This document shows, piece after piece, positions 1 through 64,000 of a stretch of DNA of 64,000 nucleotides (positions are counted from its first letter, which is position 1; every line of letters starts with the position of its first letter). Source of the DNA: Syntrophorhabdaceae bacterium (GTDB lineage: Bacteria; Desulfobacterota; Syntrophorhabdia; Syntrophorhabdales; Syntrophorhabdaceae). Where the stretch lies: assembly GCA_963665295.1 (NCBI GenBank), contig OY762209.1, positions 960,001-1,024,000 on the forward strand. The letters are read 5' to 3'. Made by a program: the position numbers and the translations under genes. A model generated the notes under the pieces. That model was not told the DNA's origin and did not search any database. It saw only the letters and a list, made by a program, of their open reading frames with translations.

Positions 1-1156
1 GGATGTCCCTAATTCTCTCCCGCAATGGAGGAATCACGATAGGGAAGACATTAAGGCGGAACCACAGGTCTTCCCGGAACTGCCCTGTCCTCACCATTTC
101 TTCGAGGTTACGATGTGTGGCGGCCAGTATCCTTATATTGACGGAGACCGGCGCCGTTCCCCCGACCCGTTGAATCTCTTTGTACTGGATTACCCGAAGG
201 AGCCTCACCTGGGCCGGAAGAGGCAGTTCGCCGATCTCGTCGAGGAAGATGGTGCCCCTGTCCGCCCGCTCGAAACATCCCCTGTTTTGCGCAACGGCTC
301 CGGTAAAAGCCCCTCTTTCGTGCCCGAACAGTTCACTGTCTATGAGGGTCTCCGGGATGGCTCCGCAGTTTACCTTTATAAAGGGGCCGTCGTTCCGGGG
401 CGACGAGTAGTGGATTGCATGGGCTATCACGTCCTTGCCCACCCCCGTCTCACCGCGAAGCAGCACGGGGCTGTCGAGATGGGCGACGCGCTGCGCCATA
501 TCCATCACGCCCTTGAGGCCGGACTCCGCGCCTATGATCGCGTCTCCCGAGAGGCGGAACAATTCCCTGTTGAGATAGCGGTTATCGTCGGCCAGCATGT
601 CCTTGAGCTTCAGGACCTCCTGGTGTTTGAGGGCATTTGACAGGGCGATCACAAAAGGTTCGTGGAGGAACGAAAGGAGTCTGGCGTCTTCCTCCGTATA
701 TCTTCCCCGGCCCTTCACGCCAAGCATGAGGTCCCCGAGATACGTGTGTCCGTCCTTGAGGCTCATGAGGAGGACCGAGGAGTCACGTAATTCAACGTAC
801 TGTGAAAATTGCTCGATTACGGGATCGTCCTCCGGGCGATTGACGATCCGCATCTCCACCGGCTTGAGTCCCGGACGGTCGATCACGAGGGCGCCGGGAA
901 TGCTCTGTTCGTCCAGTTTGTCTCTCAGCTCCCGGGGCAGCGGGGTGAGGACATTGAGTTCCTTCTCCTCGTCCTGCGTGGCGAGGAGAACGGTTCGCAT
1001 GGCGCCGAGATCCGGTTCGTAAATAAGGAGGCTTATCCGGTCCACGGGCATGACCTGTTCAAGATAATGGAGGCAGCGGCGCATGGCTTCCTCTATATCG
1101 AGACTTCCGCAAATCCGGAGAGTCGCCTGTCTGAAAAAAACGTTCTCGTCGATCAT
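1..1156 (-). CDS. Sigma-54-dependent enhancer-binding protein (N-terminal GAF-like domain + AAA+), runs off window start
   Basis: Read by hand: ATG at 1156 after GGAGG; MIDENVFFRQATLRICGSLD...; contains GETGVGKD (Walker A), ELFGHERGAFTGA (GAFTGA), FLDEIGEL, AATHRNL, FREDLWFRLNVFPI. Confidence 0.92.
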   Translation of the reverse strand, partial: MIDENVFFRQATLRICGSLDIEEAMRRCLHYLEQVMPVDRISLLIYEPDLGAMRTVLLATQDEEKELNVLTPLPRELRDKLDEQSIPGALVIDRPGLKPVEMRIVNRPEDDPVIEQFSQYVELRDSSVLLMSLKDGHTYLGDLMLGVKGRGRYTEEDARLLSFLHEPFVIALSNALKHQEVLKLKDMLADDNRYLNRELFRLSGDAIIGAESGLKGVMDMAQRVAHLDSPVLLRGETGVGKDVIAHAIHYSSPRNDGPFIKVNCGAIPETLIDSELFGHERGAFTGAVAQNRGCFERADRGTIFLDEIGELPLPAQVRLLRVIQYKEIQRVGGTAPVSVNIRILAATHRNLEEMVRTGQFREDLWFRLNVFPIVIPPLRERIRDI

Positions 1157-1185
1157 GATGCCTCCTCGTGGTAAACGCGATATTA

Positions 1186-1208
1186 CGCCAATATACCACG
1201 TATTGGCG
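1186..1208. promoter_or_regulatory. Inverted repeat CGCCAATA-N7-TATTGGCG, candidate activator (UAS)/operator site
   Basis: Perfect 8-bp arms in the divergent intergenic region between the EBP and the 1343 gene. Confidence 0.45.
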
Positions 1209-1292
1209 ACATAACGCCAGTCAGTTACGCGATATTTCGTGGTAACTTTTGCCGGGCAATTCTACCTGCTTGATATTACGCGTAAATGCAAA

Positions 1293-1307
1293 TGGCATTC
1301 TTCTTGT
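1293..1307 (+). promoter_or_regulatory. Candidate sigma-54 -24/-12 promoter
   Basis: TGGCATTCTTCTTGT matches TGGCA-N6-TTG(C) spacing; 36 bp upstream of ATG 1343. Confidence 0.5.
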
Positions 1308-1342
1308 TTAAGTAAAGGCAATAACAAATAAGGAGGATTGTC

Positions 1343-1702
1343 ATGACTCACAAGATCAGGCCTTTAATTCTATGTCTCATGGTTTTGGTGTTTGCTGCAC
1401 CGGCTCTTGCAGGAGGGTGTAACTGGTACACAACAAAGGGGAGCGTTTTGGAATCCTCCGGTGATGAGATCAACCTGTGTGTGGGCACAAAAGACGGCGC
1501 TGCCGTGGGACAGGAACTCGACGTGTACAAGATCGTTCACGACGCGAATAGCTGGTGGGGTTTGTCAAAAGAGTATGCAGGAAAGATAAAGATTACCGGG
1601 GTCCTGGACGAACACAGCGCGAAGGCGACGGTTATTTCGGGAAAAGCCGATGTCGACTCCATCGTGGAGCTTTCCATAGCACGGGCAACAGCATCAGGGT
1701 AA
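1343..1702 (+). CDS. Small exported protein, FlgT C-terminal-like beta domain
   Basis: AGGAGG RBS, signal peptide ending ALA, motif INLCVGTKDGAAVGQELDVY...GKIKITGV. Confidence 0.65.
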   Translation: MTHKIRPLILCLMVLVFAAPALAGGCNWYTTKGSVLESSGDEINLCVGTKDGAAVGQELDVYKIVHDANSWWGLSKEYAGKIKITGVLDEHSAKATVISGKADVDSIVELSIARATASG

Positions 1703-1717
1703 GAGACGGGCGCGTGG

Positions 1718-2662
1718 TTATTTGCCTGTTTCCCCTGTGCGACCGGGAGAGCCCTCTACGTGCCTGCGGGGCACAGTACATGTCTCATCGGTCAGTTCAC
1801 ATTCGTTGAGACACGGTTCGATGTGAATGACCACATCAAGATTGCCGACCTCCCGGGTCATTGTCAGTTCAAGCTGGTCCGCCAGCTTGTCGGCTTCATC
1901 GATGCTCTCTTTCCTGCAGATAAGGAGATGGAAATCGGTGTATTTCCTGCTTCCCGCGATGCGGCCTCTCATCCTGTGATAGCCTGCATAGGGAAAGGGC
2001 AGCGAATCGATGATTTCCTGCAGTTTCTTTTCTGTGTCAGGGGGGATACTGGCGTCCATAAGACCACCGATGCCGTCCCGAAAGATCTTGAGGGCCGAGA
2101 AGATGATGAGAAAAGCGATGATCACGGAAAACACGAGATCGAAATAGGTCTTGCCTGTGTAGTAGGTAAGAACGATTGCGGCAATGGCAGCGGAGTTGGA
2201 ATAGAGATCGCTGGCATAGTGAAGGGCATCCGCCTTCAGGACGCTCGAATCTGTTTTTTCGCCTGCCTTCCGAAGCACTATCGAGATCATTGCGCTGAAG
2301 ATGAGTGAGAGGATCATTACCCCGAGGTCAAAGCCGGAATAGACGATCGCGCCCTTGTGGACAAATTTGCTGATAGCCGCGTAGAGGATCAAGCCGCCTG
2401 TGAAGATGATCACCAGCGACTGGACTGTGGCGGCTATATTCTCGGTCTTCCCGTGACCGTATTGATGCTTGTAATCGGGCGGCTCCGCCGCTTTTCGTAT
2501 GGCAAGCAGATTCATTCCCGACATGAAGATATCCAAAAGACTGTCAAGGCTTGAGGATATGACCGCCAGAGATCCGGAGGCCAACCCTGCCGCAAACTTG
2601 CAGACCGCGAGAACAAAAGCGGATACTATCGCAAATAGGGAAGCTTTGTACTTGATGTCCAT
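1718..2662 (-). CDS. Cation diffusion facilitator family transporter (FieF-like)
   Basis: SLAVISSSLDSLLD, PPDYKHQYGHGKTE, LKADALHYASD, C-terminal VVIHIEP. Confidence 0.93.
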   Translation of the reverse strand: MDIKYKASLFAIVSAFVLAVCKFAAGLASGSLAVISSSLDSLLDIFMSGMNLLAIRKAAEPPDYKHQYGHGKTENIAATVQSLVIIFTGGLILYAAISKFVHKGAIVYSGFDLGVMILSLIFSAMISIVLRKAGEKTDSSVLKADALHYASDLYSNSAAIAAIVLTYYTGKTYFDLVFSVIIAFLIIFSALKIFRDGIGGLMDASIPPDTEKKLQEIIDSLPFPYAGYHRMRGRIAGSRKYTDFHLLICRKESIDEADKLADQLELTMTREVGNLDVVIHIEPCLNECELTDETCTVPRRHVEGSPGRTGETGK

Positions 2663-3054
2663 GGTTACCTTGTCCGGGCTTCCTGTTCTGTGAAAACGCC
2701 TTCACCTTGCAACTGCCACGGGAGTATCCCTCGCGACGGTTTCATCTCTGGCGACAATATAGTATGTCGTGGTATCAAAAGCAAGCATGGCCCTGCGGGT
2801 TTTCGCTGCTTCACCGAACGCCTCGTGGAACGCGGCACGCCGCCGACGGGAACCAAGCCCTTCCTATGCCGCGCCATAAAATGTTTAACTTCGTATCTTA
2901 CCTGTGGTAACATTTTCTTTTGAAGAAGAGTGCAATATCCGGGTGCACTATAAAAAATTGACTAAAGATTACGCCTGGCATCGGAAAATCCCTTGCAAAT
3001 GACAATCTGGAAGACCGATACGGTGTGGCGTGAAACAACAACAGGAGGAATCAC

Positions 3055-3747
3055 ATGAACAAAAAATTGATCTGGACAAGCATTGTCGCAGTATCTCTGA
3101 TGGGCTGCGCAACCCAGACGCAGACGGGCGCCCTTGTGGGCACCGGCGTGGGCGCCGCGGTGGGGGCCGGCGTCGGGCAGGCGATAGGACGCAACACCTC
3201 TTCGACCCTTGTGGGCGCCGCTATCGGAGCGGCTGCCGGAGGTCTCGTCGGAGGCGCCATAGGCCAATATATGGACAAGCAGGAGCAATCAATGCGCCAG
3301 GCTCTCGCCAACTCGCAGGCGGCAAGCGTTCAGCGGGAACAGGAAGTACTGGCAAGGGCCGGGAACGACAGCACGAGGAAGACCCAGGATGTCCTTACGG
3401 TAACCTTCAAGTCCGATTACCTTTTTGCCACCAACTCCTCCAATCTGCTGCCGGGCGCCTGGCCGGAGGTGGAGCGGGTGTCAAATGTCCTCATGCAATA
3501 TCCTGAAACCACCATCGTGATTTCCGGTCATACCGACAGCGTCGGGGCTCAGGCATACAACCAGAAACTGTCCGAAAGGCGTGCGGAAACCGTCAAGCAG
3601 ACCCTGGTGAAGCTGGGCGTGCCCCCTTCACGGATGACCACCATCGGTTACGGCAAGACCAGGCCCATAGCCTCCAACAACACGGAAGCCGGCCGGCAGT
3701 TGAACAGGCGCGTAGAGATCCGCATCGTGCCTCAGCAGGCGCAATAG
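3055..3747 (+). CDS. OmpA-family lipoprotein with glycine zipper
   Basis: Lipobox LMGC, Gly-zipper, GHTDSVG..YNQKLSERRA, NRRVEI. Confidence 0.95.
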   Translation: MNKKLIWTSIVAVSLMGCATQTQTGALVGTGVGAAVGAGVGQAIGRNTSSTLVGAAIGAAAGGLVGGAIGQYMDKQEQSMRQALANSQAASVQREQEVLARAGNDSTRKTQDVLTVTFKSDYLFATNSSNLLPGAWPEVERVSNVLMQYPETTIVISGHTDSVGAQAYNQKLSERRAETVKQTLVKLGVPPSRMTTIGYGKTRPIASNNTEAGRQLNRRVEIRIVPQQAQ

Positions 3748-3785
3748 CAGCGCCCATACCGCAAACAATTAAGTATCCCGCAAAA

Positions 3786-3812
3786 GAACGGGGCCGGCAA
3801 ACGGCCCTGTTC
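3786..3812 (+). terminator. Probable intrinsic terminator hairpin
   Basis: GAACGGGGCCG-GCAAA-CGGCCCTGTTC 40 bp after the ompA stop; weak U-tract. Confidence 0.55.
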
Positions 3813-4117
3813 CGCGTCTACGGTAATCACCCCCGCCCGAAAACCGCTGCACCGCCTTGACGAACCATAACAAAGGCGGGTATCGATTGCTCAGGCTCCC
3901 TCAGCCTTACCCCGAGCCGTCACCTTCCTGTCCTCTTCCGGGACGGTTGTTTATCCCTGACCTCCCTTTACCTCCCCCCCATTGAAATAGTTGCCCATAA
4001 TCTTCCCTCTGACCGGAGGAATACGGCATGTCCCATTTATCTCGTTTTATTTCTTTTTATCTCCTTTTATTGAAAAGACCTGCTCTTTTGTTATAAAATT
4101 GGAGAGACAATACATAC

Positions 4118-4363
4118 ATGAAGGAAACAGCTATGAAGAGAGAAATTATCCATATCGATGAAGAGAAGTGCGATGGTTGCGGAGTATGCGTGCGGTCCTG
4201 CGTGGAAGGGGATCTTCAGTTGGTTGACGGCAAGATACGTCTTTATGCCGAAAAATACTGTGACGGCTGCGCCGCGTGCGTTCCGAAATGTCCATTGGGG
4301 GCCCTCGACATTGAGGTGCGCGAAGCCGATGAATATCAGGAATTAGTAAATGTGCGGTGCTGA
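4118..4363 (+). CDS. 2x[4Fe-4S] ferredoxin-like protein (start may be 4133)
   Basis: CDGCGVCVRSC and CDGCAACVPKCP motifs. Confidence 0.9.
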   Translation: MKETAMKREIIHIDEEKCDGCGVCVRSCVEGDLQLVDGKIRLYAEKYCDGCAACVPKCPLGALDIEVREADEYQELVNVRC

Positions 4364-4508
4364 TATAATTCGACGTTGAGAGAGGTCTGAATTATACCCC
4401 CCCATTTGTCGTTTCAGACGGTAAATGGTTACTTTTATGCAGAAGTGAAAAAAGGCTCAGAGACAGCATGGCGTAGCGTAATTTGAGATACTATGAAGGG
4501 GGGGCAAG

Positions 4509-5372
4509 ATGAATAGAGACGTGCGCTGTATCAGGGAAGGAATCACCTACAAAACGGTAGTTTTTGCAACTCTGTTGATTTGCTGCATATTACACTTCTT
4601 CTTATCATCGTCCGCAGTGGCGTCATCCCTCAGCAATGTCGTCACGGGAAAGGGCGTCGTCATCACGAAAGATGATTGGTCCCAACTATTTATCAAGGAT
4701 GGGACCATCCAATTTACGGAGACGGAGGGTGTGTTTGTTACGTTTGACGTTCTAGGGTCTTCAGGCGTTACGCAGGTGAAGGTTTCGTGCACCCTCGACG
4801 GAGAGGCCTGCAACGAGCCTTTCCGCACCTTTGGCATTGCGGAGGGAGTAAGCGGCCTTTTCCAACTGAACTTTGTGCCCAGAGGGACCCATTCGGTCGT
4901 CATCACGCTCTTTGATCAGATAGACGGCGAATACCAGGAGGTTGACAGCCGGATACTGTCATTTTCGGTGGAGGCCGGTGCGCACGCCGACCTGGCCGGC
5001 GCAGTCTCGGGAAACAGGTTGATCATGGGTGACGGCATGCCTCCGTGGAGGTTCGACGTCGAGAAACAATATCACCCGACCCGCCTTAGACGCGATATGC
5101 CTTTATTCACCGCGGTGAGGCTCACAAACATAATTGGGTGCAACAAGTACCAGGTAAAGGTCGGTTTCCGGAAGGGCGGGAAGAACATAGAGGGCTTCTC
5201 AAAGGAGTACGATACTCAAGGCCTCTACAAAAGTGAAGAATACGTCTGGATAGCGCAACCCGCCGATAGCCTGGAAAAAGGTGGATACAGGCGAACCATT
5301 TCGATCAGTTACGACGGCGGTCCTTTTACGGAGTTAAAAGAGAACGGCACAAAGCTGTTTTCGATCTACTGA
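4509..5372 (+). CDS. Hypothetical exported beta-rich protein
   Basis: 287-aa ORF, G-rich RBS, hydrophobic N-terminal signal-like segment; no family recognised. Confidence 0.7.
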   Translation: MNRDVRCIREGITYKTVVFATLLICCILHFFLSSSAVASSLSNVVTGKGVVITKDDWSQLFIKDGTIQFTETEGVFVTFDVLGSSGVTQVKVSCTLDGEACNEPFRTFGIAEGVSGLFQLNFVPRGTHSVVITLFDQIDGEYQEVDSRILSFSVEAGAHADLAGAVSGNRLIMGDGMPPWRFDVEKQYHPTRLRRDMPLFTAVRLTNIIGCNKYQVKVGFRKGGKNIEGFSKEYDTQGLYKSEEYVWIAQPADSLEKGGYRRTISISYDGGPFTELKENGTKLFSIY

Positions 5373-5480
5373 AGCCTGTCAGAAAATGCCGATGTCGCGA
5401 GATCCTATGCGCTTAGCCTGTAAACCGATAACCCACGCCCCGCGGTTTCTCCGGACAAGCATAGATATCAAAGGCCTCCC
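5327..5480 (+). repeat. 154-bp segment, inverted copy at 11905-12058 (9 mismatches)
   Basis: Manual alignment; includes the last ~14 codons of 4509..5372 and downstream DNA. Confidence 0.95.
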
Positions 5481-5672
5481 ACAGAGCTCCCTCCAGACGG
5501 ATGCGTCCCTGTGCCTTTTCCCGTGATAGTTGTTTCGCTACGATGCCCTCTCGCCCCTCTGCTCCGTTTCAGGAAGGAGCCGTCAAAAGTTGTATCGCCG
5601 GGTCTTGGCGAATACACCTCCTCGAAAATTAGCCGGCACCTGCAAGTGAAACCTGAGGCCGTCATCGGCAGC

Positions 5673-5710
5673 CTTGGCAAAAGGAACCCCAGGATTCCTC
5701 TTGCCAAGGA
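5673..5710. terminator. Hairpin between convergent genes
   Basis: CCTTGGCAAAAGGAACC...GGATTCCTCTTGCCAAGG imperfect inverted repeat. Confidence 0.5.
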
Positions 5711-5746
5711 TCTTGATCTGCTAATTTCTAATCGTTATGCAAATTG

Positions 5747-6334
5747 TTACTTCCCCTCAGGGGTCTTTGATTTATCCTCTTGATCTGCCGGAGGCGAAAT
5801 CTTCTTCTCCAGACCGACCACCACGATAGCGTCGGCCACACCCTGGACAAAGGCAGGTTCAACATCTTTTATATCCGTCGAGCCGCCATGTATGCCCCCC
5901 CACGCAAAGGTTTTCTGAAGAGTAAATTCAGCCACGGGTTCCTTTTCTGAGGTTGCAAGGAAGAGAGAAAAGTCTCCATCGATGTGAATCTGTCCCAAGC
6001 CGGCCAACATAAAGCGAGCAAAGGCGCTCCCCTCTTCATATTGGGTGATCTTTGAATTGAGAATGAAAGCGCGCTTATCGGTTGTGTTGCACTGAGCGTT
6101 CTTCTTCTTCAGGTTTATCGCATTCGTCATCATGTCCGCCAGCCTCAGGCGGCCGTTTTCCTGCAAAGGGACACCATCGGCAACGGTAAGTTTGATAGTT
6201 GCATCGTCGTTGGCACACAAGCGATGGCTATCGGAGATGGGCTTGCTGAATTGGGCGGTTGGCGCCGTGGTTGAGCAGCCATAGAAACCAGCAAAAGAAG
6301 CAATCAAGAAAAGAAAGATAAGACCTTTTTTCAT
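5747..6334 (-). CDS. Lipoprotein, DUF4410-like
   Basis: ATG 6334 with GGAGG; lipobox FYGC; YEEGSAFARFMLAGLGQ motif. Confidence 0.75.
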   Translation of the reverse strand: MKKGLIFLFLIASFAGFYGCSTTAPTAQFSKPISDSHRLCANDDATIKLTVADGVPLQENGRLRLADMMTNAINLKKKNAQCNTTDKRAFILNSKITQYEEGSAFARFMLAGLGQIHIDGDFSLFLATSEKEPVAEFTLQKTFAWGGIHGGSTDIKDVEPAFVQGVADAIVVVGLEKKISPPADQEDKSKTPEGK

Positions 6335-6573
6335 ACAGATGTTCCTCCTTAACGTATTTTCGCCGACATTGTCGGACGTAAAATTCAAGGGACGACCTTC
6401 TTTTCGCCCCTCCTATTCCTAACGATCAGCGCACTGCAGCTAAAAGGTTTCTGGAGTAAACGCTATGATGAGCCGATTAGCCAAGACATAAACGTGTAAA
6501 ACCCTCCGCGAAGACAGAGCCTCTGTTTCTGATGACCTGGAGGCTCTGCCCTGTTCGTTCTTTAGGTGTATCG

Positions 6574-6942
6574 TTATTTAGAGCCCAATACGAGCATGGC
6601 GCCGGCCGGATCCAATGTGAGGCCGCTGACCTTCTTTGATTTGTTAATGCTCGTCACGATCCTCTGCGCTATATAGTCGCCTACCGGTAGGGACGCTTTG
6701 TCCAATGTGAGACTAGTCACTTTATCGTCATAAGACGTGAAAATGACTCCGCCAATAAGAGCTATTACGCCCACTTCAAGCCAACTGACTTCCGTCCAGG
6801 TTCTGTTCATGGACGCATGCCGAACATCAAGCTCAATCGGAAATTTAAACATGTCTATCTGGCTTTTGTCTGCGGCTTTTGTGAGCGTGACATCGATATC
6901 ATAATTTACTGAATACACATAGCCATTCCATGCCGGGGTAAA
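6574..6942 (-). pseudogene. 3' part of a lipoprotein gene interrupted by IS3
   Basis: Continues in frame (FTPAWNGYVYSVNYDIDV...) from the 8833-8456 fragment once the IS and one GATG copy are removed. Confidence 0.88.
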
Positions 6943-6986
6943 GATGCGGAACGTGTCAATGAAAATGAGACACTTCCATCAGATAT

Positions 6987-7985
6987 TTAGTGTACCCCGC
7001 CATCGCTCGTTGATAATGGCTTATTGATCCAGACGGCGTCAGGCAGTGACGCCGGTTTCGGCATCCTCCCCTTGAACCGTTCCGGATGTTTTTCATACGC
7101 AGCCCGCAGTACGTCCGTACGACCTTCAATGATCCTCAACGCTCTTCCATAATGGACGTCCTCGGGGGTGAGAAGACCTATCCCCGAATGGTAATGCTCG
7201 GTATTGTACCAGGGGAAGAATGTCTGGCAAAAGGCCCGGGCATCCTCAATGGAGCCGAACCTTTGAGGGAACTCGGGCCGGTACTTCATGGTCTTGAACT
7301 GAGATTCGGAATAGGGGTTGTCATTACTGACCGAAGGCCTCGAATGGCTCTTGGTGACCCCGAGATCGGCCATGAGCAGGGCGACGGGTTTCGACGTCAT
7401 ACTCGACCCCCTGTCCGCATGGATCAGGAGCTTACCGGGCTCTATCATTTGCTTCTCGCAGGTCTCCGCGATCAGTTTGCGAGCAAGGGCGGCAAGTTCC
7501 CTGTGGGCCACCATCCACCCCACCACATAGCGGCTGTAGATGTCGAGGATCACATAGAGGTAGTAGTAGGTCCATTTTACGGAACCCTTGAGCTTCGTGA
7601 TATCCCAGCTCCACGCCTCGTTGGGCGCCTTCGCGAGGATCTCCGGTTTTGCGTACCGGGGACGGGAGACCTGCCTCCTCCTTTCTTTCAGCTCACCTTC
7701 TTCTTCAAGGATCCGGTACATGGTGCGCACTGAACAGAGATAGCTCTTCTCGTCCAGGAGGGCCGCGTAGATTTCCCGGGGTGCTTTATCGATGAAGCGG
7801 TCCGAATGAAGGATATCAAGTACATCGTTCCGTTCCCCGAAGGAGAGGGCCAAGGGAGAGAGACGGTTCAAAGGTTCCTTCTCTTTCGGATGCTGCCACC
7901 GGTAAAAGCCCGCACGGGATACGTCGAGGGCGTTGCAGGCAGGGCGGATACCCACTTCATGGGCAAGCGATTGCGTGATGTTCAT
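6987..7985 (-). CDS. IS3 transposase OrfB (rve/DDE integrase)
   Basis: WSWDITKL, HADRGSSM, SNDNPYSESQFKTMKY. Confidence 0.95.
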   Translation of the reverse strand: MNITQSLAHEVGIRPACNALDVSRAGFYRWQHPKEKEPLNRLSPLALSFGERNDVLDILHSDRFIDKAPREIYAALLDEKSYLCSVRTMYRILEEEGELKERRRQVSRPRYAKPEILAKAPNEAWSWDITKLKGSVKWTYYYLYVILDIYSRYVVGWMVAHRELAALARKLIAETCEKQMIEPGKLLIHADRGSSMTSKPVALLMADLGVTKSHSRPSVSNDNPYSESQFKTMKYRPEFPQRFGSIEDARAFCQTFFPWYNTEHYHSGIGLLTPEDVHYGRALRIIEGRTDVLRAAYEKHPERFKGRMPKPASLPDAVWINKPLSTSDGGVH

Positions 7986-8380
7986 GACTTCTCCTCGCTC
8001 GACCCCTTGAGCAGCTCGGCCACTTTTTTTTGGACCTCGATAATGAGCTCCGCCTGTTTCAGTTTATGGGTGAGCCTCGTGTTCTCCTTTTCCAGTTCGA
8101 TGGTGCGACGGATAAGGGGATCAGGCTTTTGTGTGACGGGTCCTCTCTTTTTCGGGATGAGGCCCTGGTGAACCTGACGCCGCCATGAGGTGAGGCTCGA
8201 TGAATAAAGTCCCTCTCTGCGCAGAAGCGCCCCTATCTCACCCTTCCCGGTACAGTTCTCCACCTCCTTGAGGATACGGAGCTTGTACGCCGCGGTGAAT
8301 TTCCGGCGAACTGCCTTTTCCGGTACTTCCGGATCGGGGACTACCCTTGGTGATGCCATGACTGATTTCTTTTCTTCCAC
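7982..8380 (-). CDS. IS3 OrfA (HTH); -1 frameshift signal A8G at ~8023-8031
   Basis: RRKFTAAYKLRIL...GALLRREGLYSS; CAA AAA AAA GTG, -1 frame open into orfB. Confidence 0.92.
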   Translation of the reverse strand: MEEKKSVMASPRVVPDPEVPEKAVRRKFTAAYKLRILKEVENCTGKGEIGALLRREGLYSSSLTSWRRQVHQGLIPKKRGPVTQKPDPLIRRTIELEKENTRLTHKLKQAELIIEVQKKVAELLKGSSEEKS

Positions 8381-8455
8381 GATCGTTCTTTCCTTCCCGC
8401 CCCCAAGAGTCTAAACTATTGGGTGGGAAGTGTCTCACTTATATTGGCACGGAGG

Positions 8456-8833
8456 GATGAGGAATCCGGGGAAATTTATCAGGAAGTTCCATCCAGACCC
8501 TTCATGCCTTGGCGTGACCCCGATAGTCGCTATGATATCAACAGGCTTAGAACTCGACTCACTATACGGAATGAGGACTTCTGCGCCGTATTTTGAAAGT
8601 TCCGTTCCGGCGGACTTAACTATCCTGCTGTCTTCGTAGTCCTGCGCCTTACCTATTATCCCGACGGAAACGTGGCTTTCGCAGGACGTCGCGGTCGTTG
8701 AATTGTATTTTGACAAATTCGTAATTTCAAGGCTATGCGAACATCCGGCGAGAAGTAACAAATGAAGTCCTATCATGATAACTGCTATGTTCTTCTTCGC
8801 TGGGGTTCGCGGCCCCACAAAGATTTTCATCAA
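8456..8833 (-). pseudogene. 5' part of the IS3-interrupted lipoprotein gene
   Basis: Lipobox LLAGC; ends ...NFPGFLI at the target duplication; reconstructed ORF 248 aa. Confidence 0.88.
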
Positions 8834-8905
8834 AGCCCCCTTTTTTCGCAGTTAATATGCGCTGCGGTTGTCGCTCCCCCAAATATCCCTTCTGGTTAGA
8901 TTTAT

Positions 8906-8967
8906 AGAATATCGCCGTCTTTCGTACATTGTCAACGTAATTCTACCCCACATGTGGGGTAGAATTA
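8906..8967 (-). promoter_or_regulatory. Sigma-70-type promoter TTGACA-N18-TATTCT with an abutting perfect 30-bp palindrome (8938-8967)
   Basis: TAATTCTACCCCACA|TGTGGGGTAGAATTA directly upstream of the -35 box. Confidence 0.6.
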
Positions 8968-9044
8968 TTGCCGCCCGAAATTCGCTACATAACCAACAAA
9001 GCGCCGTGGGTTCGCTTTCAGGAAGGAGGCGACAGTCTCCTTCT

Positions 9045-9941
9045 TTAATTCCTGCACAACACATTCGACCTGTTGCCTTCACAGAGGACGCTTCGGAGCT
9101 TCCTTAGCTCCCGTTCGCCCCGCATCTCAACTCTCCTCGGCGATCCCCTCTCGACCTGATAAAGAAGAGTGTAATCTTCGAGGAGACGAGCCTTCCCCCC
9201 TTCGAATGGCGTCCTTGTTATCCTGCACCGAACGGTAATGTCAGCAAATCCATCACTATCAACATCCCACAGACTGTGAAGACAATCATAGTGATCGACT
9301 CCATCATCGTACCGGTCATCACTGCCTATAAGGATATGAGGATCATTAGTTGGCCAGACGCGAACACTCCACGAAGCCGACTTCCTGTCATAGGCAAAGG
9401 ACGAGAGAAGTTCTGCCGCTTCACACTCCCGACATGAGAAATACCTGAAGACAACATCTGTAGTGCCAGGTTCAAAACATGTTATGGCGAGAAGCGACCA
9501 GTTCCAGAACGCCGTATCGGTGTCCAGTTGTTTCTTGATCCGGGTGTTAAGTTCGTAAAAAAAGGCACGATAGAAATAATGGTCAGGATCATCAACCTGT
9601 CTTTCTCTGTTCTCGATGAGAACTATACACGAGGAGCTATAGCACCCGATACGCGCAACCCTCTTGTAAAAGTAAGGGACTGTGGGAGCTGTCTTTTCCG
9701 GATCATCCAGCTGTAGCTCGGAACGAAACGAAGCGAGAACCCTATTCCATAGCTGAGGTTCATCCTGTTCGCTCATCCAGGTAAAGGCATCCGGAACTTC
9801 GGCATGTACCGAGCCGGCCAGGGCGAAGGCGAGGAACAGAAGCCACAAGATCGGTACTCGAACGATCAGCATTATCATCTTTATTATGTCATGAACGGGG
9901 CAGCATTCAAAGCAGAGTTTTTGGTCAATAATTGTCACCAC
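9045..9941 (-). CDS. Hypothetical exported Cys-containing protein (true start probably ~9872-9893)
   Basis: Long ORF, signal-peptide-like LWLLFLAFALAGSVHA; no family recognised. Confidence 0.65.
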   Translation of the reverse strand: MVTIIDQKLCFECCPVHDIIKMIMLIVRVPILWLLFLAFALAGSVHAEVPDAFTWMSEQDEPQLWNRVLASFRSELQLDDPEKTAPTVPYFYKRVARIGCYSSSCIVLIENRERQVDDPDHYFYRAFFYELNTRIKKQLDTDTAFWNWSLLAITCFEPGTTDVVFRYFSCRECEAAELLSSFAYDRKSASWSVRVWPTNDPHILIGSDDRYDDGVDHYDCLHSLWDVDSDGFADITVRCRITRTPFEGGKARLLEDYTLLYQVERGSPRRVEMRGERELRKLRSVLCEGNRSNVLCRN

Positions 9942-9958
9942 TCAAAAGCATAGACCAC

Positions 9959-10115
9959 TTATTAAATATGCCGGTTGTGAGGTTCAGCAGGCAAGTTGAC
10001 GGGTCAAAACCGATGGGAGGCAGGCCCAGGACCATCGCGCGCTTCGCGGTACGGCCTTTCTTTCAACGGGCCTTTATTTCCGGCATCGATTTTATTAGAT
10101 ATGCCGGTTGTGAGG
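9959..10115 (+). repeat. 24-bp direct repeats (9959-9982, 10092-10115) 133 bp apart
   Basis: TTATTA(A/G)ATATGCCGGTTGTGAGG, one mismatch. Confidence 0.9.
9979..10091 (+). repeat. 113-bp direct repeat, copy 1 (copy 2 at 12059-12171)
   Basis: Ungapped alignment, offset 2080, 8 mismatches. Confidence 0.95.
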
Positions 10116-10214
10116 CCCCACGTTTCCAACGGGTCATCAAAAGGCAAAGAGCCTACAGGAACACGGGGCAAGGTAATAGTCGATGCCTTATGTGGACCCG
10201 CCGTTTTTCTTTCA

Positions 10215-10243
10215 TTGACGTGTGTTCGCAATCCTGATAGCAT
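10215..10243 (+). promoter_or_regulatory. Candidate sigma-70 promoter of the R-M operon
   Basis: TTGACG-N17-TAGCAT with extended -10 TG; ATG only 12 bp downstream, no SD. Confidence 0.5.
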
Positions 10244-10255
10244 AATCCTGACAGA

Positions 10256-10972
10256 ATGAACATCGACCTCACTGACAGGATCACCAAAGCAGTTTCTCAT
10301 TACTGGCAGACCCGATCTGCACAGCGTCAAAAACAGCAACAAAGCGGCAAAGCCGATCAAGGGTTGAGGAGCGCCGTAACGGGTGGTGCCCAGATGGATG
10401 GCTTCATTGATTTTCTGACCGACCTTATCGTACGGTCCGGTATAGGTGAGGAATTCGTTTTCCGGAGAAAGGCCGTTGAAATTCCGGGGTACTTCAGGCC
10501 CACCAAAGAATGGGACCTTCTTGTTGTTCGTGACAAGACGTTGATGGCGGTAATAGAAGCAAAGTCTCAGGTTGGTCCTTCTTTCGGAAACAACTTCAAT
10601 AACCGGACGGAGGAGGCAATAGGAAGCGCCCTCGACCTATGGACCGCGTTCAGGGAACGTGCGTACCTCGACAGCCCGCAACCCTTTTTGGGGTATTTCT
10701 TTATGCTTGAGGACTGTGAAGCGTCAGTCAGACCCGTCTCTGTCCAGGAGCACCACTTCAAGGTTTTCTCTGAATTCGTGGGCGCTTCATATATGAAACG
10801 TTACGAACTATTCTGCCGGAAGCTTGTCCTTGAAAGACATTACTCTGCCGCGGCTTTTATCACCTCAAGGTCTGATACCGGGATTAGGGGAGCATATAAG
10901 ACTCCTGCCGACGATTTATCCCTCGAACGGTTCGCCCGGACGTTGGCCGCCCACGTGAAGAGTTTTGCCTGA
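10256..10972 (+). CDS. Type II restriction endonuclease, PaeR7I/XhoI family
   Basis: RSAVTGGAQMDGF, PGYFRPTKEWDLLV, EAKSQVGPSFGNNFNNRTEEAIGSALDLWTA. Confidence 0.9.
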   Translation: MNIDLTDRITKAVSHYWQTRSAQRQKQQQSGKADQGLRSAVTGGAQMDGFIDFLTDLIVRSGIGEEFVFRRKAVEIPGYFRPTKEWDLLVVRDKTLMAVIEAKSQVGPSFGNNFNNRTEEAIGSALDLWTAFRERAYLDSPQPFLGYFFMLEDCEASVRPVSVQEHHFKVFSEFVGASYMKRYELFCRKLVLERHYSAAAFITSRSDTGIRGAYKTPADDLSLERFARTLAAHVKSFA

Positions 10973-11885
10973 AATCATGACTGCAACGTCTCACAGACTT
11001 ATTACGGGCGATGCACGAGATCTCGCCTTTTTGGCAGACGAGTCGGTGCACCTTGTAGTGACGTCTCCGCCCTATTGGAACCTAAAGCGATACAATGAAT
11101 CCCCTGATCAAATGGGTCACATCGAGGATTACGAGGTCTTTCTCCGGGAACTTGAGAAAGTATGGAGACACGTTTTTCGTGTGCTTGTTCCAGGCGGACG
11201 GCTTGTTTGTGTGGTCGGCGATGTCTGCGTCGCCAGACGCAATTTTGGGCGACACCTCGTATTTCCTCTCCACGCTGATATCTGCGTCATCTGCAGGCGG
11301 ATCGGCTTTGACAACCTCAATCCGATCATCTGGCACAAAATAGCCAATGCATCGTACGAGGTGGCAAATGGTTCAAGGTTCCTTGGAAAGCCGTATGAAC
11401 CAAACGCAATAGTCAAAAACGACATGGAGTTCATCCTCATGCAGCGGAAGCCCGGCGGATACCGGAAGCCCTCGGGGGCTCAGCGTGAAGCGAGCAGGAT
11501 ATCGAAGGAGGAATTCGACCGCTGGTTCCAGCAGATATGGAACATAACAGGAGCTTCAACAAAATACCATCCCGCGCCATTCCCCTCGGAACTGGCGACC
11601 CGCCTCGTACGCATGTTCTCTTTTGCGGGTGACACAGTTCTTGACCCATTTTGCGGCTCGGGTACCACCATGGTTGCCGCCCTCAGGACCGGGCGGAACA
11701 GTATCGGAGTGGAAATAGATCCGGATTATTGCCGGATGGCGGCCCGCTATCTCAAGGCCGAGAGTTCCAGTCTTTTCTCCGAGATTAACCTGGTCTTCGA
11801 AAGAGTCACTGCCGAAAACGAATGCATGGTAAGAGAGGATCAAACGCTTTACGAAATAAAACCGGCCCGTAAAAAACTGACCTGA
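10965..11885 (+). CDS. Beta-class amino DNA methyltransferase (N4-C/N6-A; start 10965 or 10977)
   Basis: VTSPPY (motif IV) precedes HPAPFP and LDPFCGSGTT (motif I). Confidence 0.93.
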   Translation: MPEIMTATSHRLITGDARDLAFLADESVHLVVTSPPYWNLKRYNESPDQMGHIEDYEVFLRELEKVWRHVFRVLVPGGRLVCVVGDVCVARRNFGRHLVFPLHADICVICRRIGFDNLNPIIWHKIANASYEVANGSRFLGKPYEPNAIVKNDMEFILMQRKPGGYRKPSGAQREASRISKEEFDRWFQQIWNITGASTKYHPAPFPSELATRLVRMFSFAGDTVLDPFCGSGTTMVAALRTGRNSIGVEIDPDYCRMAARYLKAESSSLFSEINLVFERVTAENECMVREDQTLYEIKPARKKLT

Positions 11886-11904
11886 CTTGCGGGGAACTCT
11901 GCGG

Positions 11905-12058
11905 GGGAGGCCTTTGATATCTATGCTTGTCCGGAGAAACCGCGGGGCGTGGGTTATCGGTTTAAAGGCTGACCGCATAGGACCTCGCGACATAGGCATT
12001 TTCCGACAGGCTTCAGTAGATCAAAAACAGCTTTGTACCGTTCTCTTTGAACTCCGTA
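11905..12058 (-). repeat. Inverted copy of 5327-5480
   Basis: Reverse complement encodes ...TEFKENGTKLFLIY* versus ...TELKENGTKLFSIY*. Confidence 0.95.
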
Positions 12059-12171
12059 GAGGTTCGGCAAGCAAGTTGACGGGTCAGAACCGATGGGAGA
12101 CAGTCCCGGGACAATCGCGCGCTTCGCGGTACGGCCTTTATTTCAACGGGCCTTTATTTCCGGCATCGATT
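12059..12171 (+). repeat. 113-bp direct repeat, copy 2
   Basis: 93% identical to 9979-10091. Confidence 0.95.
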
Positions 12172-12358
12172 GATTAAAATAAATAGGTTGCGCCGGGTGG
12201 AGTAGGTGGGGGCGTGGAGCGAAAGTTTCAGATGGGCTGCTCTGTGAAGGGGTGTGGCCTGGAGCCGTACTTAATGTACGGAGGAAGGCTCGCCCCTTTG
12301 CAGAGGGGTCCATATGGAGCTTTCACTTCACGCCCCCACCTGTCCACTGGAACTAAAC
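12149..12358 (+). repeat. 210-bp structured element, copy A (long hairpin ~12197-12347, apex CCGTAC-TTAAT-GTACGG)
   Basis: Homologous to 46900-47109; imperfect palindrome with G.T wobbles. Confidence 0.9.
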
Positions 12359-12461
12359 ATACCACAACTTCCGAATACATCAGAACTTTCTCCGAGCCCC
12401 TCTGCTCCGTGCGCCTCTTCCGCTGCCCGTGGGCGGTCCCGGGGCGGTCCGAGGTATTTTA

Positions 12462-12490
12462 TTGCATTAACTTGAAAAACTTACTATAAT
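12462..12490 (+). promoter_or_regulatory. Sigma-70 promoter of the phoU-pst operon
   Basis: TTGCAT-N17-TATAAT. Confidence 0.7.
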
Positions 12491-12521
12491 CTGCGCGGTA
12501 AATCCATGAGGAGGACCATCG

Positions 12522-13202
12522 GTGGAAGGACATATCTATAAGGCCTTCGATTTAGAGTTGAAGGAGCTTAAAGAGAAACTGCTCTATGAGGGCGGGCTCG
12601 TGGAAAGGGGCATCAGGGACGCTACCAAGGCGCTCCTCGAGCGCTATTCCGAACTTGCCCAGAAGGTCATCGAGGACGACGAGGTGATCAACGCCAAAGA
12701 GGTGGAGATCGACGAATACTGTCTGAAACTCCTCGCCCTCCGCCAGCCCGCGGCGCGGGACTTGAGATTCATCACCACCGCCATCAAGATCAATTACGAT
12801 CTCGAAAGAATCGGCGACATGGCGGTCAACATCTGCGAGAGGGTCCTGGAACTGAACGAGGAACCACAGCTCAAGCCCTACATCGACCTCCCCACCATGG
12901 CTGGGACGGTCCAGCTCATGGTAAAGGAAAGCCTTGATGCATTTGTGAGGGAAGATGTCGAATTAGCGAAAAAAGTCACGGAACAGGACGCAAAGGTTGA
13001 CCAGCTTCTGGAACAGATATTCCGGGAACTGCTCACCTACATGATGCAGGACCTTAAGACCATCTCGAGGGCCACTAGGCTCCTCTTCATATCGAAGTAC
13101 CTCGAGAGGATGGCGGACCACGCAGTCAATATCGCGGAACTGGTGATATTCATGGTTCAGGGGAAAATCATCAGGCACCTCAAGGACCATCCCGGGGAAT
13201 AA
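12522..13202 (+). CDS. phoU: Phosphate signalling protein PhoU
   Basis: QPAARDLR, DLERIGDMAVNI, LERMADHAVNIAE; GTG start with GAGGAGG. Confidence 0.96.
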   Translation: MEGHIYKAFDLELKELKEKLLYEGGLVERGIRDATKALLERYSELAQKVIEDDEVINAKEVEIDEYCLKLLALRQPAARDLRFITTAIKINYDLERIGDMAVNICERVLELNEEPQLKPYIDLPTMAGTVQLMVKESLDAFVREDVELAKKVTEQDAKVDQLLEQIFRELLTYMMQDLKTISRATRLLFISKYLERMADHAVNIAELVIFMVQGKIIRHLKDHPGE

Positions 13203-13205
13203 GCA

Positions 13206-14021
13206 ATGGCAAAGGCCATCGGCATCATCCTTTCCTTTACAATAATGGTGTTCTTTTTCTCGGGCTGCTTGCCGGAGAAAGAAGGACGGAAGGCAAAGAA
13301 GCACACCATCACCGTGGCGGGCTCCACCTCGGTCATGCCCTTCACCGAGAAGCTCGCGGAACATTTCATGGTGGACCACCCGGAACTCGTGGTGGATGTG
13401 CAGGGCGGCGGCTCTACCGCCGGCATTCAGGCGTGTTTGAACAGGACGGTAAACATCGGCATGTCATCGAGGCAGCTCAAAGAAGGCGAGACGAGTCTCA
13501 GGGAGATAATTATCTGTTATGACGGAATATCCGTGGTAGTCCACGCGGGCAACCCCATCAACGGCCTCTCCCTGAAGCAGGTGGCCGACATCTTTGCGGG
13601 CAGGATCACCAACTGGCGCGAGCTGGGCTGGGTCAACAGGAAGATCGACGTCATCACGAGAGAAGAAGGCTCGGGCACCCGAGGCTCCTTCGAAGACCTT
13701 GTAATGAAGGGTCAGGAGATAGACGACGCCATCATGGTCCAGGATTCGAACGGCTCCGTAAAGGAGATCGTGGCAACGGACCCTTACGCCATGGGGTACA
13801 TATCGCTGGGCCTCGTGGACAAGAGGGTGAAGGCCCTCGCCATCGACGGGATCATGCCCACGGTGCAGAGCATAAAGTCGAAGGACTACAGGATCGTACG
13901 CCCCTTCCTTTACCTCACCAACGGAGACCCGGCACCGTACGTGAAACCCTTCATAAGCTACGTGCTCGGGGACGGGCAGCGCGTCCTAAAGAAAGAGGGG
14001 TTGATAGGGGCAAATGACTAA
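13206..14021 (+). CDS. pstS: Phosphate ABC transporter binding lipoprotein
   Basis: Lipobox FSGC, AGSTSV, GGGSTAG, REEGSGTR. Confidence 0.93.
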   Translation: MAKAIGIILSFTIMVFFFSGCLPEKEGRKAKKHTITVAGSTSVMPFTEKLAEHFMVDHPELVVDVQGGGSTAGIQACLNRTVNIGMSSRQLKEGETSLREIIICYDGISVVVHAGNPINGLSLKQVADIFAGRITNWRELGWVNRKIDVITREEGSGTRGSFEDLVMKGQEIDDAIMVQDSNGSVKEIVATDPYAMGYISLGLVDKRVKALAIDGIMPTVQSIKSKDYRIVRPFLYLTNGDPAPYVKPFISYVLGDGQRVLKKEGLIGAND

Positions 14022-14877
14022 GAAGTCATTCACGAAAGAAAATTTCGTCAAGTGGGTGCTGACAGGTTTTGCCTTCTCCTCCCTCCTGTTCCTGTTCCTC
14101 ATCTTCGCCTTCATCCTGGTGGAAGGACTGCCGCTTTTCCTCAAGGTCGGCCTGAACAAGATCATTTTCGGGTTCAAGTGGGCCCCCACAAAGGGTTCTT
14201 TCGGGATCTTCCCCATGATCATATCGTCCTTTCTCGTCACCTTCGGCGCCCTCGTTATCGGCGCTCCCATGGGCCTCTCCTGCGCCATATACCTCTCGGA
14301 GTATTCGGGCAAGAAGATGCAGATGTTTCTCAAGCCCGCCCTCGAACTTCTCGCGGGCATCCCTTCCGTGGTCTACGGCTTCCTCGGGGTAATCTACATT
14401 GTCCCCATCGTGAGGAATTACCTCGGAGGCTCCGGCTTCTCCCTTCTCGCCACGTCCATAATCCTCGGGATAATGATACTGCCCACCATTATCAGCATCT
14501 CCTTCGACGCCCTGGTAAGCGTACCCAGGACGTACCGTGAGGGCTCCTTCGCCATGGGGGCCACCAAGTGGCAGACCATCTACAGGGTCATCATCCCTTC
14601 GGCCAAATCGGGCATCCTCGCGAGTTTCATCCTCGGCATGGGCCGGGCCATCGGAGAGACCATGGCGGTCATCATGGTGGCGGGCAACGCGCTCAAAATA
14701 CCGGTGACCATACTGGACCCCCTGAGGACCCTCACCGGCAATATCGCCCTGGAACTCGCCTATGCCACGGGCGACCACAGGCAGAGCCTCTTCTCCACGG
14801 GGGTCGTGCTCCTCGTAATCATCATGATCCTCAATTACATCGCTAACTTCGGAATAAAGAGGAAGGTCATTAAATGA
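14014..14877 (+). CDS. pstC: Phosphate ABC permease
   Basis: ELLAGIPSVVYG, GRAIGETMAV. Confidence 0.95.
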   Translation: MTKKSFTKENFVKWVLTGFAFSSLLFLFLIFAFILVEGLPLFLKVGLNKIIFGFKWAPTKGSFGIFPMIISSFLVTFGALVIGAPMGLSCAIYLSEYSGKKMQMFLKPALELLAGIPSVVYGFLGVIYIVPIVRNYLGGSGFSLLATSIILGIMILPTIISISFDALVSVPRTYREGSFAMGATKWQTIYRVIIPSAKSGILASFILGMGRAIGETMAVIMVAGNALKIPVTILDPLRTLTGNIALELAYATGDHRQSLFSTGVVLLVIIMILNYIANFGIKRKVIK

Positions 14878-15710
14878 GGATAAACCCGCGCATAATAGAC
14901 ATGGCCGTCAAGATCGGCCTCAATGGTCAGGCCTTTTTCACGGTAGGCATACTGATTGTCATCGTAGGGGTGATCTTCGTTAAGGGATGTCCCTATGTAA
15001 ACCTCGAATTCATCTTTTCTTCCCCTGAAGATATGGGACGGCACGGGGGAATCTTTTCCTCTATCGTAGGGACCGTCCTTCTCGCGCTTCTTTCCATCGT
15101 TTTCGCCACGCCCCTGGGCGTGGGCACGGCCATATACCTTACGGAGTACACGAAGGAATCGGCCCTTACGAAGATGATCCGCTTCGGCGTGGAATCCCTC
15201 GCAGGCATCCCTTCCATCCTTTACGGCCTTTTCGGTTTCATCTTCTTCGTCATCAAGCTTGGAATGGGCTGGTCGGTCCTGGCGGGCGTCCTCACCTTGA
15301 CGATCATGATATTGCCCACCATCATCAGGACCAGTGAAGAGGCCATAAAGTCGGTGCCGAGGAACCTTCGCATCGTGAGCTACTCTCTGAGCGCCACCAG
15401 ATGGGAGACGGTAACGAAAGTGGTACTGCCTTCCGCGGCGCCGGGCATACTGACAGGCATAATGCTGAGTGTCGGCAGGGCCGTGGGCGAAACGGCGGCA
15501 GTCATATTCACCATGGGAAGCTCGCTTCGGGTCCCCACGTCCCTCATGGATTCGGGGAGGACCATGGCGGTACACTTCTATATTCTCGCAAGGGAAGGTA
15601 TTTCCATGGAAAAGGCCTATGCCACCGCGCTGGTCCTCGTATTGAGCATACTTTTCATCAACGTCATTGCGTATTACATTATGAACAGGGTGATTTCGAG
15701 ATATTCGTGA
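14874..15710 (+). CDS. pstA: Phosphate ABC permease
   Basis: LAGIPSILYGLFG, GRAVGETA. Confidence 0.95.
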   Translation: MRINPRIIDMAVKIGLNGQAFFTVGILIVIVGVIFVKGCPYVNLEFIFSSPEDMGRHGGIFSSIVGTVLLALLSIVFATPLGVGTAIYLTEYTKESALTKMIRFGVESLAGIPSILYGLFGFIFFVIKLGMGWSVLAGVLTLTIMILPTIIRTSEEAIKSVPRNLRIVSYSLSATRWETVTKVVLPSAAPGILTGIMLSVGRAVGETAAVIFTMGSSLRVPTSLMDSGRTMAVHFYILAREGISMEKAYATALVLVLSILFINVIAYYIMNRVISRYS

Positions 15711-15716
15711 GCGGCC

Positions 15717-16472
15717 ATGGACGTTAAAATAACCATAGAAGAACTGAAAGTCTCCTTCGGGACCAATGAAATCCTGAAAGGCGTGAGCGCGAACGTGTTC
15801 AAGAACCAGATCACGGGCTTCATGGGACCCGCGGGAAGCGGCAAATCCACCCTCATATCCGTGCTCAACAGGATGATCGACTTCGAGGACGGCGCCCGTG
15901 TCCAGGGTAGGGTCTACATCGACGGGGAAGACATCCTCGACGACGGAATAGATGACGTGCAACTGAGGAGGAGGGTCGGTACCGTCTTCGCGGTGCCCAC
16001 GCCACTGCCCCGCTCCATCCATGAAAACGTGGCCTATGGCCCGAGGCTCCAGGGCATAAACGGCAAGGCCGGGCTTATGCGTATCGTGGAACAAAGTTTG
16101 AAGAAGGCATTCCTCTGGGATGAAGTAAAGGACAGGCTCGGCTCGTCGGCCCTCAAACTCTCCGGAGGTCAGCAGCAGAGACTCTGTCTCGCAAGGACAT
16201 TGGCCCTGAAACCCGAGATAATCCTTCTCGACGAGCCGTGTTCAGGCCTCGACCCCATTTCCACGGCAAAGATCGAAGAGGCCCTGGACGAACTCAAGAA
16301 AGAATATACCATCATACTCGTGTCGAACAACACCAAGCAGATCGCCCGCATTACGGACTACGTGTCCTTTTTCTATATGGGGAGCCTCATCGAATACGGC
16401 CCCACGGAGAAGGTATTTACGAACCCCTCCGTCCAGCAGACTGAAGATTACATCCAGGGGAAATTCGGATAA
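15717..16472 (+). CDS. pstB: Phosphate ABC ATPase, copy 1 (intact signature, altered Q- and H-loops)
   Basis: [34 protein letters not shown] and VSNN in place of VFQ and THN. Confidence 0.9.
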
Positions 16473-17224
16473 TGAACGGATATGCGTTGGAAACCGCAAA
16501 CCTGAACCTCCATTACGGGAGCTTCCATTCCCTCAAGGATGTGAACTTTCACGTATTCCAAAGATCGATCACCGCTCTCATAGGGCCTTCCGGGTGCGGC
16601 AAATCGACCCTTCTGCGCTGCTTCAACCGGATGAACGACCTCATCGACGACGTGAAGATCGACGGGACCATACTGGTGGAGGGCCAGGATATCGAAGGCG
16701 TCGACATTATCGAGCTTAGAAAGAGGGTGGGCATGGTCTTCCAGAGACCGAACCCCTTCCCTTTTTCCGTATATGAAAACCTGATTTACGGCCTCAAAGT
16801 GCACGGTCTGGGCAACAGAAAACGGAACCACGAGGTGGTGGAGCGGTGCCTCAAGGCGGTGGGCCTGTGGGAAGACCTGAAGGACAAGCTTGCCTCTCCC
16901 GCCCTCGCCCTGTCCGAAGAGATCAAGCAGCGCCTCTGCATTGCCCGGCTCCTCACGGTGGAACCGGAGATCATCCTCCTCGACGAACCGTGCTCGGCCC
17001 TTGATCCCATTGCCACCCTCAGGGTGGAGGAGCTTATGCTCGAACTGAAGAAAGACTACACCATCCTCATCGTGACCCACAATATGCAGCAGGCGGCCAG
17101 GGTTTCCGATTACACGGGATTCATGCTCCTGGGAGACCTCGTGGAGTTCGGTGAGACTTCCCAGATATTCACCTCTCCCCGGGACGTAAGGACGGAAGAT
17201 TACATTACCGGCCGTTTCGGATAG
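16472..17224 (+). CDS. pstB: Phosphate ABC ATPase, copy 2 (degenerate signature)
   Basis: [32 protein letters not shown] in place of LSGGQQQR. Confidence 0.9.
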
Positions 17225-17234
17225 GAGAATCCCC

Positions 17235-18449
17235 ATGGAATTTCTGAAAGCCATCACATCGAAGGAAGCGAGAAGGCTGGTCGATGCCTTTCCCGTGTCG
17301 CCGGAGGCCGAGAGCCTCCCCATGGAAGACGCATACGAGCGGGTTCTCGCGGAAGACATCGTCTCCGCCCAGGACCTTCCCCAGTTTCCAAGGTCCTTGG
17401 TGGACGGGTATGCCCTCAAGGCCAAAGACACTTACGGCGCAAAAGAGACAAACCCCGCCCTCCTCTCCACAAAAGGTGAGGTCCAGGTAGGGGAAAAGAC
17501 GGATATGGTCCTCGAAGAGGGTTCTTCCATATACGTCAATACGGGCTCCATGGTGCCGGAAGGCGCGGACGGCGTGGTGATGCAGGAGTTCGTGCGCCGG
17601 GCCGACGACGAAATAGAGGTCACCCGGAGCATCTCGAAAGGCGAGAACATCTGCTTTCAAGGGGAAGACATACAGGAGGGCTCAAAGGTCCTTTCCAAGG
17701 GCGAAAGGCTCACGCCCTTTCACATGGGCACCCTCGCCGCCCTCGGCGTATCCCGGGTCCCCGTGTTCAAAAAGCCCGTCATAAGCCTTATATCGTCGGG
17801 CAATGAGATCCATGGGATAGAAGGGGAATTGCCTCCCGGAAAGGTGAGGGATATCAACCGCTATACCATTTCAGGTCTCCTTAAGCGACAGGGCGCCCTC
17901 GTTTCCTTCGAGGGTGTAGCCCGGGACGATCCCGCGGAGATCACCTCGAAACTCCTCGCCTCCAGGGAATCCTGCATGATCCTCATTTCCGGGGGAAGCT
18001 CGAAAGGGGAGAGGGATTTTGTGAGCGACTCCATAACGGGCCTCGGGGGGACCATCCTGTTCCACGGGGTCAACATCAAGCCCGGAAAACCGACCATATT
18101 CGCGGAATTGTGGCAGAAACCCGTGTTCGGCCTTCCCGGTCACCCGGCATCCTGCGCCCTCGCCGCTATCCGGTTTGTCCTGCCCCTCACGGCAAGACTC
18201 ACGGGGGAGACCTCCTGCCGCCAAAACAGGGTGACGGCAACGCTCACCACCAACGCGCCTTCATCCTACGGCGTGGAGGAGTACGTGAGGGTAAGTTTGA
18301 AAGAAGAACCCGGCCGGTGGTCCGCAACCCCCGTTTTTTCAAAATCAGCAATCATTTCCTCCCTTTCCGCCGCTTCAGGGTACGTCGTTATCCCCGAGGG
18401 CAGCGAAGGGTTGGAGAGAGGCGAGCAAGTGGAGGTATATCTCTTTTGA
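17235..18449 (+). CDS. moeA: Molybdopterin molybdo/tungstotransferase MoeA
   Basis: FPRSLVDGYA, SGGSSKGERD, IKPGKPT, GLPGHP. Confidence 0.95.
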   Translation: MEFLKAITSKEARRLVDAFPVSPEAESLPMEDAYERVLAEDIVSAQDLPQFPRSLVDGYALKAKDTYGAKETNPALLSTKGEVQVGEKTDMVLEEGSSIYVNTGSMVPEGADGVVMQEFVRRADDEIEVTRSISKGENICFQGEDIQEGSKVLSKGERLTPFHMGTLAALGVSRVPVFKKPVISLISSGNEIHGIEGELPPGKVRDINRYTISGLLKRQGALVSFEGVARDDPAEITSKLLASRESCMILISGGSSKGERDFVSDSITGLGGTILFHGVNIKPGKPTIFAELWQKPVFGLPGHPASCALAAIRFVLPLTARLTGETSCRQNRVTATLTTNAPSSYGVEEYVRVSLKEEPGRWSATPVFSKSAIISSLSAASGYVVIPEGSEGLERGEQVEVYLF

Positions 18450-20371
18450 CCAGGCGATACCTTCAGACCATAACGAGAGACGAAGCGGTAAGGCGGGTCC
18501 TCGAACACGCCGTGCCCATGGAAAGTGAGGAGTACCTGCCCACCCATCAGTGCCGCGGCAGGATCACCACGAAGCCCGTGTACGCCCTCCAGTCCAACCC
18601 GCCCTTCATATGTTCGGCCATGGACGGGTATGCAGTCGATTTCGAGGTGACCCTCAAAGCCGACGTGACCCGACCCGTGACCCTTGCCAAAGGGGCGCAG
18701 GCCTTTCCCGTGAACACGGGGGACCCCATACCTCCCCGGACCAACGCGGTTATCATGAGAGAGGACGTGGAGGAGTCGGGGGCCGGGATCAGCATCAGAA
18801 AGCCCGTCTACCTGTGGCAGAACGTAAGAATGGTAGGCGAGGACGTGATCGAAGGGGACATGCTCGTGCCCACCAACCATCGGATCAGGGCTTTCGATGT
18901 GGGAATGCTCCTTTCGAGCGGGGTGAAAGCCCTCTTCGTGAAGAAGAGGCCGTCATGCCTCATCGTCCCCACAGGCAAGGAACTGGTGGACCCCTACGCG
19001 GAGACGGAGGCCGGGGGCCCCGGTAACCGCCTCATCGATTTCAACTCCTACACCCTTCTCGTGCTTGCGGAAGAGATGGGGTTCAACGCCACCCAGTCCG
19101 GAATAATCTTCACGAAGAGGGACCTTCTGGCCCTCGTGGAAAGGGCGGCGAAGGATTACGACGTAGTCCTCGTGAACGCGGGATCGAGCGCGGGAAGCGA
19201 AGATTACACGGAGGACGTGATCAGGGAACTCGGGGAACTTGTCTTCCACGGCATCTCCATGATGCCCGGCAAACCCGTGATGTTCGGCGTGGTAAAAGGC
19301 ACCCCCGTGTTCGGGATACCTGGCTATCCCGTGTCCGCAGTCATCAGCTTCAAGGCCCTCCTGGAACCTCTTTACGAGAGGCTTTCCAATACGGTGTTCC
19401 TGAAAAGGCAGATAAAATGCATGACCCCTTACAAGATCCCCTCCCGTATCGGGGTTGAAGAGATACTGAGGGTCAATCTCATAAGGGAAAAAGGGGTTTG
19501 TCACGTGTTCCCCCTGCCGAGAGGGGCGAGCATATTCTCGTCCATGGCGCGGGCCGACGGGCTCATCACCATCCCGGAGCACGTGGAGGGTTACGATGAA
19601 GGCGAGGAAATCGTCTCGGACCTCATGGTGCAGGAGGATGCGCTGGAAAAGCGGATCCACATCGTGGGCAGCCATGACCTGTGCCTCGATATCCTGAGGG
19701 ATATGACAAAACGACAATATCCCGACACGGACCTCATATCGACCCACGTGGGGAGCTTGAGCGGCATCATGGCGGTCAGGAAGGGCATTGCCCACCTTTG
19801 CACGACCCACATTCTCGACGGGAACGAAAAGGTGTACAACATCCCCGCCCTGCTGAAATATCTTCCCTCGAGGTCCTGGGTCCTCGTGCATATTGCGAAG
19901 CGCACGCAGGGACTTCTGGTGAAAAAGGGAAACCCCAAGAAAATCAAAGACGTGACAGACCTTCAGAGAAATGATATACTATTTGTGAACAGGCAGGCCG
20001 GCTCCGGCACGAGGATTCTTCTGGACACCCTCTTAAAAGAAAAGGGCATCAGAAAAGAATCGATCCGGGGTTACGACCGGGAAGAATCGACACATACTGC
20101 CGTGGGCGTACTGATTAAGGAAGGCATTGCTGACGTTGGTATAGCTATCTATTCTATATCGCAACTCTTTTCCCTCGATTGCATTCCCTTGATGGAAGAA
20201 GACTACGACCTGCTCGTCACCGGAGAGTTTATGGAGAACCCCAAGTTCACGCGCCTCATGGAGTTGATCCGGTCACAGGAATTTAAGGACCGCCTCGACA
20301 AGATCGGCGGGTACAACACCGGGGCTACCGGAACGATAAAGTACGTACACGAGCAGGCTGCGGGCGTCTGA
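18446..20371 (+). CDS. moeA: MoeA fused to a C-terminal periplasmic-binding-like (PBP) domain
   Basis: TTG start 18446 with GGAGG; SAMDGYAV, GSSAGSEDY, then GSHDL, NRQAGSGTRILLD. Confidence 0.92.
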   Translation: MTRRYLQTITRDEAVRRVLEHAVPMESEEYLPTHQCRGRITTKPVYALQSNPPFICSAMDGYAVDFEVTLKADVTRPVTLAKGAQAFPVNTGDPIPPRTNAVIMREDVEESGAGISIRKPVYLWQNVRMVGEDVIEGDMLVPTNHRIRAFDVGMLLSSGVKALFVKKRPSCLIVPTGKELVDPYAETEAGGPGNRLIDFNSYTLLVLAEEMGFNATQSGIIFTKRDLLALVERAAKDYDVVLVNAGSSAGSEDYTEDVIRELGELVFHGISMMPGKPVMFGVVKGTPVFGIPGYPVSAVISFKALLEPLYERLSNTVFLKRQIKCMTPYKIPSRIGVEEILRVNLIREKGVCHVFPLPRGASIFSSMARADGLITIPEHVEGYDEGEEIVSDLMVQEDALEKRIHIVGSHDLCLDILRDMTKRQYPDTDLISTHVGSLSGIMAVRKGIAHLCTTHILDGNEKVYNIPALLKYLPSRSWVLVHIAKRTQGLLVKKGNPKKIKDVTDLQRNDILFVNRQAGSGTRILLDTLLKEKGIRKESIRGYDREESTHTAVGVLIKEGIADVGIAIYSISQLFSLDCIPLMEEDYDLLVTGEFMENPKFTRLMELIRSQEFKDRLDKIGGYNTGATGTIKYVHEQAAGV

Positions 20372-20451
20372 TGGGCGTCGCCTGAAGGGGAAAACATCCC
20401 CCGTCGGGGCTCTTCCCGCCGGCTTCTCACGTATTCATAGGAGTAAACACC

Positions 20452-21426
20452 ATGTTGATGGACCGATTTGATCGGGTGATAGACTATATACGGATCTCCG
20501 TGACAGACAGATGCAACTTAAGGTGCAGGTACTGCGTGGACGGCCAATTGCCCTTTATCGCCCATGAAGAGATTTTGAGATACGAGGAGATCATCAGGTT
20601 CGTGCGCATATGCGCGGGACTCAAGGTAAACAAAATCAGGATTACCGGCGGCGAACCCCTTGCGAGAAGGGGCATTCCTTTTTTAATAAAGGAAATCAAT
20701 GCCATTCCCGGGATAGAGGACATCGGTCTCACTACGAACGGGGTGCTCCTCGGGGACCAGATAACCGCCTTGAAGGAAGCGGGGCTCAAGAGGGTCAATA
20801 TTAGCCTCGACACCATGAAGAAGGACCGCTTCGCTTATATTACCGGGGTCGACGCCTTTGACGCCGTGCTGAAAAGCATCAAGATGTCGGTCAAAGCGGG
20901 GCTCTCCCCTGTGAAGATCAACACGGTGATTATCCAGGGCTTTAACGAGGATGAAATTCTCAGCTTCGCAAAACTCGCGAAGACCCGGAACGTGGAGGTC
21001 CGTTTCATCGAATTCATGCCTTTCGGCGACTTCGCCCTCTGGCAGGACTCGAAGATCATCACGTCCCAGGAGATAGAAGACCTTATACGCACCAAATACA
21101 CCCTCGAACCATCCTCGAACACCCACAATGGGCCCGCAAGGATGTTCGATATAAAAGGCGGCATAGGGCGGATCGGCTTCATCAGCCCCGTCTCCACCCA
21201 TATATGTAACCGGTGCAACAGGATCCGCCTCACTGCCCAGGGCACCATAAGACCGTGCCTCTTTTCGGATGAGGAGTACGATGTGAAAACCATGCTCCGG
21301 GGAGGGGCATCGGACGAGGAGATACGGGATTTCGTGAGGGAAGTGGTGAAGGCGAAGCCGGAAAGGAAGGCCGAAATGGGCCAGATACGGAAGTGTCAGA
21401 GAAACCTGCGGAGCATCGGGGGATAA
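20452..21426 (+). CDS. moaA: GTP 3',8-cyclase MoaA
   Basis: CNLRCRYC, CNRCNRIRLT...PC, C-terminal IGG. Confidence 0.97.
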   Translation: MLMDRFDRVIDYIRISVTDRCNLRCRYCVDGQLPFIAHEEILRYEEIIRFVRICAGLKVNKIRITGGEPLARRGIPFLIKEINAIPGIEDIGLTTNGVLLGDQITALKEAGLKRVNISLDTMKKDRFAYITGVDAFDAVLKSIKMSVKAGLSPVKINTVIIQGFNEDEILSFAKLAKTRNVEVRFIEFMPFGDFALWQDSKIITSQEIEDLIRTKYTLEPSSNTHNGPARMFDIKGGIGRIGFISPVSTHICNRCNRIRLTAQGTIRPCLFSDEEYDVKTMLRGGASDEEIRDFVREVVKAKPERKAEMGQIRKCQRNLRSIGG

Positions 21427-21461
21427 AGAGGACCGGTGAACGCCGAGAGAGGGGAGCATAG

Positions 21462-21935
21462 ATGGAACTGACTCACATTGACAAAGACGGCAAGGCCCGC
21501 ATGGTGGATGTCTCCGGCAAGGAGGAGACGCAAAGGGAAGCGAAGGCCGCGGGAAAGGTAAAGATGGCGAAAAGCACCTACGAGCTGGTCCGGACGGGCC
21601 AGGGGCCGAAGGGCGACATATTCACCGTGGCCAAGGTAGCGGGCATCATGGGCGCGAAAAGGACCCACGATCTCATACCCCTGTGCCATCCCCTCGGGCT
21701 CACCCATATAGACGTGAGCTTTGACTTCGATGACGAGGCAAGTACGGTGCATATCACCTCCACGGTGAAGACCAGGGGACAGACGGGCGTCGAGATGGAG
21801 GCCCTTACCTGCGCCATGGTTACCGCCCTTACTGTGTACGACATGTGCAAGGCCGTGGACAAAGGCATAGAATTGGGACCCTTCTTCCTCCTTGAAAAGA
21901 GCGGAGGGAAAAGCGGCAGGTACGAAAGATCATGA
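21462..21935 (+). CDS. moaC: cPMP synthase MoaC
   Basis: MVDVSGK, LIPLCH, TGVEMEAL, YDMCKAVD. Confidence 0.97.
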   Translation: MELTHIDKDGKARMVDVSGKEETQREAKAAGKVKMAKSTYELVRTGQGPKGDIFTVAKVAGIMGAKRTHDLIPLCHPLGLTHIDVSFDFDDEASTVHITSTVKTRGQTGVEMEALTCAMVTALTVYDMCKAVDKGIELGPFFLLEKSGGKSGRYERS

Positions 21936-21975
21936 TGGGCGGCGTCACCATATCAGCAGGAAGCGAGGTAAGAAG

Positions 21976-22413
21976 ATGAAAGGAAAAGTCATATCCGTCA
22001 ATATCAGCGAGAAGAAAGGCGAGAAGAAGCACAATATAGGCAAAGCGAAGGTCATCAAGGCCTTCGGCCTCGAGAACGACGCCCACGGAGGCTTCATGCA
22101 CAGGCAGATAAGCCTTCTTTCCCGGGCAAGCATCGAGAAGATGCGCGAGAAGGGCGCTGATGTGGACTGCGGGGATTTCGCCGAGAACCTCACCATAGAA
22201 GGGATCGATCTCCCTGCCCTGCCTATAGGCACGGTGCTCACCGTCGGGAACGGCCTGAAGGTCAGGGTGACTCAGATCGGCAAGGAGTGTCACAGCAGGT
22301 GCGCCATATTCGAGCAGGTGGGCGACTGTGTGATGCCGAGAGAGGGCATATTCGTGGAAGTGCTCTCCGACGGCGAGGTCGCGGTGGGGGACTCCATAGA
22401 GGTGCTCCCATGA
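21976..22413 (+). CDS. MOSC domain protein
   Basis: RQISLL, FAENLT, QIGKECH, CVMPREGIF. Confidence 0.9.
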   Translation: MKGKVISVNISEKKGEKKHNIGKAKVIKAFGLENDAHGGFMHRQISLLSRASIEKMREKGADVDCGDFAENLTIEGIDLPALPIGTVLTVGNGLKVRVTQIGKECHSRCAIFEQVGDCVMPREGIFVEVLSDGEVAVGDSIEVLP

Positions 22414-22898
22414 CATACAAGGCCGCCGTCATAACGGTAAGCGATAAAGGTTCTGTGGGCCAGAGGGTGGACAAGAGCGGACCCGCCCTCAAAGAGATGC
22501 TCGAGAAGACCTTCGACGTAACGGGCATCACCATCGTCCCCGACGAAGCGCCCATCATCGCCCGAACTATCGTGGAAATGATCGACACCCGGGGCATAGA
22601 CCTCGTGGTCACCACAGGCGGCACCGGGGTGAGCGTTCGGGATGTAACGCCCGAGGCCACACGTACCGTCATAGACCGCGAACTACCAGGTTTCGGGGAA
22701 GTCATGCGCATGGAAAGCTACAGGATCACCCCCCACAGCATCATCTCGCGGGCCATGGCCGGCATCCGGAAGGAGAGCCTCATAATCAATCTTCCCGGGA
22801 GCCCGAAGGCGGCCGTGGAATGCCTCGGCTTCGTCTTCGGCGCCATACCCCACGCCCTTTCAAAGATGAAAGGCGACCCGGCCGACTGCGGCTCCTGA
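22410..22898 (+). CDS. Molybdopterin adenylyltransferase MogA/MoaB family
   Basis: ITVSD, TTGGTG..RDVTPEAT, NLPGSPKA. Confidence 0.93.
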   Translation: MTYKAAVITVSDKGSVGQRVDKSGPALKEMLEKTFDVTGITIVPDEAPIIARTIVEMIDTRGIDLVVTTGGTGVSVRDVTPEATRTVIDRELPGFGEVMRMESYRITPHSIISRAMAGIRKESLIINLPGSPKAAVECLGFVFGAIPHALSKMKGDPADCGS

Positions 22899-22941
22899 TA
22901 CAACTATTGTATAAGGGTTTCGAATGGCTTGGGACGGGAAA

Positions 22942-23757
22942 TCAGCCCGTCAGATCGTCCATAATAACCTTGAACTCTCCCTGCGAATCCTGGAAGGCAT
23001 CAACGATCGTGGGGTCGAATTGCGCTTTAGCGCCCTTTGAGATAATCTCGACGGTCCTTTCATGGGAAAACGGCGGTTTGTACGGCCTTTCCGACCTCAG
23101 CGCGTCGTATGCATCGGCAACCGCCATTATGCGGGCGCACAAAGGGATATCCTCTCCCACCATCCCCGTGGGGTAACCGCTTCCGTCCCACTTTTCGTGG
23201 TGATAGCGGGCAATGGCGATACCCATCCGGACAAACTCGTTCCGAGGATACTGCTCGTGGACTGCCTGGAGGGTCTCGGAGCCGAGGACCGTGTGCCTTT
23301 TCATGGCCTCGAACTCCCTTGCCGTAAGCTTCGCGGGCTTCAGCAGGATGTCGTCCCTGATGGCTACTTTTCCGATATCATGGAGAGGGCTCGCATGATA
23401 GATATTCAGGACGAAGGTGTCATCTATCCTGGCGCTGTAAGGCGTGTTGCACCTGAGTCTTTCCGCGAGGATACCACAGAACCGGCGGACCCGCTCCAGA
23501 TGCGCCCCCGTACACTTGTCCCGCGATTCGGCGAGCTTGGCCAGGGCGAAGATCATCGCCATCTGGGAATTACTGATTTCCTTGACCTGTGCCTGGACCC
23601 TGTCGAGAAGGTCCGCCTCCACGTCATCCGAATGTTCCGTGGTCACCTCGATGATCAACTCGAGGTCGGCGTTTTTCCGGCTCAGTTCGTCGACCTTTTT
23701 GCGAAACTCCGCTATCTCCTGAAGCAGGATATGCTCGGGAACCGTTACCGTGTCCAT
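22942..23757 (-). CDS. HD-GYP c-di-GMP phosphodiesterase with N-terminal coiled coil
   Basis: ATG 23757 overlaps upstream stop; LHDIGK, HHEKWDGSGYP, ADAYDAL..RPYK. Confidence 0.92.
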   Translation of the reverse strand: MDTVTVPEHILLQEIAEFRKKVDELSRKNADLELIIEVTTEHSDDVEADLLDRVQAQVKEISNSQMAMIFALAKLAESRDKCTGAHLERVRRFCGILAERLRCNTPYSARIDDTFVLNIYHASPLHDIGKVAIRDDILLKPAKLTAREFEAMKRHTVLGSETLQAVHEQYPRNEFVRMGIAIARYHHEKWDGSGYPTGMVGEDIPLCARIMAVADAYDALRSERPYKPPFSHERTVEIISKGAKAQFDPTIVDAFQDSQGEFKVIMDDLTG

Positions 23758-24116
23758 CACTCCAGTTCCAGCGTAAGTTCGGGCATGAGTCTCTGCAGGT
23801 TCTTCAGTGATTTCCCCTGCCAGGAGAACAGGGAGGAACCCTGGACAACGAGACCGCTCTCCTTCAGATCCCGCACCTTGATCACGAACTTGGAAAGCGT
23901 GTTTATGCCGGAACTGTTCAGGAACTTCAGGTCTCTTACGTTCAACGTTATGGCGGGCGGCCTCTCTTCGACCACGCCGTTCAGCAGTTCCAGGATCGGA
24001 GCGTATTCCGTCGGACCATAGAGTCGGAGCGAACCGCTGCACGTGAGCGTGGCGGTGCCGGAGTCATAATTTATGTCGTAATTGTCGCCGTGAATTTCCA
24101 TGCCGGATACCCCCAT
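23757..24116 (-). CDS. STAS-like anti-anti-sigma protein (Slr1659-like)
   Basis: LKFLNSSGINTL phospho-acceptor motif, WQGKSLKNLQRLMP. Confidence 0.85.
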   Translation of the reverse strand: MGVSGMEIHGDNYDINYDSGTATLTCSGSLRLYGPTEYAPILELLNGVVEERPPAITLNVRDLKFLNSSGINTLSKFVIKVRDLKESGLVVQGSSLFSWQGKSLKNLQRLMPELTLELE

Positions 24117-24138
24117 GTTTCATTACTGCTTCTTGCCT

Positions 24139-24744
24139 TCATTTCTCTACCCTTACTATGGGAAGACGCACCATCGTCGTAACCACGACGGTTTCATCCT
24201 CACCTTTGAGCGCCTGGAATTTCCATGCCAGCTTTGCCTTGTAGTCATTCATTATGGTAAGCAATCCCAGTTTGGACTGCTCCGAAACGGTATCTTCAAG
24301 ATGACGCATGTAGAGCTTATCGGCGTCTTCTGAGAGAACCTTACCGATATACTCCTGAAAAAGGGCCGCGTGGGGATGTGTGACGCTGTTGGTCACGCAA
24401 AACCTCAGCTCGTTGCCGTCCAGATAAAGACCGATGGTAATAGGGAGGCGTGATGCCGTATTCGCGAACTTGATGGCGTTTTCAAGCATCTCGTTCGAGA
24501 TAAAACTGACGGCATCCTTGATTTCAGCACGATCGGCCTGTCCGGGACCTTCCAGGACAGGAAAGAAGGTGCCCCAGTAATCGGCGAGAAACTCCGCGGA
24601 AAAGCTGTTGTTCCGCCACCGGCGTTGAATCGGGATCGATCCGGGCGAAAAGCTGATCACGAGGTACTCGGCGCACTCGTTCTCGACGAATTCCCCGAAT
24701 ATCTGCGTCGCCATGTTATTCTGTCCCCCACCCGGCTCAGCCAT
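24139..24744 (-). CDS. Anti-sigma/kinase-like regulator (Slr1658/DUF6272-like; start may be 24714)
   Basis: RWRNNSFSAEFLADY, NEMLENAIKF (N-box), SKLGLLTIMNDY. Confidence 0.82.
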   Translation of the reverse strand: MAEPGGGQNNMATQIFGEFVENECAEYLVISFSPGSIPIQRRWRNNSFSAEFLADYWGTFFPVLEGPGQADRAEIKDAVSFISNEMLENAIKFANTASRLPITIGLYLDGNELRFCVTNSVTHPHAALFQEYIGKVLSEDADKLYMRHLEDTVSEQSKLGLLTIMNDYKAKLAWKFQALKGEDETVVVTTMVRLPIVRVEK

Positions 24745-26131
24745 CGATCTCCCCGGACGCCGCCTGGGCGTCCCTCATTCTCTTGAGCACGACCACCGCA
24801 AGATCATCGTACATCTTGCCCTGCCCCACGTGGCGGTATATGTCTTCGAGGAGGGCCTCTCTTGTCTTCTCCGATGAACTGTTCCAGCATCTCCCGACGA
24901 CACCGCACAAACGCTCCACCCCGTACTGATCGCCCGAGCCGTCCTGCGCCTCGGTCACCCCATCGGTGTACAGTACTACCCCGTCTCCCGGGTGAAGGGT
25001 CACCGCCACCTCCCTGACAAAGGAGGAGATGTCCTCTTCGAGGCCTATAGGCATTCCGAGGTCTACCGTGTCTATAAGCTCTACCTTGCCGCCCTCGCGC
25101 ACAATGATAACGTGCTCGTGCTGGCCTACCACCCGGAGGACTCCATTATGGAGGATACACACGATGAGAGAGAGGCTCTTGTCCGTTTTCATGCGCTGCA
25201 CGTTGTGATAGATGGTCCTGTTTATGACATTCATGAACCGGGTGAGGTCGTGCTCCCCATAGGTGAGGAGGGTCCTGATGGCGGTCTGGACCATCAGCAT
25301 GAGGACGCCGCTCTCTAACCCGTGCCCTGTCACGTCTCCTATGCCGATGCCGACAAGCCCGTTATTCTGGTATACATCGTAGTAGTCACCGCCTACCTCG
25401 TCGGCGGGAATCATGAGGCCGCTTATGTCCAGTTCCCTGATATTGCTGAGTTCCTCAGGGGCGGGGAGAATAAGCTGCTGAAGCCTCCGGGTGACGGTCA
25501 ACTCGGCGCTCATGCGGAGGTTTTCCGCCTCGAGCCGCTTGTTGAGGGAGACAATGCTCTTGTTCGCCTCCACCAGTTCTTCCGTTCTCAAGGCCACGCG
25601 CTGCTCGAGCTCCTCCTTGAGCTTGTAAAGCTGACTCGTCCGTTCCAGCACGAGGTCTTCCAGGCGATTCCGATACGTTTCCAGCTCAAGCTCGAGGGTC
25701 TTCCGTTCGTTTATGTCCGTTATGGTCCCGGAGGTCCCTATGATATTGTCCCCTTCGTCCAGTGTGAGCCGGGCATAGACCTCCATCCAGCACGGGCTGC
25801 CGTCCTTGGTGGTATACCTGATGTGATGGCGGCAATAGTCCTTCTTCCTCTCTATGAGAGGGAGAAACCTCTGCTGGTTCAGCTCCCTGTCTTCCGGCCA
25901 GACGTAATTGAGAAAAAGGTTCCCCAGGCTTTCCTCAACCTTGAAACCCGTGACCTCTTCCCAGGCAGGATTAAGGAACGTCCAGAGCCCGGTCGCGTCC
26001 GTTTGAAAAACTATATCTTTGAGGTTATCAACTACCAGACGGTAATTACTCTGACTCTTCCGGAGGGCCTCCTTGGTGCGATCGTGTTTTTCCCTCAGAA
26101 GATCGAGTTCCGATACTTGCGGCTGCATCAT
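24737..26131 (-). CDS. PAS + coiled coil + SpoIIE/PP2C phosphatase
   Basis: PAS/PAC, EVGGDYYD, IGDVTGHG, YTDGVTEA, YDDL. Confidence 0.93.
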   Translation of the reverse strand: MMQPQVSELDLLREKHDRTKEALRKSQSNYRLVVDNLKDIVFQTDATGLWTFLNPAWEEVTGFKVEESLGNLFLNYVWPEDRELNQQRFLPLIERKKDYCRHHIRYTTKDGSPCWMEVYARLTLDEGDNIIGTSGTITDINERKTLELELETYRNRLEDLVLERTSQLYKLKEELEQRVALRTEELVEANKSIVSLNKRLEAENLRMSAELTVTRRLQQLILPAPEELSNIRELDISGLMIPADEVGGDYYDVYQNNGLVGIGIGDVTGHGLESGVLMLMVQTAIRTLLTYGEHDLTRFMNVINRTIYHNVQRMKTDKSLSLIVCILHNGVLRVVGQHEHVIIVREGGKVELIDTVDLGMPIGLEEDISSFVREVAVTLHPGDGVVLYTDGVTEAQDGSGDQYGVERLCGVVGRCWNSSSEKTREALLEDIYRHVGQGKMYDDLAVVVLKRMRDAQAASGEIDG

Positions 26132-26364
26132 TCTCGTGTCCCCCTTTTTGTGTCTCTCTTAGGGTTATCGCCGATGAACCTCCGACCTTAAATAACATCC
26201 ATAAAATCAAAGGTGACAAAAGTGTTCTTCTGAGATGAAGGGCATGGCGTTCCTTGTGCCGGGGGTTTCGAACAGGAGGATAATGATCGGGCTTCCTTCG
26301 GGAACCGGCCTCTCCGGCTGGTTCCCTTTAGTCCGTGGCTGGCCCTTGGGGGCCGCACGTGGTC

Positions 26365-27726
26365 TCAGTCGCGCGGCGTCTTCGGCACGGGCGCGCCATG
26401 CACGGGGAAAGGATATTTCCCGGTAAGGCAGGCGTTGCAGAAATTGGGTCCCGCCACTTCCATCATCTCATCGATCTTAAGGTACCGGAAGGTATCGACT
26501 CCCACCAGGTTCCTGAGGTCGTCGTCGGTCCTGTTCGTGGCGAGCAGTTCGCCCGGCTTGGCCATGGCCATCCCCATGAAGCATGGGAAACGGGGGGGCG
26601 GCGCAGTAAGCCGGAAATGGATCTTCCTCGCCCCTGCCTCACGCAGTTTCGGGATGAGGATCATGGCCGTGGACCCTCTCACCAGGAGCGTATCGATGAG
26701 GAAGATATCTTTCCCTCTTATCATCTCCCGGTTGATCTGGAACTTCTTCTCCGCTTTTTCGAGTCTGTCCTTTTCCTTGGAGATTATGAAGATCCTCCCG
26801 ATCTCGCCCACGGTGCTTACCGCTTCTTTGAAAGGTATGCCCGTGACGCTGTGAAAACCCAGGGCCCCGGGAATGGCCGCCCTCGGGATAGGGATGATCA
26901 TGTCCGCCTTCTCGACCTCGTCCACGGCGAGCCTCTTGCCCACCTTTTCCCTGAATTCATAGACATTTTCCGAGAAAACCCGGCTCGCCGAAGAAGCGTA
27001 GTCGAGACATTCGAGGATACAGCGATGGGGCTTGGGTTGTGCGAAAGAGACACTCCGCATTTCCTCACCCTCGATGATCACGATCCGGCCGGGCTCCACG
27101 TCCCCGACCCACTCGAACCTGTCGCCGAAGGCGCAGGTCTCGGAGGCTAAGGCCCACTCGTAGTCCCCTTCTTCACCGCTTCTCCCTATTGAGAGGGGCC
27201 TGAAGCCGAAGGGGTCGCGAGCCGCGATCAATCTCCCCTGGTGGAGTATTATGAGGCTGAAAGCTGCCTCCTTTGAGAGGAGGTCCAGGGTCTTCTGCGT
27301 TTTTTCCACCATATCGGCGCCTTCCGAACGGACGATCATCTGGAGGATCACTTCCGTGTCGGTCTCCGTTTGAAAGAGGCCGCCGATCTTTTCCATCCAG
27401 TACCGGTATCTCGGCATGTGTCCGTTGTGCACAATGGCGATCTTCTCCTTGGCATAACTTCCGATGATGGGCTGTGAGTTCCGTTCGCTCGCCTCTCCCG
27501 CGGTGGGGTAGCGGACATGCCCTATGGCAATGGAACCAAAGTGGAGCCTGCTCAATGGGGGAGCCTGGAAGATCGATCCCGTCCTCCTCATCTCGGCAAA
27601 GGAACCGTCCTTAAGTCCCGACACGATGCCCCAGCTCTCCTGCCCCCTGTGGGAAAGGCTCTCAAGGCCCGTCCTGACTTCGAAGAACGCGTTACCCTTG
27701 CCCATGAATCCGAATATCCCACTCAT
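26365..27726 (-). CDS. Amidophosphoribosyltransferase-like protein (PurF paralogue, lacks the N-terminal Cys)
   Basis: HRGQES, GHVRYPT, HNG, ARDPFGFRPL, ASETCAF; N-terminus MSGIFG; PRPP loop IDTLLVRGST. Confidence 0.85.
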   Translation of the reverse strand: MSGIFGFMGKGNAFFEVRTGLESLSHRGQESWGIVSGLKDGSFAEMRRTGSIFQAPPLSRLHFGSIAIGHVRYPTAGEASERNSQPIIGSYAKEKIAIVHNGHMPRYRYWMEKIGGLFQTETDTEVILQMIVRSEGADMVEKTQKTLDLLSKEAAFSLIILHQGRLIAARDPFGFRPLSIGRSGEEGDYEWALASETCAFGDRFEWVGDVEPGRIVIIEGEEMRSVSFAQPKPHRCILECLDYASSASRVFSENVYEFREKVGKRLAVDEVEKADMIIPIPRAAIPGALGFHSVTGIPFKEAVSTVGEIGRIFIISKEKDRLEKAEKKFQINREMIRGKDIFLIDTLLVRGSTAMILIPKLREAGARKIHFRLTAPPPRFPCFMGMAMAKPGELLATNRTDDDLRNLVGVDTFRYLKIDEMMEVAGPNFCNACLTGKYPFPVHGAPVPKTPRD

Positions 27727-27929
27727 CTTTCTTCTCCTTTCGATAGGGGGCCGCCCGTACTCCCGAGTCTCTCAAAACCGGGTATTTCACAAAACTTTGC
27801 GCTGATTTCAAAGGGGAGGTAAGGTTTTGTTATTACGCGAGATAATTTGCTGTCGCCCATATATCGCCTTATCACTATTGTACTTTATTTCGATCTTCAA
27901 ATCCAGCAAAGCTTCCAATGGGCCGTAAA

Positions 27930-27950
27930 GGGAGCAAAGACTTTGCTCCC
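27930..27950. promoter_or_regulatory. Perfect 21-bp interrupted palindrome (terminator or operator)
   Basis: GGGAGCAAAG-A-CTTTGCTCCC. Confidence 0.4.
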
Positions 27951-28023
27951 ATAGGGCGGTTAAACATCTCCCTGTTTCGAGGTATGCCTCCGTGCAATAT
28001 GCGTTGCCGGGAAAAACGCCCCC

Positions 28024-29982
28024 TCAGAAGTAGACATTGAAGGAGCACCTGAACTCCGTTTGGTAGAACTCCCTGGTCCTGCTTCTTGTGAGGCCCACGG
28101 ATATGCTCGAATCCCTGCTCAGGGAAAAGTTCTGGACCAGGGCCGCCTCGAAGAGGTTGAACCGGTCGCCCAGCCCGTAGTATATGTTCCTCCCGTAGAA
28201 GTGGACCTTCCAGGATTCGGTGAGGTTCTTTATCGACCCCATGGAGGCCCCGGCCCCAAGGGCGTAACTTTCGGAGAATGCGCCGCCCACGCCCAGGTCC
28301 GACTCCATCATGAAGTACGAGAGGCCGAGGAGGCTCGTCTCATGGGCAAAACCGCCGCCGGGATTGAGCCGGTATATCAGGTGATCGTTTCCGTCCTCCA
28401 TGATCCTCTGGGTAAGGCCCGTCCTCACCTTCCACGAGATGGGCCTGAAGAAAAGGTCCCGTGGCGCAAGGGAAAGGATGTCGATAAAATCGAGGCTTTC
28501 CAGTTTCACCTTGTTGTCCGAAGAATAGTATCGGACCGCCGTTTCTCCGAATATGATCTGGGCGCCCTTCTGGTATCCTTTCCCGTTATCGATGAGGTCG
28601 TGGTACACGGGGCGGTACCTGATCTCCTGGAAGGGTTTGCCGCCCTTTGATCCGGCCCCGAAGGAAAGACGCCCCGACCCGTGCCCCTCGTCCGGCCTTG
28701 GCGGCTCGGGAAGGACATATTTCTTCTCTTCCGTCTCTCCCAGGGTGCTCCGTGCCTTCAGAATACTCAGGAACCGGCCGAGGTAGTCCTCCTTCGGCAG
28801 TTCCTTTCTTGTGTAAAGGTACTGCAGATAATCGCCGGCCAGGTCGTATATCTCCGCCTGTTCTTTTTTCGGGATCCCCTGTTCCCCCGGCCGCCCGGCT
28901 TCAGCCTTCCCCTTCGCCAGGGAAAGGGCCGTCTCCCGGTCCTTCCGGGTGAGGGGAGCGGCGGCGGCCTCTATCTTCGATGTCTGGGACGGCCTGTAAG
29001 TCACCTCAGTGACCATGCCCTTTTCCTTCACTATTCTGATGGTATCGAGGGGGACGACCCACCAGCCCGTCCTATCCGTCAGATCGAGGGACGGGCGGGC
29101 GGCGTCAAGAAGAAACAAGAGGTCGTAGGAGCAATTCTCATCAAAGAAATAGTAATCGGAATAGATGGAATCGAGCTCGTACACGTGCATAAGGAGCCGC
29201 ACGGTCTCTTCTTTGCTGAGGTTGAGATGGTATTCCCAGATGTCCCTCTTGTCAAAATCGGAGTATTCCTGGATTTTCGCATAGTATGGGAGGATGGAAA
29301 AGTACCCCTTGTAAAGACCGAGAAGCCCCTTCACCGCAAAGAAGGGGCCGAAGGTTTCCGGCGTCGCCGCCGAATAGTTGATCGCGTGGGCGAGGAGCCT
29401 GTTGCCCGGGGCGGTTTCCACGGTGAGAAAAGTATGGCCGAACATGGACGCAGGGCTGTTGATGTGGGCGGCGGGGAAGACAAGCGAAACCGATTCAGGT
29501 CTGATCTCATCAATCAGGTCGGTGAAGTGCCTGCATTCGGGCACGGGCAGTCGGGATGGGTCGAGGCCGAGCCTCTCCCTGAGCCATGCGTACCTGGCCG
29601 TAAACCGGCACACGGCAGGTTTCCCTCCCTCGTCAGGAGCAGTGAAAAAGGCCTTTATGGTGGCGTCCAGCTCGGCCCGGGGGTTGTACTTGCCGTCGGG
29701 AGCAAGGAAAAACAGGGGGTCATCGATGAGACTTCTCGTGCCGAAGAGGCCCTTCTTGTAGTGCAGGAGGGTGTGCCAGTATTTCTCCTCGTGAAGCTCC
29801 TTCTCGTGGGCTTCTTCAAGGATGGATGCGAGGTAGGAGGAGTTGTCCGCCCCCCATGCATAAAGGACGGGGAGAAGAAAAAGGGCGAGGGAGAAAAGAA
29901 GGGAGATACGGAGTCCAGAAATACCCCGTATCTCCCTGGATGATCCTGCTTTGAAGGCTGACGCCTTAACTTGCGGACACAA
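28024..29982 (-). CDS. DUF4105/Lnb-like outer-membrane protein
   Basis: WHTLLHY, CRFTAR, SPASMFGHT, YYFFDENCSY, C-terminal beta-barrel ending in F. Confidence 0.85.
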   Translation of the reverse strand: MCPQVKASAFKAGSSREIRGISGLRISLLFSLALFLLPVLYAWGADNSSYLASILEEAHEKELHEEKYWHTLLHYKKGLFGTRSLIDDPLFFLAPDGKYNPRAELDATIKAFFTAPDEGGKPAVCRFTARYAWLRERLGLDPSRLPVPECRHFTDLIDEIRPESVSLVFPAAHINSPASMFGHTFLTVETAPGNRLLAHAINYSAATPETFGPFFAVKGLLGLYKGYFSILPYYAKIQEYSDFDKRDIWEYHLNLSKEETVRLLMHVYELDSIYSDYYFFDENCSYDLLFLLDAARPSLDLTDRTGWWVVPLDTIRIVKEKGMVTEVTYRPSQTSKIEAAAAPLTRKDRETALSLAKGKAEAGRPGEQGIPKKEQAEIYDLAGDYLQYLYTRKELPKEDYLGRFLSILKARSTLGETEEKKYVLPEPPRPDEGHGSGRLSFGAGSKGGKPFQEIRYRPVYHDLIDNGKGYQKGAQIIFGETAVRYYSSDNKVKLESLDFIDILSLAPRDLFFRPISWKVRTGLTQRIMEDGNDHLIYRLNPGGGFAHETSLLGLSYFMMESDLGVGGAFSESYALGAGASMGSIKNLTESWKVHFYGRNIYYGLGDRFNLFEAALVQNFSLSRDSSISVGLTRSRTREFYQTEFRCSFNVYF

Positions 29983-30433
29983 CCTTCTCTATATTCTTGA
30001 TTACATCGGCGCTGGTCACTGTCTCAGACGTGTAAATGCGGGCGAAATTTGCCTGGAGGGTCGCATTGAACCCTGTGCGTTCCTTTGCGGGGATGCCCGC
30101 GAGGGAAGCGAGGGTGTCTATATATTCGCCCTTGCCTTTCGAAATATCCTTTGCCAGGCTATCCATATTGTCGGCAACGAAGATTTTCAGTTTCTCGTTC
30201 GAAGTAAATTCCCTGTACTGTGTGCAATTCGAGGTCCCCAGGGTTATGCCGAAGGTCTGCGAGCTTAGGCTGGCGTTTGTCGTGACTGCCGACACCTGCG
30301 AAATGAGGCCCTCATTTCCCTCGAAAGCCATGGAGCCGAGGCCGCAGCCGTAATTCCTCTGGTCCGCCAAGGCCGCGCCGCCAAGAGCGGCCACCATAAA
30401 TACGCCGATTAACAAGACTGATAACGTCTTCAC
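29966..30433 (-). CDS. DUF3015-family exported protein
   Basis: GTG start with GGAGG; GCGLGSM, SQTFGITLGTSNC, LAKDISKGKGE. Confidence 0.85.
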   Translation of the reverse strand: MKTLSVLLIGVFMVAALGGAALADQRNYGCGLGSMAFEGNEGLISQVSAVTTNASLSSQTFGITLGTSNCTQYREFTSNEKLKIFVADNMDSLAKDISKGKGEYIDTLASLAGIPAKERTGFNATLQANFARIYTSETVTSADVIKNIEKVVSAS

Positions 30434-30553
30434 TGAGCCACCTCCACGTAGAGTAGTTCCTATGCGCACAGTCTATCTACTCAACCGGAGGAAAGTCAAG
30501 CCAAAATAGCGGCCCCACGGTTTTCTCCGTTGCCCGGTCCCTACACGTGCGGC

Positions 30554-31945
30554 TTACGGGAATGGAGCGTCCCCGTTGTCTTCGAGGTAGTCCCGCTCCA
30601 GGTTCGCAAGCCGGTTCATCAGTTGACCGTAGGCCTTGAAAAGAGCGGGCAATTCCCGAAGCCGGTGCTTGCGCATGAGCCTGATCCTGTTCTTCAGGGA
30701 CCGCGACCGCCGGTAAAGCAGGGCGAACTCCTCATAGAAGTCTTTCAGGGGCAGTTTCGTGGGCAGCAGGGCGTGAAAGAAGTCGAAATAGTCGTAGGAG
30801 GAGGCGACAAGGCTGTCTTTGACATCGTGGTAAAGCTCCGTTCCCGGCAAAGGGGTCAACACCGTGAACCCTATGAAGGGCAGCGAGAGCTGGAGGCAAT
30901 ATTTCCGTAAGTCCCTGAAGTCCTGCCGGTCGAAATCGGGCTGGACGATGAATGTGGGAAATATGTCGATACCGAGCCCCTTGAGCATCTGGATCGCCTT
31001 TCCGTTGTTCTCTACCGTGGACCCCTTGCGAATCTGTTTCAGGTCGCGGTCACGGAAGGATTCGAGTCCCACGAAGACCCGCTCCAGGCCCGCCTCCTTC
31101 CAGCGCTCTATGAGGCCCGGATATTTGACGATGGTATCGCTTCTCCCGTAGAGAAAAAACCGTTTTCCCAGCCCCGCCTGTATTATGAGGTCCGCCAGGT
31201 TTTTCATACGCTCCACGTCGAGGAGGGACTCGTCGTCGGCAAAGAATACATACTTCTCCTTGATGGAAGTCATCTCTTCCACGATGCACTCAGGCTTCCT
31301 GGTGAGATAACGACCCCCCGTCTGTTTCCAGAGGGCGCAGAACCGGCACCTGAAGAGGCATCCCTTGGAGGTGCGGATTGACGCCAGGGGCTTCATCCAT
31401 TCGCTGAAATAGGCGTGTCTGTAATCGGCGGTGAGGTCCCTTCGGGGGAAAGGGGCGAGGTCGAGGTCCGCTGCCTCTTCCCCGTTATCGATGAGGATAT
31501 TGCCGTCACCCAGAGCCACGGCCCCGGAGATATCCTTCATATCCCCCTCCTTCTCCAGGCAGGAAACGATCCCCCTGAAAGGGGAGATGCCGTCACCCGC
31601 TACGATGATGTCGATAAAGGGCGTGGAGAAATCCTCGGGCATTACCGTTGCATGGGGCCCTCCGACCACGGTGAGGACAGACGGGTTATGGGCTTTGACC
31701 TGCCGGAAGAGCCTCTTTACCGTCTCCACGTGCACCGTGTAGGAGGTGATACCCACAATGTCGGGCCTGTATTCATCAAGGACCGGGGCGAGGTCGTGGT
31801 CGATGCGCATGTCGAGGATGCGGATCTCGTGGTCCCCGGACAGGGCAGCGGCAAGGTATTCGAGGGCAAGGGGCTCGAAAATGGAGAAATCCTCACCCCC
31901 GATCGCCTTTTCCGGCTTTGCCGGTTGTATGAGCAATATCTTCAA
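30554..31945 (-). CDS. B12-binding domain radical SAM protein
   Basis: EPLALEYLA, VVGGPHAT, SKGCLFRCRFC, TPLPGT; TTG start overlapping the TetR stop. Confidence 0.92.
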   Translation of the reverse strand: MKILLIQPAKPEKAIGGEDFSIFEPLALEYLAAALSGDHEIRILDMRIDHDLAPVLDEYRPDIVGITSYTVHVETVKRLFRQVKAHNPSVLTVVGGPHATVMPEDFSTPFIDIIVAGDGISPFRGIVSCLEKEGDMKDISGAVALGDGNILIDNGEEAADLDLAPFPRRDLTADYRHAYFSEWMKPLASIRTSKGCLFRCRFCALWKQTGGRYLTRKPECIVEEMTSIKEKYVFFADDESLLDVERMKNLADLIIQAGLGKRFFLYGRSDTIVKYPGLIERWKEAGLERVFVGLESFRDRDLKQIRKGSTVENNGKAIQMLKGLGIDIFPTFIVQPDFDRQDFRDLRKYCLQLSLPFIGFTVLTPLPGTELYHDVKDSLVASSYDYFDFFHALLPTKLPLKDFYEEFALLYRRSRSLKNRIRLMRKHRLRELPALFKAYGQLMNRLANLERDYLEDNGDAPFP

Positions 31946-32550
31946 AGGTCCGTCCTCGCGAGCCCCTTGAGGCAAAGGGCCGCCACGGAAGCGAGCCACT
32001 CCGAAACCGCCTCCACGGTCATGGCCGGGGTACGGAAAAGGGTGGTGAGGGCTCCAAGATAAAGGGAGAAGAGGAAAGCGGCCACCATGACGGGGTCGGC
32101 TTCCCGGCTCATGACGCCCCGGGCCCGCTCCTCCTCCGCCATGGCCGCGATGAACTCCATATATTGGCCGGCCTGTCCCGTCATTCTAGGAGTCTCCTCC
32201 GAAGGCTCGAATATGGTGCTCCGGATAAGGACCCTGTAAAGGTCCCTGTTCCGGTCATAGAACCTGAACATGCCTGTGGACAGATGCATGAAGCGGGCGA
32301 GAAGGCCGGGGCCTTTCGGCATGGACGCCATGAGACCGGACAGGGCGTCTTCGATATCGCCCGCGAGGGCCTCTTCGAGCAACGCGGTCTTGCTCCTGAA
32401 ATGGACTACCACCGAGGCGGCGGATACGCCCGCCCGCGCCGCGATGTCCCTCATGGTGCACTCATCCATGCCCTTTTCGTTGAACAGGTCCCGGGCAGCC
32501 TCCAGTATGAGGCCCCTGGTCTCTATTTTCGATGATTCACGTCGGTTCAT
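31942..32550 (-). CDS. TetR/AcrR family regulator
   Basis: ILEAARDLF...TMRDIAARAGVS...HFRSK. Confidence 0.93.
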   Translation of the reverse strand: MNRRESSKIETRGLILEAARDLFNEKGMDECTMRDIAARAGVSAASVVVHFRSKTALLEEALAGDIEDALSGLMASMPKGPGLLARFMHLSTGMFRFYDRNRDLYRVLIRSTIFEPSEETPRMTGQAGQYMEFIAAMAEEERARGVMSREADPVMVAAFLFSLYLGALTTLFRTPAMTVEAVSEWLASVAALCLKGLARTDL

Positions 32551-32786
32551 TGTTTAGTGTCCATGTTTAGTAATTGAACAAGTTTAATATGGATGCGATA
32601 TTCTGTCAAGGAACATTATCGCCAACTCCTGAATATCTTCATGGGGCAGGGATTGCCTGGTTTCCGGCATGATGGGTGAAATTACTATCGATGACCGGCA
32701 TGGAACCTTATGCCGGGAACCCGCGGACAAGGCCGGGAAGCAAGGAGGGGCGCCCCCTGATTCCCGGCTGCCTGTCATGGAAACTG

Positions 32787-33491
32787 CTATTCTTCCTTGA
32801 GGAGCATTACCTTCACCTTGCCCCTCAGTTCCTCTTCAAAAAGCTCGGCGTTCATCTTTGTGCCGATTATTCTGCCATAATGCATGGGAATGGCGATCTC
32901 CGGCCTGATTTCGAGGGCCGCCTTCGCCGCCTCTCTCGCGGTCATTACATAGGTCCCTGAGACGGGGAGAAAGGCGATGCCGATGTTCCGGAAGGTTTTC
33001 ATCTCGGGGATGTGGTCCGTGTCCCCCGCGAAATAGAGCCGCACGCCTTTCACGGTAATGATATACCCCACGCCCCCCTTCTCTTTGGGGTGATACTTCT
33101 TGTCCACGTTATACGCGGGAACGGCCTCGATGTGAATATTCCCTACATCCATCACGTCTCCCGGTTTTACCGTCTTCACGTCTCCCGTCAGGCTTGGCGC
33201 GCAGCTCGGCGTGGTGATCACCACCGTTTTGGGGCCCTGCAGCTTCTTCACGTCCTCAGGAGAACAATGGTCGAAGTGCTCGTGAGATATGAGTATTATG
33301 TCGGCGGAGTCGCCTTTTTTCAATTTGAAGGGGTCGGTGAATATAACCTTCTCTCCTGTAATCTTGAAAGTATCATGACCGAGCCAGTGGATATCCTTGA
33401 GGAGCGCCCCGGCATCCTCCGCGAAGGAGTTCGCGGCAGCAGCGCTATAGACAAAAAGAACGGCAAGACATACGAGACAGAACCTTTTCAT
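32787..33491 (-). CDS. Exported metallo-beta-lactamase-fold hydrolase
   Basis: Signal peptide, SHEHFDH, AGDT, PMHYG. Confidence 0.92.
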   Translation of the reverse strand: MKRFCLVCLAVLFVYSAAAANSFAEDAGALLKDIHWLGHDTFKITGEKVIFTDPFKLKKGDSADIILISHEHFDHCSPEDVKKLQGPKTVVITTPSCAPSLTGDVKTVKPGDVMDVGNIHIEAVPAYNVDKKYHPKEKGGVGYIITVKGVRLYFAGDTDHIPEMKTFRNIGIAFLPVSGTYVMTAREAAKAALEIRPEIAIPMHYGRIIGTKMNAELFEEELRGKVKVMLLKEE

Positions 33492-33732
33492 TGAACCCTC
33501 CCTGGATTGCGTTTTGGGGGCGATCCGGCGCTACCCATTGCCGCCTCGCCGGCCTGACGTCACCGGATCGCGAGCCCGCCCTCTCAAATGTCCTATACCA
33601 TCGATCCCCGGAAGTTACAAGAACAAAAAAGAGAGGCCGCGGCGGGGATCCGCCCTTGCCTCTTTACGGAAATGGAATTACTTGTTGTAATAGTGGAAGA
33701 TTTCCAACAGGTCTTTTTGCTATAGTGAGACT

Positions 33733-34347
33733 ATGGAGAAACCCTTGGATGATTGTCCGGTGGATTGCGCGGATCAGGAAGACCCATCTCCTTTGACGGA
33801 CGATGTCAGGTGGGCTGCCATGGCGGCCTGCGACAAGACCTATGACGGTCGCTTTGTGGGCGCCGTAAAGACAACGGGGATATGCTGCCGCCCTTCCTGC
33901 ACCGCCAGGAAACCGCTCAGGAAGAACGTCCTCTTTTTCGACACCCTTGCCGACGCCCTGAAGGCCGGTTTTCGCCCCTGCAAAAGATGCCGCCCTGACC
34001 TGCTCGTATACGAGCCGGAGCGGGAGCTCGTTGAAAGGGCCAAGGAGGCTTACGACTTGAACTTCGACGACCCGGAAAGACTGGGCGACGTGATAAAGGG
34101 CCTGAGCGTCAGCCCCAATCACCTGATGCGCCTCTTCAAGCAATACGAAGGCGTCACCCGGAGCCAATACCTTGGCCGGCTGAGGATAACGAAGGCCCGG
34201 GAACTTCTCGACGCGGGGGCAGCGGATATCCTCCAGGTGGCCCTGGACTGCGGTTTTGAGAGCGTGTCGAATTTTTACAAAAGTTTCAAGGAGCAGACCG
34301 GCACGACGCCGGCACGATATCGACGCAAGGGAGGCGCAAGGCAGTGA
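33733..34347 (+). CDS. adaA: Ada/AdaA methylphosphotriester repair and AraC regulator
   Basis: TTGICCRPSC, GFRPCKRCRP, AraC HTH. Confidence 0.92.
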   Translation: MEKPLDDCPVDCADQEDPSPLTDDVRWAAMAACDKTYDGRFVGAVKTTGICCRPSCTARKPLRKNVLFFDTLADALKAGFRPCKRCRPDLLVYEPERELVERAKEAYDLNFDDPERLGDVIKGLSVSPNHLMRLFKQYEGVTRSQYLGRLRITKARELLDAGAADILQVALDCGFESVSNFYKSFKEQTGTTPARYRRKGGARQ

Positions 34348-34814
34348 AGGTATATTATTATTACACGGACATGGGAAAGATAGGCATTGCGGAAGAAGGG
34401 GGCAACATAAGGAACGTCTATTTCGAAACGGACGCCCTTCCCCGGACCGCGGAAATCAGTGAAACCGAGGCTATCAAAGAGGCGTCCCGGCAACTGAGGG
34501 CGTACCTTGCGGGTGGTCTGGAGGAGTTTTCTCTGCCCCTCGCCCCTTCCGGCACGGCATTCCTGCAAAGCGTATGGAGGGCCCTGCGCGCCGTGCCCTA
34601 CGGAGAGACCCGTTCCTACAAGGATATCGCCGCGGCAGTGGGAAATCCGAAGGCCCATCGCGCGGTAGGCCTTGCAAACAACAGAAACCCTATCCCCATC
34701 TTCATCCCGTGCCACAGGATTATCGGCAGCAACGGGAAACTTACCGGCTATCGCGGCGGGCTGCCCCTCAAAAAGCGGCTCCTCGAACTGGAAGAACGGC
34801 GTGGACGTATTTGA
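34344..34814 (+). CDS. ogt: O6-methylguanine-DNA methyltransferase
   Basis: PCHR active site, RAVGLANNRNP. Confidence 0.95.
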   Translation: MKVYYYYTDMGKIGIAEEGGNIRNVYFETDALPRTAEISETEAIKEASRQLRAYLAGGLEEFSLPLAPSGTAFLQSVWRALRAVPYGETRSYKDIAAAVGNPKAHRAVGLANNRNPIPIFIPCHRIIGSNGKLTGYRGGLPLKKRLLELEERRGRI

Positions 34815-35403
34815 ATACGGAGACACCGAAATCGAATACCTGAAAAGACGGGACAAATCCCTCGGCGCGGCGATCGACAGGATCGGTGCGATCAAACGGA
34901 CAATATTGCCCGACCCCTTTCGCTCCCTCGTCATGAGCATGGTAAGCCAGCAGATTTCCCGCAAGGCGGCCAACGCCATATGGCTGAGGCTCGCGGGGCG
35001 GTTCCCGGGATTTGAACCCTCCTCAATAGGGAACGCGGAAATTTCAGACCTCCGGAAGTGTGGCCTCTCCCTCAACAAGGCGGAATATATCAAGGGGATC
35101 GGGGCTGCGGTGATGCGGGGCGAAATTGACTTTTCACGCCTTCGTGAAATGGCGGATGACGAAGTGATAAAGAAGCTGACGGCCTTTCCCGGCATCGGCC
35201 TCTGGACCGCGGAGATGTTCCTCATCTTTTCCTTGAACCGGCCGGACGTGGTAAGCTGGAACGATCTCGCCATACGACGGGGCATGATGAACCTTTACGG
35301 GTTGAAGAAACTGACGAAAGCGCGGTTCGACCGGTACCGCAAACGGTACTCGCCCCATGGTTCCGTGGCGTCCCTCTACCTCTGGGCGCTGTCGGTCATG
35401 TAA
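34801..35403 (+). CDS. alkA: DNA-3-methyladenine glycosylase II (HhH-GPD)
   Basis: GTG start; QQIS, PGIGLWTAEM, DLAIRR. Confidence 0.9.
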   Translation: MDVFEYGDTEIEYLKRRDKSLGAAIDRIGAIKRTILPDPFRSLVMSMVSQQISRKAANAIWLRLAGRFPGFEPSSIGNAEISDLRKCGLSLNKAEYIKGIGAAVMRGEIDFSRLREMADDEVIKKLTAFPGIGLWTAEMFLIFSLNRPDVVSWNDLAIRRGMMNLYGLKKLTKARFDRYRKRYSPHGSVASLYLWALSVM

Positions 35404-35458
35404 CCCACGGGAAGGTTGCGGGGAGGACCGGCCGGGCTTCCCTGCCCGATGACCTCTC

Positions 35459-35920
35459 TCACGTTCCCGGAAGCTGCACCATCACCACCTCGCCCCTTGC
35501 GCAGACCTCGCCCCCCGCAGCCAGGGTTATGGCCACCGTCACCTTTCTCTCTTTGATCTCCATCGCTTTCCCCCTCAACTCGAGGACCTTCCCCATGGGC
35601 GTGGGCTTCAGAAAATCGACCTTCAGCGACGCGGTGACAAACCGGGAAAGGGGGTGATCGTCCGGAGAAAAACCGTCCGCCCTCAATCTGGCCGCCGATG
35701 CGGTGGCAGCGCCGTGACAGTCTATAAGAGAGCTTATAAGCCCCCCATAGACATTCCCGGGGTACCCTCCCGTCTGGTAAGGCCTGGGTGTGTAATGACA
35801 CACGCTTTCCTCGCCGTCCCAATAGCTCTTCAACTGCCAGCCCTGTTCATTGAGCCGCCCGCACCCGTAGCAGTGCGAGAATTCTTCGAGATAGTAATCC
35901 TGAAAGGCTTTCCCTGTCAT
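35459..35920 (-). CDS. PaaI-family thioesterase
   Basis: CYGCG, YGGLISSLIDCH, FVTASLKVDF. Confidence 0.88.
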   Translation of the reverse strand: MTGKAFQDYYLEEFSHCYGCGRLNEQGWQLKSYWDGEESVCHYTPRPYQTGGYPGNVYGGLISSLIDCHGAATASAARLRADGFSPDDHPLSRFVTASLKVDFLKPTPMGKVLELRGKAMEIKERKVTVAITLAAGGEVCARGEVVMVQLPGT

Positions 35921-35946
35921 AGGCCGCTCCTTTTTTAGTATCAGGT

Positions 35947-36759
35947 TTACAGGTACTCTCTCCTCAACTGCTCTATCATTTCATCCGTCAGTTTTTCGGA
36001 TTTTCTCAGCTCCGCGAACTTCGCGAGAAGGTCGTCCACCGTAAGCCGGCCCTTCTCTTCTTTGGAAATGTCGTCGATAATCCTCCCCTGGTGCATCATC
36101 ACGGTGCGGTCGCCCAACTCCAGGGCCTGCTGCATGCTGTGGGTCACCATGAGGGTGGTGAGGTTGCCCCGCTCGATAAAGGTCTTGGTGAGCTTTACGA
36201 TCTGGGCTGCGGATTTGGGGTCGAGGGCGGCCGTGTGCTCGTCCAGGAGGAGCACCTCCGGCTCACGGATTACCGCCATAAGAAGGCTTATGGCCTGCCT
36301 CTGCCCGCCGGAAAGGGTCCCTATGACCGTGCCCAGCCTGTCTTCGAGTTGCATCTCAAGCTCTGTCACGCGGTCCCTGAAGAAGTCGAGGCGCTGCCTG
36401 CTCAAGCCCCTCGTAAGCCGGCGTCTTTGGCCCCTGTGATAGGCAATGAGGAGGTTCTCGGCAATGGTCATGCCCGGAGCCGTTCCCATGAAGGGGTTCT
36501 GAAACACCCGAGCCACAGAATGGGCCCTTTCGAAGTCTTTCCTTTTTGTCACGTCCTCCCCGGCAATGGATATCACACCGGAATCGGGCAGCACCGTTCC
36601 CGCCACCACGTTAAGAAGGGTCGATTTCCCCGATCCGTTCGTGCCTATGAGAGTGACGAATTCGCCCTTCCCGATCCGAAGGCTTACGTCCCTCAGCACA
36701 TAGACCTCGTTTACCGTGTGGGGGTTGAAGGTTTTATGTATATGGTTGAGTTCGATCAT
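35947..36759 (-). CDS. ABC transporter ATPase (putative aromatic amino acid importer type)
   Basis: GTNGSGKS, LSGGQRQ, LLDEHTAALDP. Confidence 0.93.
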   Translation of the reverse strand: MIELNHIHKTFNPHTVNEVYVLRDVSLRIGKGEFVTLIGTNGSGKSTLLNVVAGTVLPDSGVISIAGEDVTKRKDFERAHSVARVFQNPFMGTAPGMTIAENLLIAYHRGQRRRLTRGLSRQRLDFFRDRVTELEMQLEDRLGTVIGTLSGGQRQAISLLMAVIREPEVLLLDEHTAALDPKSAAQIVKLTKTFIERGNLTTLMVTHSMQQALELGDRTVMMHQGRIIDDISKEEKGRLTVDDLLAKFAELRKSEKLTDEMIEQLRREYL

Positions 36760-39582
36760 CTATCGCCCCTTCACAATGGCCGCCTTTTTGAGCATGCCCG
36801 CGGGAACCGCAACCCCGTAGAGAGCGGCAAGCTCCTTGTTCACGCCGATCCGCTCGGGAACGAAATCCTTGATGGGGATATCCTGCGGCCGCTCCCCCCG
36901 CATCACCCTCTCCGCCACCTTTGCCGTCTCGGCGCCCACCTCGAAGTAATCGGCGCCTATGGAGAGGAACGCGCCCCGCTCAATGTCGCTCGGGTCATTG
37001 GTAAAATACGGAACTTTATGGGTTTTCAAAATGTCCGCCACCGTGGAAACGGCGAGGATCACCGTATTGTCGCCCGAGGTAAAGAATATGTCGATTCCCT
37101 TGCCGAGGAGGGCCTGAAGGGCGTCCTTTACCTCGTCGGTGGAAGTCACTGTCCGCTCCATGAGCTCGAAACGGTACTTCTTTGCCATTTCCCGCGCTTT
37201 AAGGGTGCATGCCTCCGAATTGGCTTCCGAGGGGTTCCAGACGATACCCACCCGTTTCGCTTTGGGGAACACGGCGCGCATGGCCTTCATGCTCGCCTCC
37301 ACGGGCTGGAATGTGGCCACACCGGTGATATTGGGGATATGGTCCTTCGAGTTCCGCGCGACCCCCATCCGGTACGGGTCCGTCACCGCCCCGAAGATGT
37401 GGGGTATTTTCTTGTTGCCGTTTGCCGTTACCTGCATGGCGAGGGACGACACGGTGATGATGTAATCGTAATCCAGCCTCACCATATCCTGCACCACGGC
37501 CTGGGCGGTCCCGTAGTCGTTATGGGAGTTCTTCATGCTCACGGTGATGTTGCGCACCTTCAATATGCCGCTCTTGTCCAGTTCATCCGTAATCCCCCTG
37601 ATGGTCTCGGCGAGGAGGGGGCTGTCGGAGAAGGAAAAGATGACGAGCCGCTTTGGAGCCGCGGCCTTCTTTTCCGCGCTGTAAAGGAGGGTGGCCTCGG
37701 CGAGAACGGCCGGCGACAGGGTGAAACCAAGTTTCTTCGCCACATCCAGGTTCACACCGAAGGTGGCCTTGCGGTATTTTTCAAAGGGCATGGCCGCGGG
37801 TTTTTCACCCTTGATAATCCGGTCCACCAGGTGCGCCGCCTGGACGCCGCTCAACGTGTAGTCGTATCCGTACGCACCAAGGGCGCCGTCCTTAAGGCGC
37901 TCCACATCGCTCAGGAAAATGGGGATCTTTTTTGCACCCGCCGCCTTTACCACGGAGTCGAAGGCGGAAAAAACGATGTTGTCCGTGGTGAGGACAAAGG
38001 CGTCTATGTGCTTGCCCGTTAAGGAGATTGCCGCCTCGTAGACCTCCGACGAACCTGCAACCGTAGCACCCGCAAAGGTAATGTCGGGGTTCTTCGCTAT
38101 GGTCTCTCTCAATTTCTTCACATTGTAGGCGGCATTTTCCTGAGAAGGGTCCCAGATGGTGCCGACCCGTATCTTTCCGGGCAGGAATTTCGTCACAAGG
38201 CCCAGGAGCTTATCGGGCGGCACGGCCCCGTATACCCCTGTCACGTTGGCAACGTGGTCCGTGTCCGTCTTGCCCGCGCCCACGATAAAGGGGTTGGCCA
38301 CGGTGGCGAACACCACGGGACGGTCCTTAACCTTATTGACGGCCGCCTGGGTGCACCCGCTAGATATGGCAACCACCACGTCCGCCTTGTCATGGAGGAA
38401 CTTGTCGATGATGGAATTTACCGTCGTCATCTCGCCGTTGGCGTTTTGAAGGTCGATGACGGCGTTCACGCCGTCAATGTAGCCGAGTTTCTTCATCTCT
38501 TCCGCGAAGCCGTCACGGGTGGCATTGAGGAGACCGTTGTCGCTCAGTTGCACCACGCCGATGCGGACCGCCTTCGGGTCAAGAGGCGTCCGTGACGCGA
38601 GGAGTTTGTAGGCAATGCCCGAACCCGCCGCCATCACCGCAAGGACAGTGAGGCCCGCCCACACCTTGCGCGTAAAAAGGGCCCCCACAAGGGAAGCGGG
38701 GCCGCCCCTCTCCTTCAGTCCCCCTTTTGCGAAAATCCGGGGGGCGATAAGGATGATGAGCACGAAACCCGCGGTCACAAGTTTGAGGTCGATGGGGTCC
38801 AAACCCACATAAAGGGCGAGGGCCACCATGAGACGGAACATGATGGAGCCGATGATGACGGAGAGTATCATACCGTATATGGATCTTGTCCTCACCACCG
38901 ACTCTCCGATGATGACCGCCGCAAGGCCGAAGACGATGGAACCGATGCCCATCCCCACGTCCGCAAAACCCTGGTACTGGGCCACGAGGCTCCCCGATAC
39001 ACCCACGAGCCCGTTGGCGAGGGCAATGCCGATAGTCTTCATGGCGTTCACGTTTACTCCCAAGGCGCTCGCCATGGCGGGATTGTTGCCCACGGCCCTC
39101 ATGGTGATCCCGAAGTCGGTCCTGAAGAAAAGGGAAACCCCGATCCAGAAGAGGAGGATGGCGGCGCAAAAGACCATGGAGAACCATATTTCATCGGGCA
39201 GGCCCGGATTGATGCCCCTCAGGGAGGTAATGACCCCCGGCTTGGCGAGAAGCGGTATATTGGACCTTCCCATGATGTGGAGGTTGATTGAATAGAGGCC
39301 CGTCATGACCAGTATGCCCGCAAGGAGACCGTTGATATTGAAGCGGGTATGGATAAAGGCCGTCACGACCCCGGCCAGCGCCCCCGCGAAAAAGGAGAGG
39401 ATAAGGGCGATAAAGGGGTTCACCCCCGCGAGAATCAGGACGGCCGTTACCGCCGCCCCGGTGACGAAACTCCCGTCAACCGTAATGTCGGGGAAATCAT
39501 GGACGCGGAAGGTGATAAAGACGCCCATGGCCATGAAGGCGTACAAGAAACCCAGGTTTATCGCGCCGATCCAGAGCTCCAT
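36760..39582 (-). CDS. ABC permease fused to two tandem substrate-binding domains
   Basis: N-terminal FPDITVDGSF/QYQGFADVGMG permease, then two ABC_sub_bind-type repeats (NVTGV / NITGV). Confidence 0.88.
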   Translation of the reverse strand: MELWIGAINLGFLYAFMAMGVFITFRVHDFPDITVDGSFVTGAAVTAVLILAGVNPFIALILSFFAGALAGVVTAFIHTRFNINGLLAGILVMTGLYSINLHIMGRSNIPLLAKPGVITSLRGINPGLPDEIWFSMVFCAAILLFWIGVSLFFRTDFGITMRAVGNNPAMASALGVNVNAMKTIGIALANGLVGVSGSLVAQYQGFADVGMGIGSIVFGLAAVIIGESVVRTRSIYGMILSVIIGSIMFRLMVALALYVGLDPIDLKLVTAGFVLIILIAPRIFAKGGLKERGGPASLVGALFTRKVWAGLTVLAVMAAGSGIAYKLLASRTPLDPKAVRIGVVQLSDNGLLNATRDGFAEEMKKLGYIDGVNAVIDLQNANGEMTTVNSIIDKFLHDKADVVVAISSGCTQAAVNKVKDRPVVFATVANPFIVGAGKTDTDHVANVTGVYGAVPPDKLLGLVTKFLPGKIRVGTIWDPSQENAAYNVKKLRETIAKNPDITFAGATVAGSSEVYEAAISLTGKHIDAFVLTTDNIVFSAFDSVVKAAGAKKIPIFLSDVERLKDGALGAYGYDYTLSGVQAAHLVDRIIKGEKPAAMPFEKYRKATFGVNLDVAKKLGFTLSPAVLAEATLLYSAEKKAAAPKRLVIFSFSDSPLLAETIRGITDELDKSGILKVRNITVSMKNSHNDYGTAQAVVQDMVRLDYDYIITVSSLAMQVTANGNKKIPHIFGAVTDPYRMGVARNSKDHIPNITGVATFQPVEASMKAMRAVFPKAKRVGIVWNPSEANSEACTLKAREMAKKYRFELMERTVTSTDEVKDALQALLGKGIDIFFTSGDNTVILAVSTVADILKTHKVPYFTNDPSDIERGAFLSIGADYFEVGAETAKVAERVMRGERPQDIPIKDFVPERIGVNKELAALYGVAVPAGMLKKAAIVKGR

Positions 39583-39585
39583 CCC

Positions 39586-40806
39586 TTAGTCCTCCAACTC
39601 TATGAGGGCCGCCATGCCCGCTGAAAACCTCGATCTGCCGAGGAGGTGCTGCACCTTGTACACGGAGAGTTCGTCGAAGACGCGGGCCAGTTCGTCGTCA
39701 AACTCATCGATACAGGTCCCTATGGGGGCCTTGTCGAAGATGCCGCAGTGGAGGTGGAAGGCGCTTCCCTCCGAGATATGGGCCTGTTTTTCAGGGCCCG
39801 CCCCTGCCCGGTCCCTTACCGCGATGCCCGTTGCCACGATTACGTGGTTGGTATAGGCGGGCTCCACAGGGAAATCGATCCAACGGGTAAAATTCTCGCT
39901 GTCGAAGATGCCTTTGCCGTTTGCGGGCTTACGCTCCTCGATGGGCGTCCGTTTTATGTGCATGCCCCAAAGGCCCTTGCTCTCCGCCACCATGGAAATT
40001 CCGAGGGCCTTGGCAGAGGAGATTTCGAAAAAACTGTTGATAAGGGACGGGAGGTCCGCCGCGCCTTCATTCCCTGCCTGAAACGAAAGGACGTATCGAT
40101 ACTCACCGTTAAACCCGAAACCGTGGAGCACCTTATAAGTGATTCCGGGGTCTTTGTGGGCGTTAAGGACAAAGTCGACGGAAGGTTGTTTCACGGCAGG
40201 ATAGAAGAAGAAATTGTTCTTCACCACCATGGCCTCGCCAAAAAGGTCCTTGTACTCCCCGTAGGAAGACCCGAGGGCAGCGAGGCCGCAGCCGAAGACC
40301 ATGTCCGACGGCCTGACGGCAGTCACATCCTCTTCCCTGAAAGAGGCGTTCTCGGCCCTGGACTGGTCTCCCACGGGCAGGAACGACCCTTTTTCCGCCT
40401 TCCTTTCCATGTATTCCAGGGAAATGCCGAAGGTCTCCCTCTTCACGATGCCGACCCCGGAAGAACGGGCCCCGAGCAGCTCCTCGATCTCCCCTGCCTC
40501 TTTGATGGTGCGGAAAACCTGGGTGAAACCGCTCATCCTGAAGATTTCGAACACCGGATCGGTAATGCCCGCAAGGACCACCTCTCCCCCAACTTTCCTC
40601 AGCTCTTTCTGGGCAACGATGAATACCCGGAGTCCCGCGCTGCTCACATAATTGACTCCTGCCATGTCGACAACGAGGGTGCGCTCCCCCGCGAGGATAA
40701 GGTCCTCGAAGACCTTCTGGATATTCGAATAGCTGAGGGCGTCGATGCGCCCGGCCATGGTAATGCACTTAACGGAAGACAGGTCTCTCAATGTATACTC
40801 GAACAC
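39586..40806 (-). CDS. STAS domain protein with a large unrecognised C-terminal domain
   Basis: GRIDA, VDMAGVNYVSSAGLRV, IFRMSGF, plus ~290 extra residues. Confidence 0.85.
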   Translation of the reverse strand: MFEYTLRDLSSVKCITMAGRIDALSYSNIQKVFEDLILAGERTLVVDMAGVNYVSSAGLRVFIVAQKELRKVGGEVVLAGITDPVFEIFRMSGFTQVFRTIKEAGEIEELLGARSSGVGIVKRETFGISLEYMERKAEKGSFLPVGDQSRAENASFREEDVTAVRPSDMVFGCGLAALGSSYGEYKDLFGEAMVVKNNFFFYPAVKQPSVDFVLNAHKDPGITYKVLHGFGFNGEYRYVLSFQAGNEGAADLPSLINSFFEISSAKALGISMVAESKGLWGMHIKRTPIEERKPANGKGIFDSENFTRWIDFPVEPAYTNHVIVATGIAVRDRAGAGPEKQAHISEGSAFHLHCGIFDKAPIGTCIDEFDDELARVFDELSVYKVQHLLGRSRFSAGMAALIELED

Positions 40807-40919
40807 GGCGCTCGTCCTTAGTGTTTAATGGTGATTCTCAATTATCAACAGTTTACCACAGTCTGAAACCGGGATCGAACAAATATCTCCGCCCGGGGCA
40901 GCCTTAGGGTCCGGCCGCC

Positions 40920-42769
40920 CTAATGTGGGTTCTCGTCCCTCACCGTCACCAGGACCGGGTCTCCCCACGTGTCCGCCACCGTGCCTTTAAGACACAAAAG
41001 GTTTACTATTTTTATGCCCGCGGCAGCAATTATAATTACGATAAGGACCATCACGAAAGCGCAGAGGAACGCGAGGAGATAGAGTTTGTTCGGCAGATAA
41101 TTCACCGTTATGTTGATAAAGCCCGCCCAGAGCGTGATTATTGCCACCCCTATTCCGGGCAGAAGGGTTATCCATATATATTTCTTCTCCCGAGACGGAT
41201 AAGCATTGCGGTTACAATAATCAGGGCGCACGCGGCAAGGAGCTGGTTGCTCACCCCGAACAGGGGCCAGATGGTGGCGATGGTGGCCGTGTAATGCAGG
41301 TATCCCCACGCAAAGGTAAAGACCGATCCCGTGATGAGCATCCCGGGGAGCCAGCGATGGTCGTTGAATTTCGGAAAAACTTTGCCGATCATCTCCTGGA
41401 GGAGAAATCTTCCCGCCCTGGTTCCCGCGTCGATAAGGGTAAGTATGAACACGGCCTCGAACATTATGGCGAAATGATACCAGTATGACATCAGCTTTTC
41501 CATGGACGGAATTTTTGAAAACACATAGGCCATGCCCACCGCAAGAGAAACCGCCCCACCGGGCCTTCCCTGAAGGTTCTCCTGGACCATGGCGGAAAGC
41601 CGGGGAAGGTCGAGGGGCTTCATGCCCAATGCCGCGAACGCTTCGGGCGATGAATTGATAGCGAAGTAATCGGCGGGAACAAGAACGGACGCGGCCACGA
41701 GGGCCATCATGGCCACAAGCCCCTCGAACAGCATGGCTCCGTATCCCACGAAGAGAATATCCTTTTCGCCGGCGATCATCTTTGGCGTGGTACCGGAAGA
41801 GATGGTCGCATGGAACCCGGAGATTGCGCCGCATGCGATAGTAATAAAGATGAACGGGAAGACACCGCCCGGGACAACGGGTCCGCCTCCATGGGCAAAC
41901 TGCGTGACAGGGGGCATTTGAAGGGCGGGCTGCACAAAGATGATGCCCGTGCCGAGGGCAACGATTGTCAGGATCTTCAGGAATGTGGACAGGTAATCTC
42001 TCGGGGCAAGGAGCAGCCACACGGGGAGCACCGAGGCGATAAACGCATAGGCAGGGAGCAACAAAGATATTTGTCTCTTGCTCAGACTGAAAAACGACCT
42101 GAGCATGGGGATTTCCGTAATGGAATTACCAAAAAACACGGCGAGAAACAGAAGGACCACACCGAAAATACTCGCTATGGCAATGGACCTGTTTCCCGGT
42201 CTCCTCATGATAACACCCGTGATCAGGGCGGCAGGCAGGGTAGTCTCCACCACGAGCATCCCCCATGGACTTTCCGCAATGGCGTTTGTCATGGACATGG
42301 ATCCCCCGGCAATGGTCAGAACGAGGATAAGGAGAAAGGCGATGGAAGAAACCGTACCCGCTGTTTCTCCGATCTCGCTTCTCGCGATGTTTGCAAGGCT
42401 CTCGCCCCTGTGCCGGACCGACGCGAAGAGGACGACGATGTCGTGAACCGCACCCCCCAGCACTGCCCCGATCAGAATCCAGAGCGCGCCCGGCAGAAAA
42501 CCGAACTGGGCGGCAAGGACCGGCCCCGTAAGCGGGCCCGCCCCTGCTATGGCCGCAAAATGATGGCCGAAAAGGACAAAACGGTTGGTCTTGTGGTAAT
42601 CCAGGCCATCGGCCATGGTCTCGGCGGGCGTCGGCCGTGCCGGGTCCACCCTGAGGACCTCTGTCGCGATAAAAAGGCCGTAAAAACGGTACGCTATGGC
42701 GAAGACACACAAAGCGGCAAACACGAGCACCGCTGAATTCATTCCCGTCGACAACACTTTGCTCTCCAT
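40920..42769 (-). pseudogene. cstA: Carbon starvation protein CstA, frameshifted near 41185
   Basis: GHHFAAIAGAGP, ACGAISGFH, WPLFGVSNQLLA; the C-terminal KYIWITLLP... TM segments lie in another frame. Confidence 0.85.
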
Positions 42770-43040
42770 AAGAGTTGCATCCCCTGCGACTGTTTTTGTG
42801 TTCTGTAAGACCGTCCCGGCTTTCAGGCAAGAATATCCGCCCTCTGACCATTCATCGTCACGGGGCGGATATTCTTAACCCGACTTCATGAAAGCAATAT
42901 AACAGATTTGCACAAAAATCGAGGGCTATCTGCCCTCCCCTCCGTATCCTTTTCATTGCCTGTTTCGTCTAACAGGTAAAGGGCGTGGATTTCGAGGGTT
43001 CGGCGCCTATGGCGCTCCCTCGGTGGAAGGAGGCGAGGCA

Positions 43041-43236
43041 AATGTGGTTCTGGTGTGGTACATGTTACAGCCTGTGGTGGATGTTCCCCATCATGTTCAT
43101 CCTGTGGGCGATAGTGATGTTTCTCGCCATGAGGGCCTTTTTCGCCGGTCGGCGCTCCTGCTGCACACCCTGGAAGGGATGCGGAATCAAGGATGACGGT
43201 TACGGGCATGAAAGACGGGCATCAAAGGAGGAGTGA
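43041..43236 (+). CDS. Small membrane protein (MWFWCG...)
   Basis: GGAGG RBS, single TM segment, C-terminal CC motif. Confidence 0.55.
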
Positions 43237-43237
43237 A

Positions 43238-43540
43238 ATGAAGGACATGATGAAGATGATGGCGAACGGGTGAGGCGCCCCGGCATCGACGGCAGGCGCC
43301 GTCCCTGAAGGAGCACCGGAGACCTCCGATACAGGGGGCCTCTTTGATGAGTTGTTGAAATGTGTGGAGAAGAGGATCATGGAGTCGCTCAGGGAGCAGC
43401 GCGCGCCCGCGGAGATAGCCCGCCTACTCGGAATCTCCGAAAAGGCCATGGTCACGCTGGTTTACAGGATGGCGCAAAAAGGCAGTATCCGTATTACGGA
43501 AATAGAACCGGTGAAAGGAGATGGAAAGAATGAACGATGA
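43238..43540 (+). pseudogene. Small wHTH-like protein with an in-frame TGA at 43271-43273
   Basis: GGAGG + ATG 43238 in frame with 43352..43540; MKDMMKMMANG*GAP... Confidence 0.6.
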
Positions 43541-44033
43541 AGCGATCTGCGGAAAACAGGAAGCGTGTGCCGGGCCGGCCGGCTACGAGACGGTAAGGAT
43601 TGAAAAGACGAAGAACGTATGCCCCATGTGTGAGGACTATGCCCGGCAGCAGGCGTCGAAGGCAGTAGTGGTGATGTGCTGTGAAGGGGCATGTCTCAGG
43701 GGCGAGATTGCGAGACAGGCCGCGAACATCCTCTGCCACAGGCTCGCGCCCGAGAAGACCGTGAGGCTCTGCCTGGGCGGCGCTTTCACAAAAGACACAG
43801 GCCAGAGAAGCCTCGCGAGAAACGGCGCAAGGGTAATAGCCATCGAAGGTTGCTTTCTCGAATGCGCAAGCCGCATGATGAAAGGGGTGATCCCCGGCCT
43901 GGCCCCTGAAGTGGTGATCGCAGACAGGCTCTATGAGTTCGACCGCACCCTCTTCGGCATCGATCAAATGCCCGAAGACCGGATAAAGGTCCACGCCGGG
44001 GAAGTGGCAGCCAAGGTGCTCACTCTGTTATAA
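43521..44033 (+). CDS. Putative zinc-binding (DGC-domain-like) protein
   Basis: CPMCE, CCEGAC, AIEGCFLECA. Confidence 0.8.
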   Translation: MERMNDEAICGKQEACAGPAGYETVRIEKTKNVCPMCEDYARQQASKAVVVMCCEGACLRGEIARQAANILCHRLAPEKTVRLCLGGAFTKDTGQRSLARNGARVIAIEGCFLECASRMMKGVIPGLAPEVVIADRLYEFDRTLFGIDQMPEDRIKVHAGEVAAKVLTLL

Positions 44034-44043
44034 TGGTAGGTTA

Positions 44044-44604
44044 ATGGAGACGAAGCCGAGTTTCGAAGAGATTTACGAAACCCTTCACGTCAAGGTCCTC
44101 CGCTACCTGACAAAGCTCGTCGGGGAGGCGGAGGCCGAAGACGTAACCTAGGAGACTTTCGCAAAGATAAGCCGGTCCCTCGAAGGTTTCCGTGGACAAT
44201 CACAGCTCAACACATGGGTCTACAAGGTAGCCACCAACACGGCCCTGGACCGTCTCCGCAGCCGCGCCTTCAAGGACCCCGCAATAGTGAACATCGAAGA
44301 AATACCCGCAAGGACACCCACTGCCGAGCAACAGGCCATCCGCGAGGAAATGAACGCCTGCGTCCGCGGAGTGATCGACCAACTCCCCGACGACTACCGA
44401 ACCGCGATAGTCTTAAGCGACCTGGAAGGCTTCAAAGACGCCGAAATCGCCAAAATCCTGGGCCTCACCCTATCAACAACGAAAATCCGCCTCCACCGGG
44501 CAAGAACCCGCCTGAAACAGGAACTCTCCACCCGCTGCGTCTTCTACCGAAACGAAGAAAATGAGCTATCCTGCGACGTTAAGCCGGGAGCAGGTGAGAA
44601 ATAA
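44044..44604 (+). pseudogene. ECF sigma factor with an amber stop at 44149-44151
   Basis: AEDVT*ETF (normally D.xQE.F), TWVYKVATNTALD, region 4 TTKIRLHRAR. Confidence 0.88.
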
Positions 44605-44850
44605 CGGGAGCACAACAAGGCAATCAACCCTCCCCCATGACCCGTTATCCGGTCGGAAGGTTTTCTCTTGACTGGATCAAGTTCCATTGATATCATTCGA
44701 CTGTGTCACGGGTGTTTAGTGTTATTTTACGATGTTAGACTGACGCTCTATTCTCAAAAGGACACGGCGTTTGTCCATACTTGAGTTCTCTCATGTGGCG
44801 CCGGCAAATAACGTGCAACCGGACTTCAATTCAATCTGGAGGCAACGGTA

Positions 44851-46143
44851 ATGGCTAAGATAGATGGAATACGAATACAGAACTTTAGAGTCCTCAAAGA
44901 CGTAACCCTCGGAAAGCTTTGGAGTTTGCAACAGGCGGAGCCTCTAACCGCGATGACAGCCGTCATAGGAAAGAATGGAGTTGGTAAGAGTACGCTTTTT
45001 GACGCGTTTGGCTTTTTGTCCGATTGTCTCAAAAGTGGCGTAGAAGAAGCATGCGATCTGCGAGGGCGTGGCGGGTTCGACAAAATTCGTTCTCAAGGGC
45101 AGGACGGCCCCATTAAATTTGAGCTTTACTATAAAGAGGATGGCAATGCCCGTCCAATAACCTATGAGCTTTCCATAGACCTTGACCACATGCATCGCCC
45201 CTATGTTCAAGGAGAGCGACTGAGGCAACGGCGAAAGGGGCAAAAACACGGTTGGCCCTTTTCGTTCCTTATGCTTGACAATGGCCGTGGGGTCGCTTGG
45301 AAGGGAGAGGAGGAAGGTCGTCAGATTGATGAGGGCAAGGGCGATTTTGATCCGTCAGAGTTCATTAGAACAATCATAGAAGAATATGGCAAGGAAGAGA
45401 GCAGGGAAACCGAGGTAGTGGAATTGGAGGACATGAGGAAACTTGGCATCGCTACCCTCGGGTCGCTGAAACAACACCCCCGTATCTCAGCTTTTCGACG
45501 CTTTATGGAAGGTTGGTACCTCAGTTATTTTACCCCGGACGCTGCCCGAAGTCTACCTCTCGCTGGCCCACAAAGGCATCTCAACATTCACGGCGATAAT
45601 TTGGGAAATGTGGTTCAGTTTATGGAGAGGGAACATCCTAAAAAATTCAGAGCGATCTTGGATCAGATTGCAGCGAAAATCCCCGGCATCAATAAGATAG
45701 ATACCGAGAAGACGCCCGATGGGCGACTCCTTCTTCGCTTCAACGATAAGGGATTTTCAGATCCATTCTATGCGCAACAAATGTCCGATGGGACTTTAAA
45801 GGTGTTTGCGTATTATTTGCTGCTTGAAGACCCTACGCCTCCACCATTTTTATGCATTGAGGAGCCGGAAAATGGCCTTTATCACAAGCTGTTGGAATCG
45901 TTAGCAAAAGAATTCCGAGACCATGCCACTGGCCAAAAAGGCGGTTCGCAGATTTTCATCACTACTCACCAACCGTACTTCGTCAACGCTCTCGCCCCCG
46001 AGGAGGTGTGGATTCTAGACAAAATCGGTGATGGTTTTTCAACAATCCGTAGAGCAAGTGCCGACGCCCTTGTGTCCAACATGGTTAACGAGGGATTGCC
46101 GCTAGGTGGTCTATGGTATAGTGATTACTTGGATATACGGTGA
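44851..46143 (+). CDS. ABC/SMC-type ATPase (AAA_21/AAA_15)
   Basis: IQNFRVL, GKNGVGKS, MSDGT, IEEPENGL, TTHQP; codon usage less GC-biased than core genes. Confidence 0.93.
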   Translation: MAKIDGIRIQNFRVLKDVTLGKLWSLQQAEPLTAMTAVIGKNGVGKSTLFDAFGFLSDCLKSGVEEACDLRGRGGFDKIRSQGQDGPIKFELYYKEDGNARPITYELSIDLDHMHRPYVQGERLRQRRKGQKHGWPFSFLMLDNGRGVAWKGEEEGRQIDEGKGDFDPSEFIRTIIEEYGKEESRETEVVELEDMRKLGIATLGSLKQHPRISAFRRFMEGWYLSYFTPDAARSLPLAGPQRHLNIHGDNLGNVVQFMEREHPKKFRAILDQIAAKIPGINKIDTEKTPDGRLLLRFNDKGFSDPFYAQQMSDGTLKVFAYYLLLEDPTPPPFLCIEEPENGLYHKLLESLAKEFRDHATGQKGGSQIFITTHQPYFVNALAPEEVWILDKIGDGFSTIRRASADALVSNMVNEGLPLGGLWYSDYLDIR

Positions 46144-46147
46144 TATT

Positions 46148-46840
46148 GTGCACTTTGAAATCCTCGTTGAAGATACTTCGGGAAAAAGACTTCTTGAGGC
46201 GCTGGTCCCAAAGATACTAGGCGCGAACGGTGGACCTCATACATGGCGCATCATTTCATACAAAGGCATTGGACACATACCGAAGGATTTGCGGGGCAAA
46301 CTTGATCCGTCAAAAAGGGTACTACTCGACCAACTGCCAAGATTGCTGGCAGGCTATGGGAATACGTATCCGAACGGTCTACATGATACAGTTGTGGTCG
46401 TGGTTATAGACTGTGACGACAAGAAGTGCGATACTTTTCTCTCTGATCTGAATCAAATTTTGAACATCTCCATCTCTAAACCTGAGACATTATTTAGACT
46501 GGCGATTGAGGAATGTGAAGCGTGGTTGTTAGGAGACAGGGCAGCGGTTACACAAGCGTATCCTCGAGCAAAGAAGACAGTCCTTGATGGATACATTCAG
46601 GATTCGATCTGTGGCACGTGGGAGAAGCTGGCCGATGCCATTTATCCAGGTGGAGCAAAGGCCCTCGAGGGAAGGCCTTATTTTGAGGTTGGTACCGTAA
46701 AATGCGAGTGGGCTGAACGAATCGGTCAATACATTAACGTTGAAACGAACGCATCATATAGTTTCGGTAAACTCCGTGATGGCTTGAGGAAGCTTGCCGG
46801 GAAAGCAAGGGACACGAACCGAGAACTGCAAAGGACATAG
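46148..46840 (+). CDS. DUF4276-like (TOPRIM-like) protein
   Basis: GTG start; EILVEDTS, VVIDCD, AIEECEAWLLGD. Confidence 0.82.
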   Translation: MHFEILVEDTSGKRLLEALVPKILGANGGPHTWRIISYKGIGHIPKDLRGKLDPSKRVLLDQLPRLLAGYGNTYPNGLHDTVVVVVIDCDDKKCDTFLSDLNQILNISISKPETLFRLAIEECEAWLLGDRAAVTQAYPRAKKTVLDGYIQDSICGTWEKLADAIYPGGAKALEGRPYFEVGTVKCEWAERIGQYINVETNASYSFGKLRDGLRKLAGKARDTNRELQRT

Positions 46841-46899
46841 TCAGGGATTGAACTGGACAGACTGATCCGCCGAAGTATTGTCACAAACCTTGCCAAGCC

Positions 46900-47109
46900 G
46901 GCCTTTATTTCCGGCATCGATCAATTGAAAATAAATAAGATGTGCCGGGTGGTGTAGGCGGGGGCATGGGACGGGGACTTCAGATTCGTTGTTCTGTGAG
47001 GGTTCGCAGGGCGTCGTCGTACTCAAGTACGACAGAGCACGCGTACCCTTGCAGAGCGGCGGAGATGGAGTTTCCGTTCTATGCCCCCACCTGCCCACTG
47101 AAACTAAAC
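46900..47109 (+). repeat. 210-bp structured element, copy B (long hairpin ~46949-47098, apex GTCGTAC-TCAA-GTACGAC)
   Basis: Same length, same 5' 22-mer and same 3' AACTAAAC as copy A. Confidence 0.9.
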
Positions 47110-47204
47110 GACTAAACAGACTTAAACCAAACAAATCACGCCCATCGCTCCAAGCCGCTGCCGCTCTTCTAACCTGCCTCTCCCGCCGCTGCGCTCGTGC
47201 TGCC

Positions 47205-48332
47205 TTAGAAGGGCTTTTCTTCGGTTTCCAGCTTGAACTGGGACTGCTTCTTTTCTACCTCGTCTTTCTTTACCTCGGACATCTTTATCCTCAGCCTTAC
47301 GTCGTTCGGGCTGTCCGCGTAGGCTATGGCGGCGTCGTAGTCTATTCTGCCCGCCATGTAGAGGTCGAAGATATGCTGGTCGAAGGTCTGCATGCCCTCA
47401 TGGTAGGCAAGGGCCATGGCTTCCTTCAGGAGGTCTATCTCGCCCTTCAGGATGAGGTCCTTGACCCTCGGCGTGTCGAGGAGCACTTCTATGGCCGCCA
47501 CCCTCTTCCGGTCCACCGTGGGTATCAGCCTCTGGGAGATAATGGCCCTCAGGTTGAGGGAAAGCTGCATATATATCTGCAGGTGCCGCTCTATGGGGAA
47601 AAAATTGAGTATCCTCTCCATGGCCTGGTTCGCGTTATTCGAGTGGAGGGTCGCAAGGGCAAGGTGGCCCGTTTCCGCGAAGGTTATGGCATGCTCCATG
47701 GTCTCTGCGTCCCTTATCTCCCCTATGAGTATCACGTCCGGCGCCTGGCGCAGCATGTTCTTCAGGGCGTTGGCGAAGGAGTGGGTATCGAAGCCCACTT
47801 CACGCTGGGTGACCACGCTCATCTTATGGGGGTGGACGAACTCTATGGGGTCCTCTATGGTGATGATATGGCCGCTCTCAGTGGAATTCCTGTGGTCGAG
47901 CATGGCCGCGAGACTCGTCGACTTTCCGCTCCCCGTGGCGCCCACCACAAGGACCAGGCCTCGCTTGGTCATCACTATATCCTTCATGATATTAGGCAGA
48001 CCCAACTCATCGACGGTCTGGATGCGTATCTTTATCTGCCTGATGACGAGGCCCGTAAAGCTCCTCTGCCGGAATATGTTGACCCTGAACCGTCCCATGT
48101 CAGGATAATAGAGGGCAAGGTTCATTTCAAGATCTTCCTCGTAGGCCTTCCTCTGCCGCTCGCTCATGATGCCTACGGCGATGGCCTCCGTCTCCTCACG
48201 GGTCAGCGCTTCGCCGCCGTACGGCCCGACCCTCCCTTCGATACGGAACATGGGCGGGGCGCCCACGGTAAGGTAGATATCGGACGCGTCATTGTCCACC
48301 ATGTGCTTCAGGTAGTCTTTAAGGGTTGCCAC
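47205..48332 (-). CDS. pilU: Type IV pilus retraction ATPase PilU
   Basis: GATGSGKS, TIEDPIE, LRQAPDVILIGEIRD, TLHSNNA; follows pilT. Confidence 0.93.
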   Translation of the reverse strand: MATLKDYLKHMVDNDASDIYLTVGAPPMFRIEGRVGPYGGEALTREETEAIAVGIMSERQRKAYEEDLEMNLALYYPDMGRFRVNIFRQRSFTGLVIRQIKIRIQTVDELGLPNIMKDIVMTKRGLVLVVGATGSGKSTSLAAMLDHRNSTESGHIITIEDPIEFVHPHKMSVVTQREVGFDTHSFANALKNMLRQAPDVILIGEIRDAETMEHAITFAETGHLALATLHSNNANQAMERILNFFPIERHLQIYMQLSLNLRAIISQRLIPTVDRKRVAAIEVLLDTPRVKDLILKGEIDLLKEAMALAYHEGMQTFDQHIFDLYMAGRIDYDAAIAYADSPNDVRLRIKMSEVKKDEVEKKQSQFKLETEEKPF

Positions 48333-48335
48333 GGG

Positions 48336-49370
48336 TCACCTCAACGCCTTCGACAGGTAGAAAGAGACCTCTTCCCTGGTCACGAGGTTCCTCGCCATGA
48401 GGTCCTGCACCGAGGACTCCATGGTCTGCATCCCCTGGGCCTTGCTCGTCTGCATGCTGGAGAGGATCTGGAAGATCTTGCCCTCCCTTATGAGGTTTCT
48501 CACCGCGGGACTCCCGAGGAGTATCTCGAAGGCCGCAATCCTGCCCCTGCCGTCTTTCCTCTTGAAAAGGGCCTGGGTGATGACGGCCTGCATGGACTCG
48601 GCGAACATGGACCTCACCTGGTTCTGCTGGGCTGCGGGGAAAACATCGATCACCCTGTCCACCGTGCTCGGCGCGCCGCTCGTATGGAGGGTCCCGAAAA
48701 CGAGGTGCCCTGTTTCCGCCGCGGTCAGGGCGAGAGAGATGGTCTCCAGGTCCCTGAGTTCACCCACGAGGATCACGTCCGGGTCCTCCCGGAGCGCGCT
48801 TCTCAGGGCATTGGCAAAGCTCCTTGTATGGGGGCCGAGTTCCCTCTGGTTCATGAGACAGCTCTTCGACTGGTGGACAAACTCTATGGGGTCTTCTATG
48901 GTGATGATATGGCCCTTGCTCTCCGTATTAATGAGGTCTATCATGGTGGCGAGGGTCGTCGATTTTCCACTGCCCGTGGGGCCCGTAACAAGGACAAGGC
49001 CCTTTTCGAGACGGGCGATATCCATCATGACCTTGGGAAGGCCCAGATCCTCGAAAGAGGGGATGTGGTTGGGTATGGACCTGAAAACGGCCGCATCCCC
49101 GCGCTCCTGCTTGAAAACGTTTCCCCTGAACCTGCCGTATTCGCCGAGGGCGAAGGAGAAGTCCAGCTCCAGGTGCTCCTCGTACGCCTTCCGCTGCTGA
49201 TCGTTCAGGATACCGTATATCATGTTATGGACCGTCTCCCTGTCGAGGTTCGGCATGTCGACCTTCCGCATCTCGCCGTTTATCCTCACAAAGGGCTGCT
49301 CGCCCGCGCTCACATGGAGATCCGATCCATGATTTTCCACTGCAAAGATCAATAATTCCGAAATATCCAC
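48336..49370 (-). CDS. pilT: Type IV pilus retraction ATPase PilT
   Basis: GPTGSGKS, LREDPDVILVGELRD, AVRNLIREGK. Confidence 0.96.
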   Translation of the reverse strand: MDISELLIFAVENHGSDLHVSAGEQPFVRINGEMRKVDMPNLDRETVHNMIYGILNDQQRKAYEEHLELDFSFALGEYGRFRGNVFKQERGDAAVFRSIPNHIPSFEDLGLPKVMMDIARLEKGLVLVTGPTGSGKSTTLATMIDLINTESKGHIITIEDPIEFVHQSKSCLMNQRELGPHTRSFANALRSALREDPDVILVGELRDLETISLALTAAETGHLVFGTLHTSGAPSTVDRVIDVFPAAQQNQVRSMFAESMQAVITQALFKRKDGRGRIAAFEILLGSPAVRNLIREGKIFQILSSMQTSKAQGMQTMESSVQDLMARNLVTREEVSFYLSKALR

Positions 49371-49379
49371 ACAGGCCTC

Positions 49380-50462
49380 CTAGTGTAGTGTCTCAGTAAC
49401 GCCTTTACAGCGATTCACTTTTTCAAGTATCTCCTCGGCCTTCCTGGTCCATACGAAGGGTTTGGGGTCTTCGTTGTTGCAGCGAATATATTCTTCGATG
49501 GCGGTCACCAGTTCCTGAACGCTTTTGAAGATGCCGCGACGAATTCTCTTTCGTGTGATCTCCCCGAACCAGCGCTCCACCAGGTTAAGCCACGACGAGC
49601 TTGTGGGTGTAAAGTGGGGAACGAAACGGGGGTGTTTTTCGAGCCATGCTTTCACATTGGGGTGGGTATGAGTTCCGTAGTTGTCGAGAATCATATGGAC
49701 ATCGAGGCCCTTTGGCACCTGACGGTCTATGGTACGCAGGAACTTAAGAAATTCGGTATTTCTGTGGCGGGGATAGCAGGAGCCTATGACTTTTCCTTCC
49801 AGAACATTGAGGGCGGCAAAAAGACAGGTAGTGCCGTTCCTTTTGTAGTCGTGGGTCATCGTGCCGCAGCGCCCCTTCTTCATCGGTAATCCCGGCTGGG
49901 TCCGGTCCAGGGCCTGCACCTGGCTTTTCTCATCCACACAGAGTACCACCGCTTTGTCGGGAGGATTGAGATAGACGCCCACCACATCGGTCAGTTTCTC
50001 CACGAACTTCTTGTCTCTGGACAGCTTGAAAGTTTCTACCCGATGGGGCTGTAGTCCATGGGCATCCCAGATGCGCTGCACGGTGGCATGGCTCACGCCC
50101 TTCTCCTTTGCCATGGTGCGGGTGGACCACTGAGTAGCATCTTTGGGAGTTGTATGGAGCGTGGCTTCCACGATGGTGCGCACTATCTCCGGGTTAAGGC
50201 GCCTTGAACTCGGCCCATGGGGTGCGTCCTCCGACAAACCGGAGGGGCCCTGTTCTCTGAAGCGGCCTACCCACAATATCACCGTAGGGCGGGAGGTATT
50301 GAGCCTCTTCGCTATGGCGTTATGGGACATCCCTTCTGCCGCGAGCAGGCAGATGCGGGAGCGTAGAACCACCCTTTGGGGAGTCTTCTTTGCTTTGACC
50401 CATGTTTCCAATGTCTTTCTCTGCTCTTCCGTCATGTCTAGCGTACTGGCTGGATTCCACAT
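49380..50462 (-). CDS. IS630 transposase
   Basis: WSTRTMA, VDEKSQ, LDNYGTH, SWLNLVERWF. Confidence 0.96.
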   Translation of the reverse strand: MWNPASTLDMTEEQRKTLETWVKAKKTPQRVVLRSRICLLAAEGMSHNAIAKRLNTSRPTVILWVGRFREQGPSGLSEDAPHGPSSRRLNPEIVRTIVEATLHTTPKDATQWSTRTMAKEKGVSHATVQRIWDAHGLQPHRVETFKLSRDKKFVEKLTDVVGVYLNPPDKAVVLCVDEKSQVQALDRTQPGLPMKKGRCGTMTHDYKRNGTTCLFAALNVLEGKVIGSCYPRHRNTEFLKFLRTIDRQVPKGLDVHMILDNYGTHTHPNVKAWLEKHPRFVPHFTPTSSSWLNLVERWFGEITRKRIRRGIFKSVQELVTAIEEYIRCNNEDPKPFVWTRKAEEILEKVNRCKGVTETLH

Positions 50463-50519
50463 GCACTATGATAGCATAGCCAAGGGTAATTGTAAAGCTA
50501 TTAGTGAGACAGTACACTA
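49381..50519 (-). mobile_element. IS630-family insertion sequence with TA target duplication
   Basis: IRs TAGTGTAGTGTCTCAGTAACGCCTTTACA / TGTAAAGCTATTAGTGAGACAGTACACTA. Confidence 0.95.
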
Positions 50520-51035
50520 GCTTTCCAGCGCTGCCACCTCTTTAACTGTCGGCAGGTCGGCGATATTCTTTAGGCCATAGGTCTCAAGAAATATCTTCGT
50601 CGTCCTGAACACCATGGGTGCGCCCGCGTCTTCGAGTCTCCCCCCAAGCTCGATCAGCCTCCTTTCAAGGAGGTGCTTGATGGTGCGGGCCGAGTCCACG
50701 CCCCTCACCCGGTCAATATCCCGTTTCGAGACAGGCTGCTTGTACGCGATAATAGCGAGGGTCTCGAGGAGGGACCTTGTGAGCCCGGCTTCCTTTTCCC
50801 TCACGAACCTCTTTACCCAGTCCCTGTAATCGACCTTCGTCCTCATCTGGTATCCGCCCGAGACCTCCGAAATGGCGACCGCCCTGTCTGACCGGTTGTA
50901 TTCGTCAATGAGACTTTCCAGCGCACCGGCCACGTCGTCCGGAGGGAAATCATTCAATTTTTTCGTGAGATACCGGAGCGTAACGGGGCGCGCCGAAGAG
51001 AAGAGCACTGCTTCTATAATCCTTTTCAGTTCCAT
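50517..51035 (-). CDS. scpB: SMC-Scp complex subunit ScpB
   Basis: IEAVLF, LETLAIIAYKQP, RGVDS. Confidence 0.95.
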   Translation of the reverse strand: MELKRIIEAVLFSSARPVTLRYLTKKLNDFPPDDVAGALESLIDEYNRSDRAVAISEVSGGYQMRTKVDYRDWVKRFVREKEAGLTRSLLETLAIIAYKQPVSKRDIDRVRGVDSARTIKHLLERRLIELGGRLEDAGAPMVFRTTKIFLETYGLKNIADLPTVKEVAALES

Positions 51036-51039
51036 CTGT

Positions 51040-51963
51040 CTAGCGGTCCAGGAACTGAGCCATTTCGACCCTCACGGCCTCAATCTCCTCGGGATACCTG
51101 AACAGGTGCACGTCCTTCTCCTTTGCAAACCAGGTAAACTGCCTTTTCGCATAATGCCTTGTCTGTTTCTTAATATCTTCTACCATATCCTTATAGGGAA
51201 TTAAACCCTTGAGATAGAGGACGATTTCCCGGTAGCCGATGCCTGAGAAAGGCTTCGAGGTCTCGTCGTAACCCATGGATAAGAGGCCTTTTACCTCGTC
51301 CACCCATCCGGCTTCGAGCATTTCCTCCACCCGCCTGTTGATCCTCAGGTAAAGCTCCTCCCTTTCCCTGTCGAGGCCGATCTTGAGCACATTGTACCGC
51401 GCTTCCCGGAACCCGTGGGCCGCAACCAGCTCGGACATGGGCTTGCCCGTGAGAAGGAAAACCTCCTTTGCCCTTACCGCCCTCACTTTGTCCCGGAAGC
51501 TTATCTTCATGGCGTACCCGTGGTCGATGCGCTTCAGGTCTTCATAGAACGCCAGGGGGTCCTCGTCGTAGGCCTTTCTCAATGCTTCTCTCAACGCCCT
51601 GTCCGTGGGGGCTTCGAAGAGGCCGTAAGTGAGGGCCTTCAGATAAAGGCCCGTGCCGCCCACGAGGATGGGGACCATATTGCGCCCGAGGACCTCGTTG
51701 ATTGCCGCGTCCGCCCTCTCTTTGAACATGGCCGCGTTGAAATCCTCCCCGGGGCCCACGATGTCGATCAGGTGGTGGGGGCATTGCCCGAGGGTGGCGG
51801 CGTCAGGCTTCGCGGTGCCGATATTGAAGTGGGTGTAGACCTGCATGGAGTCGGCGTTTATGATCTCTCCGCCGAACCTTTCCGCCGCATCGAGGGCAAG
51901 AGCCGACTTCCCCGTACACGTGGGACCCACTATGGCTATGATTTTCTTATCGTTTGATAACAT
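51040..51963 (-). CDS. miaA: tRNA dimethylallyltransferase
   Basis: GPTCTGKS, ADSMQVY, GGTGLY, TRHYAKRQFTW. Confidence 0.96.
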   Translation of the reverse strand: MLSNDKKIIAIVGPTCTGKSALALDAAERFGGEIINADSMQVYTHFNIGTAKPDAATLGQCPHHLIDIVGPGEDFNAAMFKERADAAINEVLGRNMVPILVGGTGLYLKALTYGLFEAPTDRALREALRKAYDEDPLAFYEDLKRIDHGYAMKISFRDKVRAVRAKEVFLLTGKPMSELVAAHGFREARYNVLKIGLDREREELYLRINRRVEEMLEAGWVDEVKGLLSMGYDETSKPFSGIGYREIVLYLKGLIPYKDMVEDIKKQTRHYAKRQFTWFAKEKDVHLFRYPEEIEAVRVEMAQFLDR

Positions 51964-51992
51964 GGATGCATATAAAGTATAATATGCAGGCC

Positions 51993-53864
51993 ATGTATTC
52001 AAGGGTTATAAAGCTCACCATCATGCTCCTCCTCCTCCCTGCCATGTTCGGGGCGGGGTTCGGGTACGCCCTTGTCAACTACCTTGAAATCCCTGATGTA
52101 AAACAGCTTGAAAGCTACAAGCCGAAATCGGCCACCCGCCTCTACTCGGACGACGGCACCCTGTTTGCGGAGCTTTTTGTGGAGAAGCGTGTGCCCATAC
52201 CCATAACGGAGATGCCCTACAACCTGAAATATGCCTTTATCGCCATCGAGGATGTGAGGTTTTACAGCCATTTCGGCGTGGACGTAAGGGGCATAGGCAG
52301 GGCGGCGTTCAAGAACGTCTTGAAAGGAGGCTTGAGCGAAGGAGCCTCGACCATTACCCAGCAATTGGCCCGGAACCTCTACCTCAGCCAGCAGAAGACC
52401 TTCAAGAGAAAGATCGAGGAAGCGGTCCTGGCGATCCAGATAGAACGGTCCTATTCCAAGGACGAGATACTGAACATGTACCTCAACCTTATCTACCTGG
52501 GCGAGGGCGCCCACGGGGTTGAAGCGGCGGCCTACACCTATTTCCACAAGAGGGCGAAAGAGCTCACCCTGGAAGAGTGCGCCACCCTTGCGGCGCTCAC
52601 GAAATCGCCTTCAAGACTCTCCCCCTTCAAGGCGCCCGCGAAGGCCCTGGAACGGAGAAACATCGTCCTCTATAAGATGTATGACGCGGGGTTCATCCCG
52701 AAGACCTCCTATACGAAGGCGGTGAAGACGGCCCTCACCGTGGCCCCCTTAAGGATGTACGAGAAGAAGAACGGCTATTATATCGAATATGCGAAGCAGG
52801 TGCTCGAAGATTATGTGACGGAACCCCTCGAAGTCTACACCCGCGGCCTCAACGTGAAGACAACGGTAAACCTCAAGATGACCCAGTATGCCTACGAAGC
52901 GATCCAGAAAGGCATCGACGGGTACAGGAAGAGGAACCCGAACTCCACCGAGGTCCCCGAGGTCGCCCTTGTCGCCATCGAGGTGAAGACGGGCGAACTG
53001 AAGGTCCTTATCGGAGGCACCGATTTCTCCGTCTCGCCCTTTAACAGGGCCGTTCAGGCCAAGAGGCAGCCGGGGTCTTCCTTTAAGCCCATCATTTACG
53101 GCGCCGCCCTGGAAAAGGGCATGAAGCCCGACACCATGCTCCGGGATGCGCCTATATCCTTCACCAACCCTTACACCCACACAGTGTGGCACCCGAAGAA
53201 CTACAAGAATGAGTACCTCGGGGACGTCACCATGAGAAGGGCCCTGGAGAATTCCCTCAACACGGCAACGGTGCGCCTCCTTGAGAGGACCGGCATAGAC
53301 AACGTAATCGACCTTGCGAAAAGGCTCCACATCGACGCCAACTTCCAGCCCAACCTCTCCCTCGCCCTCGGGACCACGGAGATCGCTCCTCTCGACCTCG
53401 CCAATGCATATGCGGCCTTTGCGAGAGGCGGAGTCTACATGCCCCCGGTGGCGGTGAAGAACGTGACCACCACCGAAGGTGAGGAGAAATTCGCCGAAGA
53501 GGTCCACGGCGAGACGGTAGTCCCCCCGGCCGTGGCATACGCCCTGGTGGACATCATGAAAGGCGTGATCAAGAGGGGCACGGGCAGGTCCGCGGCGGGC
53601 ATGCCTTACATGCTTGCGGGCAAGACAGGGACCACGGATGAGTTCCGGGACGCCTGGTTCATCGGTTTTTCTCCCAATCTCCTCTGTGCGGTATGGGTCG
53701 GATTCGACAAGAGGGCCTATCTCGGGAACAAGGAAACAGGCGGGACCGCGGCGCTTCCCATCTGGATCGACTTCATGTCGAAGGCCCTGCCCTCGTATCC
53801 CAATGACGATTTCTCATTCCTGCCCGAAGAGGCCAAAGGGGGTTCAAACGGGGAAACGCCCTGA
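51993..53864 (+). CDS. Class A penicillin-binding protein (PBP1A family; start 51984 or 51993)
   Basis: EDVRF, GASTITQQLAR, QPGSSFKP, SLN, GKTGT. Confidence 0.95.
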   Translation: MYSRVIKLTIMLLLLPAMFGAGFGYALVNYLEIPDVKQLESYKPKSATRLYSDDGTLFAELFVEKRVPIPITEMPYNLKYAFIAIEDVRFYSHFGVDVRGIGRAAFKNVLKGGLSEGASTITQQLARNLYLSQQKTFKRKIEEAVLAIQIERSYSKDEILNMYLNLIYLGEGAHGVEAAAYTYFHKRAKELTLEECATLAALTKSPSRLSPFKAPAKALERRNIVLYKMYDAGFIPKTSYTKAVKTALTVAPLRMYEKKNGYYIEYAKQVLEDYVTEPLEVYTRGLNVKTTVNLKMTQYAYEAIQKGIDGYRKRNPNSTEVPEVALVAIEVKTGELKVLIGGTDFSVSPFNRAVQAKRQPGSSFKPIIYGAALEKGMKPDTMLRDAPISFTNPYTHTVWHPKNYKNEYLGDVTMRRALENSLNTATVRLLERTGIDNVIDLAKRLHIDANFQPNLSLALGTTEIAPLDLANAYAAFARGGVYMPPVAVKNVTTTEGEEKFAEEVHGETVVPPAVAYALVDIMKGVIKRGTGRSAAGMPYMLAGKTGTTDEFRDAWFIGFSPNLLCAVWVGFDKRAYLGNKETGGTAALPIWIDFMSKALPSYPNDDFSFLPEEAKGGSNGETP

Positions 53865-53953
53865 TCATGGGGTCGCCGCGCCGCGCCGGCCCATATGCCT
53901 GATATGCCCCGGATTCGTTTCCGCGCCGGCCGGAGCCCGGCTTCCGGCCTGTA

Positions 53954-53981
53954 TTGACAAATACCTGAAACTCGTTATACT
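53954..53981 (+). promoter_or_regulatory. Sigma-70 promoter of gspG
   Basis: TTGACA-N16-TATACT. Confidence 0.6.
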
Positions 53982-54005
53982 TATTCAGAACGGAGGGCTA
54001 TTATT

Positions 54006-54434
54006 ATGCGCTTAAGGCAACTCAAACGGTCCGACAGGCGGGGCTTCACCCTCGTCGAACTCCTCGTCGTTATGGTGATCATAGGTCTTCTCGCCGCCCT
54101 GGTGGGACCGAAACTCTTCCCGAAACTCGGAAAAGGCAAACAATCCGCGGCAAAGGCGCAAATCGAACTGCTCGGTCAGGCCCTGGACCAGTTCCGTCTC
54201 GACGTGGGCAGATACCCCACCACACAGGAAGGTCTCGCGGCCCTGGTCACGAACCCCGGAATAGATAACTGGGATGGGCCATACCTGAAGAAGGCGCTGC
54301 CCAGTGACCCCTGGGGGAAACCCTATAATTATCAGTGTCCCGGCACCCACGGCGAGTTCGATATATTTTCCTACGGAAGGGATGGCGCCGCCGGCGGAGA
54401 AGGCGAGGACAAGGACGTGGCGAGTTGGGAATAA
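54006..54434 (+). CDS. gspG: Type II secretion major pseudopilin
   Basis: GFTLVELLVV, GRYPTTQEGL, DPWGKPY. Confidence 0.95.
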   Translation: MRLRQLKRSDRRGFTLVELLVVMVIIGLLAALVGPKLFPKLGKGKQSAAKAQIELLGQALDQFRLDVGRYPTTQEGLAALVTNPGIDNWDGPYLKKALPSDPWGKPYNYQCPGTHGEFDIFSYGRDGAAGGEGEDKDVASWE

Positions 54435-54564
54435 TGACGCCCCTGCTGCGCCGAGGGGCATAGCCTGCCATTGTGACGGAAAAAGACCATCTCACGCTTG
54501 AGGACCCCGGATGCCCGGGGTCCTTTACCGCAATTGACATACTCGAAGGGATGCATTATTGTAA

Positions 54565-57093
54565 TTGTACGTACTGGGGGTTCGTCTGCGAAGGTTGAGG
54601 TTCATCGCTGTTTGTTGTGCAATCGCTGTAGGGGCGGGAATAATCATGGCCCCCTGCGGCATCGGTGCGGCCGAATCAGCGCCGGACCGGGGGGCGTCCG
54701 TCGCACCCGCGCAAAGCCAAACCTCCCCTACCCAGCCCGCGCCGCAGGGCGCGACCGCCGCCCAGGTGAACAGCGAAAAGACTGCGCCCCCTTCACCCGC
54801 AGCGCCGACTCCGGCAGCACCGGTTAAACAAACCGCAGCGCCTAAGCCCGAGGCGGCTCAGCCCGCAAAACCCATAGTTTCCCCGGCAGACCAGGCACAG
54901 GGCGCCCAGGCACCCGTAGTGAAGCCCCCTCAGACGGCAGCGCCCGCCCAGGTTTCACCCCAGGTACCTCCCCCGGGACCGACCCCGGCAGGACAAGCTT
55001 TTCCCGGAAGACAGGCCCCCATGAGGCCCGCCCCTTCCCAGGCAGCGCCCGGTGTGCAGGGACCGGCCGGCCAGATCAGGGGCCCGCAGCCCCCTATGCC
55101 CGCAGGAACCCCGTCCCCTATGCCCGCACCGAGAAGACCGGCCCCGATCGGAGGAGGCGGCGGCATGATCAGCCTTAACTTCGATGACGCCGACGTGTTT
55201 TCCGTAATCCAGACCATCTTCGGCGATATACTCCGGGTCAATTACGTGGTTGATCCCCGCATCAAAGGACGGGTTACCTTCAGGTCCGTCGCGCCCATAA
55301 GCAAGGACCAGGTCCTTCCCGTTATGGAAGTCATCCTGAGGCTCAATGCCATAGGAATCGTGGAAGATAACAGCCTCTACAGGATAGTGCCCCTCGCCGA
55401 AGTATCGAGAGAGCCGTCTCCTGTCTCCTTCGGGCGGGACGCGTCCGCCATACCCGTAACAGGCAAGTCGATGATCCAGGTGGTGCCCGTGGTCTACCTC
55501 CAGTCCACGGAGGTGGTGAAGCTCATTACGCCTTTCCTGTCGGCAAACGCGGTGGTCCTCGATGTGCCGAAGAGCAACCAGATCATCGTCGTCGATACGG
55601 ACGCGAGCGTAAGAAGGGTGCTCCAGCTCATCGAAACCTTCGACAACGAAAAACAGAAAAAGAAGAGGGCAACCGTATATGTATATCCCGTTCAGAACGG
55701 GAAAGCGAAGGATATTGCAAACCTCCTGAACCAGATATTCCTCGGCGCCAGGCCCGGAATGACCGGGGCCCTGGGGACGACGGGGCAGATGGGGATGTCG
55801 GGATTGTCGGCCGGCGGGTTAGGCGCCTCGACAGCGGGGAGACCGGGCAGCACCCCCACGCCGACCCCTGCCATGTCATCGGGCTCCAGCCTGCCCACCC
55901 AGTCCATGGTCCAGCCCATGCAGACGGGGTATGGGGTACAGGGCGTGGGCGGGGAAAGGCTCGTCTCCGAGATAACACGAATATTCTTTGACGACATCAT
56001 AAATTCCATCATCGTCCTCGCCACACCCGAAGACTATGAAACGATTAAAGAGACCATAGCAAAGATAGACGTGGTGCCGAGACAGGTCGTGATCGAAGGC
56101 GTGATCGCCCAGATATCGATGCAGGACGAACTCAGCCTGGGCCTCGCCTATTCCATGAACCTCCAGTTCAAGGTCGGGGGCGGGAGCATCGGCGGGCCCA
56201 TCGGCCTTAACCAGGCGACGCTGCAAGGCCTGGATGCAACCAAACAGTCGGGAACGGGGTTCAGCTTTGTGGGCGTGGACAGCAACGGGCTGGTGAGGGC
56301 CTACATCAATGCCCTTGCCACCGAATCAAAGGCAAAGCTCCTCGCGGCCCCCCACGTGCTGGTGACGGACAACCGCGAAGCGCGGATACAGGTTGGTCAG
56401 CAGGTCCCCATCCTCACCTCCGAGACCTACGGCTCGTCAACGGTTGCGCCGCAGAGAACGATCCAGTACAAAGACATCGGCATCATCCTCAAGGTAAAGC
56501 CCCAGATCAATGCGAGCGGCCTCGTGGCCCTCGAGATGTCCCAGGAAGTCTCCACCTACGAGACTATTACCCTTTTCGCGAACGAAACCCAGATCATCCT
56601 CGACAAGACCGAGGCGTCGTCAAGCCTCGTGGTTCAGGACGGCCAGACGATCATCATAGGCGGCCTTATCAGGGAAGATCTCACCTCATCGGGTTCGGGC
56701 ATCCCGTTTCTCCGGAGCATTCCCATCCTCGGGTACCTCTTCGGGAATGTCAACAAGAAGAAGAACCGCGTGGAGATCATCATCCTTCTCACCCCCCACG
56801 TGATCAAGAACCAGAGGGAAGCGGCAGGCATAACCGGCGAATATGTCGATAACATTACGGGGAAAGAAAGCTCGAAGGGCGGCTTGAAGAAAGACGAACT
56901 GCTGAAGGGCGGCGTCCAGGTGAAAAAGGGCCTCCGGGAGCCCACCGGACCTGAAATGCCTTACAACGATAACCTTCCGCCTGACATAATTGTTCCCCTT
57001 CCCGGCGTCCTTCCCGAACCGGGAAGCGGGGTCACCATACCCGCGAGTCCAGGGTTCATAGGCGGCCCGCTGAGGGTCCCGGCCAACCCGTAA
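54565..57093 (+). CDS. gspD: Type II secretion secretin with long Pro/Ala/Gln-rich linker (start uncertain)
   Basis: ISLNFDDAD (N0), PRQVVIEGVI, QVGQQVP, GIPFLRSIPILGYLF. Confidence 0.92.
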   Translation: MYVLGVRLRRLRFIAVCCAIAVGAGIIMAPCGIGAAESAPDRGASVAPAQSQTSPTQPAPQGATAAQVNSEKTAPPSPAAPTPAAPVKQTAAPKPEAAQPAKPIVSPADQAQGAQAPVVKPPQTAAPAQVSPQVPPPGPTPAGQAFPGRQAPMRPAPSQAAPGVQGPAGQIRGPQPPMPAGTPSPMPAPRRPAPIGGGGGMISLNFDDADVFSVIQTIFGDILRVNYVVDPRIKGRVTFRSVAPISKDQVLPVMEVILRLNAIGIVEDNSLYRIVPLAEVSREPSPVSFGRDASAIPVTGKSMIQVVPVVYLQSTEVVKLITPFLSANAVVLDVPKSNQIIVVDTDASVRRVLQLIETFDNEKQKKKRATVYVYPVQNGKAKDIANLLNQIFLGARPGMTGALGTTGQMGMSGLSAGGLGASTAGRPGSTPTPTPAMSSGSSLPTQSMVQPMQTGYGVQGVGGERLVSEITRIFFDDIINSIIVLATPEDYETIKETIAKIDVVPRQVVIEGVIAQISMQDELSLGLAYSMNLQFKVGGGSIGGPIGLNQATLQGLDATKQSGTGFSFVGVDSNGLVRAYINALATESKAKLLAAPHVLVTDNREARIQVGQQVPILTSETYGSSTVAPQRTIQYKDIGIILKVKPQINASGLVALEMSQEVSTYETITLFANETQIILDKTEASSSLVVQDGQTIIIGGLIREDLTSSGSGIPFLRSIPILGYLFGNVNKKKNRVEIIILLTPHVIKNQREAAGITGEYVDNITGKESSKGGLKKDELLKGGVQVKKGLREPTGPEMPYNDNLPPDIIVPLPGVLPEPGSGVTIPASPGFIGGPLRVPANP

Positions 57094-57126
57094 CCGCGTT
57101 ACCCCGTGAGGCCCGGCCCGCGGCGG

Positions 57127-58308
57127 CTAAAAATCCTCATAAAGCTCCCCGAACCTTATGCCCGCCACGGTCTTCTCTCTGTATTCTTCAAGGAATTTCT
57201 TCTTCGCCTCGTGGAGGTACTTCGAGTTAACCCCGTTCTCGACGGCGGTGTACGCTTCCACAAAGGCCCCGAGATCGTCGGCGGCCTTCACGATCGCGCC
57301 GTCCCTCGGGTTGTACCCGTCTGCATTGTATTCGGCCGAGATCACATCGGACGTGGTCCCGAGGACCCGGCCGTCCACCGTCACCCTGCTCGAAAACTCG
57401 TCATCCGTGAACATCCGCATCTCTTCATGCCACCCGGAAGGTATGAGGTTGTAGACCTCGAGCTCCATCTGCTCCCGCTCATAGCTCTTTATCAGTTCCT
57501 CAAGCCCCTCTATGGACCGTTTTACCGGGGAGATGATGTCCCTCGTGAGCACCTCCGGCAGATCGTGGAACAATCCGGTGAAATAATTATTCGCGCATCT
57601 TTTGGGGCAGGCGTCGATCTCCTTTGAAAAGAGGTAGGACAGGAGGGCCACCACAAGCATATGACCCAAGACCGCGGTGCGGGGGATCATATTCACGTGA
57701 CCCCACCTCAACTGGAACCTCAACTGACCGCAAAGGTCGATGAAATTCCTGTACTTTTCCCGTAGGGCAAGCTGCTGGATCCCCGTGAGGTCGTAATATC
57801 CCTCCTGTTTTTCCCTGAGAAGGCGCTTTATCCGTTGTATCTCATGCCCTTCGGGGTTGGCCCGTTCAATGATGTTGAATTCCCACTGGGTAGCGTAGAA
57901 ATGGGCGGCGCTCAATATCCTCTTGTTGATGGTGTCGTCCCTTTGAGCAAAATAACCCCTGAACCTCTCGTTCAGTTGCTCTCCCAGGGGCGAGAGGGTC
58001 GGCTCCAGACGCGCGAACACCCATTCGTTGAGCCGGTCGTACTTGACGCGGTCTTCCCTGATCCTGTCGAAGACCTGGGGCTTCAGGTCCGTAATGACGA
58101 GGCGCTGGAGAAACTCGAAAAGCCCCCCTTCTATTACCTCCTGCCAGTCGAACCCGTCCCTCCCTTCCTCGAATTTCCCGAGGAAGTAAGCGATGATCAT
58201 CTTGTGGGCCTGCTTGTCGAGCTCTCTCAGCTCCACGGGGCGGATCTTGTCGTTCCACCTCTGCATGCTCGCCGCATCCTGTATCTTCAGTATGAATGCT
58301 TTTCTCAT
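57127..58308 (-). CDS. HD-domain protein with duplicated YfbR-like fold
   Basis: MQRWND..ELDKQAHK, VLGHML, LFHDLPE, KAADDL. Confidence 0.85.
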   Translation of the reverse strand: MRKAFILKIQDAASMQRWNDKIRPVELRELDKQAHKMIIAYFLGKFEEGRDGFDWQEVIEGGLFEFLQRLVITDLKPQVFDRIREDRVKYDRLNEWVFARLEPTLSPLGEQLNERFRGYFAQRDDTINKRILSAAHFYATQWEFNIIERANPEGHEIQRIKRLLREKQEGYYDLTGIQQLALREKYRNFIDLCGQLRFQLRWGHVNMIPRTAVLGHMLVVALLSYLFSKEIDACPKRCANNYFTGLFHDLPEVLTRDIISPVKRSIEGLEELIKSYEREQMELEVYNLIPSGWHEEMRMFTDDEFSSRVTVDGRVLGTTSDVISAEYNADGYNPRDGAIVKAADDLGAFVEAYTAVENGVNSKYLHEAKKKFLEEYREKTVAGIRFGELYEDF

Positions 58309-58597
58309 GGATATCTTATACCAGCCCCGCCCTTAACATTCAAGCTCTGTATCGCGCCCCGTTTCTCGTCTTACGTGTTGCCTCCCGTGCGGTTTCTTCC
58401 GTTGCCGCCGGTCCGAATACAAAGTATTTTCCTCGGAGGGGAATGCTTGAGTTCCCAGACTTAGATCTCCCCATGTCTGATATGCAATTTTGATTCTTGG
58501 ATCGCAGTAGACTCAACTGAGAAATTTGTTGACATTTGTCTGATAAAATACAAGAATAGGATTGATCCAATACAAAGATGCCCAGAGGATGAATCAG

Positions 58598-59566
58598 ATG
58601 GAGAAAATGCCCCGGTCTGCAATCTTGCTACTTCTTACCCTTCCTTTCGTATTCCTGACAGGATGCGCCACGGTTCACAACCCGGACATACAGGTCGTTC
58701 CGACGGAAAAACCCCACGTGAGCAAAACAGTTGCTGCTGAACAGCCCGGCAAGAAATATCTCAAGAGAAAAGTGGCTATAGCCCGGTTTTCAAATGAGAC
58801 AGTTTATGGGCAAGGATTTTGGGTGGACGAAAACAAAGACCGCATCGGTAAACAGGCCTCGGACATCCTGTCGGCAAAGCTGGCGACAACGGAAAGGTTC
58901 ATACTGCTGGAACGAAGCGACATCGACAAAATATACAAAGAGTTGCAGCTGAATAACCTGTCGAGTCTCAACATTCCGGCGGATTACCTGATCGTCGGTT
59001 CCGTTTCTGAATTCGGCCGAAGCACCGTGAGCGATGTGGGAGTCTTCAGCCGCGTGAAGAAGCAACAGGCCCGGGCGAAGGTAAACATACGCCTTGTCGA
59101 GGTGGCGACGGGGCGGATCGTGTATTCGGAGGAAGGGGAAGGGGAGGCATTCTCCGAGGCAGGGTCCATGATGGGCGTGGGCGGTCGTGCGGGGTACGAT
59201 TCAACTCTCAATGACAAGGCAATAGGGGCCGCTATCTCGAAACTTGTAAGTAATGTCATAGAGAACCTGCTCCACAATCCGTGGCGATCATACATTCTCG
59301 CCTACGAGAATGACAGTTACATTATTGCCGGCGGAAAATCGCAGGGTATAAACATCAACGATACCTTTGGGATCTACAAAAGGGGCAAATCAATCCGGAA
59401 TCCGCAAACCGGGATGATGATCGAACTTCCGGCCCAGTTGATGGGAAATATCAGGGTTGCCTCGTTGGCCGGGACCGATCCCAACAACGAGATCAGTGTC
59501 TGTGTCGTCGAGTCGGGAAGCGCACCCAAGGCAAATTTTGAAGAATATTTCGTTCAGGAGCGGTGA
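58598..59566 (+). CDS. CsgG/HfaB-family lipoprotein
   Basis: Lipobox LTGC, KVAIARFSNET, FILLERSD, GSVSEFGR. Confidence 0.88.
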   Translation: MEKMPRSAILLLLTLPFVFLTGCATVHNPDIQVVPTEKPHVSKTVAAEQPGKKYLKRKVAIARFSNETVYGQGFWVDENKDRIGKQASDILSAKLATTERFILLERSDIDKIYKELQLNNLSSLNIPADYLIVGSVSEFGRSTVSDVGVFSRVKKQQARAKVNIRLVEVATGRIVYSEEGEGEAFSEAGSMMGVGGRAGYDSTLNDKAIGAAISKLVSNVIENLLHNPWRSYILAYENDSYIIAGGKSQGININDTFGIYKRGKSIRNPQTGMMIELPAQLMGNIRVASLAGTDPNNEISVCVVESGSAPKANFEEYFVQER

Positions 59567-59582
59567 ACCGGAAGCGGGAGAT

Positions 59583-59891
59583 ATGATGAAGAAATTTTGT
59601 TTGCTTATTTGTTGCACAATGTTGTTATGTTCATGTGGCTACCAGACGGGGGTGGTTCAAAAAGCAGACAAAGCGTACCTCCGGTTTTCCGGCATATGGG
59701 AGCGCTACGAGATTACGGTCAGGGTCGACGAAAGGGAGCCTTTTCAGCTGAAACCTTCCGACGCCGACGACACACTGTTCGAGATAACGTCAGGCAAACA
59801 TTTGATCAAGGTGTCCAGGAACGACAAAATCGTCGTGGACCGTGTTGTTTTTCTGGAAGGTCAGACAACGTTCGAGGTGAAAATCCCATGA
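59583..59891 (+). CDS. Small lipoprotein
   Basis: Lipobox LCSC; stop overlaps the next gene's start (ATGA). Confidence 0.75.
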   Translation: MMKKFCLLICCTMLLCSCGYQTGVVQKADKAYLRFSGIWERYEITVRVDEREPFQLKPSDADDTLFEITSGKHLIKVSRNDKIVVDRVVFLEGQTTFEVKIP

Positions 59892-60334
59892 AAAGGCATA
59901 TCACGCTAATTATACTCCTATTATCGGTGTCGCTTGGCGGATGCGCGACCCAGAACAGGCCGCAATATATATGGAAGGATTATTCAGCTTCTCTCTATAC
60001 CGTAAAGAAGAACCCCTCCGACGAAAGTCTGAAAACTCACAAGGACCTTCTCCTTTCCATTATAGAGGAGTCGAAGAGCACGAACTACAGGGTGCCGCCC
60101 GGCGTTTATTGCGAATACGGCTACATTTTGATGAAGGAAGGGAAGAAGGAAGAGGCCCTAGTATATTTTGACCTGGAGGAAAAAACCTATCCGGAATCGA
60201 GGGTGTTCATCCAAAACCTGAAAAAATATCAAAAGAAAGGTGCCTCAAAGGAAAACGACGGGGGGGTCACAGACACGAAGGGGAGTAAGGATAAGCCGTC
60301 GGACACAGATAGCAGGAAAGAGGGGGACACGTGA
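59888..60334 (+). CDS. DUF4810-like lipoprotein
   Basis: LGGC, YIWKDY, VPPGVYCEYGY, EKTYPES. Confidence 0.85.
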   Translation: MKRHITLIILLLSVSLGGCATQNRPQYIWKDYSASLYTVKKNPSDESLKTHKDLLLSIIEESKSTNYRVPPGVYCEYGYILMKEGKKEEALVYFDLEEKTYPESRVFIQNLKKYQKKGASKENDGGVTDTKGSKDKPSDTDSRKEGDT

Positions 60335-61020
60335 AAAGAGATGTAGGATTCATCTTTCTATTTGTCATGGTCATGCTGATAAGCGCGTGCGCTCCGGCCA
60401 AGGTTGCAAAAAAAACTGCCTTCCCCGAGATGTATAGCGAGCGCCCCCACTCCATCCTGGTTTTACCCCCTATCAACGAGACCACGGCGGCAGAAGCCAG
60501 AGAATACTACCTCACCACGGTCGCGGAGCCGGTATCTTACGCGGGCTATTATGTCTTCCCCATAGAAGTGACTAACGACATCCTGTCAACGGTGGGTCTG
60601 CACGACACAGAAATGATAGACGACTCACAGCTTGGAAAATTCAAAGAGTTCTTCGGCGCAGATGCGGTTCTCTATGTGAGAATCGTGAAGTGGAACACGA
60701 GCTATGCCGTTTTGGCTGCCAATGTCTCTGTAGGAGTAGAGTGCGTACTTAAATCCACCACAACCCACAAGGCTTTGTGGCGATACAAGGGCACCGTTGT
60801 GGTTGATACATCCGGCGGCTCAAGCGGCGGGGGAATCGCGGGCTTGATTGCCAAAGCCATAGTAACCGCCATTGCCACCGCTTCGACGGACTATGTCCCG
60901 ATTGCCCGCAGGGTCAATTACATGGTCGTCGGGAGCATGCCTTATGGAAAATATCATCCGGGCTTTGACACAGACGGAGAGATAGAAATAATCCAGGGCA
61001 ATATGTATGGTTTCAAATAG
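60331..61020 (+). CDS. DUF799/GNA1162-like lipoprotein
   Basis: ISAC, PHSILVLPPINET, GYYVFP, FGADAVLY, PYGKYHP. Confidence 0.87.
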   Translation: MKRDVGFIFLFVMVMLISACAPAKVAKKTAFPEMYSERPHSILVLPPINETTAAEAREYYLTTVAEPVSYAGYYVFPIEVTNDILSTVGLHDTEMIDDSQLGKFKEFFGADAVLYVRIVKWNTSYAVLAANVSVGVECVLKSTTTHKALWRYKGTVVVDTSGGSSGGGIAGLIAKAIVTAIATASTDYVPIARRVNYMVVGSMPYGKYHPGFDTDGEIEIIQGNMYGFK

Positions 61021-61276
61021 CAGAGGTATATTATGTCTTCAGTGAGTATGGCGTTTCATTCTTAAATATCCCCATACCTGTACAGCTCTAATTTCAGGAT
61101 CGCATGTCTCCCTTGCATCTTGACACGGACATACCAAGTTCTCAGGTTCGCAAGAAAAGGTCGTGAGAGTTCCGACGGCGGCTTTTTCCCCTTTATTGAT
61201 CCGGAGAATCTGAATTTAATGGCAATAAACGTGCCTTTTATGTTATACAAAGGATCGGAGGTCGTTGAGATAACAC

Positions 61277-62152
61277 ATGTATTTTCAGGATTTGATCTTC
61301 GCACTGCAGAAATACTGGGCTGACAAGGGATGCGTCATTGTCCAGCCTTACGATATGGAAGTCGGCGCGGGCACTTTTCATCCCGCCACCTTCCTCCGGT
61401 CCCTGGGGCCGGACCACTGGAATGCCGCATACGTGCAGCCTTCGCGACGTCCCGCAGACGGGCGCTATGGAGAAAACCCCAACAGACTTCAGCATTACTA
61501 CCAGTTTCAGGTGGTGATGAAGCCCTCGCCCAAGGACATCCAGAACCTCTACATCGAAAGCCTCAGAAGTTTCGGCATTGACCCGTCCAACCATGACATA
61601 CGCTTTGTGGAAGACGACTGGGAATCGCCCACCCTGGGCGCCTGGGGTCTCGGCTGGGAGGTATGGCTCGACGGCATGGAGATCACCCAGTTCACCTATT
61701 TTCAGCAGGTGGGCGGCATAAGCCTTTCCCCTGTCACGGTGGAGATCACCTACGGGACGGAGAGGATCGCCATGTACCTCCAGGACGTGGATAACGTATT
61801 CCACATAAAATGGAACAAGGACGTGCTCTATAGGGATATCTTCCTGGAGCCCGAGAAGGAATACTCCATTTATAACTTTGAGGAGTCCGACGCGGCCATG
61901 CTGAGAGGCATGTTCGACGTGTGCGAGAGGGAAGGCGAAAAACTCGCCACAGGAAGGGAGCTTGTCTATCCTTCCTATGACTATTGCCTGAAGTGCTCCC
62001 ACATATTCAACCTCCTCGATGCAAGGGGCGCGATCAGCGTCACCGAAAGGGCGAATTACATCGGACGGGTGAGGAATCTGGCGAAACTCTGCGCCGAGCT
62101 TTATATTAAGAAGAAGGGGCAGGCAGGGCTTTCTCCCTCCGAAAAGACCTAA
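61277..62152 (+). CDS. glyQ: Glycyl-tRNA synthetase alpha subunit
   Basis: [35 protein letters not shown]. Confidence 0.98.
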
Positions 62153-62265
62153 GTATTATGGATTGCCGGGGTGCGCCCCGGATGCAGCAGATCATCCCGC
62201 GTCAGGCCCGGGATGATGAAACACGCTCCGGGGACTTCTTCCGGAGAATTTCAAAAAGGAGCGTT

Positions 62266-64000
62266 ATGAGCGACTTTTTGCTTGAAGTCGGTACAGAAGA
62301 GATACCTGCGCGGTTTCTTGAACCCGCAAAGGAAGGTCTCACCAGATTATTGAAAGACGCACTCGCTGCGGCATGGATATCCGCCGGCGGGTTTGAGATC
62401 TATGCGACCCCGAGAAGGATCGCGGTCATGATCAAGGATGTGGCGGAAACACAGGCGGAGAGTGTTTCGGTCAAGTTCGGCCCTCCCTATAACCGCGCCT
62501 TCAGCCCTGAAGGAAAGCCCACCCCCGCCGCAACAGGGTTTGCAAAATCCCAGGGAGTTACCCTTGAAGACCTGAAGAAAGGCACAAAAGACGGTGTCGA
62601 CTTCGTCACAGTGGAGAAAAAGGAAGGCGGCAAGCCCACCAGGGACGTCCTTCCCGAGTTGCTCAAAGACGCGATCTCCCGCATCCCCTTTCAAAAGAGG
62701 ATGAGATGGGGCACGGAAACCTTTGAATTTGCGCGGCCCATTCAGTGGATCGTCGCCCTTTTCGGTGAGTCGGTCATTGAATTCGCCCTGGCGGACGTGA
62801 AGAGCGGCAGCACCAGCCTCGGCCACAGGTTTCTCTCAAAAGGACCGGTCACCATCACTGATCCCTCCCAATACATGGAAAAGCTCAAAGAGGCCTTCAT
62901 CATCCTCAAGGAAGAGGAAAGGCTCGACACTATACAGCGGGGCATCAAGAAGATAGAGGAAGAGACAGGAGGCCGCGCGGTAAGAGACGACGACCTCGTG
63001 AAAGAAATAGTCTACATTACGGAATACCCCTACCCCCTGCGCGGGTCTTTCGATGAGCGGTTTCTCGCCCTCCCGAAAGAGGTGCTCGTCAATGTCATGA
63101 AGTCCCACCAGAGGTATATCCCTCTGCTCACCGCGGACAACAGGCTCATGCCTTATTTCATCTTCTTCGCGAACACGGTCCCTGTGGAAGACAAGAACGT
63201 GATCCGGGGCAACGAGAAGGTCCTCCGGGCCCGCCTCGCGGACGCACAGTTCTTCTTTGACGACGACCGCAAGGTAAAGGTCTACGACCTCTACGACCGG
63301 CTGTCCTCCATCGTGTGGCACGTGAAACTCGGCACCCTTAAGGATAAGACGGAAAGGGTCAAGGATATCGCGGGCTACCTCGCATCGGTCCTCGAGTATA
63401 AGGATACCCGAAAGATCGAGAGGGCAGTGAGACTGATGAAGTCGGACCTCCTTACCCACATGGTAGGCGAGTTTCCCGAACTCCAGGGCGTCATGGGCCG
63501 GATTTACGCGGAGGCCCAGGGAGAAGACCCGGAGACGGCCCGGGCCATTGAAGAGCATTACCTCCCGAGCGGCGGAAACGGGGCCCTCCCCGAGACACCC
63601 TTGGGCGCGCTCCTCGCCATCGCGGACAAGATGGACAGCCTCGCGGCCTTTTTCTCCGTGGGAATAAGCCCGACAGGGAACCTTGACCCCTTCGCCCTGA
63701 GAAGGCAGGCCCTCGGCATGATGAAGATCATCATGGAGAAGAGACTCCATATCCCTCTCAAAAAGGTCATTGCAAAGGCTTACGAAAGCGGGTCAAACAT
63801 CAGGAAACGGATAAGCGCCGAAGAGACGGAGGCCTCCCTCCTCGAGTTCATCGCCACACGGTTCAAGTTCTCCATGATAGAGGAGGACCACAACCAGGAA
63901 TTCGTGGAGAGCGTGCTGCCCTGTGTATCGGAAGACATTTATGACGGCTATTTGAGGCTTACCGCCCTCGAGACCCAGGAATCCATCCAGGATTTCCAGA
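62266..64000 (+). CDS. glyS: Glycyl-tRNA synthetase beta subunit (runs off window end)
   Basis: Read by hand: MSDFLLEVGTEEIPARF..., ATPRR, MRWG, MVGEFPELQGVMG, DPFALRRQA. Confidence 0.96.
   Translation, partial: MSDFLLEVGTEEIPARFLEPAKEGLTRLLKDALAAAWISAGGFEIYATPRRIAVMIKDVAETQAESVSVKFGPPYNRAFSPEGKPTPAATGFAKSQGVTLEDLKKGTKDGVDFVTVEKKEGGKPTRDVLPELLKDAISRIPFQKRMRWGTETFEFARPIQWIVALFGESVIEFALADVKSGSTSLGHRFLSKGPVTITDPSQYMEKLKEAFIILKEEERLDTIQRGIKKIEEETGGRAVRDDDLVKEIVYITEYPYPLRGSFDERFLALPKEVLVNVMKSHQRYIPLLTADNRLMPYFIFFANTVPVEDKNVIRGNEKVLRARLADAQFFFDDDRKVKVYDLYDRLSSIVWHVKLGTLKDKTERVKDIAGYLASVLEYKDTRKIERAVRLMKSDLLTHMVGEFPELQGVMGRIYAEAQGEDPETARAIEEHYLPSGGNGALPETPLGALLAIADKMDSLAAFFSVGISPTGNLDPFALRRQALGMMKIIMEKRLHIPLKKVIAKAYESGSNIRKRISAEETEASLLEFIATRFKFSMIEEDHNQEFVESVLPCVSEDIYDGYLRLTALETQESIQDFQ

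Follow-up and report, generated by a model that had tools for sequence, protein, structure and literature searches.

A widespread structured hairpin repeat in Syntrophorhabdaceae and their relatives, conserved in fold rather than in sequence

The stretch of Syntrophorhabdaceae DNA analysed here (64,000 nucleotides, positions 960,001 to 1,024,000 of contig OY762209.1; hereafter the window) contains two copies of a hairpin repeat that is a real and widespread structured element, conserved in its fold rather than in its sequence. Selection on the fold of one strand is strongly supported. As an explanation we tentatively favour a hairpin module, non-coding and non-autonomous, in which selection maintains the shape of one strand, most likely in the form of single-stranded DNA that a putative protein recognises; a function as RNA is the main rival.

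Copies of the element and covariation of its fold

The initial annotation had described a 210-bp element with an identical 5' 22-mer, a small CCGGCA...GCCGG inverted repeat, a CGTAC-N5/N4-GTACG apex and a 3' AACTAAAC, and both copies are present in the window with all of these parts:

12149..12358, + strand: copy 1, 210 bp, folding strand +
12160..12196, + strand: small 5' hairpin or inverted repeat, closed by CCGG and AT-rich in the middle; relatives have a true hairpin here, variable in length
12197..12347, + strand: long imperfect hairpin of about 150 nt, from the fold and the alignment of copies
12242-12247 (CTGTGA) and 12300-12305 (GCAGAG), + strand: invariant across the copies of this genome
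12266-12270 (CGTAC) and 12276-12280 (GTACG), + strand: apex of copy 1
46900..47109, + strand: copy 2, 210 bp; small inverted repeat 46911-46948, long hairpin about 46949-47098

The view of a two-copy element was nevertheless too narrow. BLAST and iterated nhmmer searches of the genome (5.51 Mb, one contig) recovered about 27 near-full copies and a dozen partial ones, and a covariance model run over the whole genome returned 26 full-length matches plus one copy split by an IS630 insertion. At about 11 loci the 5' part stands alone, retaining the small hairpin and lacking the long one. The copies share 51 to 97% pairwise identity (median 64%; 72% between copies 1 and 2), and the 5' 22-mer and AACTAAAC, although common to both copies in the window, are features of a subfamily and not of the whole family. 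Throughout this genome the element is short, non-coding, multi-copy and intergenic, and at five loci it forms head-to-head pairs. Its layout is a small CCGG-closed hairpin, then the hairpin of about 150 nt, then an A/C-rich tail. The lower stem of the long hairpin is free in sequence, varying and covarying, while in the upper core the spacing of the internal loops (GA/GA or GA/TA, and a purine-rich 3x3 to 4x4 loop) is constant, below a CGTAY/RTACG apex with a variable loop.

Of the 62 consensus pairs, 38 are the same in copy 1 and copy 2, 11 are altered in both partners, 9 in a single partner with pairing retained, and 4 are broken, which bears out the earlier hand count of at least 8 double compensatory changes. 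G.T pairs number 10 and 12 in the two copies and A.C combinations 1 and 1. Folded as DNA, the + strand reached z-scores of -10.0 and -6.4 and the - strand -7.0 and -4.3 (copies 1 and 2), with 0 of 200 shuffles folding as well in each of the four strand and copy tests; both strands thus beat their shuffles, the + strand by more. The covariation holds with more copies. Across 25 genome copies, 97.3% of 1547 stem cells are paired and double changes occur at 35 of the 62 pairs, whereas none of 500 shuffles reached any of these measures and slid controls gave 39-50%, in agreement with the earlier observation that stem sequences differ while pairing is kept. The 95 covariance model matches in other genomes are 91.8% paired, with double changes at 57 of 62 pairs and slid controls at 34-42%; this alignment was fitted to the model and so leans towards it, and one of its matches is a reverse-strand shadow. 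The folding strand is the more stable one in 25 of 25 genome copies under RNA and DNA parameters alike, and G.T pairs outnumber A.C by 231 to 13. From the covariation and this excess it follows that selection acts on one folded strand, as had been proposed from the + strand G.T pairs of the two copies. In RNA, G.U pairs and tandem G.A loops are just as characteristic. The letter differences that public DNA contigs show within copy 1 match other copies and were left out of the analysis.

Several copies have been modified. At C1:616982-617641 (L012) a full copy follows four 170-bp units in tandem, all of which end just 3' of the small hairpin, and a very degenerate copy (E 8e-4) lies in an island of low coding score at 815.5-815.7 kb (L132). 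In four genomes a second small hairpin with a GG(T/C)ACCC core replaces, or sits in, the apex or 3' arm of some copies, and is possibly another mobile hairpin that targets the repeat:

L027 (C1:4985844-4986132): copy with GG(T/C)ACCC hairpin
L110:2786-3077: copy with GG(T/C)ACCC hairpin
L066:3562-3793: copy with GG(T/C)ACCC hairpin
L481: copy with GG(T/C)ACCC hairpin

The IS630 copy that splits one element is at C1:1461577-1462659. An IS630-family transposase with at least 15 near-identical genome copies is also encoded in the window at 49380-50462 (- strand), as is, at 6952-8451 (- strand), an IS3-family element with 26-bp inverted repeats, which has about 12-16-fold depth in public contigs and is therefore multi-copy.

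Distribution among relatives and MITE shells

Since BLAST with copy 1 reached just 2 of 40 relatives, and these weakly, a covariance model was needed to follow the element further. Our model R1 detects it in 20 of 69 family genomes, and the broader model R2 in 47 of 96 genomes of the order, namely in 24 of 68 genomes of family f1 (a few of them weak), all 22 of f3, 0 of 2 of f2 and 0 of 3 of f4. In a sample of the phylum R2 matched 35 of 149 genomes, more weakly and mostly at E values of 1e-5 to 1e-13; the 25 of these weaker matches that we read have the core CAGATG ... GGCGTAC-loop-GTACG ... CAGATG in common. At least 124 metagenome stretches match the broader core pattern, which had 0 matches in viral contigs, and blastn found none on plasmids. 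Scans with exact patterns from the copies of this genome gave 0 matches in viral and 0 in genome contigs, the pattern being too lineage-specific. Insertion is lineage-specific, with both filled and empty orthologous sites. Gene content and the labels of integrase homologues suggest anaerobes of the Desulfobacterota type. The neighbours of copies are mostly housekeeping genes, and neither 60 loci of relatives (732 ORFs) nor loci L248-L388 revealed a recurring partner gene. Copies at orthologous sites of G007 and G020 rank 6th-11th of 26-27 by similarity, which is consistent with mosaic exchange.

The same core hairpin occurs inside at least four unrelated MITE shells across the relatives. i) In G007, G020 and G073 it belongs to a unit of about 370 bp with a 16-bp terminal inverted repeat (TIR) beginning GGTATTGTC at about -110 and +50. 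Both ends are present in 16 of 58 copies, with an 8-bp target duplication that is exact in 6 of these 16 and has one mismatch in 2 of 16, and filled and empty orthologous sites were found in both directions between G007 and G020. Longer units of this type have no transposase; what separates their left TIR from the hairpin is non-coding DNA or a small passenger ORF. ii) A second shell is bounded by TIRs of the GATGG-N4-GTAAAAAG type, a motif with 62-117 sites per genome, and has 6-bp duplications that are exact in 3 of the 4 hairpin-bearing units shown. iii) A third has CAGGCTGCTGAAAAA-type TIRs around the core. iv) A fourth shell, with a further TIR, is seen in near-identical copies of G104. 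The GATGG-type shell also encloses unrelated CGTC-type REP-like hairpins in place of the core (L279, L288 and L303; G120), so that shell and core are separable. In the GATGG-type and CAGGCTGCTGAAAAA-type shells an inner degenerate TIR copy pairs with the right TIR, and a comparison of G070 with the phylum matches suggests that such an inner TIR arm gave rise to the lower stem in the TIR-less form.

In the genome studied here the hairpin is bare. None of the 27 copies has a TIR with target duplication (11-mer, up to 1 mismatch, 4-9 bp), no TIR motif is common to them and the TIR motifs of the relatives are essentially absent from the genome; in 8 of the 27 copies there are merely scattered 8-9 bp matches at inconsistent offsets. 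TIR and duplication are also absent from 13 copies in G003, 7 in G001 and 15 in f3. By this test the form in this genome is not a MITE, whereas elsewhere the core travels as one, the shelled relatives having TIRs, target duplications and filled and empty sites. The annotated lack of IS-type terminal repeats accordingly stands for the copies here and does not extend to the lineages with shelled forms. What is new is that one core hairpin is common to unrelated MITE shells while the form here has neither terminal repeats nor duplication, and it is surprising that the fold appears to outlive the shell.

Because copies here and in G003, G001 and f3 lack TIR and duplication, it is solely the shelled relatives that point to past transposition of this form inside a shell. 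Copies would have reached new sites by DDE transposition in trans while enclosed in MITE shells; in the present lineage the shell would then have decayed or been shed with the fold kept, and blocks may have been swapped among copies by recombination or conversion. An ordinary decayed MITE that has no function would be another explanation, with the covariation produced by arm-copying (template switching) and the easy duplication of hairpins. The inner arms of shelled forms are indeed degenerate copies of the right TIR, as arm-copying would give, whole blocks covary together and partial copies without the long hairpin exist. Arm-copying would, however, erase mismatches, yet the internal loops are fixed out to distant families; together with the G.T excess and the persistence of TIR-less copies in 22 of 22 f3 genomes, this has already weakened the explanation, and we consider it quite unlikely.

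Strand orientation, the 5' flank and candidate enzymes

With the replication origin at about 1.08 Mb (GC skew and dnaA), the folding strand belongs to the leading-strand template for 16 of 17 unpaired copies (p 0.0003) and at 9 of 11 partial loci. Local codon skew, correct in 80 of 92 cases in this genome, places 53 of 77 copies from four f1 relatives in agreement with this bias, and raw skew, which shows none in G007 (11/31) and G020 (13/26), is uninformative or contrary there. In the sister family f3 the bias is absent (20 of 41 copies in three genomes: 4/10, 9/13 and 7/18). The leading-strand-template bias is thus real in this genome and not universal. No copy falls between 2.90 and 4.93 Mb (p 4e-5 under uniform placement, for interval limits picked after the fact).

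The orientation to the 3' neighbour gene is mixed, with 18 codirectional and 9 convergent copies here (n=27) and 43 and 36 in relatives (n=79), and on this ground a riboswitch or leader was rejected. The fold may still act as RNA: the hairpin, transcribed on its own or together with a gene, would stabilise mRNA, mark it for processing or bind a protein, and MITEs would just spread it. This is also how Aklujkar et al. (2009; PMC2700814) described such repeats, and according to Di Nocera et al. (2013; PMC3733652) MITEs are co-transcribed and fold as RNA. The abundance of G.U pairs and the purine-rich make-up of the internal loops would suit such a role, copies persist at orthologous sites, and they lie near gene ends or starts, often within operons, with a median 3' gap of 125 bp in this genome. 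On the other hand, the folding strand is antisense to its 3' neighbour in the convergent copies (9/27 and 36/79), its transcription would run head-on to replication in 16 of 17 unpaired copies here, and no sigma-70 promoter or terminator consensus was found around copy 1 (11880-12530). We regard an RNA function as possible but less likely.

The 5' sides of both copies in the window carry accessory genes and rearranged DNA:

9979..10110, + strand: 132-bp direct repeat (87%) of 12059-12190; partial copy with 5' 23-mer and shortened CCGG inverted repeat
10256..11885, + strand: XhoI-type endonuclease (10256-10972) and N6/N4 methylase (10965-11885), 5' of copy 1
11905..12058, - strand: inverted copy of 5327-5480 (154 bp, 94%), directly adjoining the direct repeat
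44851..46840, + strand: AAA_21 ATPase (44851-46143) and DUF4276 protein (46106-46840), low coding score, 5' of copy 2

The direct-repeat pair brackets the restriction-modification genes and takes in the 5' end of the element. The 154-bp inverted copy matches DNA 6.4 kb away, and one public contig shows the opposite join across this inverted repeat, running from 11904 into 5480 of the opposite strand. Upstream tandem or direct duplications of 70-170 bp occur at five loci. Of the 17 unpaired copies in the genome, 9 have defence, toxin-antitoxin, resistance or similar accessory genes on their 5' side or adjoining it, a count that stands without a genome-wide background rate, and none of their 3' neighbours is annotated as such cargo. 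The kinds found are restriction-modification, AAA_21-DUF4276, HSDR_N, RHH-ParE, HicAB, OLD, GmrSD-HEPN, class A beta-lactamase and PIF1-WYL; the beta-lactamase (L005:5073-5948), directly 5' of a copy, has PEN-like best matches below subfamily cut-offs. Hairpin extrusion during replication could make the 5' flank a place of duplication, inversion or DNA capture, and copies may survive best with the folding strand on the leading-strand template, as chromosomal attC sites do. A bolder proposal, which we think unlikely, is that a phylum-wide, protein-recognised single-strand structure forms a mobile or recombinogenic unit of its own, TIR-free, colonising and rebuilding unrelated IS ends by fold-back on the right TIR and directing, by means of a putative enzyme, the capture of defence genes and other cargo at its 5' side.

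Y1/RAYT, IntI, RT, IS1, IS1595, PF01609 and DUF772 were each tested, and none is supported as a partner. Against the favoured single-stranded DNA module stand this lack of any partner enzyme or binding protein among our results and the absence of the replication bias in f3. For the GGTATTGTC shell no cognate transposase was found (IS1 in 0 of 69 genomes; IS1595 in 0 of 4 relatives). The CAGGCTG-type (third) TIR flanks an IS1182-family match in L511, the 1 locus of 10 with both ends; the GATGG-type TIR with its 6-bp duplications was seen at none of 10 loci with IS1182 and, at 13 loci with PF01609, in unpaired form. In retrons a reverse transcriptase gene adjoins the msr-msd ncRNA; here the genome has two RT matches, one of them 2.2 kb from 1 of the 27 copies, and there are none among 87 neighbour ORFs in relatives.

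The element would be REPIN-like if RAYT, TIRYT or another HUH (Y1) tyrosine transposase copied it. The intergenic multi-copy hairpins, the five head-to-head pairs and the tandem amplification of 170 bp at 617 kb are reminiscent of BIME/REPIN products; two copies have Y1 fragments on their 5' side, and the long stem often begins with a GT(A/G)G-like motif. The unit is not, however, a GTAG- or CGTC-tagged palindrome of 20-40 bp: GTAG/GTGG is frequent and not invariant, and the arms do not each contain a short REP palindrome. The element flanks none of the four full Y1 genes in the genome, and PF01797 is found in 57 of 69 family genomes regardless of it, being absent from G020 (about 45-50 element matches), G070 and G072. 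A REPIN-like origin is thus very unlikely, and the REP/RAYT check left open by the initial annotation found the Y1 gene neither flanked by nor co-distributed with the repeat. The four Y1 transposases (L029-L032; C1:825725, 849001, 860498 and 1816241) are 312-323 aa long; two have clear terminal inverted repeats (TIRYT-like) and three adjoin the same upstream IS end.

In G007, G020 and G003 IntI looked a strong partner at first: at 8 places in these genomes an intI gene or fragment is found on the 5' side of a copy, 0.14-2.1 kb away. The element could then be a non-canonical attachment site at which an integron-type tyrosine recombinase inserts cassettes 5', and the cassette-like cargo and the attC-like strand and replication bias here would fit. 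The case was lowered by the intact IntI of G003, which serves a classical attC array, by the G073 orthologue (71% identical), which has no copy within 1.5 kb, and by IntI loci from other taxa, 0 of 80 with a full R1 match and one with a partial match at E 4.5e-4, R1 being weak on distant forms. This genome has no IntI above the cut-off. The attC box consensus is RYYYAAC/GTTRRRY, and such boxes are absent from the aligned copies; both window copies lack attC boxes and tRNA features, as first annotated, and the element forms no tandem array beside intI. We rate such an attachment site as highly improbable.

Three further observations concern these enzymes. An attC-like site and a truncated Y1 gene (L022:7000-8400) lie 5' of the copy at C1:2369487, in a genome that has no intact IntI. 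L066:1531-2907 and L137 belong to an integron-integrase clade of 450-460 aa with a long N-terminal extension, whose best 120 homologues are at least 62% identical and mostly full length. The copy of this long integrase in G073 has no cassette array in the 1.5 kb downstream.

Relation to described repeats and biological meaning

The Rfam search found no family at the gathering threshold, the best being a generic microRNA-hairpin model (42.8 bits vs 137), as the initial annotation had anticipated when it recognised no named family. That claim holds only in part, since the element is MITE-borne in relatives and matches by eye the Gmet_R1001-R1024 repeats of Geobacter metallireducens, 24 intergenic copies of 111-116 nt reported without explanation (Aklujkar et al., 2009; PMC2700814 Fig. 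S1) and occurring in three further species too. In reverse complement these show, by eye, the core CAGAT, GGAGGCGTA-loop-TACGCC, AGATG. They differ in that the article lists them, grouped by BLAST, as "predicted short RNA elements" of the opposite strand, and are shorter, without the 5' hairpin and the long lower stem; the parts of that article dealing with them give no structure, covariation, MITE link or function (PMC2700814). Nor did we find a structural or mechanistic description of the repeat in the mainly open-access literature searched.

With prokaryotic MITEs such as Correia/NEMIS, ERIC and RUP, the element shares being non-coding, intergenic, multi-copy and folded into stems, and its shelled relatives carry TIRs and target duplications; unlike them, the form in the window has no TIR or duplication, and the element is one internal module in unrelated shells, conserved in structure and not in end sequence (Di Nocera et al., 2013; PMC3733652). 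The MITE sections of that review leave these taxa unmentioned. REP/REPIN/BIME elements (RAYT or TIRYT) are likewise extragenic hairpins with head-to-head pairs and mosaic and tandem rearrangements, but our element is much longer, is conserved at the apex and internal loops instead of being a tagged short palindrome, and lacks a flanked or co-distributed Y1 gene (PMC3733652). In 25 of 30 sedentary integrons the attC folding strand is on the leading-strand template, which limits excision (Loot et al., PMC5371416). The folding-strand bias in this genome resembles that of sedentary chromosomal integrons; in contrast to attC sites, the element has no R/L boxes and no array, is scattered singly in a genome with no IntI, and does not show the replication bias in family f3 (PMC5371416). 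The repeat is a variant at the border of MITEs, REPINs and attC.

A major group of anaerobes very commonly carries this repeat, which had a single sighting, in 2009, without explanation; these results provide its structural definition. A practical consequence concerns annotation, as the repeat produces spurious small ORFs, recurring as such or as false N-terminal extensions (L312, L251, L274, L289). A module kept by its fold across unrelated MITE shells, and after loss of the shell, blurs the boundaries between MITEs, REPINs and attC. Conservation of the fold implies a binding protein, which would be retrievable with a defined substrate. If the effect on cargo at the 5' side is true, the sites would offer slow-growing syntrophs and sulfate reducers a way to acquire defence genes.

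What the first reader, a model, noticed from the sequence alone, without database searches (positions are those of the whole stretch)
46841..47109. Both hairpin elements sit at the 3' junction of foreign defence gene pairs: possible cargo-capture system
Seen: copy B starts 60 bp after the ATPase/DUF4276 pair; copy A follows the R-M pair and repeat mosaic. Both have the same orientation relative to the cargo, and both are the last feature before core genes (pilU, phoU). No recombinase lies nearby. Inference: dispersed folded-ssDNA sites used by a trans-acting enzyme (HUH/RAYT-like nuclease or integron-like tyrosine recombinase) to insert and swap defence cassettes, like a distributed integron. 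An alternative is a structured RNA cotranscribed with defence operons. Two examples are too few to prove the association.
Basis: inference. Interest (0 to 1): 0.82.

Follow-up and report, generated by a model that had tools for sequence, protein, structure and literature searches.

The report
Dispersed long-hairpin intergenic repeat family
The two hairpins are members of a family of about 27 copies of a 195-base, non-coding palindromic repeat scattered between the genes of this bacterium and its relatives, so lying next to defence genes looks like a side effect of sitting at recombination-prone gene junctions, not a dedicated gene-capture device.

Summary
Both copies (window 46904-47101 and 12153-12350, + strand) are real, homologous, and fold far better than chance. 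Each follows a foreign gene pair (HEC-01 ATPase/DUF4276; XhoI R-M) and precedes a core gene (pilU-like; phoU).

They are 2 of 27 copies in this genome. The family occurs in 21 of 41 related genomes, and in 0 of 146 genomes sampled from other orders of the phylum. It matches no Rfam family.

The core is a small inverted repeat plus a long hairpin of about 56 pairs. Compensatory changes keep the hairpin intact (43 of 56 pairs across 80 copies). One strand is favoured: G-U 462 versus A-C 53, and the sense strand is more stable in 80 of 80 copies.

In this genome the 5' side is enriched for foreign or mobile genes: 9 of 17 unpaired copies, against 0 of 17 on the 3' side. In relatives the neighbours are mostly housekeeping genes.

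No HUH or integron integrase is linked to the element. It is not retained at the orthologous pilU, phoU or proS loci.

Best reading: a new ERIC/REPIN-like, non-autonomous palindromic repeat sitting at synteny breakpoints. The cargo-capture mechanism is not supported. Unexplained in this genome: copies avoid the terminus region and 15 of 17 point toward the origin.

The parts
46841..46903 (+). 63-nt spacer between the DUF4276 stop codon and copy B. It contains a promoter-like TGGACA-16-TATTGT site at 46854-46881.
   Evidence: unique in the genome
46904..46948 (+). Copy B 5' module: a T-rich lead and a small inverted repeat (CCGGCAT, AT-rich loop, GTGCCGG) at 46911-46948.
   Evidence: The stem is nearly invariant in this genome (helix 1: 0 of 6 pairs changed on both sides). 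By eye it covaries in genus g5.
46949..47098 (+). Copy B long hairpin, with the conserved motifs CAGAU/AUAUGGAG and CUGUGARGG/CYUUGCAGAG.
   Evidence: (+ strand -122, minus strand -86 kcal/mol)
47099..47204 (+). C/A-rich, G-poor tail and spacer running to the stop codon of the convergent pilU-like gene.
12153..12350 (+). Copy A core: small inverted repeat at 12160-12196 and long hairpin at 12197-12347.
   Evidence: R1 187.6 bits
12059..12152 (+). Local upstream repeat in front of copy A. A second copy lies at 9979-10110.
   Evidence: found only at these two places in the genome
9958..10116 (+). A partial small inverted repeat and a chimeric one flanking the second copy of the upstream repeat. 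There is no long hairpin here.
   Evidence: (solo 5' module at genome 970050-970106)
11905..12058 (+). Right arm of a 154-nt inverted repeat (94% complementary). The left arm lies at 5327-5480.
44851..46840 (+). HEC-01A/B candidate defence pair (AAA_21 ATPase + DUF4276) forming a low-GC island.
   Evidence: codon score density 0.04
10256..11885 (+). XhoI-family restriction endonuclease and N6_N4 methyltransferase.
47205..48332 (-). pilU/pilT-like T2SSE ATPase, a core gene. Synteny with relatives ends at its 3' side, next to copy B.
12522..13202 (+). phoU, a core gene. Its TATAAT (12485-12490) lies between copy A and the gene and is conserved in G001.
6987..8380 (-). IS3-type transposase (HTH_Tnp_1 + rve), inside the region bracketed by the 154-nt inverted repeats.
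   Evidence: By identical Pfam scores, the same IS also lies by the GajA-linked copy at genome 2.90 Mb.

Best explanation
The hairpins belong to an undescribed family of non-autonomous, non-coding palindromic intergenic repeats. The family works like ERIC/YPAL, Correia and REPIN elements and is confined to one bacterial order.

Each copy has three parts: a 5' small inverted repeat with an AT-rich spacer, a long hairpin of about 56 pairs, and an A/C-rich tail.

Shown: the family is multicopy and varies in copy number and position between related genomes. It is absent from orthologous sites. Its hairpin is kept by compensatory changes on one strand only.

Inferred: copies spread, or are kept, through a single-stranded folded form of the sense strand. 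That form could be RNA when the copy is read through from neighbouring genes, or ssDNA at the replication fork.

Inferred: the adjacency to defence genes in this window is indirect. Copies sit at synteny breakpoints, and their 5' inverted-repeat end is a preferred breakpoint. Truncated, chimeric, tandemly duplicated and IS-interrupted copies all break there. Insertion sequences and horizontally acquired genes, defence genes among them, therefore pile up on the 5' side, while the 3' side stays anchored to a native gene.
For: Family size and spread:
- 27 copies in this genome.
- 21 of 41 related genomes have a match. 0 of 146 genomes from other orders of the phylum do.
- No Rfam match. No plasmid or phage match.
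- No reading frame is consistently open across copies.

Structure:
- In 25 copies from this genome, 97.4% of cells are paired and 35 of 62 pairs change on both sides. Controls with slid partners give 6-12, and 0 of 500 shuffles reach the observed values.
- In 80 copies from 6 genomes, 43 of 56 long-hairpin pairs are compensatory. G-U counts 462 against A-C 53. The sense strand is more stable in 80 of 80 copies.

Mobility or turnover:
- No element lies within 1.5 kb of the pilU or phoU orthologues in 5 relatives.
- In the acetyl-CoA synthase operon, G003 and this genome carry the element in different intergenic gaps.
- A 170-nt tandem array has 3.9 units at 100% identity.
- An IS630 sits inside one copy.
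- Remnants that have lost the long hairpin exist.

Synteny with same-genus genomes ends at the element at pilU, phoU and proS, 3 of 3 loci examined.

Polarity in this genome: the 5' neighbour is atypical in 9 of 27 copies and the 3' neighbour in 0 of 27.

Known analogues: REPIN hairpins show compensatory changes (PMC3116915, passages read). ERIC elements are co-transcribed, with orientation-dependent effects (PMC2229807, passages read).
Against: - No target-site duplication, no clean empty site and no autonomous parent element was found, so transposition is not shown.
- Copies within one genome are only 68-93% identical. That is old for an active MITE and fits a conserved functional RNA equally well.
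- Orientation relative to genes is only weakly biased. The downstream gene is co-oriented in 62 of 100 copies (18 of 27; 44 of 73), and in 0 of 8 copies in G029.
- No RNA data exist, so co-transcription is unproven.
- The 5'-side enrichment for foreign genes is significant only in this genome. Against a control of genes flanking long intergenic regions it is modest (p = 0.04).
- The breakpoint role of the small inverted repeat rests on my reading of about 6 loci.
Confidence: 0.55

Rival explanations
1. A host-serving structured RNA: a multicopy cis-acting leader or intercistronic element. It could stabilise mRNA, act as an RNase III site, or work as a hairpin plus C-rich Rho-loading insulator. 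It would be transcribed in the sense direction and spread only incidentally.
For: - The fold is strand-specific, with a G-U excess and strong covariation.
- The 3' end always lies close to a gene boundary. Median distance is 81 nt to a co-oriented start and 47 nt to a convergent end.
- In genus g5 a conserved tail of about 60 nt ends about 20 nt before the Shine-Dalgarno sequence of many different genes. Many copies there are intercistronic between co-oriented genes.
- Downstream genes in this genome have higher codon scores than the genome at large (Mann-Whitney p = 1e-5).
Against: - Downstream genes are functionally unrelated.
- In 38 of 100 copies the downstream gene is convergent. This is so for all 8 in G029.
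- In this genome, by eye, the native -10/-35 elements lie between the element and the gene, for example at phoU.
- The scan found no promoter or terminator consensus inside the two window copies.
- 20 of 41 related genomes, including close kin, have no match.
Confidence: 0.22
2. One reading: folded single-stranded recombination sites used by a trans-acting HUH nuclease or integron-like tyrosine recombinase to insert and exchange defence cassettes on the 5' side, a distributed integron.
For: - Foreign and defence genes show a polar 5' association in this genome. XhoI R-M, HEC-01 and GajA are immediate upstream neighbours, and Upx is the third gene upstream.
- One strand is selected to fold.
- The repeat upstream of copy A and its small inverted repeat are duplicated on both sides of the R-M cassette, as a Campbell-type insertion would leave them.
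- 15 of 17 unpaired copies have one orientation relative to replication. From memory, sedentary chromosomal integrons show a similar bias.
- In G029 a 3.3-kb unit carrying a tyrosine recombinase, 100% identical at two loci, lies beside the 5' side of two different copies.
Against: - This genome has no integron integrase: 0 of 23 candidates at E <= 1e-20.
- Integrase presence does not track the element across the 41 genomes.
- Its 4 Y1_Tnp genes lie at least 13 kb from any copy and are flanked by another IS. G020, where I placed 26 copies, has no Y1_Tnp match at E <= 1e-5.
- Only about 2 of 138 neighbours in relatives are defence genes.
- The element is not retained at orthologous loci.
- The G029 unit joins at different distances from the two copies, 48 and 176 nt.
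- R1 finds nothing on the cassette side of a real integron in G007.
Confidence: 0.08
3. A polar chromosome-level DNA element tied to replication or segregation, for example a fork-related or recombination-modulating site, whose orientation relative to the origin is the selected feature.
For: - 15 of 17 unpaired copies point toward the origin (two-sided p = 0.002).
- All 21 loci avoid a 2.03-Mb stretch that contains the terminus (simulation p = 0.002).
- In G040, 11 of 15 copies show the same sense by local GC skew.
Against: - There is no signal in G029 (5 of 10) or in 74 copies from five relatives using 7-kb flanks (37 of 74). Power there is low.
- Paired divergent copies exist at 5 loci.
- Both patterns were found after looking at the data, not predicted beforehand.
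- The bias could instead reflect preferential loss of copies whose stronger hairpin lies on the lagging-strand template.
Confidence: 0.08

Closest known systems
REPINs (REP doublets forming hairpins) mobilised by RAYT (PMC3116915; passages read)
   Same: Both are non-coding, multicopy, intergenic long hairpins. In both, compensatory changes on the two sides of the hairpin are common. Clusters and tandem arrangements occur in both. Both are presumed to be single-strand structures.
   Different: This element is not built from two short REP palindromes. No Y1/RAYT gene is flanked by it or co-occurs with it. It has an extra 5' small inverted repeat and a 3' tail. At about 195 nt it is about twice the REPIN size.
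ERIC/YPAL elements of enterobacteria and Yersinia (PMC2229807; passages read)
   Same: Both are imperfect palindromes of 100-170 bp or more that sit between genes. ERIC elements fold as RNA when co-transcribed, with orientation-dependent effects. Here the strand asymmetry suggests one functional strand.
   Different: There is no sequence relation, and the family is confined to a different order. Co-transcription is untested here. No TA target-site duplication was seen.
Correia/NEMIS elements of Neisseria (PMC2229807; passages read)
   Same: Both are mobile-looking palindromic repeats with a central or AT-rich protein-site-like part. In Correia elements the hairpin is an RNase III substrate. 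From memory, Correia elements are also often found at junctions of variable regions.
   Different: No terminal inverted repeat plus TA duplication architecture was found. The hairpin is much longer and covaries.
Integron attC sites, including solitary ones
   Same: In both, the structure rather than the sequence is conserved and one strand is the folded one. Both lie next to cassette-like foreign genes. The orientation bias relative to replication is similar.
   Different: This element is about 195 nt, against 57-141 nt for attC. No conserved R/L boxes were seen. This genome has no IntI. The copies are not arrayed here. The sites of a real integron in relative G007 do not match the model.

Membership tests
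Bacterial MITE | Short, non-coding, multicopy, intergenic | tested here: met
   27 copies of about 195 nt, none overlapping a called gene by more than its mis-called start. Stop codons occur in all frames.
Bacterial MITE | Terminal inverted repeats at the element's ends | tested here: inconclusive
   The core is itself a long palindrome. The outer parts (5' module against 3' tail) are not inverted repeats of each other.
Bacterial MITE | Target-site duplication | tested here: inconclusive
   None seen in the aligned flanks of the 27 copies or at the G003 insertion. No clean empty site was available.
Bacterial MITE | A related autonomous IS with the same ends | tested here: not met
   All genome matches are the short element. 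The one gene enclosed by two inverted, diverged copies (G007:C9) is a response regulator/PP2C phosphatase, not a transposase.
REPIN/RAYT system | Hairpin kept by compensatory changes | tested here: met
REPIN/RAYT system | A Y1 (RAYT) gene flanked by the repeats and co-occurring with them | tested here: not met
   PF01797 matches in 29 of 41 genomes do not track the element. G020 has none, and several genomes without the element have them. The 4 genes in this genome lie at least 13 kb from any copy and are flanked by another IS.
Integron attC / CALIN | An integron integrase in the genome or beside the sites | tested here: not met
   TIGR02249 gives 0 matches in this genome at E <= 1e-20.
Integron attC / CALIN | attC size and R''-L''/L'-R' boxes with GTTRRRY (definition recalled) | tested here: not met
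   The core is about 195 nt. By eye, no conserved GTTRRRY or RYYYAAC lies at the ends of the 27 aligned copies.
Integron attC / CALIN | Resemblance to attC sites of a real integron in the clade | tested here: not met
   With filters off, R1 finds nothing at E <= 1 on the cassette side (1-4500) of the G007:C9 integron.
Any Rfam 15 RNA family | Covariance-model match | tested here: not met
   The whole window gives 0 matches at gathering thresholds. In 46700-47300 at E <= 10 the only match is a chance lncRNA hit outside the element.
ERIC-like transcribed palindromic repeat | Co-transcription with flanking genes and an RNA-level effect | not testable with these tools
   No RNA run is listed for this sequence.

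The most novel reading that the evidence does not exclude
The element is a polar, replication-oriented, single-strand-folded integration site. Foreign DNA (defence cassettes, IS elements, integrase-bearing units) enters at the AT-rich spacer of its 5' inverted repeat through an unidentified trans-acting enzyme. The hairpin and its 3' side stay fixed to a native gene. This would be an integrase-less, dispersed counterpart of an integron.
Probability: 0.1. Interest if true: 0.85.

Novelty: new member of a known kind. Interest (0 to 1): 0.48.

Why it matters
This gives an order of mostly uncultured anaerobes its first defined interspersed repeat family. The family has an unusually long, strongly covarying and strand-specific hairpin, which makes it a clean case for asking what maintains such palindromes: RNA function, ssDNA mobility, or replication-linked survival.

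It also bears on annotation. The repeats break assemblies (contigs end in them) and mark synteny breakpoints and island edges. They could serve as markers for variable junctions where defence genes land.

If the polar link to foreign DNA and to replication direction holds in more complete genomes, it would point to a new route of gene acquisition.

Tried and rejected
- Collection scan with the two conserved 9-mers: the pattern was too loose. It gave no information on distribution.
- Sequencing runs: no RNA holder is listed.
- Laying contigs of four runs on 41000-50000: three runs hold pieces identical to the window, and one run's contigs break inside the element (47013-47038). The fourth run holds only diverged fragments. 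No strain variant and no joint across the island was seen, so this says nothing on cargo turnover.
- Earlier scan notes: nothing on this element.
- Plasmid and phage collections: no match.
- Promoter and terminator scans: no consensus site inside either window copy.
- Small ORF in the element: no frame is consistently open. Only 39 of 80 copies could be anchored for this test.
- Direct repeats bounding the HEC-01 island: only short pairs that look like chance.
- Empty-site comparison in the acetyl-CoA synthase operon: the flanks are too diverged to define ends.
- Genus-level synteny: the genomes are too rearranged to show cargo exchange at a fixed site.
- Replication-orientation replicate: equivocal. 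G040 gives 11 of 15, G029 5 of 10, and 74 copies from five relatives with 7-kb flanks give 37 of 74.
- Literature: a full-text search for intergenic repeat and hairpin terms together with taxon names I guessed returned no paper containing either 'intergenic repeat' or 'hairpin' among the 10 listed of 53. I found no description of this family, but the taxon is unknown to me, so this is a weak negative.

Full report
**1. Observation**

The window is G000:C1:960001-1024000. Copy B sits 63 nt after the stop codon of a DUF4276 ORF (46106-46840). An AAA_21 ATPase (44851-46143) precedes that ORF. The pair matches PADLOC HEC-01A and HEC-01B at E 5e-196 and 3e-88. It forms a low-GC island (0.45-0.50 against 0.55-0.61) that ends at the element.

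Copy A follows an XhoI endonuclease and methylase pair (10256-11885), a 154-nt inverted-repeat arm and a 132-nt direct repeat. The next genes are a pilU/pilT-like ATPase (47205-48332, minus strand) and phoU (12522-13202).

As RNA, the + strands fold to -122 and -131 kcal/mol (z -9.7 and -11.8). The minus strand of copy B reaches only -86 kcal/mol.

An IS3-type transposase lies 3.8 kb upstream of copy A. There are far more than two copies.

**2. A dispersed family**

BLAST and a covariance model (R1, built from 25 full copies) find 27 copies in this 5.5-Mb genome. Of these, 26 are full-length (E <= 2e-38). The other is split by an IS630-type transposase gene, and its 5' module lies 1.1 kb away. 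Matches on the opposite strand score about 100 bits lower.

R1 matches 21 of 41 related genomes: family f1 11 of 24, f3 9 of 11, f2 0 of 2, f4 0 of 3. Two of the 21 rest on single weak hits. I placed 28 copies in G007 and 26 in G020. In a sample of 151 genomes of the phylum, only this genome and G007 match, so 0 of 146 genomes from other orders match. That search used strict filters and scored few candidates per genome.

Rfam 15 has no match. Neither do the plasmid and phage collections.

**3. Anatomy and structure**

The core is about 195 nt and has four parts:
- a T-rich lead;
- a small inverted repeat (CCGGCAT, then 20-28 AT-rich bases, then ATGCCGG);
- a long hairpin with two small internal loops and conserved helical motifs (CUGUGAAGG/CCUUUGCAG);
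- an A/C-rich, G-poor tail.

On the 25-copy alignment, 97.4% of cells are paired. Thirty-five of 62 pairs change on both sides. Controls with slid partners give 6-12, and 0 of 500 shuffles reach the observed values.

I also took 80 sense copies from six genomes, aligned to the model, which favours the modelled structure. In these, 43 of 56 long-hairpin pairs show two or more canonical pair types that differ on both sides. G-U cells number 462 against 53 A-C cells. The sense strand is the more stable one in 80 of 80 copies, with RNA and with DNA energy parameters alike.

The small inverted repeat is almost invariant in this genome, so it offers no covariation test there. By eye it is a longer stem with paired changes in genus g5. 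No reading frame is consistently open (39 of 80 copies could be anchored).

The conclusion is that one strand's fold is under selection. The data do not tell RNA from ssDNA.

**4. Where copies sit**

Gene calls here come from my own codon-score ORF caller. All 27 copies are intergenic.

In this genome:
- The downstream gene is co-oriented in 18 of 27 copies, at roughly 50-600 nt.
- It is convergent in 9 of 27, at 42-215 nt from its end.

For 74 copies in G007, G020, G001, G029 and G003:
- The downstream gene is co-oriented in 44 of 73 (median 81 nt).
- It is convergent in 29 of 73 (median 47 nt). All 8 copies in G029 are of this kind.
- The upstream side is farther away (medians 191 and 520 nt).

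In g5 the element is longer. About 110 conserved bases lie upstream, and a tail of about 60 nt ends about 20 nt before the Shine-Dalgarno sequence of many unrelated genes. Many copies lie between co-oriented genes.

In this genome, by eye, native promoter elements lie between the element and the gene. For phoU, a TATAAT at 12485-12490 is conserved in G001. Five loci carry divergent pairs of copies. One such pair type recurs at three loci.

**5. Is it tied to defence cargo?**

In this genome there is a real polarity. The gene next to the 5' side falls in the lowest tenth of codon scores in 9 of 27 copies, or 9 of 17 if paired copies are set aside. The gene next to the 3' side does so in 0 of 27. 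The paired Wilcoxon test gives p = 3e-4. Against genes flanking long intergenic regions (17.6% low-scoring), p = 0.04 for the upstream side and 0.005 for the downstream side.

Upstream neighbours within three genes include:
- XhoI R-M, HEC-01, GajA (E 3e-258) and Upx (1773 bits);
- ParE and a reverse transcriptase;
- transposases of four types;
- a PIF1-like helicase;
- a class A beta-lactamase-family gene.

There is one exception on the 3' side. An IS256-type transposase ORF starts at the 3' edge of the copy at 1.463 Mb.

The link does not generalise. Of 138 immediate neighbours in the five relatives, nine have a PADLOC hit at E <= 1e-15. Only about two of these are plausible defence genes: a type I S subunit 2.5 kb away and a PDC-S31 protein. 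The rest are ABC-ATPase, TPR or glycosylase look-alikes. The 94 neighbours I also scanned with Pfam are mostly metabolic or housekeeping genes, such as cobalamin synthesis, glyQ, argJ, trpA, murJ, xseA and transporters. The 44 G020 neighbours were not scanned with Pfam.

**6. Orthologous loci**

R1 finds no element within 1.5 kb of the pilU or phoU orthologues in G001, G003, G005, G007 or G020 (0 matches at E <= 1 in 10 loci).

Six-frame comparison shows where synteny with G001, G003 and G005 stops:
- at the pilU 3' end (window about 47182);
- about 40 nt downstream of copy A (window about 12393).

Beyond those points the neighbours differ. The proS locus behaves the same way in G001, G002 and G003. 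So the element lies at synteny breakpoints at 3 of 3 loci examined. It is not a retained landmark with changing cargo. No genomes closer than different species were available.

In the acetyl-CoA synthase operon, G003 has a copy between the RACo and CooC-like genes. This genome has a pair between the CooC-like gene and cdhD. That shows position turnover inside a core operon.

**7. Candidate enzymes**

Y1_Tnp (PF01797) occurs in 29 of 41 genomes, with no relation to the element. G020 has none at E <= 1e-5, while several genomes without the element have many. The four Y1-like genes here lie at least 13 kb from any copy and are flanked by a different multicopy IS.

The integron integrase model finds nothing in this genome (0 of 23 candidates at E <= 1e-20), nor in G001, G029 or G040, all of which carry the element. 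In G007 a true integrase with a run of small opposite-strand ORFs has no R1 match on that side. Two diverged copies on its other side enclose a response-regulator phosphatase gene, not a transposase.

In G029 a unit of at least 3.3 kb encoding a tyrosine recombinase, 100% identical at two loci, abuts the 5' side of two different copies. The distances differ, 48 and 176 nt.

**8. Signs of instability at the 5' inverted repeat**

This section rests on my reading of the sequences.
- The window holds a half inverted repeat and a head-to-head chimeric one, flanking a second copy of the local upstream repeat, on the far side of the R-M pair.
- Remnants of oppositely oriented 5' modules abut the upstream gene at two other copies.
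- A 170-nt unit ending in the small inverted repeat is repeated 3.9 times at 100% identity.
- Several loci keep the 5' module and tail but have lost the long hairpin.

**9. Chromosome-level pattern (unexplained)**

Cumulative GC skew places the origin near 1.1-1.25 Mb and the terminus near 3.95 Mb. The 21 loci leave a 2.03-Mb gap that contains the terminus (simulation p = 0.002). Fifteen of 17 unpaired copies have their sense strand on the lagging-strand sequence, so they point toward the origin (p = 0.002). By comparison, 54% of genes lie on the leading strand.

Local skew gives the same sense in 11 of 15 G040 copies. It gives no signal in G029 (5 of 10) or with short flanks in the other relatives (37 of 74). 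Both patterns were noticed after the fact.

**10. Verdict**

The finding is a real, apparently undescribed repeat family. It works most like ERIC/YPAL, Correia and REPIN elements (passages read in PMC2229807 and PMC3116915). It fails the tested membership criteria for REPIN/RAYT, for attC and for any Rfam family. The MITE criteria beyond size and copy number are unmet or open.

The cargo-capture model is not excluded, but it lacks an enzyme, lacks conservation at orthologous sites, and does not hold in relatives. I put it near 0.1. No RNA data could be found, so whether the selected single strand is RNA or DNA stays open.

Noticed in passing
window 5327-5480 and 11905-12058: 154-nt inverted repeats (94% complementary), found nowhere else in the genome. 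They bracket 6.4 kb holding a DUF4410 gene, unknown ORFs, an IS3-type transposase and the XhoI R-M pair. This may be a composite mobile unit.
   Followed up: partly
L081:8982-9641 (G000 616982-617641): A tandem array of 3.9 units of 170 nt, 100% identical. Each unit carries an upstream module plus the small inverted repeat, and the last unit runs into a full copy upstream of proS.
   Followed up: partly
whole genome G000: All 21 element loci avoid a 2.03-Mb stretch around the terminus. 15 of 17 unpaired copies point toward the replication origin.
   Followed up: partly
L266:3872-7171 and L270:157-3456 (G029): A unit of at least 3.3 kb encoding a 353-aa tyrosine recombinase, 100% identical at two loci. 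Each copy lies beside the 5' side of a different hairpin element.
   Followed up: partly
L293:121-5909 (G007:C9): An integron integrase (TIGR02249, 442 bits) next to a run of small opposite-strand ORFs that look like a cassette array. On its other side two diverged hairpin elements enclose a response-regulator/PP2C gene of a chemotaxis cluster.
   Followed up: partly
L080:1388-5257 and L091:10488-12233 (G000): A full-length Upx-model protein (1289 aa, 1773 bits) and a GajA-model protein (E 3e-258). Each has atypical codon usage and a transposase beside it. No GajB partner was seen among the three nearest genes.
   Followed up: no
L092:6591-11587 (G000) and L272:1419-4580 (G003): The RACo / CooC-like / CdhD acetyl-CoA synthase cluster carries the element in different intergenic gaps in the two species.
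   Followed up: partly
G000 825725-826687, 849001-849939, 860498-861448, 1816241-1817212: Four genes of about 320 aa with weak Y1_Tnp matches. Three of them are flanked on one side by a multicopy repeat of about 415-500 nt (13 or more copies at 93-99% identity). A truncated relative with a DnaA_C HTH lies 1.7 kb from the copy at 2.369 Mb.
   Followed up: partly
L096:13909-14784 (G000): A class A beta-lactamase-family gene with atypical codon usage lies directly upstream of the copy at 5.504 Mb.
   Followed up: no
window 47013-47038: Public-run contigs of the same strain end inside copy B, so the repeat breaks short-read assemblies.
   Followed up: no
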